Positions 1-64,000 of a stretch of DNA of 64,000 nucleotides are shown here, one piece after another; positions within the stretch are counted from its first letter, which is position 1; every line of letters starts with the position of its first letter. The position numbers and the translations under genes are program-made. Source of the DNA: Amphiscolops sp. MND2022 (lineage: Eukaryota); the NCBI GenBank assembly GCA_964187785.1, contig OZ076417.1, positions 17,050,001-17,114,000 of the forward strand. Direction: 5' to 3'. The notes under the pieces are model-generated. The model did no database searches. It was not told the origin of the DNA and saw nothing but the letters and a program-made list of their open reading frames with translations.

Positions 1-480
1 ACGTTTTTGAAAAAAAATCCGTGGTCTTGGTGCTTCTTTTTCATACAACACAATCCGCTCCCAATATTCAAAAGTGAACCTACGAAAAAAATCCACGACA
101 AAATTGTGCTTCGAGGAAGTCTCTTGCGTGAGAATTTGATGTTTTCTCAAACCACCAACAGTGTTTAGATCCTCCAACCTCACATTTAGGACAAAAAATT
201 GTTTGTGGTTTTGGCGCTTCTTTTCCGCGCCCACAATGCGCTCCCAATATTCAAAAGTGCACCTGAGAAATAATCGATGACAAAATTGTGTTTTGAGAGA
301 GTCTAGTGCAAGCGTATATGCGAAATTCTTAGAACCCCCCCCCCCTCAGAGATGTTTAGATCCCCTAATTTCTCATTAAAGAAGTTTGTCCAGATTTTTG
401 ATTTCCTACGATAGGTTTTTCTATTTCCTACGACAAAATCCATTCCATTTTTTTGAATTTGAACCTGCGAAAAAATCAAG
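1..480. repeat. About 183-bp degenerate tandem repeat
   Basis: CTCCCAATATTCAAAAGTG at about 58 and 241. Confidence 0.65.
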
Positions 481-607
481 GACAAAATTGTGTCTGAATG
501 AAGTCCCCTGCTTGTGTACATGCTACATTCGTGAACCCCCGAAGGCATCTAGAGCCTGTCATTTCACATTTATGAAGAAATTTCAACCTGAAGTTTGGTG
601 TTTTTTA

Positions 608-1235
608 TTAGTCGGCGCATTTTCCTTTAAGGAAAAAAGCCCGACTATTACAGTGGCTAGTTTTTTTTCTTTTTTTTCGTTAGACCACAGAGCTCATCGC
701 GTATGTACCACTTTTTACAGAAACTGATAAGTTCACTCAGGCCAAGTTCCACCAATGCAAACTTACTGCAAAGGGTCCCCCTTTCGTTTTTTACCTTTTT
801 TACGTAACCTACAAAACCGGAAGACTCCAAAGGGTCCCCCCTTTCAATTTTTTTTCGGCACTGTGCGAATTTTTTTTTCGAAAATTTTTAATTTTTCAAA
901 AGAGTCCCCCCTTCGGATTTTTTGATATTTTGCAACAGAAAGTATGTTAATGAATCCCAAAGGGCCCCCCTTTTCATTTTTCGGCACTATGCGACGTTTT
1001 CGAAGTTTTTTTCAAAAAAAAATTTTTTCAAAAAAATATTCAAAAAAATTTTCAAAAATTTTTTCGTTTCCAGTCGAGAAAAGTGATTTTCCAGTCATAT
1101 CGAGCATGAAAGGCACACTTTGGGTGTCTCGAAAGTGTTTTCAAAGCTTTTCATGAAGACATCCTGGGCATATTCAGAAAACTGAGCTTTTTGAGCCTTA
1201 GATATAGCGCCGACTTTAGATGTTCCCGTCTTGTT
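608..1235 (+). mobile_element. Helentron/HINE-like non-autonomous element
   Basis: T-rich site, 5' AGTCGGCGC within a TAGTCG..CGACTA hairpin, internal 60-bp subrepeats, 3' GCGCCGACT followed by a small hairpin and TGTT. Confidence 0.7.
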
Positions 1236-1304
1236 TCTACTTCATACAACCTTATACGTTATCTGTTCCCTATTTTCAAAGGTACACCTACTAAAAAACA
1301 AAGT

Positions 1305-1445
1305 AAAATATAGTATAGTATATTACAATATGTATTGTATGGTATAGTACAGCATAGTATGGTGAAGTATATTATAGTATAGTATAGTGTGGTATAGTAT
1401 AGTATAGTTAAGTATAATTTCCTGTGTAGTTAAGTATGGTATAAA
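1305..1445. repeat. Degenerate (TAGTA)n microsatellite
   Basis: Visible pentanucleotide periodicity. Confidence 0.8.
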
Positions 1446-4400
1446 AATAAAATAATAGAATACGTATCGTGGACTAAATCAGAAAACATAATATAGAAAA
1501 AGGAAATTATATAATATACCGTTGAAGTAAACTACATGTTATAAATGTTGGCAAGACTGTCTGAATTTTCGTCAAATGTATTCTTGAGCTAATTTTTACT
1601 TTCCGTCAATTTGATTTTCTGGATTCTCGAAAAAAAACCTTAACAAGTAAAAAAATTCTTCTTCATAATACTTTCAAGTAGGAAATAAGCAAAAGCAACC
1701 TTCACATCCGATATTCGAATGAAACTTGAAAGAAGATTATGGAGCGATGCAAACGGAACTATTGCCTCGGAGTTTGAATGAAGTATAGCGGCTGAACTTC
1801 ATCCAGTGAAAATTGATAGCGCGGCGGACAAACGAGGTATTTCAAAATGTCAAAAAGTACATCAATTCCGAATTTCAATTTGCAGTGTCATATTGAAACC
1901 TTAATAGTTCGAATAACTTTGACTTGCCGTTCCGGACCGTTTCCTAGGTCTCTGGTAGCCACAAATATTTTATTCAATGAAAACCCGAAGGTCTGGTATA
2001 GGTGAAGAGTAGTTATGAAGGGCTTAAGAATCCCTAGTCAATATCTTGCTAGGCGAAATGAATACGGAAATCTAATTAGATCTTCAACTACTGTTGGCAA
2101 AATGCAACACAGGTCCCGACTTGCAATTATAGGGTTCGTTTTTCTTACGCTGGATATTTTCACTTTTCCACCGATCGTGGGAAAGTGTCGAAAACCAGCG
2201 TTTGACAACCCAAACTCTTTCATTGTGAGCAAAAAATACTTTGTAAGATAATAGCAGTAGGGCCTTCTTCATGAACTCACGACAAAGGAAAGCGTTTCGC
2301 AATTTTCCATGGCCGCGCAATCATAAGGTGCGGTGCAGGGCTTTCCTTTCGATCGATTCAGAGACAGGCAGATCGATTCCTTGGAAGGAAGGGTGTTGCA
2401 ACGTTTGGGCCTCAGTCTTCTTTTCCAGGGTTGCCCCAGGAGTCCCATCTTGCACTACTGCTCGGATTTAGGTAAATCGTATACACACTCCCAGATATGT
2501 TGACTTTCAAAAATGACACTGTCGAAAGATGAAAGATCTAGAACTTCATAGTTTTGAAGAAACCTGCAATTGCATTTCAACCTGATCTGGCATTGATTAG
2601 GTTCTGAGAGTGTGTTCAGTGATGCTGGCGTTCTATTCTCTCATTTTCTAATGAGGAAAACACTGGTAGTGCGATGCCATTCGACACCGTCGGATTATGT
2701 AGAGAGGAAGTATGGTTGGTCCCTGACCCAGTTTGCATTTTTGATAGTCTGAGATCTTGGTTCTGGGTGCCTCCTAAGGAGGGTTCACTCGGAAGAAGGC
2801 CGAGGCTAGCTATCGTTTTGCAAGCTGTCACCCTATCCCGAGGGCTTAGCGACGTATCTTTGGAGGGAGACTTCTTTGGTTCGTGGGACAATACGCTACA
2901 CAGTGGGCAACTACGGCGTAAGCGAGTTCTTTGCGCATTTGGTGCTCTACACCAATGTACACGCGCTGGATACGGGTCACGCCCGTTTTCCCTAGGTTCG
3001 GTCACGAGCGTCATTTTGCCGGTGTTTTTTTCCGACAAAGCAAAGAAAACACTGATAAAAAGCCATTGGAGATGAAAAACCATTTTTCAAACTGTTGGTT
3101 CTCAATGTGCAACAAATCGTAACGAGAAATGTTTCTCAGTGAAGTTTTCTGGATGTGTAAATATCTTTTTGAATCTCGGGAAATATTTATAGCCTGCTAA
3201 TTCACATCAAAGAAAAGTTTGTTCATAAGTTATTTCTTGGTTTCGAGCCGACGCTAAAAACGGGTCACGGCGTTCTTCCCTAAATTTGGATACGCTCTTC
3301 ATTTTGCCGGCATTTTTCCCGACAAAATTAAATTGTTGCAATCAATTCGGTAAACGTTGACTTTTAATTGACTTTTGAGAACTGAGCGAAGGTCACTTTG
3401 TTCAAAAATGTGCATTTCTCTTAGTTATTCACTAACCAAATTATGAAAGTTCACCTACGAAGGGAAAATCAATGAACAAGCCACAACAGCAATTGTTTTT
3501 TTTTCGGGAAAATTGGAACTTCAGTCACTTCTGGTAAAGTCACCGAAAGCGACAACCGTCTAGTAGTTTAACAAAAGGTCATATTGAAATAGCGATGACA
3601 CGCTTTGAAGAAACACTGGATTCGAAACTCAATGAACTGATAAAACGCTTAATTTCCACGTTAGCGTCGGATTTTTGTCATCTATTGGCATGTCCATTCC
3701 AATGATTTTTTTCTCAAGGCTAGGCAATGACATTCAGGTTAGGATTCATTTAGGTCTATATAAGACTCCGCCACTTTCAGTTCAGACCCTTTCCCACAAG
3801 GCTGGCTCAAGGACGTCCGTCGCGGTTGACGTGGTCTATGTTATCGAACCAAGCCAACCAACAGCATGCTTTCACCACATCGGCTGCGCTCGTCAATGAT
3901 GGACGTCATTTTACGGAAGCTCACATCGAGTAAACTTAGGTCTTTTACCCAAATTCGGCCCACCTCCTCCACTTATTCATTTTTATAGTTTGTATATAGT
4001 AGTAGTTTCGAATGAAAATAGTGTAGATAAAGTGTATAAAGTGCATTATGTTCTGTTTAGTGTGAAAATTGTAAATAGTTTTTTTGAATGTAGTTTTGAT
4101 TTTTAATTAATAGGATGTCTTTTCCATGATGGTTACGTTTTCGTTCGCCAAGTTCGGCCCACCTCTTCCACTTTGCCAATATCAAAAATGCAGACAGCTT
4201 TGATGACTGTTCAACCAGTAAAGGCATTGCTGTTATATCGTAACCTTCACCTTCGTCTCTGGTTTCTTTGTTTCCCTCGAGACGAGGAAGTTTCCTGCCA
4301 ACTCCAGAAGTTCCGGGTTCATTGAGTTCAATCCAGTGTGTTCTAATATTCCTAACTTTCCTTACTGACTAATGTTACTAAACTTTTGTTTATTCCGACT

Positions 4401-4744
4401 CGACTTTTTATATTCTGACTCGAGTTTGTAACCTTTTACATTTTGTGTTATGTAATGTTTAAACTGTAATGTTCAAATGCAGCTGAACGAACAGAACACT
4501 TTCTCGATGAACCAACCAAGTGGTTTCTGGACGGCTGACCAGGCAAGGTAGACAACATCACTTCTCGGTTTCAGTCGCAGATGTGTTCACAGAAGTGACG
4601 GATCTTGTTGTTCAAAATATAAAGTTTCCAAATAACGTTCTTCTCAAACATTCGAACTGAAGATAAACTTCAATCAATCAAAACTTCGAGACTGTGAATT
4701 GATTGTGTTTTTGTATTGTGTTGTTCACTCCAATCTGTCTGACT

Positions 4745-5020
4745 TTACCTAGTCATGTTTGCTTACAGGCTTCTACCACTCCGAATGCCGGTGCTGGGCT
4801 CTTCGCCAGCAGAACACTTCCGTCATCGATTATCATGGAAAGTACGTCAACCAGAGCTCAGCCCGTGCAAGAAAAGGTGCGGACGAAACATACATGGAGT
4901 TACCAGCGTTCAGTAACTTTTTTAAATATTGATGCCACAAAGAGAAGCTAGTGTCATCAAGTTTCACCAAAATGGCGCTTTGTTAATCATTCTCATAAGC
5001 AAGCTAATTTATTTCCTGTC
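4745..5020 (+). pseudogene. Degenerate SET-domain segment (copy A)
   Basis: VCLQASTTPNAGAGLFASRTL...IDATKRS*...WRFVNHSHKQANLFPV, i.e. the GxG/GLFA and RFINHS..N motifs; internal stop. Confidence 0.65.
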
Positions 5021-5854
5021 TTGTTCTCTATCATCATCTTTTCCATAGTTATTCTTTTCTTCTCGATTTATAAAAAATAGGGAGGAGCTTATCTTTTCTT
5101 ACTCCCCCATAATAAATTCGGTGCTAATTTGTAAATATCAGAAAAGTATAACAATAATAGCCTTGAGCATGATTTAGTATAGTATAGTAGTAGTATAGAA
5201 AAATAGCGTTAAGCATAGTATTGTATATTAGTAGTAAAGAAGAGTATAGTATATGTAGTTTGTGAATATTGTTCTAAGAAACCCTTCATTTTTATAGTTT
5301 GTATATAGCAGTAGTTTCGAGAGAATATATCGTAGATAAAAGTGTATAGAGTGCTTTATGTTGTGTATAAGGTGGAATTTGTAAATAGTTTTATGCAGTT
5401 TTAATTTTGAATTAATAGGATGCTTTTCCATGTTGGTTACGTTTTCGTTCGCAAAGTTGGGCATAGCTTCTCCACTTTGCCAATATAAAAAATGCAGACA
5501 GCTTTGATCACTGTTCAACAAGTAAAGGCATTGCTTCGGAAGTTCATTGAGTTCAATCCAGTATGTTCTAATATTTCCAACGTTCCTTACTGACTAATGT
5601 TCTTAAACATTTGCTCATTCTGACTCGCCTTTATATACTGACTCGAACTTGTAACCTTTTCATGTTGTTATGTAATGTTTGAACTGTAATGTTTAAATGC
5701 AGCTGAACGAACAGAACACTTTCTCGACGAACCAAGAGAGTGGTTCCTGGACAGCTGCCCAGGCGAGATTTGAAAGATTCCAGGTACTTCGTAAGCTGTG
5801 TCCTACCTTCTACTGGAAGGTTTCACTAAGTGTTGGTATTCCAGAATTTTATAA

Positions 5855-6413
5855 ATGGTGCTTTCAGGCCTTGACGAATCCGTGACAATACTGCTGGCTG
5901 GAAAGAACTTGATTTTGTACTCCAGCAGCAAATCGAAAAGCCAGCAGCTCGTCCGGTTGCTAACCTCGGTGAAGGCCTTCATGAGCTTCCAGGAAAACCA
6001 ACAGTCGAGGTGTCTTCCACTACATGCAGCCAGGAGAGATGATCTTCCAGCCCAGCAATTGCGCTCATGCTGTCTCAACCCTTTCTCGAAGACGTTCGGC
6101 AATTACTGGCTGGGAGGGCTGCGACAGAGGTGACCCACGCCGAGTAACTGTTCGAAAAAGTACCTGTCAGTGGAAACCAGTTGTGGGGTGCATGCTAGCT
6201 CTCACGACAAGTCGTTTGCGTCGAGAGACAGGATTGTCCGAGGGCAAGAAGAAAAATCCTGAAGACTCCCAAATGGAATTCACAGACCACATTAGTCGAT
6301 TGTGTGTACATTTTGATATGAGAAATTTTGAGCTCCCTCGAACTGCTGGCACGAGGAGCGCCTCTCGCAATGTGGCAGCTGAAGGAACAGAACACTTCGT
6401 AGATGAAGCATAG
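5855..6413 (+). pseudogene. Degenerate JmjC-domain segment (copy B)
   Basis: SGLDESVTILLAGKNLILY, then after a frameshift GVFHYMQPGEMIFQPSNCAHAVSTL, matching the JmjC C-terminal QxPGExIFxP...HxV motif; HxD not intact. Confidence 0.7.
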
Positions 6414-6639
6414 TGGTTCCTGGACGGCTGCCCAGGCGAGGTGTACAACATTACTCCTCGGTTTCAGTCGCAGATGTGTTCACAGAAGTGGCGGAACTTG
6501 CTGTTCAAAATGAATTTTCTAAATAACGTTCTTTTCAAACTGTCAAAATGAAGAAAAACTACGATCAATCAAAACTTCCAGACAATTTTTTGTTTTTGTA
6601 TTTTGTTCACTCCAATCTGTCTGACTTTACCTAGTCATC

Positions 6640-6900
6640 TGCTTACAGGCTTCTACAATTCCAAATGCCGGTGCTGGGCTCTTCGCCAGAAGAACACTTC
6701 CATCATCGATTATCATGGGAAGTACGTCCGCCAGAGCTCAGCCTGTGCAAGAAGCAGTGCGGACGAAACATACATGGAGTTACCAGCGTTCAGTAACTTT
6801 TTTAAATATTGATGCCACAAAGAGAAGCTAGTGTCATCAAGTTTCACCAAAATGGCGCTTTGTTAATCATTCTCATAAGCAAGCTAATTTATTTCCTGTC
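6640..6900 (+). pseudogene. Degenerate SET-domain segment (copy B)
   Basis: STIPNAGAGLFARRTL; alternate frame IDYHGKYV...DETYMELP; then IDA...RFVNHSHKQANL. Confidence 0.65.
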
Positions 6901-7735
6901 TTGTTCTCTATCATCATCTTTTCCATAGTTATTCTTTTCTTCTCGATTTATAAAAAATAGGGAGGAGCTTATCTTTTCTTACTCCCCCATAATAAATTCG
7001 GTGCTAATTTGTAAATATCAGAAAGTATAACAATAATAGCCTTGAGCATGATTTAGTATAGTATAGTAGTAGTATAGAAAAATAGCGTTAAGCATAGTAT
7101 TGTATAGTAGTAGTAAAGAAGAGTATAGTATTTGTAGTTTGTGAATATTGTTCTAAGAAACCCTTCATTTTTATAGTTTGTATATAGCAGTAGTTTCGAG
7201 AGAATATATCGTAGATAAAAGTGTATAGAGTGCTTTATGTTGTGTATAAGGTGGAATTTGTAAATAGTTTTATGCAGTTTTAATTTTGAATTAATAGGAT
7301 GCTTTTCCATGTTGGTTACGTTTTCGTTCGCAAAGTTGGGCACAGCTTCTCCACTTTGCCAATATAAAAAATGCAGACAGCTTTGATCACTGTTCAACAA
7401 GTAAAGGCATTGCTTCGGAAGTTCATTGAGTTCAATCCAGTATGTTCTAATATTTCCAACGTTCCTTACTGACTAATGTTCTTAAACATTTGCTTATTCT
7501 GACTCGCCTTTTTATATACTGACTCGAACTTGTAACCTTTTCATGTTGTTATGTAATGTTTGAACTGTAATGTTTAAATGCAGCTGAACGAACAGAACAC
7601 TTTCTCGACGAACCAAGAGAGTGGTTCCTGGACAGCTGCCCAGGCGAGATTTGAAAGATTCCAGGTACTTCGTAAGCTGTGTCCTACCTTCTACTGGAAG
7701 GTTTCACTAAGTGTTGGTATTCCAGAATTTTATAA

Positions 7736-8294
7736 ATGGTGCTTTCAGGCCTTGACGAATCCGTGACAATACTGCTGGCTGGAAAGAACTTGATTTTGTA
7801 CTCCAGCAGCAAATCAAAAAGCCAGCAGCTCGTCCGGTTGCTAACCTCGGTGAAGGCCTTCATGAGCTTCCAGGAAAACCAACAGTCGAGGTGCCTTCCA
7901 CTACATGCAGCCAGGAGAGATGATCTTCCAGCCCAGCAATTGCGCTCATGCTGTCTCAACTCTTTCTCGAAGACGTTCGGCAATTACTGGCTGGGAGGGC
8001 TGCGACAGAGGTGACCCACGCCGAGTAACTGTTCGAAAAAGTACCTGTCAGTGGAAACCAGTTGTGGGGTGCATGCTAGCTCTCACGACAAGTCGTTTGC
8101 GTCGAGAGACAGGATTGTCCGAGGGCAAGAAGAAAAATCCTGAAGACTCCCAAATGGAATTCACAGACCACATTAGTCGATTGTGTGTACATTTTGATAT
8201 GAGAAATTTTGAGCTCCCTCGAACTGCTGGCACGAGGAGCGCCTCTCGCAATGTGGCAGCTGAAGGAACAGAACACTTCGTAGATGAAGCATAG
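7736..8294 (+). pseudogene. Degenerate JmjC-domain segment (copy C)
   Basis: Near-identical to 5855-6413. Confidence 0.7.
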
Positions 8295-8483
8295 TGGTTC
8301 CTGGACGGCTGCCCAGGCGAGGTGTACAACATTACTCCTCGGTTTCAGTCGCAGATGTGTTCACAGAAGTGGCGGAACTTGCTGTTCAAAATGAATTTTC
8401 TAAATAACGTTCTTTTCAAACTGTCAAAATGAAGAAAAACTACGATCAATCAAAACTTCCAGACAATTTTTTGTTTTTGTATT

Positions 8484-8897
8484 TTGTTCACTCCAATCTG
8501 TCTGACTTTACCTAGTCATGTTTGCTTACAGGCTTCTACCACTCCGAATGCCGGTGCTGGGCTCTTCGCCAGCAGAACACTTCCGTCATCGATTATCATG
8601 GAAAGTACGTCAACCAGAGCTCAGCCCGTGCAAGAAAAGGTGCGGACGAAACATACATGGAGTTACCAGCGTTCAGTAACTTTTTTAAATATTGATGCCA
8701 TTGACAGAAACTACTGCCATCAAGTTTTACCAAAAGGGCGCTTTATTGATCATTCTCATAAGAAAGGTAATCTACTTCCTGTCTCGTTTTCTATCATCTT
8801 CTTTCCCGTTGTTATTTTCTTTTATTCTTGTTTTATTAAAAAAGTGGGAGCTTTTCTTTCTCTCTCCCCCCATCATAAATTCGGTGCTATTTTGTAA
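8484..8897 (+). pseudogene. SET-domain-like ORF (copy C, least disrupted)
   Basis: 137-aa ORF holds both PNAGAGLFA and IDA...KGRFIDHSHKKGNLLPV in one frame; no ELxxDY motif within the ORF. Confidence 0.65.
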
Positions 8898-9959
8898 TTG
8901 TTTGTAAATATTAGAATAGTATGGATTATTAATAGCGTTAAGCATAGTACACTATAGCATACAGTTTAGAACAATATAATTTTGTAGTTTGTATAAATTT
9001 TTTAAACCCGTTTTTTATTTCAAAAGTTTATATAAAGAAGTAGTTTTTAGTATTTGTTTCGAGTGTATGTAGTGTAGATATAGTGATTATACTGGATTGT
9101 TCTGTATGGTGTAAAAATTGAACATTGTTGTTCAAATGCTGTTTTAATTTAGGTATTTGACGTTTTTCCCATGTTGGTAACGTTTTCGTCAATTTGGCCG
9201 TCTCTCTAAAACGTGATCTACCGATGCCTTGTCAGAAATTATTTTTGATTTACAGTGGATAGTCCCACAAGAGCTTCAATTCCTAGATATACAGGTAGTT
9301 ACAATAACAGAAATTTGTTGGACATGTCGGGAAAAGGTCAACAGTTTGCTTCCATGGACTGCAATTCAGCGACTCCCACTAGTCACCGATGAAAACAACC
9401 CCAAATAAGTTCAACATAAACCTTCACCCGGAATCAATTAGTTTCAAGGACCTATACGAAGTTCTCGCTTACAGAGCTCTTGACAACACTAGACAACAGA
9501 GCTCTTGACAACAGAGCTCTTGATCCACTACTGGAAGAATTGCTGTGACACATGAAACTCTAATGGCACGCACATGATTTTTTTCAACTTCTTTCAACCT
9601 TTTCACTGTATTAGGTTATTCACTACAATAAAACTTATGCATTCAATGTTTATTCATTGAATGAGAAAGGCCGCAGACCGCCAGCAATATTATTAAAAGT
9701 TGGCCGAAGAGCGCTTGTAGAAAATTAAAAATGTTGAGTTGATCAAAAGAAAATTTCAAATTTAGATAGAGGCAAGTGAACTTCCTTTGTTTAGGATCCC
9801 CCTAAATTTAATTCTCACACTTATAGTCACTGCCGAACAAAATATCTGAATTTTTCAGTATCACGACAAGAATTTTACAGAAAGAAAGTAGACATCTTGA
9901 GATTTCAATATTATTCCTGATACTGCAGAAATATTAGTAACAGATTTCTTAAAAAATGC

Positions 9960-10670
9960 TTCCGGTGACTGCTCCTTAACATCCGTTTGTTGAACTTTTG
10001 TAAAGTATACCACTCTGAAAGTGATATGGTTCAATGTAACTTCAAAAATTTATCGGTAGCAAACTCTCCAACGAAGCGAAGGTAACAATGACACAACTCT
10101 GAAAACGTTTGATGAAAAAAAATTCCACAATTTCCGAACTTCAAAAACCTGGCTCCAGTGATTCTTCGTTATTTTCCTTTTGTTGAAAGTTCGTTAATAA
10201 GGGCACTCCAAAAGCGATATGGTTGGAGGGACCTTCGAAAATTCATCAAAAACAAACTTCGAAATGAAGTGAAATCGAACATTGTCACAATTCTGAACAT
10301 TTTTGATGAAACAAAAAAACAACATACCCGATTTCTTGAAAAACTGCTTCCAGTGACTCTTCCTTAATTTCGATTTGTTGAACTTTTGTAAAGTATTCCA
10401 CTCCCAAAGTGATATGGTTCAATGGAACTTCGAAAATTCATCGGTAACGAACTTTGAAATGAAGTGAAGGTGAACACTGACACAACTTTGAAAACGTTTC
10501 ATGAAACAAATTACCACATTTTCCGATATTCAAAATCCTGCCTCCCTCGAGGGATTCTTTCTTAGTATCCGATTGTTGAAATTTTGTTTAAAAAGAGCAC
10601 TCCAGAAGTGATATATGGTTGGAGGGACCTTCGAAAATTCATCAAAAACAAATTTCGAAATAGTAAAATG
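9960..10670. repeat. About 195-bp satellite, 4 copies with alternating (dimeric) structure
   Basis: G(T/C)GATATGGTT at 10021, 10214, 10409 and 10608 (the last with an extra AT); copy 1 resembles 3 and copy 2 resembles 4. Confidence 0.8.
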
Positions 10671-10756
10671 CGCTTCTTGTAAATTTGACATTCTGGAGAA
10701 AATCAAGGTCGAATTTGAGTACAACAACCGTGGAATAGCATTTTTCAAGCGGTGAT

Positions 10757-11047
10757 TGTTTAGTGATCAACTAAATTGTTAAACTGGAGAATCAAAACCA
10801 GAGGTGAGGTTAAGAATCAATTGAAGTTTGCGTCTTCTATCTATGGCGGTATGAAAGAAGTGAAAGGAGCTCGAGAGCTATATATTATTTACAAACAATA
10901 CCGGTCGATGGCTGTAGTTTTTAGGAGGCTTAAATCATTTGTAAACAAACATGTCAATCAAACTGCACAAATGTAAGTGTCAATCAAAGATGTCAGTGAC
11001 GTATTAGTAAACATCATGTCATTCAAAATTAGATGTGGCAGTGAACA
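10757..11047 (-). repeat. 3' LTR of BEL/Pao element
   Basis: Copy of 17643-17933 (the same 66-aa ORF appears at the same offset in the ORF track); preceded in element sense by purine-rich AAGGCGGCCGGTA; outer side flanked by GTGAT. Confidence 0.95.
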
Positions 11048-11060
11048 TACCGGCCGCCTT
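11048..11060 (-). promoter_or_regulatory. Polypurine-tract-like site of BEL element
   Basis: AAGGCGGCCGGTA immediately precedes the 3' LTR TGT in element sense. Confidence 0.65.
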
Positions 11061-11093
11061 GGACCACTAGGTGCAAAAGTTAATGAGTTTCAG

Positions 11094-11994
11094 ATGAAAA
11101 TGTCAAGGAATGTAAATGTTGAGACAGTGAAGGAAGCTGTGAAAATTCTGGAAGATGCAGTTGGAGGAGTTGGGGTCAATCACAGGTTGCCCATCAAGAC
11201 GGTTCATGAAATTGAGCAGGATCCTACAAAGCCAGCTGTCGTCATCGAGCCTGTCATGAGATATCTGGAGGCGCGATTTGAAGAGTCGTCTCGAACGGCA
11301 TCAACCCAATCCTCTATTTTGAAGGACTTCGAGTTTAGAGTAAGGCACCGGTGGGGAGCATTTGGAGAGTGCAGTGTATTTGAAGGCCGGCTATCCTCGC
11401 ACACCAGTCGAAAGATTCTATCAGCTGCTTCAAGATGTGTTATTCGATATCGAACCTGGCAATAAATCTCTTTGTCACGTTGGTGATGCTCAACTTCTGT
11501 GGAATGACAGCTGTGCCTTCTCTCAATGGCACGCTGATTTGAAGGACAGAACTGTTGCTGTCTGGTCACAGTTGCAAAGAGGTAGAAAGTTGTGGTTTGT
11601 GGCTCCTGGAAGGCGTAGCTTGAGTTGGTTTGTGGGATCGTATCGACGGGACCTATTTACATGGGCTGGGGAACTCAAGAGAAAATGGCCAGAGCGTCTA
11701 CAGTGTCATGTCCAGCTTCCGGGTGAGGTCATCTACCTTCCACCTGGTTGTGCACACTGTGTCCTGTCACCTGAGGCGTCCACATTGTTGTCGTTCCATA
11801 TTGAGCTCCCAGAGGTGATTTTGTATCCACGAACCGAGGCTGCTCTGAAGAGAATTCTGCCTGATACAGATGAAAGCCAGGATGAGTTTGAGCGGCCCAC
11901 AACACAGGGATCTTCCAAATCCAAATCTGTGCGAAAGGGTCGACAGTTGCCGAAGAGAAAAAGGAAGTTCTGTCGTGATAATTCTAAACGCTGA
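11094..11994 (+). CDS. JmjC-domain Fe(II)/2-oxoglutarate oxygenase (JMJD6/JMJD4-like motif spacing), antisense cargo of the BEL element; one frame switch or short intron near 11340-11390
   Basis: ORF 11362-11994 has FSQWHAD (H 11530, D 11536), GRKLWFVAP (K 11587) and QLPGEVIYLPPGCAHCV (H 11755), plus a basic tail RKGRQLPKRKRKF. The upstream frame is open from ATG 11094 (MKMSRNV...DPTKPAVVIEP). Confidence 0.85.
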
Positions 11995-12385
11995 TCAAGG
12001 TTATTAATATTTTTCATCATTTTATGTTACTGCAAACAATTTATTTTACCGCAAACTATAAATCAAATATTTAACTATAAATGTTTTCAATTTACTTCAT
12101 CGAACCATTTACTAGAGCACTTAAGAAACAGCAGCAGCTGATAGTAGCACCAGCTCGCTGAACGGTCAGTTCAGAAGGAAGTAAAAACAAAATTTTGGTA
12201 TTGCAAAAGAAATCAAAGAGAAACAAAAAGTTTTGGGTTGGTAACTCAGTAGCATGCGCGTGCGCGCAGTCCGAATGCTCTCAACAGGTTTCTGTGAAGC
12301 TTAGCAACGGATAGAGAAGAGCATTGGGAGGGTCATGACGTAGCCCGATTTAGGTTAAGGTTAGTAAGCGTTGAGAAAAATAGTT

Positions 12386-15300
12386 TTATTCATCGAAAAA
12401 GAGTTTGACTAGTTTCGTAAGCGGGCGAGTAAAAATTCCATTGGCAGTTTGTACACGAGCGACACGTGCTGTTCCATCATTTCCAGTGTAGAGATTCAGA
12501 ATCCGTGCACGAGGCCAGTGGAGTGGCGGAACTCGATCTTCCTTGATGAGAACCAAGTCAGAGACCTGTAGAGGTTGAGTGTCGAGCTTCCATTTGTCGT
12601 GCTGCTGTAAATTCGACAGATACCAGCGGGACCAGAAGCTGTCATGAATTTGCTGCACTAACTTCAATCGGGTGTGAAGTGTAAATCGGGCCTTTGGTGG
12701 AGCATTGCTACTCTCAGTTGGCAGAGAATGTAAGGGCGCACCGATCTGAAAATGTCCAGGCGATAGTACTTCCATATCGTTAGGATCGTGCGACATTGGA
12801 GTCAAAGGACGTGAGTTGAGGCATGCCTCCACATGGGCAAGTACTGTGCTGAGCTCCTCGAAGGTCAACGCTTGCAAGCCAATAGATCGTCTGAGAATTT
12901 TACAGCTCTTGACCGCTGCTTCCCAGAGTCCGCCGAAGTGTGGGGCCCTTGGAGGGATCGTGACCCATTCTACTCCTCGTGTGGCTGCATACGCGCTCAG
13001 TGAAGACTCCTTGTTGGTACTTAATAGGTCCTGGAGGGCATTCAACTCATTGCGAGCACCGATGAGAAGATGGTGCTTGGCAGACCACGCCGTGCTACAA
13101 ATCTTTTGAGGCCACCAATACAAGCTGCTGATGTGAGGGCTGAGACTAGTTCGATATGAACAGCCTTTGTTGCGAAGCAAACGAAGATGAAGATGTAGGC
13201 CTTTTGTGTGGATCTCGACATTGAACTTTTCAGTGTGAGCGGGCCGGCGAAGTCCAGTCCCGTTTTGGTGAAGGGTCGACTGGGAGTTATTCGCTCTGCT
13301 GGAAGATCGCCCATTCGTGGTTGCTCCGCTCTAGCCATGAACCTGCGACATGTAGTGCAACCTCGAATTACCCGCTGAACACATCTCGGACCATCAATAA
13401 TCCAATAATGTCGGCGGAGTTCATAGAGAGTAGCTTGCGGACCGCCATGAAGAACATCTGCATGAGCTTTTCTGATGAGAAGTGTGGCAAAATGGGATTT
13501 TCCCGCGATGATTGCTGGATAGGTTGCATCAGTGTCGTGTGAGCCCTGTCCGAGTCGACCACCAACTCTAATGATAGAGAGCTCTTCGTCGAAGAAGGGG
13601 GAGAGGGAGAGGAGTCGTCCATGATACTGTGACATGCGCGTGTGCGCAGCCAAGTTTTTGAGATCCTCGCCAAGGAACTGTTTTTGATGAAGCGTCACGA
13701 GCTTGCTGCGTGCCTTGACGAGCTCCGATTGTTGAATTGGGCCTTGAATGGGCGATAAACCACTGAAACTGTCCAAAAAGCGTAGAACGAAAACAAGTGT
13801 TCTTTGCAGACGGTTGAAATTAGAGAAGCAATCAAAGTCTATTACAGCTCGTTTTTCGACCAAATGTAAGCCGGTGAGTGGCCTCTTTCGTTTTTCGGGG
13901 GATGCTGTTGTGGGAATGGAAGGCTGATGGGGCCATGAAGAGTCGCAGTGGCTTAGCCAGGAAGGTCCTTGCCACCAGAGATCAAATGAGATCATTTCTG
14001 ACGCTGTCAAGCCACGCGATACACAGTCCGCAGGATTTTGATCGGATGAAACATGCTTCCATTGGGACGGGGGAATCTGTTCCTGAATGAGAGCCACCCT
14101 GTTACCGACAAAACAGCTCCAGGTTCCAGGATAACTGGCTAACCATGACAGCACGATTGTGGAATCTGTCCATCCAATGATTTCTGTTATTGTTATCGGA
14201 AGGCTTTGCAGAGCGTTGATGGTCGAGCGCAATAACTGGGAACCCAGGGCAGCAGCGCAGAGTTCTAGACGAGGTAGTGTGAGTGTTTTGATTGGAGCAA
14301 CCCGTGACTTGGACGTGAGAAGCGAAACCTTTATTGTTCCATCTGTTCTCTTCACTCGTGAGATCACTGCTCCATATGCCACTTCAGAAGCGTCACAGAA
14401 AACATGAAGTTCCATCGTTGTCTCCGTTTGATTAGGTATGAGCACACACCTAGGAATATTGCGTCTTGAGATGTTGGGAAGATCAGTACGAGCAGAGAGC
14501 CACGACTCCAAAATGTTGGGAGGAACATCATCGTCCCATGCCACGCCTGCCACCCAGGTTTGCTGAACCAGGATCTTGAAACGAATAATGACGGGTGAGA
14601 GCCAGCCTAGTGGGTCATACAGCTTGGCTATGTCGGAGAGCATCTGTCGTTTTGTTTTCACAACTCGAAAGCTGCCTTCACCAGAAACTGTGAAGTGGAA
14701 GACATCCTGGAGCGGGGACCAGTGAACACCAAGAACTTTAATCTGATGGGTGTGATCATGGATTTCATAGGCTTCGGGTGCTTCCTTCAGTTCAGCAGGC
14801 ATGTGACAGATTGCCTCGGGCTTGTTTGATGACCACTTTCGCAGTCTCATGCCAGCACACTGAAGGGTTGATTGAAGTGCATCCTGCAATTGCCTTGCCT
14901 CATCCACTGTTGGTGCTCCAGAAAGCATATCATCAACAACGAAATCCCTCAAAATTACCTGTCTCGCATTGGCATGTTCACTCTCTTTCCCTACAGCTTG
15001 CAAACTCTTGATAGCATGATGTGCTGATGATCTCACTCCATATGTCACGCGAGTCATGCGCCACGTCTGGATTGGGTCACAAGGTTGGTCTCGCCAAAGG
15101 ATGCGGTGGTAGTCACGGCTGGAGGGGTGTAGACCGATTTGCCTGTACATCTTCTCTACGTCTGCTGAGAGGGCCACAACATGAAATCGGAAACTCAGTA
15201 AAATGTCGCAAAGATTGTCCTGGAGAGTTGGACCTGTCATCAATGAGTCGTTAAGTGACGTGCCATTCGTGGTAACAGCTGAAGCATCGAACACAATCCG

Positions 15301-16173
15301 TAGCTTTGTTGTGGTACTGCTTTCCTTCACTACGTGATGGTGTGGCAAGTAGTAGACATCATGGGGTAGCTTGAAGAGTTCATCAGAAGGTACTCGTTCG
15401 AGGTGACCGGCATCAATGAAACCATTCATGAAGTCGACGTATGCCTGTTTCTGAGGGTGATTGGCTAGACGTCGTTCTACACTAAGCAGTCGTCTTTTGG
15501 CTTGGGAGAAGCTGTCGCCAAGGGGTTGGGCATCCGGTTTGAAAGGAAGTTTGACAATATATCTTCCTTCAGCATCACGAGTAGTCGTCTGAATGAAGAA
15601 ATCCTCGCAGGCCTTTTCTTCAGCTGAAAGCTGCCTCTCCGGTGATGTTGGAATATTCTCGATTTCCCAAAAACGAGACAAGAGCTTGTCTGCTTGGGAG
15701 TCATTGCAGGGGGAACTGAAATGAAGAGTTTGAGCGTTGCATAAAAGTGTTCGAGCTGTCTTGTGTTCCAAAGTTGATTTGGTCTGATCCGAATAAAGCG
15801 TGCCACTGAGAACCCAGCCACACAGTGTTTCCCGAACGTAGAGTCGGGGCTGTATCTGAAACTTGTTATTCAGAACAATGGTTTCGAAGAGGTCAACTCC
15901 TATGAGCAGGTCAATTGGGCCGGGAATATTGAAGTCAGGATCTGCGAGATGGAGCTCTTCCATTTGCTTGAGGGACGACTTGTCAATGGGATGCGTTGGA
16001 AGGTTATACGTGATCGTTTTCAGAACCAGAGCTGTGGTCTGTAGTTGTTCTGACTTGTAGGGACACCAGAGATCCAGAGTAACTTCAGACTGGGGTCGTG
16101 GCATGCGCGTGCGCGCTATCCCTGTGTAGGTCACAGCTGTACGGGTTTGCTTCAGCCCCAATTTCTGAGCCAT
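12386..16173 (-). pseudogene. pol: BEL/Pao Pol (protease remnant, RT, RNase H, integrase), frameshifted
   Basis: ORFs 13042-16173 and 12386-13180. RT: LPHHHVVKESSTTTKLRIVFDAS, ADVEKMYRQI, FVVDD. RNase H: LHVFCDASEVAYGAV. IN: H..H/CTTC, GLDFAGP, HFGGLWEAAVK. The SDNGTNF motif is deleted with a frameshift near 13063; the protease D(S/T)G motif is absent at about 16174-16230. Confidence 0.93.
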
Positions 16174-16227
16174 GTGGGTGATAATTGCCTTTTAGCCTAA
16201 TTGTTGTGATAAACTTATTAAATAGAA

Positions 16228-17577
16228 TCATCTTGTCAAAATGGTCGCAGTTCCAATCGACGTCCCAGCATCCTTGGTGTGTCCCACTTGTTGTAGGTCC
16301 TTGTGAAGAAGCGTGTGATGTTTCCTCTGGCATGTCCTGCATGTATTTTTACTCGTACACGCCTTTGGTCGATGCCCAGTTGAGAGACAATTGAAACATA
16401 CATCCAGTTCCTTGGCCTTGGTGTATCGTTCGTCAGTAGAAAGTTCGTTAAAAACTTGGCACTTGAAGAGGCGGTGGTCAGAAGCCTTGCAAAGGATACA
16501 ACCTTGCTCTTGTGTTCCCAGGTACGAGTGATTGTGAACTGAAGACTGCGGCTTGGATGATACCTTCTGTGTAACCTCTTGACCCGACTTGGTAGGACTT
16601 GCTTCTAATGCTCTCACACGTGCCGCTAGAAAGGCTAGTAGGTCCGGCAGTGTTTGGGGATCCGCATTACTTCCAGCGGAAGGTTTTTGAAGCTCCCACA
16701 GCTTTCGTGTTTCTGGATCTAACTTCTCGGCAATGAGAAAAACGATGAGATGATCATCTGTGACACCTAACTTGGATAGGGCTGACGTGTGCTCGTGCAT
16801 TACTGTGTGCAGTTTACGTAGCGCAGTGGAATGCTCGGTCCTCAAAGTAGGGTAGTTGTAGAGTGCTTGGAATCGAGCCCGAAGAATACATCGCTTGTTC
16901 TCGTACCTCTCACGGATTAGTCCACATGCGATTGGATAATTGTCATCAGTTATCGATAAAGAAGAGACAACCTTGAACGCTTCACCCTTGAGGGAACTCT
17001 TGAGATAGTTGAGTTTTTGGGAACCAGATAAGGAATCAGCATCAACTGATGCTTGAAACTGGTCCCAGAACGATGTCCATTCAGTATACTTGCCATCGAA
17101 GAGAGGAAGTGCAATCTTAGGAAGTTTGACCTTACCTGAGGGGCTGGCGGATGTTTGAACTGTTGATTGGGGAGTTTTGATTAGGTACTTGACTTCTGCG
17201 AGCTTCTCCTTTACCCTGTCAACGTATTCGAGAATATCGATTTCCTCATCCGCGCGTCGTTCATCGGTCATCATTTGCAGGATCTCTTCGTCAAGCTGTA
17301 TCAGCGTTCCCAACTTTTCTGTCAGTCGTTCGTGGCAACCTCTAATCTGTTGAACGATAGATGCATTGGCGTCCGCTTGCGGGATAAGATCGTCCATCTT
17401 GGATATGAGCCTTGCTACAGCGCCACGATGTGCAGCTCGGGTCCTTCTGATACGAGATTCCTTGGAAGATGGAGATGATTCTGGACTTTCGTCATCAGTG
17501 TGGGCTTCCAGCACCGATAGGGACTTCTTCTGCCGCTTGGACTGTTTAGACTTGGCCATTGAGCATCGATAAGACAA
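16228..17577 (-). CDS. gag: BEL/Pao Gag (DUF1759-like region, three Cys/His knuckles)
   Basis: 449-aa ORF: KLPKIALPLFDGKYTEWTSFWDQF, CILCKASDHRLFKC, CFNCLSTGHRPKAC, CRTCQRKHHTLLH. It stops where the protease should begin. Confidence 0.93.
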   Translation of the reverse strand: MSYRCSMAKSKQSKRQKKSLSVLEAHTDDESPESSPSSKESRIRRTRAAHRGAVARLISKMDDLIPQADANASIVQQIRGCHERLTEKLGTLIQLDEEILQMMTDERRADEEIDILEYVDRVKEKLAEVKYLIKTPQSTVQTSASPSGKVKLPKIALPLFDGKYTEWTSFWDQFQASVDADSLSGSQKLNYLKSSLKGEAFKVVSSLSITDDNYPIACGLIRERYENKRCILRARFQALYNYPTLRTEHSTALRKLHTVMHEHTSALSKLGVTDDHLIVFLIAEKLDPETRKLWELQKPSAGSNADPQTLPDLLAFLAARVRALEASPTKSGQEVTQKVSSKPQSSVHNHSYLGTQEQGCILCKASDHRLFKCQVFNELSTDERYTKAKELDVCFNCLSTGHRPKACTSKNTCRTCQRKHHTLLHKDLQQVGHTKDAGTSIGTATILTR

Positions 17578-17622
17578 TTGTAGTTTTGAAGAGATAATTG
17601 AACTAAATGGAGAACCGATTAG

Positions 17623-17640
17623 GTCCCTTGTGGGGCGCCA
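17623..17640 (-). promoter_or_regulatory. Primer-binding site TGGCGCCCCACAAGGGAC (tRNA-Lys-like)
   Basis: Begins with TGG 2 nt inside the 5' LTR; 15/18 match to the classic tRNA-Lys(UUU) PBS TGGCGCCCGAACAGGGAC. tRNA identity is tentative. Confidence 0.8.
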
Positions 17641-17642
17641 AA

Positions 17643-17933
17643 TGTTTAGTGATCAACTAAATTGTTAAACTGGAGAATCAAAACCAGAGGTGAGGTTAAG
17701 AATCAATTGAAGTTTGCGTCTTCTATCTATGGCGGTATGAAAGAAGTGAAAGGAGCTCGAGAGCTATATATTATTTACAAACAATACCGGTCGATGGCTG
17801 TAGTTTTTAGGAGGCTTAAATCATTTGTAAACAAACATGTCAATCAAACTGCACAAATGTAAGTGTCAATCAAAGATGTCAGTGACGTATTAGTAAACAT
17901 CATGTCATTCAAAATTAGATGTGGCAGTGAACA
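17643..17933 (-). repeat. 5' LTR of BEL/Pao element
   Basis: TG...CA termini, adjacent to PBS, outer side flanked by GTGAT TSD. Confidence 0.95.
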
Positions 17934-18455
17934 GTGATGACTATGAGAGCTCAGAAAGTATGGACTGCTGGAGGAGTTAATCCGAGCAATACTTGAGTTC
18001 AAGAGAACAACTTTGACCCACAAGGGAGGATTGCATACAATTACTTCGTTTAAAATTGATTGCTGGCTACATCAATTGATGCTTGACTGATGAATTCTCG
18101 AATTAAGTATCAAAAGTCAGAAGAAAAATGATAAGGTTTTCGAGAACTGACATGCTGTTTTTGGGCCTTCTAGGCAATTGTTTCTCGATGATAAGAAACG
18201 AACAGCGGAAATTGATTAAAGAACAAGACCAACTAAATGCATTTCCCTTCCAGGGAAACATTTATTTCAACGCAAGAAGTTGGTTTTGGATCTCATCGTT
18301 ACAAAAAATTTGAAAATTTAAGAACAAAACCAAAAACATAAAATCAGAAACGTATCTGATACATCGTCTGAAACGTTCCTCAAATTTTGCCTCATTTGTG
18401 GCGACAGGGAAGAGTGTCGATTGAAACGATGAGGTGTAACATATAATAATGACAA

Positions 18456-21400
18456 CTACAAAATATTACAATTCGAATTTGTATTATTATTTCTGGACCT
18501 GCAAGGACTGCAGTTACTGTTATTTCTCTGTCTCCTATTGCTAACAGGTTGTCTACTCCTGTAGTTGGGCGAGGAGGAGGATGGTGAATATGAATAAGAG
18601 GGTGCCAGTTCGTCCGCAGCCAGCTGGTTCTCCGTCTGTTGGATTCGGCGAGCCAGTTCTTCGTCGTTTCTGCACTGCTCCGCCTTGTCCAGTCTCAGAG
18701 CCAGTTCGTAGTCCGAGGCAGCAACCGCAGAGGTATCCGTCACCTGGACAAGAAATAGGATATAAAAACGTATTTGGAGACCCTTTGCAGGCCCTACAAA
18801 TACCCTTTAGAGACATTAAAAAAAGACTTAAAAAGTCTCAAAGCCGAAAGAGGGTAAGTGTGTGTGCCGAAAAAACCAAAAGGGGCCTTTCTTCTTTGGA
18901 ATGGTTTTGTATTTCATGTTACAGGCTTTGGATGCGAAGTAAGAAAACGATCAAGTCATTCAGCCCAGTTTAATGTCAAATAGAATCCAATCCGAATTCG
19001 GCACTGTGAGACAAGGTTGTCACCTGGTTGGAGTCTATGATGACAAACTCTGAGGGGTCAGTAGGTGCAACTGGTGTTGGGTCACCCACACCTGTTTCCA
19101 CTTCGGCCGAATGAGAGACTTGAGACTTGGTGAAGAAGCTGTTGACAAACTCGTTGTCCCCGTGCACACAAGTGAGAGCCTCCCACACTACCGAATGCAC
19201 CCTGAGGAAGCCTTGGTCAGTCACTAGCTGGTACAGAGCACCTGTCGCAAACAACAACACTTGCATGAAATCGAACCCGCTTGACTGGAGACCAAGCACA
19301 TATATATTATTCACCTAGTAGAATCCAATTACAGTGGAATCCGCCAAATTCTCATCTCTAGGGACCGAATAAAATGTTACGAACAATGATAAATACTGAT
19401 CAACAGGATGAAATTACTGTGATCGTCGGGAAGAGGGTTTCGAAGATACGAACTAAACTAAGATCCGAAATATCCGAATACGAATTAACCGCAGTTGACT
19501 GTAGTATGTAGGGCTTGATTGCTTATAACTAAAATTTCAAGAATATCAAAGGATGAGGTCAACCTAATTGGTGACTAAACATTAAGCATGGATATTTTCC
19601 ACGCAAATTTTGTCCTGGAAAAGCTTCTCAACTTGGTTTCAAAACCAACAACGGAACTGGTTAGGCAACCAAAAAGCTGCCGAAAACCCGTGCAGTATCG
19701 CGATTTTGAATGAAAATTTTGATTGAAACAAATTTTCAAAATGATTGTCATGAACAAAGTGATTAGTTCCCAAAGATCAATTGTATCAAGCTTAATGTGA
19801 AATCCCGGAGGATAATTTTGCAGGACTTTCCAGAGATGAACAAGACAGCCACTAAGCGCCGTGATTTTTAAGGCGCCACAAAATTTCAGGCTCCAGCCCG
19901 GGTTCGAACCCACGACCTCCTAAGTAAGGAGTGAGTGAGACTTGCTTGAACTGGCCTTGGTGTTTGGTGATGGTGGAAAAGTGGTTATTCCTGAACAGCA
20001 CTGTCACTTGTTGCTCCTTCAGCTGAGAAGTCAGCTCGAATAGTCCATGGTAAGTGAGCTACAACACAAACATATGCATTCAAACTCAACGCTTCAACTT
20101 ACAAAGTGATAGACATTCACGGAGGAATAAGCCAAATGTTCTTGCTTAAATTCACGTTAAACTTTACGAAACACGGGCTCTTGCGAACAAAACAACCTGT
20201 TGTTTTCTCTACATGGAATTCAAGTAAGAGCATTTTTCGTCACAGCTTACATCGGCAAATTACATTTACATTTTCAACGAAACAATTTGGAGAGAGTTTT
20301 CAAAAATATATAAGGTGTATGTTTATGAACCTGATTGGATGTGCTCTCTAGGAAGTCTCCAATGAGGACTCTACCCACGCCATCGTCATCCTCTTTTTCT
20401 TCCAGAGCCAGTTCCACACACTTGTTGTAGTAGTTGTCCCCTATCCGGGAAAACAACTCCACATTCTGAGGGTCCACTAACCAACCATGGTATAGTCTGG
20501 CAACAAAAAAAATCACAATCGATAAATGAAAAAAAAGTGCATCCACTGATAACTCAAGATATTTTATCAGATAGGCAATTCAAAAAATACTTTTCTTTTA
20601 ATATTTCGGCTCATTTAAAATTGCCCAGACAGATCAGTAGGTCAGAGCATCAATAGCAAAAAAAAGGAAAAGATAGACCTTTCCGATCAATCTGGGTCTA
20701 TCCTTTTCTATTCAAAGGAAATTCTTGGTCAACAGTTGTTTATTTCAATCGAATACACTTACCGACAGAAGTTCAGTCCTTTGCTGAATAAGTCCAAATG
20801 CTACAAAACGTTTCATAGAACAACAGCAGTAAATTGTGCTGTTTTCATTTCTGAAGCTCAAATTTTTCCTCACAAAAAGATTTCACACACTTCCGGTTCT
20901 TCAGCTGAGTTTAATTAAGGACAGAACTTTTTTCAGTAAGTATAGTTTGAGGGGGGACTCTTCAATTAGTCGAACACGTATTAATTTAGCGACCATGGTA
21001 TGACGTAATAAAATGAATTGATTTCGGCCAATCAAATTCGAGCATTCAAAATTACGATAACGTAGTCAGATATGTTCACATACCCCTAGTGCTCTAAATG
21101 CAGGAGCGAAGCGGAGCGACGTGCCATATGGCCATGCCTCAATGTTGCTACTCGGCGAAGGGAGCGAAGCGACCGAGCCATACAACAAATATGTTATTCG
21201 CCAAAAAATAAAACCAAATGAAAATAATCGCTGATATGGAATTCTTTCGACGAATTGAATAGCTTTGCATTTTCCGACGATTGGAATGTTCGACGAATTG
21301 AAGTTGCACCAGTTTGAGGTAAAGCGTCAGATGAAATTTGCATCCAATAACAGTTTGTCAGTTTTCAGAATAATTTTTCATGCCAACCTGAAATCGAAAA

Positions 21401-24400
21401 TGGGACTTTTCACGCTTTTCGTTGATGCAAAATGTTGTTCACGACTTCCGTAGTTGAACAACAAAGTTGAAAGATTACAAAGTCTGATCAAAGAAAAACG
21501 GAAAAGGCACTCCATAGCAGTACAATTAGACATCATCTAGATCAGTTTCGTCGAAAGGATGCATAAGTTTCAACAAAAACGCCCAAGGACCATTGTACAG
21601 CTTAAATATATCCCAACTTTGTTTGATAGCAATACTGTTTTCATTTTCCGCCCATATTTCACATTTGGGAAACAAACAAATCTCAGCATCATTTTTAAAA
21701 CAAAGTTTGCAGTACTCTAACTTTATACTCAAAACATGGAGCTCATTCCACAGAATTTAACGACGAACAAGCCGGGAAAGTCTCCACTAGGTCCCTAGCT
21801 TAACCCCAATCGAACCGAGAACTTTCGCAAATTTTAAAAAAATGGTCGAAAATTTTCAATAGCTAATATCTTCTTAACTACACATACCAGAAAAATCAAC
21901 TATAGCGGGTTTAAAAGGTCTGATACTGGGCTTTCACTTCAGTTTGGTTAGACTCTGTCGATGCGCACCTTTCTTCCGAATTTCAGTTTTTTCCTGTCTT
22001 TTCATGCGCGACCCCCTCATTCATTACACAAATTCGATTGATAAAAATAGCATATGTGGTTTTGTTGTCTTGTTGTGTAAGAGTACATGGTTGCAGTTTT
22101 ATGGGTTGAGGACTTTTGAGAAAATTAGGTTTTCCCAAAAAAAAATTTAAAAAACCAACTTTTTCTACGTTAGAGAAAAATTCACTTTTCTAGTGCTTGC
22201 GTAAAAGGAAGCGTATTCGTGCGTCTTGAAGAAAAAAGTGACTATTAACCTGGCGATTTTAGTCAACTAAAAGCGCCCACTGAAAATACATTTGTAACAT
22301 ACGAATTTGTGGATATATGTTTTTTTAAATGGAACAAAAGGAAATCTGATTCTTTTCAAGAAAAGAAAGCACTTGAAACAAGCCGAAAATTGTCAAAATT
22401 TTTGATAAATTGAATTTTTCCTGCAGAATTCAAAAGTTTTCGTTGGCATGGGTTCTCTGGCAACGCATGAGTTAAATATGTTGCTACATCCGGACCATAA
22501 ACTTTTGTTCCGACTCGATAACAAGTCATGTCTGATTTGAGCTGGAAAACTTTTCAGAATTGGGCAATCTTGAGTCAAAAAGCGAAGTAGATTCCCAATA
22601 AATGATTCAAACTCTGAAGCTAAAATTTTTCCTCACAAAAAGATTTCACACACTTCCGGTTCTTCAGCTGAGTTTAATTAAGAACAGAACTTTTTTCAGT
22701 AAGTATAGTTTGAGGGGGGACTCTTCAATTCGTCGAACATTCAATTCATCGAACACGTATTAATTTAGCAACCATGGTATGACGTTATGGAATGAATTGA
22801 TTTCGGCCAATCAAATTCGAGCATTCAAAATTACGATAACGTAGTCAGATATGTTCACATACCCCTAGTGCCCTAAATGCAGGAGCGAAGCGAAGCGGAG
22901 CGACGTGCCATATGGCCATGCCTCAATGTTGCTACTTGGCGAAGGGAACGAAGCGACCGAGCCATACAACAAATATGTTATTCGCCACAAAATATAACCA
23001 AATGAAAATAATCGCTGATATGGAATTCTTTCGACGAATTGAATAGCTTTGCATTTTCCGACGATTGGAATGTTCGACGAATTGAAGTTGCACCAGTTTG
23101 AGGTAAAGCGTCAGATGAAATTTGCATCCAATAACAGTTTGTCAGTTTTCAGAATAATTTTTCATGCCAACCTGGAATCGGAAATGGGACTTTTCACGCT
23201 TTTCATCGATGCAAAATGTTGTTCAAGACTTCCGTAGTTGAACAACAAAGTTGAAAGATTACAAAGTCTGATCAAAGAAAAACGGAAAAGGCACTCCATA
23301 GCAGTACAATTAGACATCATCTAGATCAGTTTCGTCGAAAGGATGCATAAGTTTCAACAAAAACGCCCAAGGACCATTGTACAGCTTAAATATATCCCAA
23401 CTTTGTTTGATAGCAATACTGTTTTCATTTTCCGCCCATATTTCACATTTGGGAAACAAACAAATCTCAGCATCATTTTTAAAACAAAGTTTGCAGTACT
23501 CTAACTTTATACTCAAAACATGGAGCTCATTCCACAGAATTTAACGACGAACAAGCCGGGAAAGTCTCCACTAGGTCCCTAGCTTAACCCCAATCGAACC
23601 GAGAACTTTCGCAAATTTTAAAAAAATGGTCGAAAATTTTCAATAGCTAATATCTTCTTAACTACACATACCAGAAAAATCAACTATAGCGGGTTTAAAA
23701 GGTCTGATACTGGGCTTTCACTCCAGTTTGGTTAGACTCTGTCGATGCGCACCTTTCTTCCGAATTTCAGTTTTTCCCTGTCTTTTCATGCGCGACCCCC
23801 TCATTCATTACACAAATTCGATTGATAAAAATAGCATATGTGGTTTTGTTGTCTTGTTGTGTAAGAGTACATGGTTGCAGTTTTATGGGTCAAGGACTTT
23901 TGAGAAAATTAGGTTTTCCCAAAAAAATTTTTAAAAAAAACCAACTTTTTCCAACGTCAGAGAAAAATTCACTTTTCTAGTGCTTGCGTAAAAGGAAGCC
24001 ATTCGTGGGTCTTGAAAAAAAAGTGACTATTAACCTGGCGATTTTAGTCAACTAAAAGCGCCCACTGAAAATACATTTGTAACATACGAATTTGTGGATA
24101 TATCTGTTTTTTTTTTGAATGGAACAAAAGGAAATCTGATTCTTTTCAAGAAAAGAAAGGACTTGAAACAAGCCGATAATTGTCAAAATTTTTGATAAAT
24201 TAAAACTTTTCGTGCAGAATTCAAAAGTTTTCGTTGGCATGGGTTCTTTGGCAACGCATGAGTTAAATATGTTGCTACATCCGGACCGTAAACTTTCGTT
24301 CCGACTCGATAACAAGACAGGTCTGATTTGAGCTGGAAAATTTTTCAGAATTGGGCAATCTGTAAGTCAAAAAACGAAGTAGATTCCCAATAAATGATTC

Positions 24401-27400
24401 AAACTTTGACCGTTTCCACGTGAGATCATTCGCATAAAATATTTATTGAACGGCCGTCCTTTTCCTGAAATCCAGTCGGATATCGGGTCGGATTTATTCT
24501 CCTTTATACCGCTATTTTCTTAAGAGCACTAAAGATTTTTTGTCGATTGAGAAAAGTTCATTAAATACTTTTCGCTTATTTTCAGTACTTATTCAGATAT
24601 TACGTCACTTTCGCCTTTTGGCGCTTCAAAAACAATTCAATCAAATGCACTGCTTCGTTATAGATGGCCGAGAAAAAAAACGAATGACTGACTATTACCT
24701 CACTCCTAGCAGATCGAATATTAGAATCTCTGGTGTTAGTTCGAAACAGTGGACAGATTTGAAGCCGACATTGACGTCAATACCAGACTGAAGTTTACAG
24801 ATGACCGAAAACGCATCAGACACATTTTGCTCGTAGTTCACTCGCTCCTCTTCCGACGAAAATGTCTCGGGCACTCTGTTGATTAGATAGTCACCTATAA
24901 AACGGTCTAAATAAGCTGTTAGTGTAAGAAACAAACTGAACCTTTATTTGTGAAAAAAAGAATTGGACAAAATCAAAAACAGCTCTGAATTCTTCTATCA
25001 TCCACGTTATCGAATTCTACAGTTTTGTTGGGCTTTTGAAATGCAGGTTTGCATATAATGAAGAAACTTCCTAATTTCATCGGTTGTATTTACTACCAAA
25101 TTGGCATGTGGGAATTTTGTAACAATTGGCACCTAATTTGTAATTTTTGTTAATTTTCCAAGTACTTATTCATTTCCTGAAGACTGTTTTACATCAAGAT
25201 AAGTGGTGTTATGTTTTTTGATGAGGTTTTTTTCTAGCATTTCAGTTCATTTACTATCTTATTACGTGGCACAGTTATTTTTCACAAAGATTGGGGATCC
25301 AGTTTTCGGTTTTAGACTTGTTTTCGATAAAATTTATATCAACAAAATCTGCTAATTAAGGCGATTTTATCAATTATCTTAAACATTCAATTTGTCTTTC
25401 CAGTTCTCTAAATTTATTAGTGAAACATAGAAATCACTAGATGTTAAATGTTAGCTTTGTTTACATGCAGTCTAAGTTTTTTCTTTGAAATAAGGGTTCA
25501 ATTCGATTCTTACACTATTGTAGCTGTGATTCGTGAGAAAATATTGCAAATCGTTTTCTATTTGGGAAAAGACCGGTAAACGGAAGAACTGAACGACAGC
25601 TTGAATAAAACAGATATGAAAAGTTATGATATCAAGTGTGAACAATTTTCACTATGAATAAATCTCCAGGTGTTACATTATCATTTGTTGATTTCAAATA
25701 ACAATCGACGTCTGCATAAGCATGTCAACTAGTCTGCATGATATTGCATGATTCAGGTCCCAGGAGTTGGAACCAAGCACGTGATTAAATGTTGCCGGGC
25801 CGGGCTTATAACCGGGATTTTCCAGCTTGTATTTTTTCGGAACGGGTATATCAATTCGAAAAATGAATCAAAAATTTATACATTAAACTGGGCTATTTTA
25901 TTTCCGCAATTGATTCCTTTCATTTGCCCGCTGTAGTTTTAGACGCACAGATTGAGACTCGTGGAGCCCAGATGTCTGCCAACAACTGTCTGATGTTGAA
26001 TTCTGTTGTAAAAAATGGGATTTTTGAATTCCCATGATGCTTATACCTGATTATCATTTACAATTTACTTTCGAGTATCAAATTCGTTTTCGGTCAGTTT
26101 CGTCGGGCATTAAAAATGTTCAAAAATATCGGGTGATGTGTTAGGGTTTTAAAAACGACTCGGGTCGGGCTTCGGGTAGAAAATCATGACCCGGTTCCAA
26201 CTCTGGATCCCAACATAAGCATTCAATGAAACGCATAGCTGCGTCATTAAAATCGGCCCTTCCGGGGCTCGATGCCGCTAGGGTATCCAAAAAAACGGTA
26301 AACATCAAACACTTTTGAGCACTCAATTTCAAAAGGTTCAACAGGTTCAAAATAGCGCTGTAATTTGGACTGCAGCGTGTCAATCATTCAGTATACCAAT
26401 TTCAAGTATTATTTAATTACCAATTATTATTTCAATTTGATTAACAATTACTAATTCAAATTTATTGGATTTCCACATCCTGAAGATTTCCTTAAAAATT
26501 CAAAACCTATCATTTCCACAATTTTTTTAATAGAGAAAACCTGATTTTATGAACACTTCCACAAATAAACCTCAAATTCCAGAGTTTTCTCGTGACAATC
26601 CTAATTCTGAATGTTGCGGATGATATTCATCTCATTGATACTTAATTCTTAGTTCATCACTGACAAAGGTTTCCTAGCCTGACCGTCAACACTAATTGGT
26701 TGTCTGCATTTGCGGGGGTGTTCTCACAGTCAAAAAATCTACACAGTGTTACGTCACCAATGCAGATCATTTACCATTAGCAGGGATTTTAATAAGAAAG
26801 GGGTCACCATTTTTGGCAGTCAGAAACCCTGACAAAAGAACGCCAGAGTAAATCATGTAAGCACTTACGACTCGTCAGCAATAAAAGTTGAAATTTCTCA
26901 AATAAATGAGTTGAGATAATATGCTTTTTCGAGGACACACCGAAGCATATACCAATGCTTCCATGAACTACCATAGTTTTAATTAAACATTTGAAAATAC
27001 ACATGGAAATTTTCTGCGAGTTGGGTAACCATGTAATTCATTTACGCAAGCACACGTGATGTAGCTGTTAACCTTATGAGAAACACTGGGCAAGGAATAG
27101 CATCCCAACACAATTTTGATACAGGACAAAGGACTCACCTAAATGCTTCATCAAGTCGGTAGTTGTGATATACTCTATGCCTTTTGAGAATTCGATGACC
27201 CTGCGTAAAAGAAGAACATTCATTATTGCGATCAAGGGGCAAGGTCCATTTTCGTTCTGGGTGACAATTGGGCAATCATTTTTGTGAAACTTGATCCATT
27301 TGATATGATACAAAGAATTATCGACTGCATTAGCCCCAACTGATAATTCGACAGCTCGAGTCTCTGTCAAGCTAGGTACTTTGTCGGAAACTATTGTTGT

Positions 27401-27469
27401 GCTTTCCTCTGAAGTACTTTCTGATTGACTCGCCAAAACAGGGTCCTGCTCTTCTTGCAAGGCAGTCAT
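18456..27469 (-). CDS. MINDY1/2: MINDY1/2-family K48 deubiquitinase (FAM63), 6 coding exons, 433 aa
   Basis: Exons 27469-27139, 24894-24699, 20496-20331, 20058-19956, 19241-19024, 18743-18456 join in frame (1302 nt). Motifs: catalytic TQNENGPCPLIAI, DVNVGF, LYHGWLVDPQ, FRNNHFST, LVTDQGF; MIU-like DYELALRL and DEELARRIQ; C-terminal CaaX CNIL. Intron 4 needs a GC donor. AATAAA (- strand) at 18261-18266. Confidence 0.95.
19860..19945 (-). mobile_element. tRNA-derived SINE fragment in MINDY intron 4
   Basis: GGTCGTGGGTTCGAACCCGGG T-arm/B-box on the - strand. Confidence 0.5.
20855..24410. repeat. Two-copy tandem duplication (period about 1784) inside MINDY intron 2
   Basis: Near-identical ORFs at 21265/23049, 21526/23310 and 21944/23728. 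Confidence 0.93.
21766..22283 (-). mobile_element. Related HINE-like element (second copy at 23550-24067)
   Basis: AACAAGCCGGGAAAG end and a hairpinned other end ...GGCGATTTTAGTCAACTAAAAGCGCCCACTG; subTIR match is imperfect. Confidence 0.45.
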
Positions 27470-27809
27470 CAGACCTGAAAATGGAATGTGAAATGACAGT
27501 TTGTATTTACTTTTTTCTCCTAACCCCGCGATTGGTTCCAAATTGCCACAGTATAGCTTGTATTATCCGAACAAGGTTACCTTTGGCTTAATGAACATTG
27601 GTGGGACGACATCACTACCGCTGCCTACTCAATAATAGCGAAAGCTGCGCAACACATCAACTTGGAGACAAAACAAGAACTTCATGAAAAATTCTCTGGA
27701 AGTTACTCTAACGTGGAATATCAACTGACAATTATTATCATTATGGCTTTGTACGGCAGTGCGGATACGAATTGAATCACTACGGTCGAAAACAAGGGTT
27801 ATCGACATC

Positions 27810-28217
27810 GGGTCGATCAGTGAGAATTCCGGAAATTGATCGACTGAGCCGTGTCGAATTCATAAAATTGCGGAAACATGTCATTGAAATCAAACTGGAC
27901 TGATTTTTCTCAGCCTTAACAAACCTTGTGGATGTGATTCTCGAAGGAAACGGACCTGTCGAATTTCGACCGTACTTCATTGTGCGAAACTTATTGCGCT
28001 AAAAAATTTTTTCAGTAAAAAGGCCCGATGGAGGACTTCGTCCTATCGCTGTAGGCAAAACTTTCCGCCGGTTTTCTGCAAAAGGTACCGGATACCAAGT
28101 CTACGTATCACGTCAAGCAAGATACGGAAGTCGATAAGAAGGTGTAGCCACCAAAAAGGACGCTGAATTGGCCTCACATGTTTTCCGTGGTGATAGAATG
28201 TCCCAGCCCGAGGGAAT
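27810..28217 (+). mobile_element. Degenerate non-LTR RT fragment, CRE/NeSL-like
   Basis: Reading across frameshifts gives ALTNLVDVILEG...RPYF..AKLIALK..KPDGGLRPIAVGKTFRRFSAK, an early-branching-clade RT signature; runs into the assembly gap. Confidence 0.7.
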
Positions 28218-28417
28218 NNNNNNNNNNNNNNNNNNNNNNNNNNNNNNNNNNNNNNNNNNNNNNNNNNNNNNNNNNNNNNNNNNNNNNNNNNNNNNNNNNN
28301 NNNNNNNNNNNNNNNNNNNNNNNNNNNNNNNNNNNNNNNNNNNNNNNNNNNNNNNNNNNNNNNNNNNNNNNNNNNNNNNNNNNNNNNNNNNNNNNNNNNN
28401 NNNNNNNNNNNNNNNNN
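28218..28417. other. Assembly gap (200 N)
   Basis: Run of N. Confidence 1.
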
Positions 28418-28536
28418 GGCCCTTAGATAGGAGTGACAGATATCACAATTTGAGCGGACTTTCCTCTGCGGAATTTCACGGTAATCATCCAATCTTCCTC
28501 GCACCTCCTTCGTTCTCCGGTAGTTTACTCAGAATT

Positions 28537-29713
28537 TTATAGTCGTTTCGCTGCCTCTACAAATCTAACTGAGTTTTTCCAAACTTCTTCTTTGTTGTTG
28601 TCAACTAAAGTTTGTATTGATTTAGGCTGCCAGAATTCTCTCAAATTTTCATAAAAAGGACAAACTTTTAAGAAGTGGTCTGCACTGTCATCTTCTATCA
28701 TACACGTACATAATGGGGTGAAACACCGGCCAATTTTAAACTTGAAGAATCCAAGGTGACTTTGTTCTGACAGCAGCTGCACCATCTTGTTCATTTGCGA
28801 TTTACTCAACCATTTCGGTAGCATTTCTTTTTCGTGAACTCTCAATACCAAATTGTCAATTGGGTTACTGCTTAATCTAACGTTCCGCCGCTTTCTAATT
28901 CCGTTTGTCATCGTTTCAGGGTTGTAGGTATCAAGTTGGCCAAGTATTCTTCTGTCTGCATTTACTTTTCTTGCAATTTGACTCGTATTTAACATTAGGA
29001 GAGAGCGAATGGGGTCATTTTCTTGTTGTTGCATCGCTTTTATGCAAAACTTCGCTGCGTACGATTCTAATTGAAAGTTTATTGGGACAAGATTTGCAAG
29101 CAGTTCTAGCAATCTTTTTGGGGGATTCCAAGTTTTGCAAGTTATTAGTGCTATCATTTCGGACCACAGTGTTGAGTTTTGGAACTTGAGTTTGTCTCCC
29201 TACAGAAAAGCAAGATATGTCCACTGTGGAATAACAATCGACTGGCACAACTTTTTCATTGTATGTGGTTTAATAATTTGAAGATTTAGATAGCTTCGTT
29301 TTAAAAAACCCAGGGTTTGCGCGGCTTTGTTGGTAGAGTTCTCAATTTGTTCTTTGAAACGCAAATGCCTGTCGATGAGTACCCAACACTTTTATCGTTG
29401 AGGGGAAATCGACTTTGGAACCATTTAGCTCCAGGACAGGAACAGTTTCAACTTTTTGTCTGTTTGATTTCTGGAATATAATAGCTTTTGTTTTCTCAGC
29501 AGATGCTTTAATACGCCACTTCTTCATCCACCAGACTAATTTATCAATATCCCGTTGAAGACACTCGATAGAATTTGAGAGTGTGTCACCTACAGCCAGC
29601 AAAGTGAGATCGTCAGCATATTTGAAATCTTCACTTAGACAGTCCTTACAAAGGTTCATGACGAAAATTGTAAATAGGATTGGTGATATGACTGAACCTT
29701 GGGGAACGCCCAC
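28537..29713 (-). mobile_element. 5'-truncated, degenerate LINE (Jockey/I-like) ORF2 fragment: RT plus C-terminal Cys/His motif
   Basis: GVPQGSVISPILF, KYADDLTLL, KWRIKASAEKTKAIIF; after a frameshift VLGVLIDRHLRF; C-terminal CTC...DHFLKVCP. Contains a stop and a frameshift. Confidence 0.85.
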
Positions 29714-30589
29714 ACAATCTCAGAGGCTTACAATCTCAGACCAGAGTTGAGACTTCAGAAACTTCAGAGACTTCCGACAATAATTATTATATGCGTTGAC
29801 ATAAAAGACAATAGGTGGACAATACAAAAGTGAACAAAATTTCGTTGTAAGTGTGAAATGTGGCATGCTTTCACTTTTAGAACGCGATCGGGAATGGGAA
29901 CAAGACGTTTTAGGGGCGGGAATAACGTCTAAGGAATAACGTCTAAAGGAATAACGTCTAAATTTTACTCATTTTTCGGGAATAACGTCTAAAGATTTAG
30001 ACGTCAGTAAGGGAGAATCATTGACGATTACAAGTAGAAACAGCTTTAGTTGTCAATGTTAAACTGTCACAATATGTTTACAAACGTTTTCGACTATGAA
30101 AAGTCATCATCAGGCATAATAATCTGAAAATATAAACAACATGAAAGCACCAAACTAAATGGAGATTTATAAATTTGATAGAACGTAAAAAATGCAATGC
30201 GTAGACGCTATAAACCAATTGAACTATTTAGACGTCATTCCCGTTTTTTTAGATGTTATTCCCGATTTTGAAATATTGTTTCTCGTGCTGAAAAATTCCT
30301 TCCCTTGCTCTAGTTTTCAGGAATGAACTATGAAATAATCGAAGGCCACGGAATACGAGCAAAAGTCTATGTGTCTGATGGGTATTTGTTCCTAAATCGA
30401 AAAAAAACGTCCAAAATATCAAAAAACTATGCAAATACGTCCGAAAAAAGGAATAACGTAAAAAATTCAGAAAAACGCCCAAAATATCCGAAAGTCATCG
30501 AAATACGACTGAGAAGCGGGAAAAACAAATTGAATTGGAAAAAAAATAAATCGTTTAAAATCTCAAACTAAAAAGTGATATAAAATATA

Positions 30590-33500
30590 AAACGTGCCTC
30601 GGATATGTCCCCATTCCTTCTGGTGCCCCGCGGCCCCTTGGGGCCGCTTATGTTCCCATCTTGCTAAGCGAGGTCGAACAGGAGCAAAGACCTAGCGGGA
30701 ACGGAGATCGCGAAGCGATCGTAGTGGGAGCTGGTCTTTGCGACGGTGAGGGCGAGCATGCATACACCGCATATGCCCCACATTTTGATATTTTCGCTCT
30801 CAGAAAGCCTTTTTCGAAACAGGAATAACGTCTGAAACTTCAGACGCTAGTCTCAAAAATGATTTATTTTAGACGTTATTCCCCTTTTGTATTTAGATGT
30901 TGTTCCTCAGACGTTCTTCCCGCTGCCACGTATTTTGATGATTTTTTGACGTTTTAGACGTTTTGCCAATTTTAGACGTTATTCCCGTTTTTCAGACGTA
31001 TTTTGATCGTTTTTTGACATTTTAAACGTATGTCAGTTTTAGACGTTATTCCTCTTTTTAGACGTTATTCCTCTTTTTAGACGTTATTCCACTTTTTAGA
31101 CGTTATTCCCGTTTTTTTAGACGTTATTCCCGTTCATTTCAGATTTAGATGTTATTCCTTTAGACGTTATTCCCGGTGGACTTTTAGACGTTATTCCTTA
31201 GACGTTATTCCTGTTCCCCAAGACGTTTCGGCACAAGACGTTTCGGCAACAAGATGGCGGAAGACGTTTCGGCAACAAAATGTTGCCGAAACGTCTTTCA
31301 CCTGCTGTGAAGACGTTTCGGCACCAAAGACGTTTCGGCAACAAGAAGAAGGGTGGCTGTAAATAGGTCGAATTTTTCTGGTCGAAAGGACAGAGGTCGA
31401 AACTTTTGATCGAATTGCCGGGATCGAATGGAATGCGGTCGAATTTTATCGTATTTGTTGTATGGCTCGGTCGCATCGCTCCCTTCGCCAAGTAGCAACA
31501 TTGAGGCATGGCCACATGGCACGTCGCTCCGCTTCGCTTCGCTCCTGCATTCAGGGCACTAGGGGTATGTGAACATATCTGACTACGTTATAAAAATTTC
31601 GATCCGAGTTGTTTCGATCCCATTCAAAAAATTTGGTATGTCGACCTGAGGACTAACTCTGATTTTCGATCCCGTTCCTTCGACCTACTTCCGCCCACCC
31701 CAAGAAGAACAATCTGTAGTTTTCTTTAGTATGAAACGTGCCCCATATATGTCCCCATTTCCTCTAGTGCCCCGCGGCCCCTTTGGGGCCGCTTATTATC
31801 CCATCTTGCTAAGCGAGGTCGAACAGGAGCAGAGACCTAGCGGAAACGGAGATCGCGAAGCGATCGTAGTGGGAGCTGGTCTTTGCGACGGTGAGGGCGA
31901 GCGTGCATACACCGAATATGCCCCCACATTAGAAGGGGAAAGTACTGAAAATTTTCTGAGACATTCACGAAAAGTAAAAATTTATTCTTAAGAAGTCAAA
32001 AAAAGTCACAAAATGTTGCCGAAACGTCTTTCACCTGCTGTGAAGACGTTTCGGCACCAAAGACGTTTCGGCAACAAAAAGTTGCCGAAACGTCTTCCGC
32101 CATCTTGTTGCCGAAACGTCTTGTGCCGAAACGTCCGGAACCCTCGGGAATAACGTCTAAATACAAAACGGGAATCACGGGGAAACGGAAATCGGACTAA
32201 AGAAATAGAACTAATGGAATTAGGACTAACATGCTCGAAATTTCTGAAACGTTCATGTGAAATAGAACTAATTTCGTATATTCTCAAACAGGAATTAGAA
32301 CTATTTTGTTACGGGAATTGGAACTAAAAACAGGAATTAGAACTAATTTGTTACGGGAATTGGAACTTAAAAAGTGGGAATAGGACCTAAAATGCGGAGT
32401 GAGACCCAAGGGGAGAACGGAATAGTATCTAAAGGAATGATATCTAAAGTTTTTCAGAGTATAAAACGTGCCTCTGATTTTTCCTCATTTCCTCTAGTGC
32501 CCCGCGGCCCCTTGGGGCCGCTTATGTTCCCATCTTGCTAAGCGAGGTCGAACAGGAGCAAAGACCTAGCGGGAACGGAGATCGCGAAGCGATCGTAGTG
32601 GGAACTGGTCTTTGCGAGGGTGAGGGCGAGCATGCATACACCGCATATGCCCCACATTTTGATATTTTCGCTTTCAGAAAGCCTTTTTCGAAACAGGAAT
32701 AACGTCTGAAACTTCAGACGCTAGTCTCAAAAATGATTTATTTTAGACGTTATTCCCCTTTTGTATTTAGATGTTGTTCCTCAGACGTTCTTCCCGCTGC
32801 CACGTATTTTGATGATTTTTTGACGTTTTAGACGTTTTTGCCAATTTTAGACGTTATTCCCGTTTTTCAGACGTATTTTGATCGTTTTTTGACATTTTAA
32901 ACGTATGTCAGTTTTAGACGTTATTCCTCTTTTTAGACGTTATTCCTCTTTTTAGACGTTATTCCACTTTTTAGACGTTATTCCCGTTTTTTTAGACGTT
33001 ATTCCCGTTCATTTCAGATTTAGATGTTATTCCTTTAGACGTTATTCCCGGTGGACTTTTAGACGTTATTCCTTAGACGTTATTCCTGTTCCCCAAGACG
33101 TTTCGGCACAAGACGTTTCGGCAACAAGATGGCGGAAGACGTTTCGGCAACAAAATGTTGCCGAAACGTCTTTCACCTGCTGTGAAGACGTTTCGGCACC
33201 AAAGACGTTTCGGCAACAAGAAGAAGGGTGGCTGTAAATAGGTCGAATTTTTCTGGTCGAAAGGACAGAGGTCGAAACTTTTGATCGAATTGCCGGGATC
33301 GAATGGAATGCGGTCGAATTTTATCGTATTTGTTGTATGGCTCGGTCGCATCGCTCCCTTCGCCAAGTAGCAACATTGAGGCATGGCCACATGTCACGTC
33401 GCTCCGCTTCGCTTCGCTCCTGCATTCAGGGCACTAGGGGTATGTGAACATATCTGACTACGTTATAAAAATTTCGATCCGAGTTGTTTCGATCCCATTC

Positions 33501-34540
33501 AAAAAATTTGGTATGTCGACCTGAGGACTAACTCTGATTTTCGATCCCGTTCCTTCGACCTACTTCCGCCCACCCCAAGAAGAATAATCTGTAGTTTTCT
33601 TTAGTATGAAACGTGCCCCATATATGTCCCCATTTCCTCTAGTGCCCCGCGGCCCCTTTGGGGCCGCTTATTATCCCATCTTGCTAAGCGAGGTCGAACA
33701 GGAGCAGAGACCTAGCGGTAACGGAGATCGCGAAGCGATCGTAGTGGGAGCTGGTCTTTGCGACGGTGAGGGCGAGCGTGCATACACCGAATATGCCCCC
33801 ACATTAGAAGGGGAAAGTACTGAAAATTTTCTGAGACATTCACGAAAAGTAAAAATTTATTCTTAAGAAGTCAAAAAAGTCACAAAATGTTGCCGAAACG
33901 TCTTTCACCTGCTGTGAAGACGTTTCGGCACCAAAGACGTTTCGGCAACAAAAAGTTGCCGAAACGTCTTCCGCCATCTTTTTGCCGAAACGTCTTGTGC
34001 CGAAACGTCCGGAACCCTCGGGAATAACGTCTAAATACAAAACGGGAATCACGGGGAAACGGAAATCGGACTAAAGAAATAGAACTAATGGAATTAGGAC
34101 TAACATGCTCGAAATTTCTGAAACGTTCATGTGAAATATAACTAATTTCGTATATTCTCAAACAGGAATTAGAACTAATTTGTTACGGGAATTGGAACTA
34201 AAAACAGGAATTAGAACTAATTTGTTACGGGAATTGGAACTTAAAAAGTGGGAATAGGACCTAAAATGCGGAGTGAGACCCAAGGGGAGAACGGAATAGT
34301 ATCTAAAGGAATAATATCTAAAGTTTTTCAAAGTATAAAACGTGCCTCTGATTTTTCCTCATTTCCTCTAGTGCCCCGCGGCCCCTTGGGGCCGCTTATG
34401 TTCCCATCTTGCTAAGGAAGAACGGTTCTGGAACGGAGATCGCGAAGCGATCGTAGTGGGAGCTGGTCTTAGCGACGGTGAGGGCGAGCGTGCATACACC
34501 GAATATGCCCCCACATTAGAAGGGGAAAATACTGAAAATT
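30590..34540. repeat. Tandem duplication (period about 1875, two copies plus a partial third) of nested inverted-repeat DNA
   Basis: Near-identical ORFs at 31198/33073 and 31731/33606; arrays of GACGTTATTCC and GACGTTTCGGCA motifs. Confidence 0.92.
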
Positions 34541-35977
34541 TTATTCTTGAATAAAATGATTTGAGATCTGACTGTTTTATAAAATCAATCATTGATTTTA
34601 TAAAACAGTCAGATCTCAAATCATTTTATTCAAGAAGATATTGTATTTAAAGATACAATCATTATTTTTCTCCTTCCATGATGGAAGGGGAAAAATAATG
34701 ATTGTATCATTTTTTTGTTGATCAATTGTATTACTTTACTTTTGTACTACTTTCATGTTCCACGTTTCCAATTTGCATTTTGTACCATGTTTTTATCCGC
34801 TTCTGCGTTTTTTTTGTTGTACTACTGTTAGGTCCGATGTTTACAATTGAACATGTCGTGATTTTGTCAATTTGATCAAGGTAACTGCAACTTTTGCGTG
34901 CCAAAAGTTGTTTAGTCCTATTTCAATTAGTCCTATTTCCATTAGTTCTAAGGCGGCACTAAAAAAGAATTAGTCCTATTTCAGTTTTGAACATTAGTCC
35001 TATTTCATTAGTCCGAATTCCTGTCTCCCGGGAATCACATCTAAAATTAAATCATTTGTGGGAATGTTTAAAGTTTTAGACGTTATTTCACTTTTTAGGC
35101 GTTATTCCTGTTTCAAAAATTGAACTTTCTGAGAGTGAAAATATCAGTTCCACAACTTTTTCACACCAAATGGCTGACTTCAAACAGGTGGAGACAAGAG
35201 TACTATTGTCTACGTTTTTCAGTTGTTTTTCCCGATTTTGGAATCTTGTTTCATATTCTTTTCTTTATTCGTTATTCTTTTTCAGTGTAAATGGTATTCC
35301 TTTCGACGTTTTTCTCGGTGGACATCAGAGGTTATTCTTTGACGTTATTCGCGCCCCTAGTAGTAGAGGGGAACGGAGTAAGACAAATCGAAAACGTAAG
35401 AGCTATAAAAAAACCGTTTTTTTTTTGGGAATAAGACCTAAAACTTTAGATCTTATTCCTGTCTTCAGGTACTTTTTCTGTAAAATGGTAAAAATAGTAT
35501 AAAACGGTATGCTCAACTTCTACGAGGGAAGCAAGAGCTAAAATTGACTTAAGATCTGAAACTCCGCTATTTAATATCGAGTTAATATCTAGCGCGCCTG
35601 ATATGTCCTCATTTCCTTTAGTCCCGCGACCGTTTATGCACCGGATATGCTCCACCACATCATGTTGGGAAAGTACTTAAAATATGAGAAGACATTTACG
35701 AAAAGTAATGATGATTTGAGATCTGACTTTTTTTTATAAAATCAATGGGAGGAAAAAAATAATGATGGATAGATTTTTCATTTATTAGTTTTTTGTGTTG
35801 ATTGTGTCAATTCTGTTTATTGGGGATTCTTTTCTGAAGATTTGGGAATGTATTCTGGCTTCAAGCGTTTTTTTTCAGCAAAAAAAAACAAATCTTTTAG
35901 GCCGTAATTTTATTGTTTATTTCGTTTCCTTTTGGTGGCAGACCACTGGTGTCTCCCCCTGTACACGAAGACGGCAC

Positions 35978-36817
35978 CAGGGGTTTGCAATAATTAATTG
36001 GTCTTCCAATAATTGCAATAATAATTGCCAATATTATTGATTGGGCACTTTTCCAATAACCAATTAATTGGAAATCGTTTTGCCAATTATTGGTTTCATT
36101 GGTTTTCAAATTGAAAGCTCTTTTTCAGGTTTGAAATGAGTTCGAACAGAGATTTTAAAACCATATGCAAGAAGTATTTCACACCAATGGAAAATGACAT
36201 TTTCAAATGCAAATGTGGCAAAATTTTGAAGCAAAAAAAAGGTACCGGTTGGTCTAATTTGATGGTGCATATTCGAACACAACACGAAACAACTCCATCC
36301 GGTCCCCAAAATACTTTGGACTTTATGCAATGTAAGAAGTCTCAAACCATCCATGATTGGATCGAATGGATATGCATGGAGCTTCGACCTTTTAGCTTTG
36401 TGGAAAGCGAGTATGTGAAGAAAAATGTCAAGCTTGAAGCAATTTCAAAGAATACTTTGCAAAAGTATATGCATCTCCTCACCAAGAAAGTGGAACAAGA
36501 AATCATCAGCAACAATTGTGCCATTGCCAAAAACAATTCGTTTGAAAACGCTATTGTTAAGCTACAGTCTGGTGATGAATGTGCTCTCAACGTAAATGAA
36601 AATCTAGCGTGCAAAAAATTGAGAAGAACTTCTGATAATCGAGTGCGTCTTTTCGATGATTTTTGTTATTTAATCACTCTGAAACAGCTGTTTTTTAAAG
36701 TGCCCAATTATTGCACTTATTGCAATAATTTATTGGTCAAGGGTCCAATAATCAATTAATTGGTTTTCAGAAGTTTTGGGACCAATAATTATTGCAATTA
36801 TTTATTGCAAAGCCCTG
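35978..36817 (+). mobile_element. Internally deleted hAT DNA transposon (840 bp)
   Basis: TIRs CAGGGGTTTGCAATAA / TTATTGCAAAGCCCTG (1 mismatch in 16); 8-bp TSD GACGGCAC at 35970-35977 and 36818-36825; subterminal AAT(T)ATTG-rich repeats. Confidence 0.92.
36136..36759 (+). pseudogene. Truncated hAT transposase with BED-type zinc finger
   Basis: FKCKCGKILKQKKGTGWSNLMVHIRTQH (BED-like) and WIEWICMELRPFSFVE, fused to a C-terminal-like FENAIVKLQSG segment; catalytic core missing. Confidence 0.8.
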
Positions 36818-37094
36818 GACGGCACTAGATTAGTGACGCCGATCTATGTCATCTGATAGGCAAAAGAAAAGAATAATCGAGAAAAAGAGAAAACAAATTG
36901 TTAGGCCGTATTCCCGTTTTTTTAGGTCTTATTCGGTTTGTTGGTTTTTTAAGGCGACGAGCGAAGCGAGGGGCCTTATTGTTTGCGTTTAGTTTTTTTT
37001 CGCCAAAACGTGACATCCCTCTGCATTTGTAAAAGTTTCGGCTATTTTTCTCCAAGTCTATTTCTCCGAGACAATTCAAAATTTCAAAAAAAGA

Positions 37095-37915
37095 TCCGCA
37101 AGTGAATGCCCTTTCTGGCCATGTAAGACGGTTCCGAAAATTTTCCGCCTGGGCGTTTATATTAGCTTCGAAAATTTTTAGGGTTTTTTCCGATTTTGCG
37201 TGGTTTTTCCACTTGAACCATATCGAACGGTCACAGAATGGGTACCAACTGACGCAAGAGGATGTCTTCTTTAAGGTCGTGAAAGTTTCATTATTTTACA
37301 ATTATTGGGCGTTGAGAAAATGGCGAATAAAAATCGGGAATTTTTTTGGGTTTTTTTAGAAAAAATTTTCTAAATGTAGATTTTGCTCAATTTTACTACT
37401 TAAACCAACTTAAATTTTTTGAAAAACAACCGCAACTGAATGCCCTTTCTAGCCATGTAAGAAGGTTGCGACAATTTTCTGCCATGACGATTTTATTAGC
37501 TTCGAAAACATAATTTTTGCGAAAATTTTTAGGGTTTTTTTCCGATTTTAGGTAATTTTACCGCTTGAACCATTTCGAACCGTCTCCAAATATATACCAA
37601 CTGACGCAAGAAAATGTCTTATTTAAGGTCGTGAAAGTTTAATTATTTTACAATTATTGGGCGTTCAAAAAATGGCGATTAAAAATCAGAAATTTTTTGG
37701 GTTTTTTTTCGAAAAAAATTTCTGAATGTAGATTTTGCTTAATTTTACTACTTAAACGAATCGAATCGGCTCATAATTAGTACCAACCAACGCAAGAGGA
37801 TGTCTTCTCTGAGCTCATTAGAGAAAGTTTCATTATCCTACGATCATTGGTCGTTGAGAAAATGGCGAATAAAAATTTAAAATTTGGGTTTTTTTTGCGT
37901 TTTTTTTGCGAAGAA
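37095..37915. repeat. About 340-bp tandem repeat, 2.5 copies
   Basis: GAATGCCCTTTCT.GCCATGTAAGA at about 37103 and 37438; CAACTGACGCAAGA-like motif recurs three times. Confidence 0.75.
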
Positions 37916-38912
37916 AGTGTATTTTGACGTACCTCATGCAATTGGGGGTGCTTGGGCGCACTTCCGTAGAACCCATTACTCTTGGGCTCTCTCAAAGAGG
38001 TCGTCTGCTCGGAGCCGTCGCGCAATGGCAGTTGCGCCTATGTTTTTCGTTACTGGTCTACTGGGATAGTGGCTGGTATGGGGTTCCCTACTTTCGTTGC
38101 AGACCACGGGTGTGTCTTCTCCTCCAACATGATGATACACATGGCACTTGATTGATGACGAAGATCCATGATATCTGACAGAGGAAAAAAAGGTCTTATT
38201 CGTGGTTAACGCAGTAGCACGAATAACGTCTTAGGAATAACGTCTAAAAGTGTTTCGGGAGTTACGTCTTACGTCTGAAATTCAACGCATTCATTGAATA
38301 TGCTCACATTAAGAAAGGAAAGCACCTGGATTTAATGTAAAGGTCCCTAGAGATTATTTTACTGTCAAAAATACAGAGACTAACTTTAAACTATACTGAG
38401 ACTTTCAAATGCGAGGTTTTAACAGAGACCAACTGAATTTAACAAATATGAACGAAAATGATGAAAATGAGACCGTGTTAACACCAAATGACTCCATCGA
38501 ATTCTATGACATTGGCCTAAAATGTGATAAAAGCGATATCGCAGACTATACGAAGTGGCATTTTAGTGACAGATTTTAGATACAATTTTCAATTTTAGAT
38601 CTTATATTCGTTTTCAGATACTATTCCTTCAATCTTGTTTTCAAATTCCTTTAGATATTAATCTCGACACTTTTTTAGATATTGTTCCTTGGATACTGTT
38701 CCTGGTTACCCTTTCAGAATAATGTTACCCTTTCCTGTCATGTACGATGTTAAAAGACATTGAGTGTCTGTAGCCGTTCTTCACACTCTCATGATGGATT
38801 CTTTTGCAACACACACACCGCGGTCTAATTTGCACGTGGACGCATTTTGTGGAAAGAAAGTTTTCTTGCTGTCTTGCAAAGTGATTCCAATCGAAAAGCA
38901 GCCTTTGGTTTT

Positions 38913-41900
38913 ATGATGAAAACCTTTCAAGAATATTTGCCCGAGAACGAAACTACCTATAGCTGCGTTCATTGTCGAGCGAATCTCGCAGCTCACGAGG
39001 ATCTAATCTCCAAGGTGTGTATCCATACTTTTTCTTTCGTATAGCTTTCTCTTGTCAGCTTCTCAGATGTTCGGATGTATGATGATTTTTTCTGAAAATG
39101 AGGTTACGAATAACATTGAGCGAGATTTTACTGATAGCACGGGATGATATCAAAACTGAGCATAATTATTTTGCTATGATTATGAGCAGTTCTTTCCAGC
39201 CATTCCTGCGATATTACCGCCCATTTAAGCATGTTTTTACGTTACAATTAGACGTTTATCGTCTCCGCGGGTCGTGCATGGTATATAAAAGTATCGTCTA
39301 AACTTCAAGATCTTGAGATATGACAGGAACTTGACAGCTTTCAGACTCTACTTCAGTCCCTAATTTGTGCGTAGTGGACATCTTCCTTGGTGATGTCCTA
39401 TGTCCTATAACCTTTATTTGCGGTATTATTTTTAGAATATCTTTTTAAATCTAAGTTCACTAAATGGACTACAATCTCATTCTTAGTACGTTGAGTTTCT
39501 TAGACTTCCATAGAAATGTTATTCTGTCTTTTCTCTATACACAGTAAGTCCATTTTTCAATGTTCTGGGTCTGAATTCGTTGTATGATTTACAATTAAGA
39601 AAGTAATGCCCTGGAGTTTTGTTTGTAACGTAACTCCACATAGGCGATCCTTTTTTGCTCTTTTCCAGGCGTAATCCGGTAAATAATAGTGTTTTTCTCT
39701 CAATTTCGAATAATGAATTCACAAATTTGTTGACTTCTTATCTCGAGCGGCTGAAAAGTGAAGTAAAATGATTGTAGGTTGATGGCTTTGTTTCAGTATA
39801 ACATTTTAAAAAAGCTGTCTATAGTTGTCATCTTCGTGTTCACAAAAGCCTACGAAATTGTCGATGTCATCTGTAGTGTAACAACTACAATCATTGTCAA
39901 CACGTTTACCAAATCAAGGTTGCCAAAAATTGGATGTGGCACGGACGAATCATGGGTAGCAGCGAGAAACTTGTTTGCTATTCTGATTTCAATTAGGAAT
40001 ATGACACTGATGCTCCAACTCACAAAAATCAAGATGTGCCAGGCCCTGCAAAACTTGACAATTTTCAACAATGGGCATGCAGACATACCTGAAAACCATC
40101 CCGATGAAACTGTTCTGACTTCTCTGCATACTGATGCGATTCTTTGAAAACCGCTTTTTCATTTTTTCCTATACACTCAACTCCGTTTATAACGATTACG
40201 TTTATAACGATATTCCGGTTATAGCGATGAAGTTTCACGGTCCCGATCACGATGCTAGTATGTAACGATTTTCGCCTATACCCGGGCAATCGTTATAAGC
40301 GGAGTTGAGTGTAATTTTGAAATACAATTCGATGGATACAATTCAATGGGGACAGTGCGAAGAGAAGTTGGTCTGCAACGGTAATGATGGACCAGTGTTC
40401 AAAGGGGGCAATTTAATACTGAATGATGAAATAGCGTCGATTCGCTGCAAGCTGCAGAGTCTCCTTGCAGTGTCAGTAACGGTCCCTGTATATTTACACT
40501 TGCGATAAGCAAGTGTTGGGAAAGTGCAGGCGCTTTTTTTCCGGACGACAACTCTCGTTTCACGCGTCAAGTCCCACAGTTCACGCGTTCGTGGTCTAGT
40601 GGTAAGATGTTTACTTTTCAACCCAGAGGGTTTGTGTTCGAACCCGTGCGTTTGCGCTAATTTTTTTACACTTGCGATAAGCAAGTGTTATGGGAGAGTG
40701 CGGGTTTTTTTCCGCGCGACAACTCTCTCGTTTCAGACCGCAAGTCGCATAGTCTGAATTTGTGGCTGTGCAAGTCGCAACTTCTACTGGCACTTGGCAT
40801 AGAGGTTAATTAGGATTTTTTGAGGTCTGCCAAGCAGAAGGACGTGGGTTCGAGTCTCGCCCTTGACCAAAATTTTTTGTGCATGATATTTCGGCTTTGT
40901 GATTTTTTTTTCGCATTTTTTTTTCATGTCACCAAAGATTCCTCCCTTCATTTTTTGGTATTTTGCAACAGAACGTATGTTAAAAAAATCTCAAAGTGCC
41001 CCCTTTTACAGTTTTCGGCATTGTGAGATTTTTCAAATTGAGTAATTTTTGCTTAAAATTAGGTTTTCTCAGGCGCCCAGCACGCTATATCCGATTTTTT
41101 TTTAGAGACCGGTGTTTTTTCTATGCGAATTTTTTTCTAATTTGTTTTCATCGAAGCCCCAATTTTACTAGAAATGAAACGTTTTGCGAGCATAAAGCAC
41201 TGCTCAAGGTTTTCGGCACTATGCGATTTGCCGGAGACCTTCATCAAAATTTTTTTTCGAAAAATTCCGAAAAATTTTTCCTCAATTTTCTGTTTTTTTT
41301 AAAGGTTTACAGTTGAGAAAGATGGGTTTTCTGTTGTTTCCACTTGGAGAAGAATTGTTTTCGAGATTTATGGGTATCCCTTCGGGATTTTTTGGCGCTG
41401 TAAAATTGATGGAATTTTAACAATAATGTCCTTTTACCCTTGGCTCTCTGTATGATATTGCTTATTTGGGTTTCTTCAAAAGTTCGCAACTGTCTTCGCA
41501 AGTGTTTGCGAACCACGACTTCGCCTCTGCGTTCAAGTATTCCGAAGCAGACGGTTCTATCTTTTTTCGGCACCATGAGACTCCCCCTTTTTTCAGATTT
41601 TTCGGCACTATGAGACTGTTAAAATTTCTCATTTTTTTTGTTTTTCGAAAATTTTTCGAAAGACTCCAAACGGCACCCCTTCAATTTTTTGGAATTTGAC
41701 CACAGAATGGATGTTAAAAAATCTCAAAGGGCCCCCTTTTACCGTTTCCGCATTCAGGATGGATGTTAAACAAGCCGGGACCGGCCGAAGTCGGCGCCAT
41801 ATCCAAGGCTCAAAAATAGCAAAAGGACTTCCAAGTGTCAATTTACTGTACTCGAAAATCGAAAAACCAAAAAAAGTAGACCGAGTGGCGCGCCGGGGCT

Positions 41901-44900
41901 CGCTAACGCGAGCCCCTGGCGCGCTAAAAGGGGGGACACTTCCGAAATTGTCAACGTTTTTGTCGCAGTTGAAGGGGGGACCCTTTGAAGAATTTTTTTT
42001 TCGAAAAGTCTCACAATGCCGAAAAACTGAAAGGGGGGACCCTTTGGGATTTTTAAACACCCAATCTGTTGTGAAATATCAAAGAAATTGAACAGGGGAC
42101 CCTTTGGAGAGAAAAAAAATGGAAAAAAAGTCTCACAATGCCGTAAAACTGAAAGGATGGACCCTTTGGGGATTTTCAACATCCATTGTGTCGCACAACA
42201 TCAAAAAATTGAAGGGGAGGATTTTTTTAATTTTCGGATAAAAAATCTCACAGTGCCGGAAAAAAATTGAAAGGGGGACCCTTTGGGATTTTCCAACATC
42301 CATTCTGACGCAAAACAGCAAAAAAATTGAAGGGGGACCCTTTGGGGAAATTTTTTTTTCGAAAAAAAAGTCTAGCAGTGCCAAAAAAATGAAAGGGTCT
42401 CGCCCGGTATTATGGTATGTTACGCGGAAAAACAGGGAAAATCTTTTTGGTTCAGTTCGCTAGGCCAAATGGTGCAATTTGGTGCAATAATATTTTGTAG
42501 AACTTTTAAGAACTATTTTGGTCAGTTCGTGTGGATAGAAAAGAAGAGTCACTATAATAGTCGCGTTTCACTTCATGAAGCGCCGACTAAAAAAGAGTCA
42601 CTATAAATAGTCGCGTTTCACTTCATCATGAAGCGCCGACTAAAAATTTCAAAGGGCCCCCTTTTACGGTTTTTGGCATTGATTTTTCTAAAGGAATAAT
42701 TTTTGTCTTAAAATTAGGTTTTCTTAGGCCCAGCACACTATATCCGATTTTCGTTTTTTTTTTAAAGACTGGTGTTTTTTCTATGCGACTTTTCTAAAAT
42801 TTGTTTTGATCAAAGCCCCCCTCAATTTTTACAAAAAACGAAACGTTTTCCGCAATTTTTTTCTCAATTTTTTGAAAGGTTTTCCGTTGAGAAAGAAGAT
42901 GCGTTTTTTGCTGTTTCCAGTTGGGGCAGAATGGTTTTTTGAGACTTATGCGTATCCCTTCGGGTATTTTTGGCGGGAAATTTTAAAATTATTGTCCTTT
43001 TACCCTTGGTTCTCCGTATGATACTGCTTATTTGGTTTTCTTTTGAAAAGTTCATAACTTCGCAAGTGTTTGAGAAGCACGGCTTCGCCTCTGTGTTAAA
43101 TATTGAAAACTTCAACAAGTGGAGGATGGATTTACAAATCAAAACACCGAATTTTATTGGAATGAAAAGTAAAAAAAATTGACGGTCAGGATATGCACCC
43201 ATTTTGGATTGTCATAATTCACGACAGCCTTCCCTCCTGCACCGTTCCCGCAATGGAAGACTCAAAATGGTCTATTTTACGCTTAAGGACGGAACCAGAT
43301 AGAGGAACCATTCTTTTAGAACCAGATTGAGAATGTATGTAGGAGCAGAGTTAAGGTGGAAACGACAGTTTTCATTTCTTGTTACATAGTGATGAGATTG
43401 TGTCCCACTTTCGGTTTGTTTTTTCAACAGCTGCGTGTTGTCTGTATGTAAACTGATTGTCAACGAATAATCTCAGAGATTTCGTAAAACTCAGAGTTCG
43501 CAGGGTTGCACATTTAGCTGTAGGATGTTTTCTTGTTACAATATAAAAGTATGATTTGTCTGTACACTGTTGACAACCATTTTCATGTTTCTCGCCATTT
43601 TTCTGTCCAAGTGCAAGATAGACTCAGTTTTTAGTCAAATATTTTGTGTCTTTGCTCATCACTACGATTGAACGTGAAAATCACTGGCGACTCTCTCAAA
43701 GGCCAAGAATCATTCTTTTACTGTTAAAGTGAGAATATATTCAAAAGAAAATCTTTGACGCTTAGAAGTGCTTGCTCTTTTTGAGTCTTGGGCGGGGCAC
43801 CGACTTATGTCGTTCCCGGCTTGTTTCTAATTAATTCAACTTTTTTCTATTTTTGAATTGTTCACGTTTTTTGTGTCCAAGATTGCCGAGGAAGCTTTTC
43901 AGCCATTCAGTCGCACTATCACAGTTGTTTTCCAATATCTCTTTTGCTTTTACCAGTTTTGAGCATTTGCGACATGAAAATTTCAGTTTGGTTTTAAATA
44001 CCTTTAAGTTAACACCTGCAAAAACGAGGCCACCAAATTTCGCACCTCTTGAGCCTTTTTCGGTATCTTGAACTTGTTTCTTGCATTGCGGGCAGCAGCC
44101 TCCAAAGTTGACTGGGGTTGACATTTGGTTTCGGTCACTCCCTGATGGGCCTCCTAACCGAGTGAGGCTTTTGAAGCCATACAGCCTCTGGCTACATACC
44201 ATGTTTCTTCGAATACAGGCCGAGGCTTGTAAGTTTATCCGTAGTCATTTCGCGGATTATATTCGAAGTTATATGGTAAGCTATGGCTTTTAAGATGAAA
44301 TTTTCAGGCTTAATGCTGTTTCTAATCGGGGCGGCCTATATTCGGGGGAGACTTATATTCGAAGATACTTTTTTGCTGTCCATTTTCATTCAGGAATTCA
44401 ATGCTGAACATGTTGCATTTCCGAGGTTAAGTTGATGAAACTTTTCCTGACAACAGTTACCATACTATTTGCTGTTTTCGACTTCTTTGCAATGTGGTCA
44501 TTAAAGGACTATTTTGAATCAACCTCCACTACGAGGTATTTTCCGTTCTTCACATTTCTGTCTTCTAATGTCGATACATGCTCATTGCTTTGGATGTATG
44601 TTATTTTTTAGTCGGCGCTTTTCGAGAGAAAAGAGTCGACTATAGTCATGGCTTTTCGTCAGTGTTTTTTAAGACCACCTGAAGTGACCAAAATAGTCTA
44701 CCCCAAAAAAGTTCTACAAAATTTTAAGGAGACGCCAAATTTTACCCGTTGGCCCAAGGAACTGAACGAAACGGTTCCCCGCGTAACATACAATACCGGA
44801 CGACACCAAAGGGTCCCCCCTTTCAGTTGTTTTCGGCATTGCGAGACTTTTCGTGAAAGTTTTTTCTCAAAGGGTCCCCCTTCATTTTGCGACAGAATGA

Positions 44901-47900
44901 TGTTGGAAAATCCCAAAGGGTCCCTTTCAGTTTTTTTCGGCATTGTGAGAGTTTTCAATTTTTTTCATAAAAGCGTCAATATTCACCAATACTTTGACAT
45001 TTTGAAGTCCTGCTATTTTTTCAGCCTTAGATATGGCGCCGACTTGGGCCGGTCCCGGCTTGTTTGTAATAGGAAACCGCAATATTATCGATAGTACCTA
45101 GTAGAAAAGCAAGCACCATGCTTGTTCTAGTACAGTCAAACTCGGGTAATAGAAATTCAGTGGGCAGTAAGAAAAGAATTTTTATCCATGGTTTCTTCCC
45201 AGTTGTCCAATTAACGTAGAAAGTTTGTATTGCATAAAAGCGGAGTGAAAACGTTTTTATATCCAAGTGTTTCTTTCAGCCGTGTTTCTTTTATCCGAGT
45301 TCGACTGTATCTGTGTAGGATGATGTTTCGTTATTTGGCTCGGTGAAAATCCCCTTAGCATATGTATTTGATTCCATTCCTAAGTTTGCCCAAAGGTGAT
45401 GCGTATTAGCGCACGTTCAAGCTTGCACATTACAGTGCATAGACAAGCTTTTTCTGGCCATTTTGCGGAAACCACGACAAGGATTTGCGGAATCCATGAC
45501 AACCGTTGGCAACTGATTCCGAAGTTCGATAAGTTGTGCCTGGATGTGTTTATGGTTTGACAACCAGTGTTTGTTTCAGAGTTTCCAGGGCAGCCAAGGC
45601 AGAGCTTATCTCTTCAATCAAGTGTAAGTTGGTTCATTTATTTCCAGTCAATTTAATAGTATCCTAACTTGCAAACAAACCAATTTGATGCCTGAATATC
45701 CGAAGAAGCTGTTATTCTGCACGTGTAAGTTGGTTCATTTATTTTCTATCATCAATCAATCACACTTCAGACAGGGTTGGCAAACTGAACCGCACTGTAT
45801 TGGATGATGATGTTTCAGAGTGAACATATCGTGTGGGCCGTGCGAGGACAGGATTCTGCTGACTGGTCTGCACTCCGTGTGTGACATCTTCTGCGAGTGC
45901 TGCAGAACCACCCTCGGCTGGAAATATGTTAGAGCCCATCTATTTATTATTTACGTTATTCATTTAGTTTATAATTCCAGTAAAATGGTACTCTTTCGGT
46001 AAAATGGTAGCGTGGTTCCTTTCACCGTTGAAAAAGTTTTCGTCTGGGATAGACCGTTCGGCGAACTTGAACGGTCTCCATTTGGTTTTGTCATCACTAT
46101 GATACCTTTTCGAAAAAAAAATCGTGGTTTCACTTTCATCCAAATATTTTTGAGAATTGACTCATGTATTGCTTTTCAACCTTTTCGGTATCTCTTCACG
46201 TAATTTTCGTACGGGTTGTTTACTTCATTTTGATCTAGCTCAAGACTTTAATGTCTGAAGATTATTGAATTTTTCCCTGCCTGTGCTCAGTTGGACGGTC
46301 CATGTCCGATGTAGCCCTTACTGAGGGTTACTTAGGTACATTCCGCGGTAAGTTGAGGGGAGAAGTGTATGTGAAGAGGTAAGGGAATTAGAACTGAAGC
46401 CAATTGTATAAAATTCCGGGAAGGACAAAAACTTCCGATTTTTTTGCGTTTTTCACTCCCGTTTTTGGCCGATTTCTCAACCAATTGAATTCTTCAAAGA
46501 GAGCCTTGTACACTACGTCAAAGTTAAACGTGTAAACTGAAGGCTGTACAGAAATGTCCTCACTAGATTTAAGAAATGTCTCCTGTTGAGGCCTTTTAAG
46601 GAATTTTTCTACCTCAGAACTCCATCTTAGCGATATCCTATAACTTTTCATTAGTCTCCAGCTCAAAAGTTTCTTTTCCGAAGCCTGTAGCAACATATAA
46701 AACCAAGTGTCACGTTAGAAGTTTAGTACAAAAGCAGAAGCGGTATAGTATTTTTCTTATCATGAAGGTATCCTTTTTAAGGAAGTTTGATTCATTTACT
46801 TCTCGTGACTTTCCACCAACTCAAGTTATTTAAGTTTATTCAATTTATTATTTTTGATGCCACGAGGCTTCCTGTTGAGCGGGCGCTAGCCCTTTGGAAG
46901 TCTCTTCCTGATTTCACAATTAAGTTAATGTTTATATGTATATAAATTGAATATATTTTTTGTATTGAAATCAGGATAAATAAATAATAATAATTGACTG
47001 CCCCGGGATGAATACAAGACTCTGCGCTAGTTCTCATTATGTCATTCTGACGTTGCGTTTCTTTTGACTTCAAATTTCGTTCATCTCTTCATTGATTCAG
47101 TCATGTTTCTTCTTACTGACTTCACTCGAAGTTCCAAATTGGAATAAATTTTAGCCATTTTCTTCCAGTCATATGAATAACGCTTTTGCTCGTTTTACGG
47201 TCAAATCTCGACAGTGCCTTGTTTTCTTGATTCTTTCTGCCAAGAGTTGTGCTTGGGCAACTCATTTCTATCCCTCACCAAACTGATTTCATTAGCTCGA
47301 ATGCAATGAACTGAATTTCTAATCATCTTCGAGAATGGCATTAAGAAGCTACTTAAAATTCAGCGCCTAGAATATTTGGCAACAAAATTACGACACCTAA
47401 TGATAGTAGGATGGAGAATTTTGAGGTATTTTTGAGGTGCCTGATTTTTGAGGTTGTTTGGCGACTGTTTTTGAATGGCGAGCGGGAATAACGTCTAAAA
47501 GTCATGTTCATTCCCCATCTTTATACATCGAATTTTAGACAGTATTCTCAAAACACAAAAGTCTTTATTCTGTAGATGTTACTCTGTAGATGTTGTTCTG
47601 TAGAGGTCTCGCCTACGCTCCGCAGAAATTCACACTGAAGAACTAGAAATTTTTACTCATCCGTGTCAAGTTAATTTTGGTCCAATTTCACGATTTTTTT
47701 TCAAAATTAGGATCGTTTTTTCGCTTGAAACTGACATACAAGAACATCAACTGTTTAGACTTTTCAAAACCCAAATTTTAACGCTCATTGGAGAAAATAT
47801 CCAGGTGGCTGCAAAAGTTGCTCTATCGGCGCTGATTATAAAAACAAAATTTTTCGGCCAAAATTGACAGTTTTCATTTTTCTGTTTTTCAGTTTTTTTT

Positions 47901-50900
47901 CTCAATATCACTCCATTTTACGTATTTTTAACGAAAAATTAACTACTTCACGCGTTTATCGAGTTGCCTTTCCAGAGTCGAATTTTTTAGAATCGAAAAT
48001 CGCAACTGACATTTTCTGGGTCGAATTATTTAGGATTTCAGGGCACTATAGAAATGGTATAATATAAAAAGTTTTCGTTTCTTTCGATCTTGGATATAAT
48101 CAATTTTCGGTCACACCCTGATATTTGATTAGGCAATTTTTCACGCGATTACACGATTTCACTCCACGTGAATTTCTGCGGAGCCTGTTCGAGCCTTTAA
48201 CTTTGAATTCCCAATTCTTGGGTGGCTCTTCGATCGAGCACTTCTGTGGTTACCTCGATTGTGGTCACGTGATTCAAGATTCAATGTCGTAGTGTTTGCA
48301 CAACAAATAAACTATGACGCTCGTTCAATATTCACACAGTCTGTTACGTATTCGGTTCGTTCGGTTTTGAATTGGTGCCTCGAATGGTACCAACGTTGCT
48401 TCTCGAATTGTAATCTCTGCCGACCAATAGTGGAAAGCATGAGTGAATAAAATAGTAATAATAATGGGATTAGCATGAATTTTCGACTGTTATTGTTACC
48501 ACATGTATTTCCTCGTTTTATGACGAATACATGCGATTTTAGTGTAGTTTTTAGTTGAAAACAAGTTCTTGTGTTGCTGAATTTCATACCTTGGCGTTGG
48601 AAAAACCTACGAAGTTTTCGAAATAACTCAGTTTTTTCCTACTTTCAACAAATTTCATGTTTTTGAAAAAAAGTGCAGTACAAACTGAATATTCGGTCAT
48701 ATTTTTCCAGGATTTTGGTTCATTTTTTGAAAAAAAATACTTCTAGCGTACGATATCCCTACCGAAAAGTATTCGCAACTATACGAAAAATAGCCATTGT
48801 TGCTAATAGGTTGGTTGATTACTAGCGACTATCATGTTGACTCTTCAATTTCGGTTGGTCGTTTCTTTTTCTTCTCCAAGAAGTAATTTCATTTCAAATC
48901 GACGTCAATCCGTTACATCATTTCATCTGCGGAGAATAATTCTTTCCTCCGAATCGACCGAGAAGCTCATGTATTATTTTCCACCATTGAATGCACTACA
49001 CTGGTGTTTTGTAATTGTCGTTTCTCTTTTCATTGCATCCATTTTCCAGCGAGTATTTCTCGTTCGTTTTTTCCTCGTTTGTTCAGTGTTTTGAACTTGC
49101 TTGGTAATAACTACACCAAGCTACTGACTTCCTTTGCTTTCCCGAATTTCATTTTTGTTCTCGCTTTGACTTCTACTGTTACTACGGTTTATATTTTTTG
49201 AACTGGCTTTCGGTTATTTTGACGACGACATTCACGACTTAACAGGCGGCCCCTGGAACGAAAATGGACGGAATGGAAATAATGAAAGTAAAAATGGAAA
49301 AGGAGGAAAGCCAGGCACATGTATCAATTCATATCAAGGCAAATACACAATTTTAGTCGCACTTTTTGTTGTTGTTTCAACTTTTCAGCTAATCATGTTT
49401 TTTCCTCATTTTTTGTGCATCGTTCTGTTTAAGGTATTGGGAAAAATGTCATGTAAAATGGGCTATATATATCTATCATAGTAACTCTGGTCGTTCGTGA
49501 TGTACCTTTTCGGGGCTGGAGAACCCAAAATACCGAAGACTTGATTTAATTATGAGTTTTAACAGTTTTCGATAATGAAAAAATTACAAAATTGAATGGG
49601 AAGCAATAAAATTCAAACGACCCAAATGGTTTCAGTCAGTGCCAAACGCAAATACAGAAAGTAACCGAGTTTATCAGTATGAAAAAATTATGAATGTATT
49701 GAAACTAATTCCGCCAAAAATCCTCCTAACTAAGAATGCTGCTACCGCAGTTTGTACTTTGAAGTATCTTAAGGTGATTTTGTTTGAATTTTTTGACGTT
49801 TCTGTTTGACGTTTGAATTTTTTGTAGAAAAGCTAGGCCGATGATGCCTTTAATCTGAAACTGTATTTTTTCTGAAAACATGTTTTTTTCATCCTCTTGC
49901 TTACAGCTTCCGTCTTTTAATGTACTGATGATCTTAGCAAGATTGCGAACTCAAAACTATAAATTTCAAATGACCCATAAAGATGAAAGCTTGTCACTTA
50001 TCGTTACGTCATGCGCTATGTCAATTAATTGCTTACCATTTCAGCCTTTAACCCATTTAACAAATCGCCTTTGGTGCTCAAATATTTGGACTAAGTGTAT
50101 TCGATCAAACCTCAACCCATTTTGTGGCGTTGTCCTAATATTTTTGTAAATTTCGCAGATCACAAGTTTTCGAGGATACGACGATGCTTCGATCACGTGA
50201 TCTGAGATGAATTGAACACATCACGTGATCAAACCATTCATCATCGTAACCTCGAAATGTTGTGATTAATTCATCCAAACAGCTCCTGGATTTGTATTTG
50301 AGTTGGTTCTTAAGTAGACACAACCCAGTGTGTCTTGAATGTTTGCAAACAATTTGGCTTACATGAAAGTCACGAGTCAACTCTAGTTTCGCACGTTACC
50401 CCATTTGACCGATTTGGTCATTCAACTGGTTGGCTGTTTCATCAAACGCCGAATGGTTCAATCGAACCATTAAATTGGTTTAGAAAGGCATACATGTGGA
50501 ACACAGTTTGACTGTGAAACCAGAACTAGAAAGAATTGAAGGATGAGATAATTTTGATCAAAGCATGTGTAAAAATCGTCGACGTGTTTGAATCTGAATC
50601 TTGCGGGTGACTGTAGAAAAACAAGGAGTTTGTTTAAAAATTCGAATAGAAACATTTTTTTTACTTTGGAGTTCAAATGTGAAATAATATTGACCCAGGT
50701 TTCCCGATGCAGACGTTTGCTTTGTTTTTTTTTTCGGAAAAGCACATGAAACTGCACCAAGAAGTCCGGGAAAGATTTTAAATTATCAACACCCATTTCA
50801 TGATTTTAGATGTATTGTAAACATATCTCAACATTGTTCAGCACAATTTTCCACCTTTCATTTACCTCCTATCTATTAGTCTTAGTAACCAGGTGCGACT

Positions 50901-53131
50901 TGTTTTGGGGAAAGTAAACGACTGTTTACTAACCGTTCACTAATGGGAGCTTCGCCTGCATTCAACGTAGTTACTGCTCACTAGTAGCATTGTCGTTTCA
51001 AATGACAACAGATGAACTACATTGCACTTTTGCAAAATTCAAAAATCGAAATCTTGAATTTATTCAGAAATTGAATCAATTATCATGAAATCTGGTGTAG
51101 AAATATTGAAACAAATTTGCGGAAATCGTATCGTACCGAGAGCCGATAACCGCGTTCAATTGTTTCAGAGTTGTGACAGAGTGGGTAGAAAAAGCAAATG
51201 GAAAATGTTTGTATTATTAACATTTCCAGAAAGCAATGTTGTTGAACGAGTACTCAGAAAAGTTTGTCAAAAAGTTGAGATGCTCAATTATCCAAGTTCG
51301 AAAGTTTTTGACAATTGGCGTTAAAAAGTATTTTTGTCTGGAAAGCAGGTACCCACAATGTTTTGGAGATTTCTCGACAACCCGGTAGCGAAAGAATTCC
51401 TCATGTGACCGTGAAACTGTTTTGACCGAAAACACAATTTAACCTGTTGTTAACCTCGAGCTTATCATAACCTCGAGAAATCATTAGACAAGACGGGAAC
51501 GTCTAAAGTCGGCGCTATACCTGAGGCTAAAAAGGCGCAAAGTTTTAAAAATATGCCCAGGACTTTTTTGTGCAAAACCCAGAAAATAGTTTGAAACTCT
51601 CAAAGGTTGCTTTTCGTGCTCGGAAAACACTTCGGAAGTTCAGATATAACGTGCTGAGACAAATGCGAGCACTTTCATTACGATACATATGCCGCAAAAG
51701 TGGATTTTATCATCCAGTGTAAAGTGTATTTTCCGTAAAACGAGAGCGAACCGTATTTTAGTTAAATAGTGCACCATGTTCATCGCGGATTATGATGCAC
51801 AGTGTAACAAGAAATTTTGCATTGTGATCATTGAGCGTGATTGTGTATAGTAGTCATTTACTGTATTTTGATCACTACGCGCAAGCCAAGTTGGATTAGA
51901 TATTAGAGGCTTTGGATGCGGTCAAAATCAAGTACTAAGTACTTATGGTAAAAGTGCATAGTGCCATTGCACAAAAAATGGACAATTCAGAGTGAGACTG
52001 AGAAAAAACTAGTCACTGTAATTGTCGGACTGTTTTCCTAAATAGAACAGCGCCTACTAAAAAGGTTCTTTTTGGCTCATTTCTTTTTCCATTGTTGCGC
52101 ATTGGAAAAACTAAAACGGTGTATCGCTTCCAAACCTTGAAATGACACCTAAATTTACGTTTTTGGTTGGATTGAGAAGAAGTTCTTCTAAAGGTTCGAA
52201 CCTACCAATGACTATTTTGGCGAAAAATGTAGCCCGCAATGGCTCTGCGGTAAGTATGCGTACCTTGCATACTTTCTTCAATCTTGAGCTATAATATGAT
52301 ACCAAACTGGATATATTTCAGAAATCTCGGAATTTTTAGAACTTTAGTACGCAATATCTCGGAAAACACCCCGGTCAGGAGATGAAATTCTAGGGGAAAA
52401 TTCCATAACATTGGCACTGTTCTTGAATTATCTTGAGCTTTTTCTAAATTTTTGAAATTGTACAGCCAAAAACAGTTGTAATTTGGTCAGAGTGAAGCCT
52501 TTTATCAATAACATTTGAAGCATTAGGAGACAGTAGTGGATTTTTTCAAAGAACAGCCAACTGACAAATTTTCCTGGAGCAACCACATGGAGCACTCTTT
52601 CGTGAAAAACAAATTGTTTGCATCGGAGACTGACTAAATAGGAGTAAAAATTGAATAAAAAACAATGGGCCAGGCTTTTCATTGGCATCCGGAAAGCGTT
52701 CGACACCTTTGATCATTCAATACCGATGAAAAAAATTTTATGCTTATGGTTACAGAGGACCAGTTTTCGAAATTTTGAGTGACTGTTCAAAAAATAGGTA
52801 CCAAGATCGATAACAAGACTGGATTTTTATCGCTCGTTAAATAGTTTGGCTGCACTATTAGTTGCACCCGGAGGTTTGCCAAGGTTTCTAGTTTCAAGAT
52901 TAACCATTTTGAAGAAATCAGTCCTGACTCAACGACCCATTTTCGTCATCTTTAAATGATCATATTTGTAAATTGCAGAATATTCAGAGACCCGTACATT
53001 ACGATTTCATTCATAGTTGCAATTACTGTTTGCTGTTTTAGGAACAAGCTTTCGAAAGCAGTCAAAAGTACAAAGAAGGCAAATTCATCATCGAACTTGT
53101 TCACATGGTCAAAGAAAATGGCTGGAGTTGA
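38913..53131 (+). CDS. YPEL: Yippee-like zinc-binding protein (YPEL1-4 type), 4 coding exons, 114 aa
   Basis: Exons 38913-39014 (MMKTFQEYL...[19 protein letters not shown]), 45580-45623 ([15 protein letters not shown]), 45819-45927 ([36 protein letters not shown]), 53042-53131 ([29 protein letters not shown]). All introns are GT-AG with consistent phases. Confidence 0.96.
40174..40311. mobile_element. Tc1/mariner-type MITE (138 bp)
   Basis: TA|CACTCAACTCCGTTTATAACGATT ... AATCGTTATAAGCGGAGTTGAGTG|TA: TIRs plus TA TSD. Confidence 0.88.
40496..40750 (+). mobile_element. tRNA-derived SINE with a preceding headless body copy
   Basis: A-box TGGTCTAGTGG (40592) and B-box GTTCGAACC (40636); body with palindrome ACACTTGC-GATAA-GCAAGTGT at both 40496 and 40668. 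Confidence 0.6.
40790..40875 (+). mobile_element. tRNA-derived SINE head / tRNA pseudogene (Gly-like)
   Basis: TGGCATAGAGG A-box, CTGCCAA anticodon-like loop, GGTTCGAGTC B-box; no intact cloverleaf. Confidence 0.5.
41769..42643 (-). mobile_element. HINE-like element with a tandemly duplicated 5' terminus
   Basis: AACAAGCCGGGACCGGCCGAAGTCGGCGC at 41769; GCGCCGACT termini at 42580-42588 and 42633-42641. Related internal fragments lie at about 40910-41760 and 42650-43190. Confidence 0.7.
43831..44202 (-). pseudogene. Degenerate PHD-finger-like remnant, possibly LINE ORF1
   Basis: [14 protein letters not shown] ... KFSCRKC, with CEI in an alternate frame between them; bounded by a HINE-like 3' end at 43797-43825. 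Confidence 0.4.
44608..45064 (+). mobile_element. HINE-like element
   Basis: AGTCGGCGC (44610) ... GCGCCGACT TGGGCCGGTCCCGGCT TGTT (to 45064). Confidence 0.72.
45133..45307. mobile_element. Tc1/mariner-type MITE (175 bp)
   Basis: TA|CAGTCAAACTCGG ... CCGAGTTCGACTG|TA. Confidence 0.82.
51488..51650 (-). mobile_element. HINE-like 3' end fragment
   Basis: ACAAGACGGGAACGTCTAAAGTCGGCGC, the reverse complement of the 1207-1235 terminus. Confidence 0.6.
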
Positions 53132-56100
53132 TCCCAATCCACTGTGAGCAACATGTGGAAACATGTAGGAAACATGCATGGTGCATTCATGTACATGTAT
53201 GGCAAGCAGAAGATGCAGTTATTGTTAGATAGTGTTTAGCTGTTAGTTAGTAGAGAGAGATTAGAAATTCTATTATTTGCATTTATTCTTTCAATTCGAG
53301 TCCTCGACTGACGAGAAGACAGCAAAACCCTCAGATACAAACCCCTTGGTGCTGAAAATACGAAATAGATGTTTCATATATATTTTTGCGATAAGAGTCC
53401 CTATCACACGCAGCGTAAATGACGCTCGTGAACGTCATCCCAACGACCTAACATGGCTAAAGGGGCAACCCGAGAAAGCAACGCGAAGTTAGCACGAGTC
53501 ATCTCGAAACTGAAGTTTGAACAAAAGGAATCATATCCGAAACTAGTGAATGTTGAAGTTTGACGAAATGACAGAAACGACACAAATCGAAGGCCCGAGC
53601 CTTCTCTGAATATTTACAGTCTACTTAATTCTTTCCATCGAACCCTAAATCCTTCCCGTATCTCGTCATTTTCTTCGATTTATCATTTCACTTAGCTTAT
53701 CTACGAACTGCCCCTCTGGTATCCCAAAGATCCAAGGTTCGATCCCAAGCAGTTTCGATTCTTTTGCTGCTTTCTTCAGTTTTTCAATCAACCGTGTTTC
53801 TTGAGAGTCTTTCTTTCCGCTCGTAACCAGATTTTTCCTGAGACGGAAACGTTTCATTTTTCCTCTAATTTGATTGGTTCAGAAGATATCTCAATGACCC
53901 ACTGATGATTTTGTCCAAGTTGCTTATGCGTTCCACGAAAGCTATTCTTCCAAATTTGGTTTTAAAATGGTTTAAAAACCTCTGGTGTTTTTGTATAAAC
54001 GCCATTTTGGAGTCTAATTGACTACAATCCTCATTTCGCCAAAACGAAAACTATCTCATTAGAATGGACTTGTCACCAGCCAAAATCAAGGAAGAGCCTC
54101 TTGACTATACATGATACCTTCTTGATGTAAGCGATATCAATTGATGGGGAAATTGATAACAGGTGTTTCAATCCAAACTCGAAACAGTTGGAATGAAGTC
54201 TTGGAGTGCTCTACTATGGATATCACATGATCGAATGTTACCTTGCAACGTGTACAATGGTCGATAAAGAGAACCAAGAGATCCCTCGCCGTTCTATTAC
54301 CCGCAAGTGGCCATTTGTTGCGATGTTTTCATGCTGAACGATTGGTGTTCTTATTGCTGCAAACCTTTTGGGCAAATCAGCAACAAAGACTGAAATTTCA
54401 CGAATCTCAATTGTCTAGAAACCCTCGATTACAATTTCGTCCTTCCTTTCATTACAAAGAACCGTGGTTGTTCGAATTCCATTGATTGGATTCTACCCAG
54501 CAAGGAAACTAACACAAATATTTAGTGTTGAGTGGATTCAATTGGTTCATACGAGATTGGTCTGATCATTCAATTTGCTCGATTGTGATTGGTTCGTTTA
54601 GGTCCTCACCGAAACGAGGTCCCATATTGAAGAGCCAATCAGAATGATCTGTTGCTGAATGTCGTCGTCTCACGCGGAGTGCTACCTGGTGCTAACAAAT
54701 AAATTCTGATTAGGATTAATTAGTGGGTTAATTAAGTGCCCGATATGAGTTTTAGTTTAGTTGATCGTTAGTGTAATTAATTAGTTGATTATCCTAGAGG
54801 GCTGTCAAAAGGTTAATAGAGAACATAATAGAGAATATTGGGAATTAAATTAACTGTGTCCAAAAAACACGTGGAAGTTAGTCAATGAAGTTTTTGAGAA
54901 GTTCAGTTTTCAGCATAATGTATTGATCTTCCAGTTTAGGTCCAAGTCATTTTAGGTGAAATCGTTAATCCATTTTTCCAAAGCTATCGCTCTGTTGATT
55001 GAGCTGTGTCTTAGAGATACATATTCTTTTACTATTTTTGGGACTCCAAAAACTTTTCAAAACTGTTTCCAATTTGGAGGAGGTTTTTCACTCCGATGAA
55101 TGTCTCTTAGAATTATATTTGTACAACCAACTGAAATGACAGCCTCTCTTTATTTCAAGCTGACCCGCTAATGCAAAGTGCTTAGTGAAGGGGCAAAATT
55201 TGAAACTGAAGTAAGAACCCCCCGCATTCATGCATACCTCAAGATGAATTAAATGTGCGCTGGAACTATCTGGAGTGCAAGTAACCGAAGCAGGAAATAT
55301 CCGGTGTGTAATTCGGGTGAATTCTGTTCTAGTATGGGTACAATCAGAGTTTTGACATTTTTGTTAATTGCTAAACGCAAAAAAAGCGAAATTGCTAAAA
55401 ATCGGTATTTCTGCTAGATGTTCGGCTTCAAATATGTTTGAAAACGTAGTTTTTTGCAAGAAAAAAGACTGGACTTTTCACTACTGTGTGTTTTAAAAGG
55501 GTGAAAGTTGGAATTCTTTGAAATTCATTTTGAAACTTGGTATATACGCTAAGGGAGTTTTGAGTCTGAACATTCTTTTAGGTGCCGCTAATTTGCATCG
55601 CTAATCAAATCGCTTAAAAATTCCTGCGCAGCAGCTATTTCGCTATATCGCTGGTTAGCGATGTCAAAACTCTAGTTACAGTGAATGTGTATGTTTATAG
55701 ATCAGAGTCTTCTTGGTGCAAATTAGTTATAATGAACGTTCAGTTGACCAATATTGTTAGTCGAACAAATGAATGATTCGTTTCCGAACACCTGTGGGGC
55801 CGAATCCTTGTTACATAATCTATCACTTATGTGTGAAAAGTTGAAGCATTTGGAAAATTTGGTTTTGTTTCAGCCTTCCTCTTTGTCTCACTTTTAGGGC
55901 GGTAGAAGTATGTGGCGTAGCCGATCAAAATTACGTTATCATAATTATGTCAAATTGATCAACACATCTTAGCTAACATCAACCAATTAATTTTTTCTCA
56001 GCCGCTGTGAAGATCAGCCAATTCGATCATTTCCGACGCTTCTAATAGTTTCGGATATTCGATGCTTTGTGAATCATTCATTCGGCCTTTCTGGTGGTCA

Positions 56101-59073
56101 ACCGCCATGTAATGATCAACCAAATTCATTAAAAGCGCTTCAAAACTCCAGTGAAGATGAAAGTGGAAGATACAGATGTTGTTGTTTATCGTGATGATAG
56201 TTTCGTCTTTGCTTCTTTAGTGCTATAGTTAGAAGATTGGTTAGCTTCACCTAATCATATTTAGTTTGTTAGTTTAAAAGTTAGTTTGCTATCTCTAGTT
56301 ACCTCCATTAGCAATTGTTCATTTTTCTGCTTTCTGCAATCTACTATGCTTTCTTCTGCAATTGCTCATTTCAGGGCCGGTATTTGAAAAAAAAATCAAA
56401 TTTTGGAACAGAATAGACTTAATTAACATCCAGCAGGTTTTCCGAATGGGATTGGAATTTTTCTGAAATTGTTTCTCGGGGACTGAGTTTCTACTTGTAG
56501 TTAAATCGATTGGCTTGAAAAGTGCTGAAATGCTCGGAAAAATTTTTTTCTTTCGATGGTTTTTCTGAAGTTCAAAAATGAGGGGTTATCTTTGATCCAT
56601 TTTCAATGGAGCAAATCTATCAACAGAAGATCCATGGCGCATATTTAGTTGATTAGTTAGTGTCAGTTAGTAATTTGGTTGTTTAGATTATAAATGGCGT
56701 GTATTCATTCAATTCGGGTTGTAAATTAATGGAAATTGAATTTATTCTCAAATTTTAACAATTTTCTATCAACTGAGGTAGAAGTTTTGTGGTTCGTTTT
56801 TTTCATGAACCAATTGAAGATTTTCAACCCGAATGTTGCTTCTGTTATGGGTTAAACTGTTCATATGATCGAACACGATTGAAAACACGAGTCAACTTTT
56901 TGAAGTTTTTCAATTTTAGCGTTGGTACATACTTTTTGGTAATATTTTTTGGGTATTCAATATCCCGATGTGTTAATGACTTCAAGTTTTCAACGTGTTT
57001 CTTCAACACTTGACGCTGATGTAGAATTCCTTCGATTGTTTCATTCAGCTTATCGCTAACAAGTAAATGTTTTAAGTTCTATCACGTGGTTTTTGTTCAC
57101 ATGGCAGATTAGCGAGTTTGAGATGAGAAGTTTAGCTAGGTTGAGCTTTTGACAGACCTTCAAGAAGCCAACAATGCTTAAAACATCAAGTGTTGTGGAA
57201 AGAGGTTACTCCTTGCACTCTTCGACCGGCCAAAAATTTTTAAAACACCAAGTTAGCTCTGAATTGAGAACTGCTCTGCAAACTGAAATGAATCCCATGA
57301 ACTGGTGTAGAGAAACTGTAAAATAATATTTATTATGATTACACAGATGGGGGGGGGGGGTGGTTATGGCAAAGAAATTACTATGCGCGAAGATGGATGG
57401 ATGGATCATTTGCAAAGAAATTAGTATCCACTTAACTATCATCTCGATCGCCAAAGATTTGAGTTTCATTCAGCAATCAAAGAAGCAAGCAAACCAAATA
57501 TTACAAATTCCATAGGTCGTATTGATTGAAGAAAATCTGTTTGATAGTCTAAAAAATCTTGAAATTAATTGGTCATTCTGCATCCGTGGGAAAGCTGTTA
57601 GGGGGATCTTAGTTTGTCATTAGTGATACCGTGTCGATGTGCAAGGCTCGTGAAATCTTTATTACTACCTGTCATTATTTTCAATAACTGCTTTGCCCAC
57701 AGATGAATGTTTTTGACATAAGCCGACCATTGGTTTTGACTGACTATGGCTTGATTTTAAGCGGCCTTCTGACTAGCTTCAAAGAATTTAGTCCAAAATT
57801 GCCTCCCATTTATGACCTAAAAGTGAGATGTGGATGTATTAACGTCGATATTCTTTTTTGAGAAATCGTCCTGGAAAATTGTCTAAGGAATCATCTGGAG
57901 ATTTTTCTCTAAAAATCCGCGTTGAATTGATTATCGACCAAAAAACTATCATCGATATATTTTCAGCTGCATATTTCCTGAAAAGCGATTTTTTGAACGA
58001 GTTTTCAATTTTTTCCCGAAAATGATTAACCTTCATAAAGGTTTATCCCAAAGAATTTCCGCTTGCCGTGGTTGCAATTTTGTGTTAAACTAAACCACGC
58101 TAACACGACACTTTCAAACCGTTTTCAAAATTTGGATACAACATATTCGGTTAACGGTTTTGGATGAAACTTTCAGTCATGATTATTTTTTAAGGTGTTG
58201 TAATATGGATGTTCCAAAATTTATAACCCGGTTGAGACCTTTGCAGTAATAGCGATTTTGATTTTACTGTTTGAAAACACTTGGCAGACTAATGCTGATG
58301 ATTTTTTTTCAAAAAGTTTGAAGCTTTTCGAGCTAGATCTTGCTACATAACAGTCAGCTACATTACAACCACTCATTTTAGGCATTTAGTCAGACATTTC
58401 AGGCCAAGTAAGTCCAAATACACCAAAAACGGAACGGAAAGCCCAATTTGGAACTAATCACAGTGAGGATCCTTGAGTGATGCATTTTTCTTTTAATCAC
58501 TTCTAAAATCACGAGCTTCACTGACTTCCAAAGTAGAATTTTGAGTTTTCGAAATTGCGAAAAATTATGGTATCGAATTATCTTTTTGGTATGGAATTGA
58601 TGGTGGATCGTGAATGGTAGCTGAATGACTATCACGTTAGAGTGGCAGAGAAAGATAATAAATTGAAATGTGAACGCGCAATTAGTGGTCGAGATCAGAG
58701 CTATGAAAATTAGGCCGTCACACAAAAATCTATTCGGCGCTTTTTTTACGAAAATTTAAAACTCAAAACTGATTTTTCTCGAAGTGAAGAGGAGATAGTG
58801 ACAAATGGTTAACCCCACTCAAAGGCATACACAGAGAGCCGCGCCAAAAGATTGAATACGAAATTTAGGAATTGATTGAAAATGACTTAGAAAACCTTTG
58901 AATAAAAAAATTTCACGTGAGAGCTATAGTATGAGAAAAGTATTTTATCTTATATTATCAACATCAATGGTTCTCATTCTCTGTGAGAACACAACTCAAT
59001 GAAAGTCAAAAAGTAGTATTTATAAGTTTATGAATAATTTCATTTCAGTGCAGTTATGAGTCACTTCAGTGAC

Positions 59074-60760
59074 ATGTTTCACCCCCGTAGCTGCAGAGAA
59101 GAAGGAGGCGCGGAGCGGCTAAGGGGAAAGGATGATGCGTAGCGTTGCGGAGCGAACCTTCACGAGGCGAAAACGCGAGACAGCGAAACGGCGGGCCGAT
59201 CGAAGATTCCGTAGGCTATCTTGACTGTGCAGACGCGGACAACTCCATCTGCACCAGGGTGAGTAGCTGTGATTCGTCCACGGGGCCATATTCCACGAGT
59301 TGTAAAATCGTGTAGGACCTAAAGAAGGTCACCTACTCGTAGCTGAGGTTGAACAGGCGACCACTTCCCTTGAGGATGAAGAGTAGGGAGGTATTCTTCC
59401 AGCAACCTCTTCCATATGTGGTTTTTCACTCTGATATTCTTCCCAGGATTTAACTGATTGTGGCTTGTCAGAGCTTTCAAAAACTCCAGGAAGTAAGTTG
59501 ACATAGGTTCGATGCAGTAGTAAGTGGTTGGGCGTCAGTGGTTCTTCATTCTCCGGCTGATCGGCAACATGAGTGGGTGAGCTGGTATTTAGCATCAGCT
59601 CCCTTTCTGCTAAAATAGTGGTGAAGAAATCCAAAACGAGCTTCTGCGATCCCAGGATGATCAAAAATGTTCGCTTGGCTGTCTGGATCATCCTCTTCCA
59701 TGCTCCACCGAAATGGGGAGCTGACGGTGGGTTGAAAACCCCATTGTATAGCGGCCGCTTGCGGTTTTTTTTCAATGGAATAACGAATGCTTTCGTTCAA
59801 GTTGTCCTGGAGGGAACGACGGGAACAAACAAAATTGGTTCCATTGCCGGAACGCAAAAAGCGTGGTTTTACCCGTCTAGCGAGGAATCGTCGAAAGGCG
59901 GTCAAGAAACTGTCGCTTGTAAGGGAGGGACAGGCGTCTAAATGGCAAGCTCGTGTTACCAGGCAACTGAAGATAAGACCAAAGTATTTTCTGGTTTTTC
60001 AGCCATTGACGATGAAGAAGGGACCGAAAACATCAACTCCATTTTTTCGAACGGGAACGGATCATCAGCGCTCGGAAAACGGTATGACGAGAGTGGGGCT
60101 ATTTTGGGATCTACGTTTCGCGCGCGGAAGCTGCAACAAATGAGGCATCTATTACTCAGTATGCGCAACGCACAACGGACTCTGCTTATCAGAAAACGCT
60201 GCTGGAGGACTGGAGGAACGTTTTGACGTATTCTGGTCCGGCGTGATACTGTAGTAAGAGGAGCTGTACAATGCAATTGTGGGCGTCTAAAACTATCGGA
60301 ATGAGGGCTGTGGAGGGAAGAGGAGCGCACTGGAGGCAACCGGCGGAAGGTAGAACGGCTGTTCGTCCAAAACTGGACTTTAGGGTAAAAGTTTGTCTTT
60401 CGATTGAGCTACCGTGGAGGCAAAAGACTCAATTTGCGATTGTCGGAAGAGCAGGTGCTAGGCGCTCTAAAAGAAGTCATCGGTGGTGAGACTGCTGTCA
60501 GACGAGCGGTTTGGGAGGCGGCGATAGAAACGGCCGACTTGAGCGGTTGAGCGACGGAGACAAATCCAAAAAGAAAATCGATTGAAATTTACAAGAGCGG
60601 CAAGAAGTTTAGTTTTAGTTGTCGGCGCAAATACTATTGGCGTGCAGAAGAGGGCGGCGTTGCGCCCGTTTTTGCGGTGGTTGGACAAAAAATGGAGGAG
60701 GCCGAGTCCATTTATATTCGATAGCGTCGGGTTTTGAACCTCTCGTGCGTCGTGCAATAT
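59074..60760 (-). mobile_element. Second, degenerate BEL/Pao fragment (RNase H end plus integrase, PPT, start of a 3' LTR)
   Basis: Frameshifted AFRRFLARR..P..LRSGNGTNFV, FNPPSAPHFGGAW, EEPLTPNHLLL, GADGVVRVCTVK...* (stop at 59160-59162); GGGGGTGAAACA followed by TGTCAC at 59074 (- strand). Confidence 0.88.
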
Positions 60761-61389
60761 TCGGCTCGGTATGAATCGGTGGGTACAATAAGATCTTTGG
60801 TTTTCAATAGCTTCACCTAATTGTTGAGAAATGCTCCACTACAACTCAATCAAACCCGTAGGTATAATGCACGAGACAAGAACTGACTGGGTGTCTACAT
60901 AAATTTTCTTTAACTTCGAAAGAAAAGAAGAATCAACCCAATCGAAGACAGTAGGGGTAAGTGTGACAAAGAAATCACGATCTTTTGCCACTTTGTGATA
61001 TGTCTCTTTTCCGGTGGTTGTCTCGCTACTCTTTAGCTTTTTCAAGGTGTCCTTTCAAGAATGAAAACAGCAGTTTGAAAGTCAAATGCTACACGATAAT
61101 AGAATGAGACTATTAACAGACACAAACACAAAATCACAACCACGAATAACAGAATATATTATCTGATAACATCGATAAAAGTGGAGAATAAAACGTATCG
61201 TATTGAAGGCCTGTAACACAAACAATCAAGAAACAAGGATTTCAGCAAGGTTGAATTGTTTAAGGTGTGATATCAGTGAAATATCGAAATAAGCAACTCT
61301 CTGCAATTCTTCTCTATCGGCCTTGGAGTGAAAGCAATCAGTGAATTCGAGGGCCACTGAATCTGTACTTTATGTAGAGATGATAGGCC

Positions 61390-61755
61390 AACAGCGCACC
61401 CTTCTGCCGGGTCAGAATTTGTACTAAACGACGGCGGATCGGAGATCTGTCAGGCAACCTCTAGAAGAAGGCACGGGCGTCACGGCCAACCAAAGTAAAT
61501 CTGCAATTTTGATAACTCGGTTCCTGATGCGGAACGTATCGACGACGCAAAGAAGCCACCGGTTTTCTAGGTTCAAACTCGTGGCTATACTGATCAGTAG
61601 ACCAAATGATCACCCTGCTGCCGGGTCAAGCTTCGTGCTAAGGGATTGTGGATTGGCGATCTGTCAGGCAATTTTTAGAGGAAGGTACGGGCGTCAAGGC
61701 CAATCAAAGCAAATCTGCTTTCTTGATAATTCAGTGCCTGATTCGGAACGTAAAG
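61390..61755. repeat. About 215-bp two-copy tandem repeat
   Basis: CTGCCGGGTCA...ATCTGTCAGGCAA...CGGGCGTCA..GGCCAA...CGGAACGTA occurs twice. Confidence 0.7.
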
Positions 61756-64000
61756 ACTCCTTAAAAACTGCAAACTGTCTTCTAGAGATGGACTCACTTT
61801 GTGTGTCTTCGTAATGGCACACACTTTGGCCCAAATTACTTTTTTTGACAGTTTAATCACTTAAGTATTCGTAATTAGTTATCATTCCTTTTTTGGTGCC
61901 TGACTAGTAGTTGAGTAGTACAGTTTGTTTCTACTTCGGTACCAAAAGTTCATCAGAAATACATTCTCTCATCATTAGTCAGTCCTGTTTCTACCTTCTT
62001 GTCAATCATGATTGGTGGTTTTTCTTCGTTTTCAAAAAATATAAGGGGAGGTATCACTGACTCAATTTTTCCCATTTTTGCAAACACGACTTTATCAAGA
62101 CTTTGCAAACACGCTCAATGAATGACATTTGCATTTTTCGTGAGGTCTTTGTCTCCCATACGACTTCTGACAATTTTCGCTAGCAAAATATTGCTGAAGG
62201 AATTCATTCCCAACAAAATACAATGACTTGAAAGGCAATTTTCTTTCACATCCCGAAAAGTCTTTTTTATCAAGTTACACATACTTAGAGTTAAAACCAA
62301 GTGTTGCTATCCTTGAGGGCAAAATATATACACTAATTAAACGGGCAATCAAAGGGCTACAAAAACGGTCATCATCGTTGACTTTTTTCCAACTCGTTCA
62401 CGGTGGAAAACGCCCTTAAATTAAAGTAGTCAAAAATCATCTGTCGACACTTGGATAAAAGTTGCCCTTCAAGAAGAAGGGGGTTTGTAATCTCACTCTA
62501 TTCAAGGAACCTTTTATCCAAATCCTTTTGTGGCACTTGTTGCCAAAGGAGAAAAATTTGGTGGATCTTACTTTAGAAAACTGTTGAATGTTTTTGTAGA
62601 TTTCCGCTGGAGTTGTTGAGTTGTTGAAAATAAAAGAGTTTACTTTATTTGCAATATTGGAAAGTGAAAGGTTTGGCTATTAAACTTGGCGTTTTTGGTT
62701 TGGCTTGGGAAAAACAACGAATCAGCTTTTTTGATCACTCATACTTTTCAGTCAATTTAATTTGGACTTCACGACAGCGGACATTAAGGCATTGGGCCAC
62801 CTTTGGGACTTCAAAAAATTTCGAAAATCTCAGTGCCAAAAAAATCAATAAGCGGACTTTTTTAGTCTAGTTCGGTTTTGTATGTTACTTCAGAAAAAGA
62901 AAATGAGAGGGGGATCCTTTGCACTAACTTGCGACTTTCCGAGGTGTTCATTTAGCTGAACAAACATGAAAAAAAAACTAAAGTTTGGTCACATTCGCCC
63001 CTGTCTTAAAGAAAAAAGAAAAAAAGAAATAAACGAGTGACTGTAATAGTCGCTAATTTGAAAGCACCGACTAAAATAGGTTTTTTTGAATTTTTGTCAT
63101 TTTTATCAAATTACAGGGTTTGTGAAGCTCAGAATTCAGAACAAAAAATTGCAATAACTTTCGATGCAATAAACACAATACCTTGAAATTTGACATGGAT
63201 TCAGATGAAATATCGACTTTAACCCCAATTGACCTGGGCGTTGTTACACATACTTAGAGTTAAAACCAAGTGTTTTGTTAAAACCAAGGGATTTGTTGCA
63301 TCAGGACTTGTTGTGGAGGGGCATGTGGTTGGTTTTTTCTATTGGTCAAAGACTTTTGAGAAAACTGGATTTCGTCAAAAACTGAATTTCGAGAAAAAAT
63401 ATCTATTTTTTGTGCAAAAAATCCCATTTTTATCAGCTTTGGAGACATATTCCCTTTTCCTAATGCTTGTGCCTATCAAATCAATCTAGGTACCAATTAC
63501 GTGTTGAAAAAAAATTGTGCTAGAAAAAATGGGCTACTGGCAAATGGAATCAGAATTTGGAATAAAGGTAGGCTGCTATAAAGCACCGCTAGGTTCATTG
63601 GGGTTAACACTAACATATCAATTCTTTGTCCTATACTTAAAATAGTTCATCAGTAAGAAAAAGCTTGTCAACGAAGTCTTGTTCACATGCAAAAAGCTAC
63701 TATTTCAGAGAATTTGGAATGATCGATTTTGTGAGTCATTTCAGGTTTGAACGGTTTAATCTTCAAGATCAGCTTCAGCGAAGTCCAAACTGCGAAAACT
63801 GAAATGTTGAGGATCTAGGAAACCTCTCTGAGTGAGCATTGAGGTTGTTCTGCGATACAATTATGTACAGTTCCATTTGGAGTCAAGAAATGGGGGATTT
63901 CTAGAAACTAGAATTAGTTCTTCTGATTCTAGAATTAGAATCTAATTCTTCTGTGATTGTCCTGTTTTTCTGCTCAAAGTTGCATTTTTTTTCAAAATTT

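Follow-up and report, generated by a model that had tools for sequence, protein, structure and literature searches.

The window analysed here, a 64,000-nt stretch of contig OZ076417.1 from Amphiscolops sp. MND2022, carries a plus-strand tandem array with a period of ~1.88 kb that contains three SET-like and two JmjC-like segments, all broken. A sequence-only reading had reported frameshifted JmjC and SET segments on this strand, and these proved to be real. Its JmjC motif, QPGEMIFQPSNCAHAV, lies at 6027 and 7908, and the spacing that it gave between JmjC and SET (about 600 bp) was measured at ~625 bp from the JmjC motif to the SET start. The array comprises the following features.

3976 to 5284, plus strand: unit 1 (short), with the 5' part, the pre-SET segment X-Y, a gap and SET, and without the JmjC half and the linker
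5285 to 7163, plus strand: unit 2 (full), with the 5' part, an extra X copy, the JmjC C-terminal half, the linker, X-Y, a gap, SET and an AT-rich spacer
7164 to 9026 (end approximate), plus strand: unit 3 (full), with 99.5% identity to unit 2 as far as the SET segment
~9048 to 9189, plus strand: partial start of a fourth unit, 69-73% identity
5699 to 5770, also 7580 to 7651, plus strand: extra copy of segment X before the JmjC half, with 86% identity to the remaining X copies
5867 to 6149, plus strand: JmjC C-terminal half, with a frameshift near 6010 and the strand-4 Lys and distal His retained
7748 to 8030, plus strand: second copy of the JmjC C-terminal half, identical at 602 of 605 bases over the core
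6150 to 6374, also 8031 to 8255, plus strand: linker, in frame with JmjC in the natural relative P0083, with two further frameshifts in the window
6375 to 6509, also 4479 to 4616 and 8256 to 8390, plus strand: pre-SET segment X-Y, with one stop codon
6510 to 6648 (139 nt), also 4617 to 4768 (152 nt) and 8391 to 8531 (141 nt), plus strand: putative intron
4769 to 5108, plus strand: SET copy 1, with three frameshifts and a stop; GxGLFA, IDYHGK, RFVNHS and ELIFSY in order
6649 to 6988, plus strand: SET copy 2, broken as copy 1
8532 to 8875, plus strand: SET copy 3, with frameshifts as in the other copies and a more diverged 3' part

Positions 4925-6640 and 6805-8523 agree at 1707 of 1715 bases. 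Given 99.5% identity between the two full units, the JmjC-SET pairing counts as one event, not as two independent examples. Identity along the array is mosaic: the SET segment of unit 1 matches unit 3 in its 5' portion (157/157) and unit 2 in its 3' portion (215/215), the 3' part of the unit 3 SET segment is 84% identical to the other copies, and in their other parts the units diverge by 8-16%. The extra X copy was probably made through local rearrangement. The near-identical block and the mosaic pattern would also arise if the tandem repetition were partly an assembly artefact, with haplotypes joined in tandem and a JmjC-SET neighbourhood that is real but single. However, the 8-16% differences elsewhere demand real paralogy or strong heterozygosity, which makes this explanation highly improbable; it bears solely on the number of copies and does not conflict with the array being a fusion pseudogene. 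Elsewhere in the window lies an unrelated 1875-bp tandem duplication (1850/1875 identical). Rfam returned no matches over window positions 1-20000.

The SET motif PNAGAGLFA recurs at 4781, 6661 and 8544 and HSHK at 4988, 6868 and 8751, with IDYHGK at 4825, 6705 and 8588 in a different frame; GxG, YxG-like, RFxNHS and ELxxxY elements are all present in order and spacing, spread over three frames. X-read-throughs of the SET copies, with hand-chosen breakpoints, were scored on a profile built from 31 SET proteins found in nature, minus the N-terminal motif by which they had been collected. Copies 1, 2 and 3 yielded 13.5, 12.3 and 4.0 bits, scores reached by 0/972, 0/960 and 2/925 shuffles, respectively, and profile positions 10-98 of 108 were covered in copies 1 and 2. 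The custom profiles thus support a putative near-complete small SET domain. In the Atlas, PF00856 appeared in 25 of the 30 matches of the copy-3 frame at 0.93, with 137-145 shared features, under the 170 typical of same-family matches. No intact SET frame exists, given three frameshifts per copy, and single frames scanned against Pfam gave no PF00856 match. The copy-3 SET frame, used as query in a protein search, delivered 19 candidates with lengths of only 84-270, none at E 0.1 or better. PDB sequence searches gave no meaningful match, phage tblastn stayed at E 1 or worse throughout, and the viral contigs held no relative of the SET frame, P0005 or P0083. The segment lacks the first SET strand, and no in-frame Met lies between the last upstream stop and the SET start in units 1-3.

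As for JmjC, only the C-terminal half is present. The distal His and the 2-OG-binding Lys are kept in both window copies, but no HxD/E iron ligands occur in frame before this half, in the window or in P0083, so that a combined eraser and writer activity cannot be claimed for the cassette. A search for JmjC strands 1 and 2 on the plus strand between 2000 and 9300 gave nothing significant (87 of 200 shuffles were equally good). A possible second JmjC 5' fragment at 3740-3930, suggestive by eye, was rejected, and loss of HxD by a short deletion was dropped because the P0083 frame continues upstream without HxD. The missing N-terminal half with HxD would sit on a lost upstream exon; the intron proposed ahead of the JmjC half is doubtful, since 7 of 10 residues of P0083 match there, a fit equal to that in the exon. 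Neither the tandem frames nor the JmjC X-read-through reached the gathering score of PF02373, a cut-off also missed by many intact JmjC relatives. Overall, Pfam recovered JmjC or SET in none of the five tandem frames, none of six further pieces including P0083, and not in the JmjC X-read-through. Against these Pfam negatives, P0083 and the custom profiles support both domains.

P0083 is a stop-free natural relative of 235 aa that aligns to 5837-6512 and carries the JmjC half, the linker and the pre-SET segment in one open frame. Its match to the window JmjC part reaches 56% over 178 columns (E 5e-55), and it scores 25.1 bits on a JmjC profile built without the window sequence (best of 1000 shuffles, 7.1). 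Through this score the compact unnamed JmjC proteins P0002-P0128 are the nearest sequence family of the JmjC half; they carry WHxD or FHxD and stop soon after the barrel, whereas no HxD was found in frame in the window or P0083. All other JmjC relatives are stand-alone proteins of ~200-340 aa, many of them clustered on long contigs with up to 10 near-identical members, and one relative was found on another contig. In the JmjC tree, P0083 sits on a long branch (2.75) with unsupported placement. Metagenome contigs held no relative of P0083 or P0072, and SET was found in 0 of 127 fetched proteins, a weak negative because the gene calls seem not to join exons. An alignment-guided model of P0083 residues 1-100 showed a cupin half-barrel (pLDDT ~90 over residues 21-90), with JHDM1A, PHF2 and KDM7A as best Foldseek matches (E ~1e-3) and, in VIA against cupins, Z 9.3, rmsd 1.8-2.4 and 71 aligned. 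Folded alone, P0083 gave pLDDT 37 and no match, the informative model being the one guided by the JmjC alignment. By way of P0083, a double-stranded beta-helix core is thus predicted for the C-terminal half only.

Substitutions relative to P0083 were more conservative than neutral drift at equal identity (only 6 and 14 of 3000 simulations reached the observed mean), a signal contributed by the first piece of JmjC and by the linker; X-Y alone displayed no protein-level constraint (~1300/3000 simulations). A stop arose in 2840 of 3000 (94%) neutral simulations whereas P0083 is stop-free, a comparison biased by gene callers returning only open frames. Asn replaces the distal His in P0083, and to judge from its sequence this relative may be dead too. 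These data bear on whether the array is a chance chimera, in which an old rearrangement placed a SET gene with its pre-SET part onto half a JmjC gene and P0083 is another decayed junk-repeat copy. Such an origin would agree with just half a JmjC domain being present, with the lost distal His of P0083, with the visible shuffling of the array (extra X copy, mosaic SET copies) and with the unrelated 1875-bp duplication, which indicates that such arrays are ordinary here. The conservative substitutions in JmjC and linker and, with the bias mentioned, the open frame of P0083 argue against it, and we consider it quite improbable.

X-Y precedes all three SET copies and is identical to the end of P0083 at 34 of 44 residues. 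A likeness of segment X to a degenerate PR-type zinc knuckle or a JmjC strand-2 motif, noted by eye, was unsupported by Pfam or PDB. At the point where P0083 ends, the window has an AT-rich gap of 139-152 nt, after which come an acceptor-like AG and the beginning of SET. In unit 2 this putative intron is 70% A+T, against 49% in the coding part; its 3' end displays a branch-like CTGAC, a pyrimidine run and ACAG, and the AG at the SET start is among the 4 of 139 unit 2 AG sites with YAG, a branch-like motif and no AG nearby. None of the three window copies has a GT donor after the Lys codon, the gap starting with AT, and in unit 3 just two stops interrupt the JmjC frame on its way through the gap of 141 nt into the SET frame. 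On a matrix for the missing SET strand, whose SET positions lay outside the search pattern, the five residues preceding the final Val-stop of P0083 were among the three best-scoring of the 231 five-mers in that protein. The window's own five strand residues scored no better than 36% of random five-mers, so this strand test rests on one relative. Because the last residues of P0083 fit the missing first SET strand, we infer a splice of Y to SET, and the phase-0 intron would fall inside that strand.

The same joint could instead separate two neighbouring genes, JmjC-linker-X-Y ending at the P0083 stop and a SET gene, for instance as cargo of a transposon that has lost its ends and transposase. 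The P0083 stop directly after Y and the lack of a donor in the window would suit this arrangement, as would the stand-alone, often clustered JmjC relatives, one group of which resides in BEL, and the SET-carrying transposons described in PMC12730594. Yet the SET segment has neither its own start nor its first strand, 139-152 nt leave scant room for a promoter and first exon, the end of P0083 fits the missing strand, and no element ends were found; we therefore regard separate genes as rather unlikely. Our favoured explanation, which we hold to be probable, is that the array represents the pseudogene of a single JmjC-SET fusion gene, which contained an intron and was spliced. Both domain remnants and their order are evident in the array, and JmjC, linker and pre-SET segment form one frame in P0083. 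The gene would have encoded a compact JmjC, a ~75-residue linker, a ~45-residue pre-SET segment and a small SET domain. Of the two origins put forward by the sequence-only reading, a JmjC-SET fusion relic is the better supported, with splicing as its deduced last joint; a mobile module is not demonstrated.

Beyond the array lies a retrotransposon:

10757 to 17933, minus strand: BEL/Pao retrotransposon (context), LTRs 291/291 identical, 5-bp target duplication
10977 to 11994: JmjC gene, antisense inside BEL

This BEL inserted recently and has a target-site duplication of its own. Array and BEL JmjC share 13 of 28 residues in one motif and no DNA similarity; their closeness looks incidental, as the BEL is young and the JmjC sequences are only distantly related. 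Nor was a mobile chromatin-modifying module borne out: among the known types looked for (LTR, TIR, Helitron hairpin, transposase, RT), no terminal repeats, transposase, RT or Helitron end were found around the array. No long inverted or flanking direct repeats surround the array, and its flanks matched none of the BEL, zf-BED and RT-like frames of the window. A Helitron-like CTRR-hairpin candidate at 9492 coincided with a 15-bp tandem repeat. Neither a working copy nor a carrier transposon was found in the window. Judged by sequence, the JmjC is a far-diverged member of a compact multi-copy family, one group of which lies in BEL, which makes transposon cargo a plausible ancestor.

The SET frameshifts are common to all copies, which argues that the gene died before duplication; unequal crossing-over or conversion would afterwards have copied and rearranged its pieces. 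Codon-position tests among the window copies revealed no clear selection (nonsynonymous exceeded synonymous codons in 4 of 5 segments), which fits divergence after gene death. The array encodes no working enzyme today. The ancestral protein would have targeted chromatin: its SET, whose NHS and terminal Tyr motifs can still be read, would place a methyl mark on lysine, and its JmjC would remove, hydroxylate or merely bind another mark.

Fusions of this kind have precedents. According to PMC2474616, the JmjC-SET family of Neurospora, Aspergillus and Magnaporthe occurs in filamentous fungi only; its SET resembles SET3/4 and has substitutions at catalytic motifs, and its activity is untested. The order, JmjC then SET, is alike, in one polypeptide in fungi; by description, the array differs in its canonical RFxNHS, its compact multi-copy JmjC and its broken gene. 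Phaeodactylum tricornutum bd1647 joins SET and JmjC in one transcript, confirmed by cDNA PCR (PMC3145265), but in the opposite domain order; it is listed as SMYD type and is an intact host gene. Members of the JMJD2/KDM4 clade are likewise reported as fused to SET (PMC2938197), although the HxE and Zn-binding cluster of KDM4 are not demonstrable in the array. The array fusion appears to be built from different parts than the published fungal and Phaeodactylum fusions. Transposon-borne chromatin modifiers include HarbingerS and MuDR with SET and the TET/JBP transposons (PMC12730594), and an orchid Gypsy carries AlkB (PMC9289625). As described, these hold one modifier within defined ends, unlike the array with its two domains and no ends; they illustrate a possible lifestyle of its ancestor, and a JmjC-carrying BEL adjoins. 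Literature searches, excluding subscription journals, Repbase and supplements, found no animal JmjC-SET fusion or JmjC-carrying BEL.

The reactions of JmjC and SET domains oppose each other, and none of the fusions published so far, from filamentous fungi and a single diatom gene, has been tested. If this fusion arose independently, from a compact JmjC type associated with transposons and in what looks like an animal genome, the pairing would have been invented repeatedly, with transposon anti-silencing indicated as a driver. As a doubtful extension, the lineage would have, or have had, a transposon-borne JmjC-SET enzyme that swaps a silencing for an active histone mark on its own element, one branch of a broader radiation of compact JmjC genes carried by transposons, and intact copies may persist elsewhere in the genome. 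Dead and half-preserved, the array has its value in directing attention to intact relatives and the large unnamed family of compact JmjC proteins around it.

All the motifs quoted in the sequence-only reading were found in the window, within an array of ~1.88-kb plus-strand repeats carrying decayed JmjC-like and SET-like segments:

3976–5284, plus strand: short unit (unit 1)
5285–7163, plus strand: full unit (unit 2)
7164–~9026, plus strand: full unit (unit 3)

A partial unit start closes the array after the two full units, in which an AT-rich spacer is followed by a 5′ part with no Pfam match, a 70-bp segment (X), the JmjC C-terminal half, a linker, a second copy of X directly before a segment termed Y, a gap of 139–152 nt, and the SET segment. 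The short unit lacks all the sequence that separates the two X copies of full units. Stretches 4925–6640 and 6805–8523 share 1707 of 1715 bases, and the SET copies are mosaic, with 5′ parts matching at 157/157 positions between units 1 and 3 (145/157 for unit 2) and 3′ parts at 215/215 between units 1 and 2 (178/211 for unit 3). The near-identical block and this mosaicism point to unequal crossing-over or conversion as the process that would have shaped the array; artefactually joined haplotypes could also underlie its repeats. Given that SET frameshifts are common to every copy and inter-copy differences are mostly nonsynonymous, the gene would already have been dead before most of the copying. 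The surroundings contain:

9943–10669: tandem repeat, 195-bp unit, 3–4 copies, immediately preceding the BEL insertion site
10757–17933, minus strand: young BEL/Pao retrotransposon (the BEL), identical LTRs, own 5-bp target duplication
10977–11994, plus strand: antisense JmjC gene of the BEL, between pol and the 3′ LTR
21105–24361: further repeat pair, spacing 1784–1791 bp
27074–27562, minus strand: MINDY deubiquitinase host-gene exon (Pfam E 2e-18), GT-AG ends
28218–28417: assembly gap, 200 N
30572–34319: tandem duplication of ~1875 bp, unrelated to the cassette, 1850/1875 identical
36115–36759, plus strand: BED zinc finger ORF, probably a DNA-transposon remnant
59169–60061, minus strand: older broken BEL pol remnant, 35% identity to the young BEL

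Tandem copying is thus not peculiar to the JmjC–SET cassette, as the unrelated 1875-bp duplication reveals. The MINDY exon and the BEL mark the source as a eukaryote whose genes have introns.

An Atlas search with the copy-3 frame ranked PF00856 clusters first (25/30 hits, 0.93), which was taken as a lead only. We then built a SET profile from 83 viral-contig loci with the SET start motif, of which the required C-terminal motif retained 37 (46 dropped), corresponding to 31 unique sequences; Pfam SET was confirmed in all 10 tested. With the selecting motif taken out, single-frame pieces of the window matched in the correct order (middle piece, E 0.005–0.009; last piece, E 0.0004 for both copy 1 and copy 2, unmatched in copy 3). 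X-read-throughs of the three copies scored 13.5, 12.3, and 4.0 bits, values reached by 0/972, 0/960, and 2/925 scored shuffles, respectively, which upholds the proposed SET identity. A fourth SET motif, ELIFSY, follows those first described, in a third frame.

The JmjC assignment found no match when the tandem frames were searched against Pfam, but was supported by a natural relative and a custom profile. The BEL JmjC as query led, through 13 of 221 candidates and 21 representatives, to a family of JmjC proteins that are compact and unnamed, and MAFFT placed two window pieces collinearly with its members P0052 and P0045. A search with this alignment returned 16 of 3446 candidates, including one direct relative, the stop-free P0083 (235 aa; ENA, 198-kb contig), which matches 6015–6512 at 56% over 178 columns, with additional matches starting at 5837. 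On a JmjC profile of 23 sequences, excluding P0083 and the window, P0083 scored 25.1 bits (best of 1000 shuffles, 7.1). Its alignment-guided model predicts a confident cupin half-barrel with JmjC enzymes as top Foldseek matches (E ~1e-3); modelling without alignment was uninformative. The window JmjC keeps the Lys and the distal His, the latter absent from P0083, whereas no HxD strand occurs in frame and none was found upstream of the JmjC half. A plus-strand stretch at 3740–3930 resembled the JmjC strand 1–2 motif by eye, with no significant match.

Other fetched proteins include a second unnamed JmjC family (P0052, P0071–P0080, P0085–P0128) of ~200 aa with HxD..H intact and up to 10 near-identical members per cluster on long ENA contigs, and, at a greater distance, compact JmjC proteins whose C-terminal tails are basic (P0040–P0048, P0051), from ENA and Logan.

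The JmjC half, linker, X, and Y share one stop-free frame in P0083. Compared with P0083, the window shows substitutions that are overall more conservative than neutral drift would give (6 and 14 of 3000 simulations), though X–Y alone does not reach significance. P0083 ends one residue past a Lys, and the same Lys precedes the gap in the window, where A+T rises to 70% versus 49% in the coding part; an acceptor-like site after the gap falls exactly on the first SET codon (4/139 AG sites in unit 2 have such features). Natural SET proteins carry a hydrophobic-x-hydrophobic-Lys strand one residue before the S-T-I-P motif, and the final five residues of P0083 before Val-stop fit this strand (top 3 of its 231 five-mers; a score this high is reached by 1% of five-mers in the window). 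In the window, this strand is missing from the SET segment, and so is any in-frame Met after the last stop. In unit 3 (gap, 141 nt), two stops interrupt the JmjC frame on its way into the SET frame. On the other hand, window copies have AT instead of a GT donor after the Lys codon, their own five strand residues score at chance level, none of the 127 fetched proteins contains SET, and P0083 lacks the distal His, all counting against fusion. On balance, these sequences modestly favor a JmjC–SET fusion made by splicing.

The identical LTRs and target duplication indicate that the BEL arrived in a recent, separate insertion. The BEL JmjC has 13/28 residues in common with the tandem JmjC, with no DNA similarity, and P0083 sits on a long branch whose placement in the tree is unsupported. 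The BEL JmjC keeps WHAD and the distal His, with one frameshift near 11340 in the window copy, and has intact, multi-copy relatives (P0002, P0005, and others); better preserved than the cassette JmjC, it is probably the more interesting of the two. The surroundings of the array yielded neither element ends nor transposition genes, so the suggested mobile module was not substantiated. The nearest JmjC families occur in multiple copies, with clusters that reach 10 members on long contigs, and one is BEL cargo, an indirect case that the array may descend from a transposon; intact transposon-borne JmjC–SET copies are unlikely to exist. The whole analysis draws on the window, profiles, and protein relatives taken without genomic context.

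Transposons carrying SET, TET, or AlkB genes have been published (PMC12730594 and PMC9289625). JmjC–SET fusions are described in filamentous fungi (PMC2474616), a SET-JmjC transcript in Phaeodactylum (PMC3145265), and a listing for the KDM4 clade includes SET fusions (PMC2938197); no animal JmjC–SET fusion was found in searches of the open-access literature. Together, the array is real and decayed, and it is probably the trace of one JmjC–SET fusion gene whose parts appear unlike those of known fusions.

Follow-up and report, generated by a model that had tools for sequence, protein, structure and literature searches.

Antisense open reading frames (ORFs) located between pol and the 3' LTR are known from plant LTR retrotransposons, including maize Grande (gene23), rice RIRE2, and Silene Retand (PMC7264820, PMC11963269). 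These ORFs have their own upstream promoter and occur in most copies of a family, and some of their products are nuclear (PMC7264820, PMC11963269). Ty3/Gypsy elements of Phalaenopsis carry an ORF for an AlkB-type 2-oxoglutarate (2OG) oxygenase, which was proposed to erase a host-imposed mark and was shown to have RNA m6A demethylase activity in vitro (PMC9289625). In bdelloid rotifers, LTR elements contain enzymatic ORF3s that encode a GDSL esterase and a DEDDy exonuclease (PMC5408684). Among cellular JmjC proteins, Epe1 of fission yeast opposes heterochromatin (PMC7192584).

Here, we analyze a 64,000-nt stretch of DNA (the window, to which all positions refer) that contains a BEL/Pao retrotransposon with an antisense gene for a JmjC-type oxygenase. 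Retrotransposons of animals are silenced largely via repressive histone methylation. Apart from plant VANC, we know of almost no counter-measure encoded by an element, and of none that is a mark-erasing enzyme. TET/JBP dioxygenase genes have reportedly been found in fungal Kyakuja-Dileera-Zisupton DNA transposons (by Iyer et al., in PNAS, 2014). The preliminary description of this DNA did not recognize a JmjC gene as a standard BEL feature and, in agreement, our literature search found no paper describing such a gene in a retrotransposon.

Anatomy of the element

Read on the minus strand, positions 10757 to 17933 of the window constitute a complete BEL/Pao LTR retrotransposon in which LTRs, primer-binding site, gag, and pol are all present (Table 1). 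Pfam domains on this strand occur in the order DUF1759 (1.9e-32), Peptidase_A17 (1.5e-49), Integrase_H2C2 (5.2e-08), and DUF5641 (8.5e-28); together with the paired LTRs and the flanking duplication, they bear out the earlier assignment to BEL/Pao. A protein search with the pol retrieved 1287 BEL/Pao relatives at E ≤ 1e-50, the best named one being a sponge protein of only 41% identity. The primer-binding site begins TGGCGCCCC... on the minus strand. Rfam gave no match anywhere in the window.

Table 1. Positions of the features of the BEL/Pao element in the window
Feature	Position	Strand	Basis or remark
Target site duplication (TSD) GTGAT, left copy	10752..10756		Identical 5 bases at 17934-17938
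3' LTR, 291 nt, TG...CA	10757..11047	-	100% identical to 17643-17933
Invariant non-coding block	11048..11077		Directly inside 3' LTR, just upstream of JmjC start
JmjC-type Fe(II)/2OG oxygenase gene	11094..11994	+	Pfam JmjC, family HMM, intact relatives P0001 and P0004
H-x-D (H-A-D) in JmjC gene	11530..11538	+
GRK lysine codon in JmjC gene	11587..11589	+	Candidate 2OG contact
Second His of metal triad in JmjC gene	11755..11757	+
Basic tail of JmjC product	11917..11991	+
Spacer between convergent JmjC and pol stops	11995..12385		Poly(A)-signal-like hexamers 3' of JmjC stop
pol: protease A17, RT, RNase H, integrase (H2C2 finger, DUF5641)	12386..16173	-	Pfam
gag: DUF1759, weak zinc knuckle	16228..17577 (outer bounds approximate)	-	Pfam; comparison with gag of L001
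Primer-binding site	17622..17640	-	Read directly on minus strand; 2 nt after 5' LTR
5' LTR, 291 nt	17643..17933	-	100% identical to 10757-11047
TSD GTGAT, right copy	17934..17938		Matches left copy

The non-coding block directly inside of the 3' LTR occupies the polypurine-tract and LTR-end position of a BEL/Pao element and is nearly invariant across four lineages whose pol DNA is only about 65% alike. Within the 3' LTR, near position 10879, lies a palindromic TATATA, which as a palindrome can be read on either strand. A weak JmjC-like motif in the tandem units to the left of the element is too short to be given a meaning.

Since its LTRs are identical, the window copy is a young, recent insertion. 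It is also non-autonomous, because each of its three genes carries one frame change. In gag, the change is seen relative to the gag of a related element, L001; pol has no in-frame stop and shares 97% identity with its intact 1280-aa counterpart in L001; and the JmjC gene, which has zero in-frame stops, differs by its single frame change from the intact, 99% identical relative P0001. Autonomous coding capacity is thus absent from this copy.

The JmjC gene and its product

Antisense to gag-pol and convergent with pol, the JmjC gene sits in the interval bounded by the pol stop (12386) and the 3' LTR. It comprises about 300 codons, for a product of about 290 to 300 aa. Its location within the element was given correctly in the preliminary description; the single open frame described there did not hold, as positions 11094 to 11994 span 901 nt, a length not divisible by three, and two frames are used. 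A splice model, in which an intron would account for the two frames, was rejected because the gene keeps to a single frame on genomic contigs in all intact relatives; the second frame thus stems from a frame change. Judging from the sequences compared, the conserved start is probably the second ATG (11100) rather than that at 11094.

The Pfam search proposed in the preliminary description matched JmjC (PF02373) in the window gene at 25.3 bits against a gathering score of 24, a small margin; 16 of 20 family members match this profile, and one of the 20 matches Cupin_8, which represents the JMJD5/JMJD7/FIH group. The family HMM recognizes two pieces of the window gene (8.9e-78 and 2.1e-25). The metal triad H-x-D...H, the Lys and Ser/Thr residues for 2OG binding, and the basic tail noticed earlier are all present, and the family as a whole conserves the catalytic residues. 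In an alignment of 20 members (A1) that extends down to 22% identity, conservation of H173, D175, K192, and a W reaches 90% or more, while H248 is invariant among close relatives (alignment A2). All three catalytic motifs are kept in 13 of 13 full-length close relatives.

The family is small, with 21 matches among 1.84 billion representatives, none of them named. When its profile was compared with the PDB, the matches included ceKDM7A (5.9e-6), JMJD6 (3e-4), and PHF8 (9e-3). These alignments pair the Ser/Thr-x-x-His and Gly-x-Lys positions, and the conserved His, Asp, and Lys residues correspond to those of ceKDM7A and JMJD6. In an AlphaFold model, the core is a double-stranded beta-helix with a pLDDT of about 90, and the tail is disordered. 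Foldseek returned 449 PDB matches at E ≤ 0.001, the best 50 of which are all JmjC enzymes; JMJD5 and JMJD6 are the top ones among the matches listed (TM 0.35 to 0.55, 13 to 15% identity), with TYW5 listed below the top. Pfam finds only overlapping JmjC/cupin-type profiles on one core and none of the reader or targeting domains (PHD, Tudor, CXXC, JmjN, or F-box/LRR) that accompany the core of bona fide histone demethylases. The architecture is therefore JmjC only, a single catalytic domain followed by a disordered basic tail. By profile and predicted fold, KDM7/PHF8 demethylases and JMJD5/JMJD6 hydroxylases appear to be similar to the protein to about the same, low degree (11 to 16% identity), and Foldseek does not set the two groups apart.

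Related elements share the layout

L001 has intact gag (467 aa), pol (1280 aa), and JmjC (326 aa) genes inside its LTRs and is flanked by the TSD AAGGC. That L001 and the window element might be one locus was rejected: both flanks and target duplications differ, and the two are thus independent insertions. In L011, whose LTRs are 99.3% identical and whose TSD is AATCT, the JmjC gene has the same position inside the LTRs. L002 and L003, from two other data sets, have about 65% pol identity, a 1744-aa fused gag-pol, and a 299-aa JmjC protein in the same convergent layout. L003 represents the L002 element in circularly permuted form with the LTR collapsed, on which grounds a 153-nt repeat in L002 was rejected as an LTR; the right end of L002 is the pol end of another copy, joined after the first JmjC bases. 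In L005, a C-terminal pol segment (74%) converges with a JmjC gene (65%).

A conserved antisense ORF between pol and the 3' LTR thus occurs in the window element, L001, L002/L003, L005, and L011, and the convergent layout is common to all even though pol identity is only 65 to 74% for L002/L003, L005, and L011. The spacer between JmjC and pol is 121 to 393 nt long in relatives. Across three lineages, pol and JmjC rank identically in divergence. Because independent insertions and divergent lineages share this layout, the JmjC gene travels with the element, as the preliminary description had proposed. Its position between the LTRs is likewise upheld by three assemblies.

In L004 and L011, the JmjC copies are decaying, as in the window; in the damaged copies examined, gag and pol are also damaged wherever JmjC is. 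One contig end suggests a variant from which JmjC has been deleted. Given the broken window copy, the decaying copies in L004 and L011, and this possible variant, not every copy needs the JmjC gene in cis.

With the narrower alignment A2 as the query, only four contigs were found, all from NCBI JAAUXW01, and a scan of viral contigs for related loci found nothing. In the closest pol relatives that do not belong to the JmjC-bearing group, P0051 and P0052 (44% pol identity), pol is followed by a short antisense ORF, which the contig end truncates. Two distant JmjC family members, L006 and L012, have no adjoining BEL/Pao genes, so the family is not exclusive to BEL/Pao. L012, which is from the same genome, is convergent with copia-type pol fragments; the JmjC gene family may therefore move between LTR-retrotransposon superfamilies.

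Conservation and selection

Intact JmjC frames of 299 to 339 aa are present in at least 13 close relatives. Between lineages that share about 52% of residues, 299 codons are free of stops on the JmjC strand versus 80 to 113 codons on the opposite strand; maintenance of such a frame at this divergence excludes a chance ORF. Within the lineage, the JmjC genes of L001 and L004 gave a dN/dS of 0.29 at a dS of 0.33, a value from few sequence pairs that speaks against the neutral decay considered in the preliminary description. Between lineages, pN was 0.36 and pS 0.82 (saturated) for JmjC, similar to gag (0.28) and pol (0.22), again with few pairs. On these sequence comparisons, the JmjC gene belongs stably to the element lineage and is under purifying selection.

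Proposed function and alternatives

As a whole, the data are probably best explained by a BEL/Pao lineage, from an animal that is probably marine, with a selected antisense JmjC gene whose product is an active nuclear oxygenase that benefits the element. The gene has been inherited with the element through diversification of the lineage. As an antisense gene that converges with pol, it needs its own promoter, predicted at or inside the 3' LTR, and would not be expressed from the genomic RNA. The protein would be an active oxygenase, and its basic tail, which resembles a nuclear localization signal or a nucleic-acid-binding segment, may allow it to enter the nucleus. There, the leading candidate activity would be to strip repressive methyl groups from histone lysines at element copies or in their vicinity, which would counter silencing. 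Hydroxylation of a host or element protein instead has almost the same likelihood. The eraser of chromatin marks suggested in the preliminary description thus stands beside at least one other activity of comparable likelihood, and we infer both its substrate and its anti-silencing role. The most specific form of this proposal, in which a nuclear histone demethylase expressed from an antisense 3'-LTR promoter erases methylation on the element's own copies and is the first JmjC enzyme encoded by a retrotransposon, is, taken in full, tentative and rather unlikely.

The main alternative accepts a selected, element-borne gene and differs in the substrate: a JmjC-only protein hydroxylase like JMJD5, JMJD6, or JMJD7 would act on a host factor or on Gag/Pol, not on histone methyl-lysine. 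Small JmjC-only proteins are mostly hydroxylases, and the product conforms to this type in having about 290 aa and no reader domains; JMJD5 and JMJD6 lead the Foldseek matches listed, and the profile search places JMJD6 second. Against these points stand the rarity of Cupin_8 among family members relative to PF02373 and the KDM7 demethylase as best profile match, at similarities too distant to tell the two activities apart. We regard a hydroxylase of this kind as a possible, though less likely, reading. An enzyme that modifies RNA, for example a TYW5-like protein that acts on tRNA and thereby tunes Gag-Pol translational frameshifting, is the least probable of the readings considered. TYW5 is among the Foldseek matches listed, the gag and pol frames differ in the window/L001 lineage, and PMC2938197 discusses how wybutosine status may relate to retroelement frameshifting; however, TYW5 is not a top match, and L002/L003 keep the JmjC gene with gag-pol in one frame.

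Two further readings, both very improbable, deny the protein a role. If the gene were a functionless passenger, captured once from the host or a foreign source and now decaying, the damage to JmjC in the window copy, L004, and L011 and the possible deletion variant would follow. The intact frames in close relatives, retention of the gene across 65 to 74% pol identity with a dN/dS well below 1, and catalytic residues that are invariant among close relatives all argue otherwise, and the damage in the affected copies extends to gag and pol. Alternatively, the antisense transcription unit might act as RNA, either regulatory antisense RNA or a source of double-stranded RNA, with the protein incidental; such roles have been considered for antisense ORFs of plants. 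Antisense transcripts of LTR elements with possible regulatory roles are known (PMC7264820), and a conserved non-coding block precedes the JmjC gene; yet this reading leaves the conserved 299-codon frame, the synonymous excess, and the invariant catalytic residues unexplained.

Returning to the selected antisense gene for an oxygenase, the retention of JmjC under selection in related elements points to a mobile element that brings along an enzyme to modify chromatin or proteins. Such an oxygenase in BEL/Pao would be a concrete candidate for an enzymatic counter-measure to silencing; if it is a hydroxylase, it would offer a retroelement a new route to modify host or particle proteins. In either case, the gene extends the short list of accessory enzymes in LTR retrotransposons (AlkB, dUTPase, GDSL esterase, and DEDDy exonuclease), and antisense accessory genes occur beyond plant elements.

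Comparison with described systems

The JmjC protein shares with KDM7/PHF8/KDM2, JMJD5/JMJD6, and Epe1 the JmjC fold, the H-x-D...H motif, and the Ser/Thr and Lys contacts to 2OG. Unlike these cellular enzymes, it is element-borne, lacks PHD, CXXC, and F-box readers, and has 11 to 16% identity to them. Kyakuja-Dileera-Zisupton elements, as reported, are likewise mobile elements with a 2OG-dependent oxygenase able to act on an epigenetic mark; they are DNA transposons, however, and their TET/JBP enzymes act on DNA bases and are not JmjC proteins. The likeness to VANC of Arabidopsis VANDAL, drawn in the preliminary description, is one of concept only, a transposon-encoded factor that counters its own silencing; VANC is a sequence-specific DNA-binding protein of plant DNA transposons and not an oxygenase (PMC5735166, PMC10398659). 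Protein searches with the JmjC family gave only JmjC relatives and no homology to VANC.

Among LTR elements, the bdelloid ORF3s are similar in that animal elements gained enzyme genes as separate transcription units, and ORF3 types are common to unrelated retroelement classes, as is hinted at here by L012. In contrast to the JmjC gene, they are in sense orientation, encode other enzyme classes, and are not found in BEL/Pao. The Phalaenopsis AlkB case is likewise an LTR lineage with a fixed extra Fe(II)/2OG oxygenase gene, with differences in oxygenase family, element superfamily, and kingdom; the oxygenase activity of the JmjC protein is a predicted one. The plant antisense ORFs of Grande, RIRE2, and Retand match the JmjC gene in position, in orientation, and in their presence across family copies. 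They reside in Ty3/Gypsy elements and their products have no recognizable domain or enzyme fold, whereas the window contains an animal BEL/Pao element with a recognizable JmjC oxygenase.

Anatomy of the BEL/Pao element in the window

Comparison with related elements confirms and extends the anatomy of the JmjC-bearing retrotransposon: judged from its sequence, the finding is real and the window copy is defective. The BEL/Pao assignment is sound, because it rests jointly on the order of the Pfam domains on the minus strand (DUF1759, the BEL/Pao Gag; Peptidase_A17; a weak RT/RNase H; Integrase_H2C2; DUF5641), the LTRs, a typical primer-binding site (TGGCGCCCC..., 2 nt past the 5' LTR on the minus strand), and 1287 BEL/Pao relatives of the pol protein (E≤1e-50), the best named of which is a sponge protein (41%). 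The matching LTRs and flanking GTGAT of the preliminary description are both present, the latter as a 5-bp target duplication on both flanks. Since the LTRs are identical, the insertion is recent.

Features of the window
Feature	Position	Strand	Basis
LTR retrotransposon, complete	10757-17933	-	LTRs, target duplication, Pfam
LTR pair, 291 nt each	10757-11047, 17643-17933	-	100% identical; TG start, CA end
JmjC gene, between pol stop (12386) and 3' LTR	11094-11994	+	Pfam JmjC, family HMM
H-A-D	11530-11538	+	read in JmjC gene
Gly-Arg-Lys lysine	11587-11589	+	read in JmjC gene
Second His	11755-11757	+	read in JmjC gene
Basic tail	11917-11991	+	read in JmjC gene
MINDY deubiquitinase exon	27074-27541	-	domain match, 1.8e-18
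zf-BED ORF	36136-36759	+	domain match

The JmjC gene had been described as one open frame; its position, strand, H-x-D...H motif, lysine, and basic tail stand, while its 901 nt form two open frames rather than one. The larger piece narrowly passes the Pfam JmjC gathering score (25.3 versus 24 bits), and a family HMM built later matches both pieces (8.9e-78 and 2.1e-25). A sister element 97-99% identical to the window copy (contig L001) has intact genes; relative to these, the window JmjC, pol, and gag each carry one frame change and no in-frame stop. With these changes the window copy cannot be autonomous, unless its three indels are assembly errors.

Tandem repeats of ∼195 nt (9951-10527) abut the insertion site on its left, and a tandem unit of ∼1.88 kb occupies 4700-8900, with the same ORFs recurring in successive units. 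A ∼30-aa stretch in each larger unit (5985-6410 and 7866-8291) is similar to the JmjC-family strand that bears the second His (family HMM E ∼2e-4) and is too short to call. The MINDY exon is the sole clear host-type gene seen in the window; the zf-BED ORF is probably transposon derived.

The JmjC gene travels with the element

A protein search retrieved intact relatives of 289 to 339 aa. P0001 (326 aa), on L001 (ENA ERZ25074608), adjoins intact pol (1280 aa) and gag (467 aa) genes and is enclosed by 291-nt LTRs that are 100% identical. Because its flanks and target duplication (AAGGC) differ from those of the window copy, the two are independent insertions. A further element from the same sample, L011, has similar coverage, LTRs 99.3% identical, and the duplication AATCT; its truncated JmjC gene (74% to P0004, another intact relative) lies between pol and the 3' LTR. 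The convergent pol/JmjC layout recurs in L002 (ENA ERZ17082352) and in L003 (a Tara Oceans run; a circular permutation with a collapsed LTR), in which JmjC is 52-57% identical to P0001 and pol DNA ∼65%. In L005 (NCBI JAAUXW01), a pol C-terminus (74%) likewise converges with a JmjC gene (65%). Across three lineages, pairwise identities rank alike for the pol C-terminus (72 > 69 > 64%) and JmjC (65 > 60 > 53%), as co-inheritance predicts, and pol identity falls abruptly from 65% to 46% outside the JmjC-bearing lineages. Taken together, these comparisons show that the JmjC gene does travel with its BEL/Pao element, as first proposed. The relatives are confined to a few data sets, marine or unnamed.

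Gag and pol occupy different frames in the window (16173-16228) and L001 (15214-15217), and L002 and L003 have one fused 1744-aa frame (L002 1741-6975). At the L002 contig end (7470-7688), the JmjC gene breaks off after its first bases and continues directly into a pol-end/spacer of the same family, representing either a JmjC-deleted element variant or a chimeric short-read assembly path. The contigs of P0051 and P0052, the nearest pol relatives outside the JmjC-bearing group (ENA ERZ26695794; BEL/Pao, 44% pol identity), carry a brief antisense ORF immediately behind pol, and this ORF runs into the contig edge.

Selection and type of JmjC enzyme

Within the lineage of L001, dN/dS between its JmjC gene and that of the decaying copy L004 is 0.29 (dS, 0.33), the comparison across copies that the preliminary description had proposed. 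Between lineages, the JmjC gene shows 0.36 nonsynonymous differences per site versus 0.82 at synonymous sites, where change is saturated; the corresponding nonsynonymous figures are 0.28 in gag and 0.22 in pol. The stop-free stretch on the JmjC strand spans 299 codons versus at most 80-113 on the opposite strand. The reported iron triad and 2OG-binding residues are borne out by motifs (Ser/Thr-x-x-His-x-Asp, Gly-x-Lys-x-Trp, and Pro-x4-His-x-Val) kept in all 13 of 13 full-length close relatives. An alignment of 20 members, with identities as low as 22%, shows no variation at L187 and G190 and conservation of at least 90% at H173, D175, Q186, K192, and W194.

The family is small: when 1.84 billion representatives were searched exhaustively, 21 matched (E≤0.001), none a named cellular JmjC protein, and the matches added by a profile search included no named protein either. 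Against the PDB, the profile aligns with the Caenorhabditis elegans KDM7 homologue (5.9e-6), JMJD6 (3e-4), and PHF8 (9e-3), with metal and 2OG residues in register. An AlphaFold model (pLDDT 78 overall and ∼90 across residues 31-283, with a disordered tail at 284-326) matches JMJD5, JMJD6, KDM7A, PHF8, KDM2A, TYW5, and JMJD7 (E ∼1e-7; TM, 0.35-0.55; identity, 11-16%); a viral structure library yielded only generic beta-helix matches. The element protein is JmjC-only, without reader domains.

Neither profile nor fold data separate demethylase from hydroxylase. Histone demethylation as an anti-silencing function is a tentative reading and protein hydroxylation is about as likely, neither of them more likely than not; an RNA target seems very improbable. 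The tail, which is basic, disordered, and conserved, points to a possible role in nuclear import or nucleic acid binding. The proposed function is a plausible hypothesis.

Possible expression of the antisense gene

Being antisense to and convergent with pol, JmjC would not be translatable from genomic RNA, and its expression would for this reason depend on a promoter within or at the 3' LTR. Two noncoding blocks upstream of JmjC are conserved in four lineages: a nearly invariant ∼30 nt bordering the LTR on the internal side of the element (window 11048-11077), the position that the polypurine tract must also occupy, and TTTCAGA, a few bases ahead of the conserved ATG. The LTR of the window element contains a palindromic TATATA, and poly(A)-signal-like hexamers lie 3' of the JmjC stop.

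Distant family members

No BEL/Pao genes were found beside the more distant relatives on L006 and L012; thus, other elements may carry the wider family, or part of it may be cellular. On L006 (1451-8309), P0034 (∼25% identity; Pfam JmjC, 1.2e-6) is located between two 99-nt direct repeats (77% identical, 6760 nt apart), close to the inner edge of the right-hand one, and no gag or pol lies between the repeats; an adjoining ORF has a faint SET-domain match. On L012 (5610-12068), a P0037-type relative with one in-frame stop converges with copia-type pol fragments (SH3_retrovirus, RVT_2) between 227-nt repeats (84% identical) in a nested-repeat region, which hints at a gene family common to more than one LTR-element superfamily. 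A ∼197-nt satellite occupies L012 1-3467. P0035, P0036, P0039, and P0041 (Logan; SRR14219478, SRR14219491, and others) sit alone on 1.1- to 1.5-kb contigs with little besides the ORF, as expected of monocistronic transcripts should these runs be RNA-seq.

Precedents

JmjC had been noted as unfamiliar in BEL elements, and we found no description of JmjC with a BEL/Pao retrotransposon, or of jumonji with a retrotransposon ORF3 and LTR, in literature whose scope left out subscription journals and Repbase reports; for that reason, an earlier report of an element-borne JmjC may exist elsewhere. Publications pairing JmjC with gag-pol were unrelated to the antisense arrangement. The nearest precedents come from plant Gypsy elements, which have antisense ORFs coding for proteins without a recognizable domain (PMC7264820); from orchid Gypsy elements, with an ORF for an AlkB oxygenase (PMC9289625); and from bdelloid LTR elements, in which ORF3s encode enzymes (PMC5408684).
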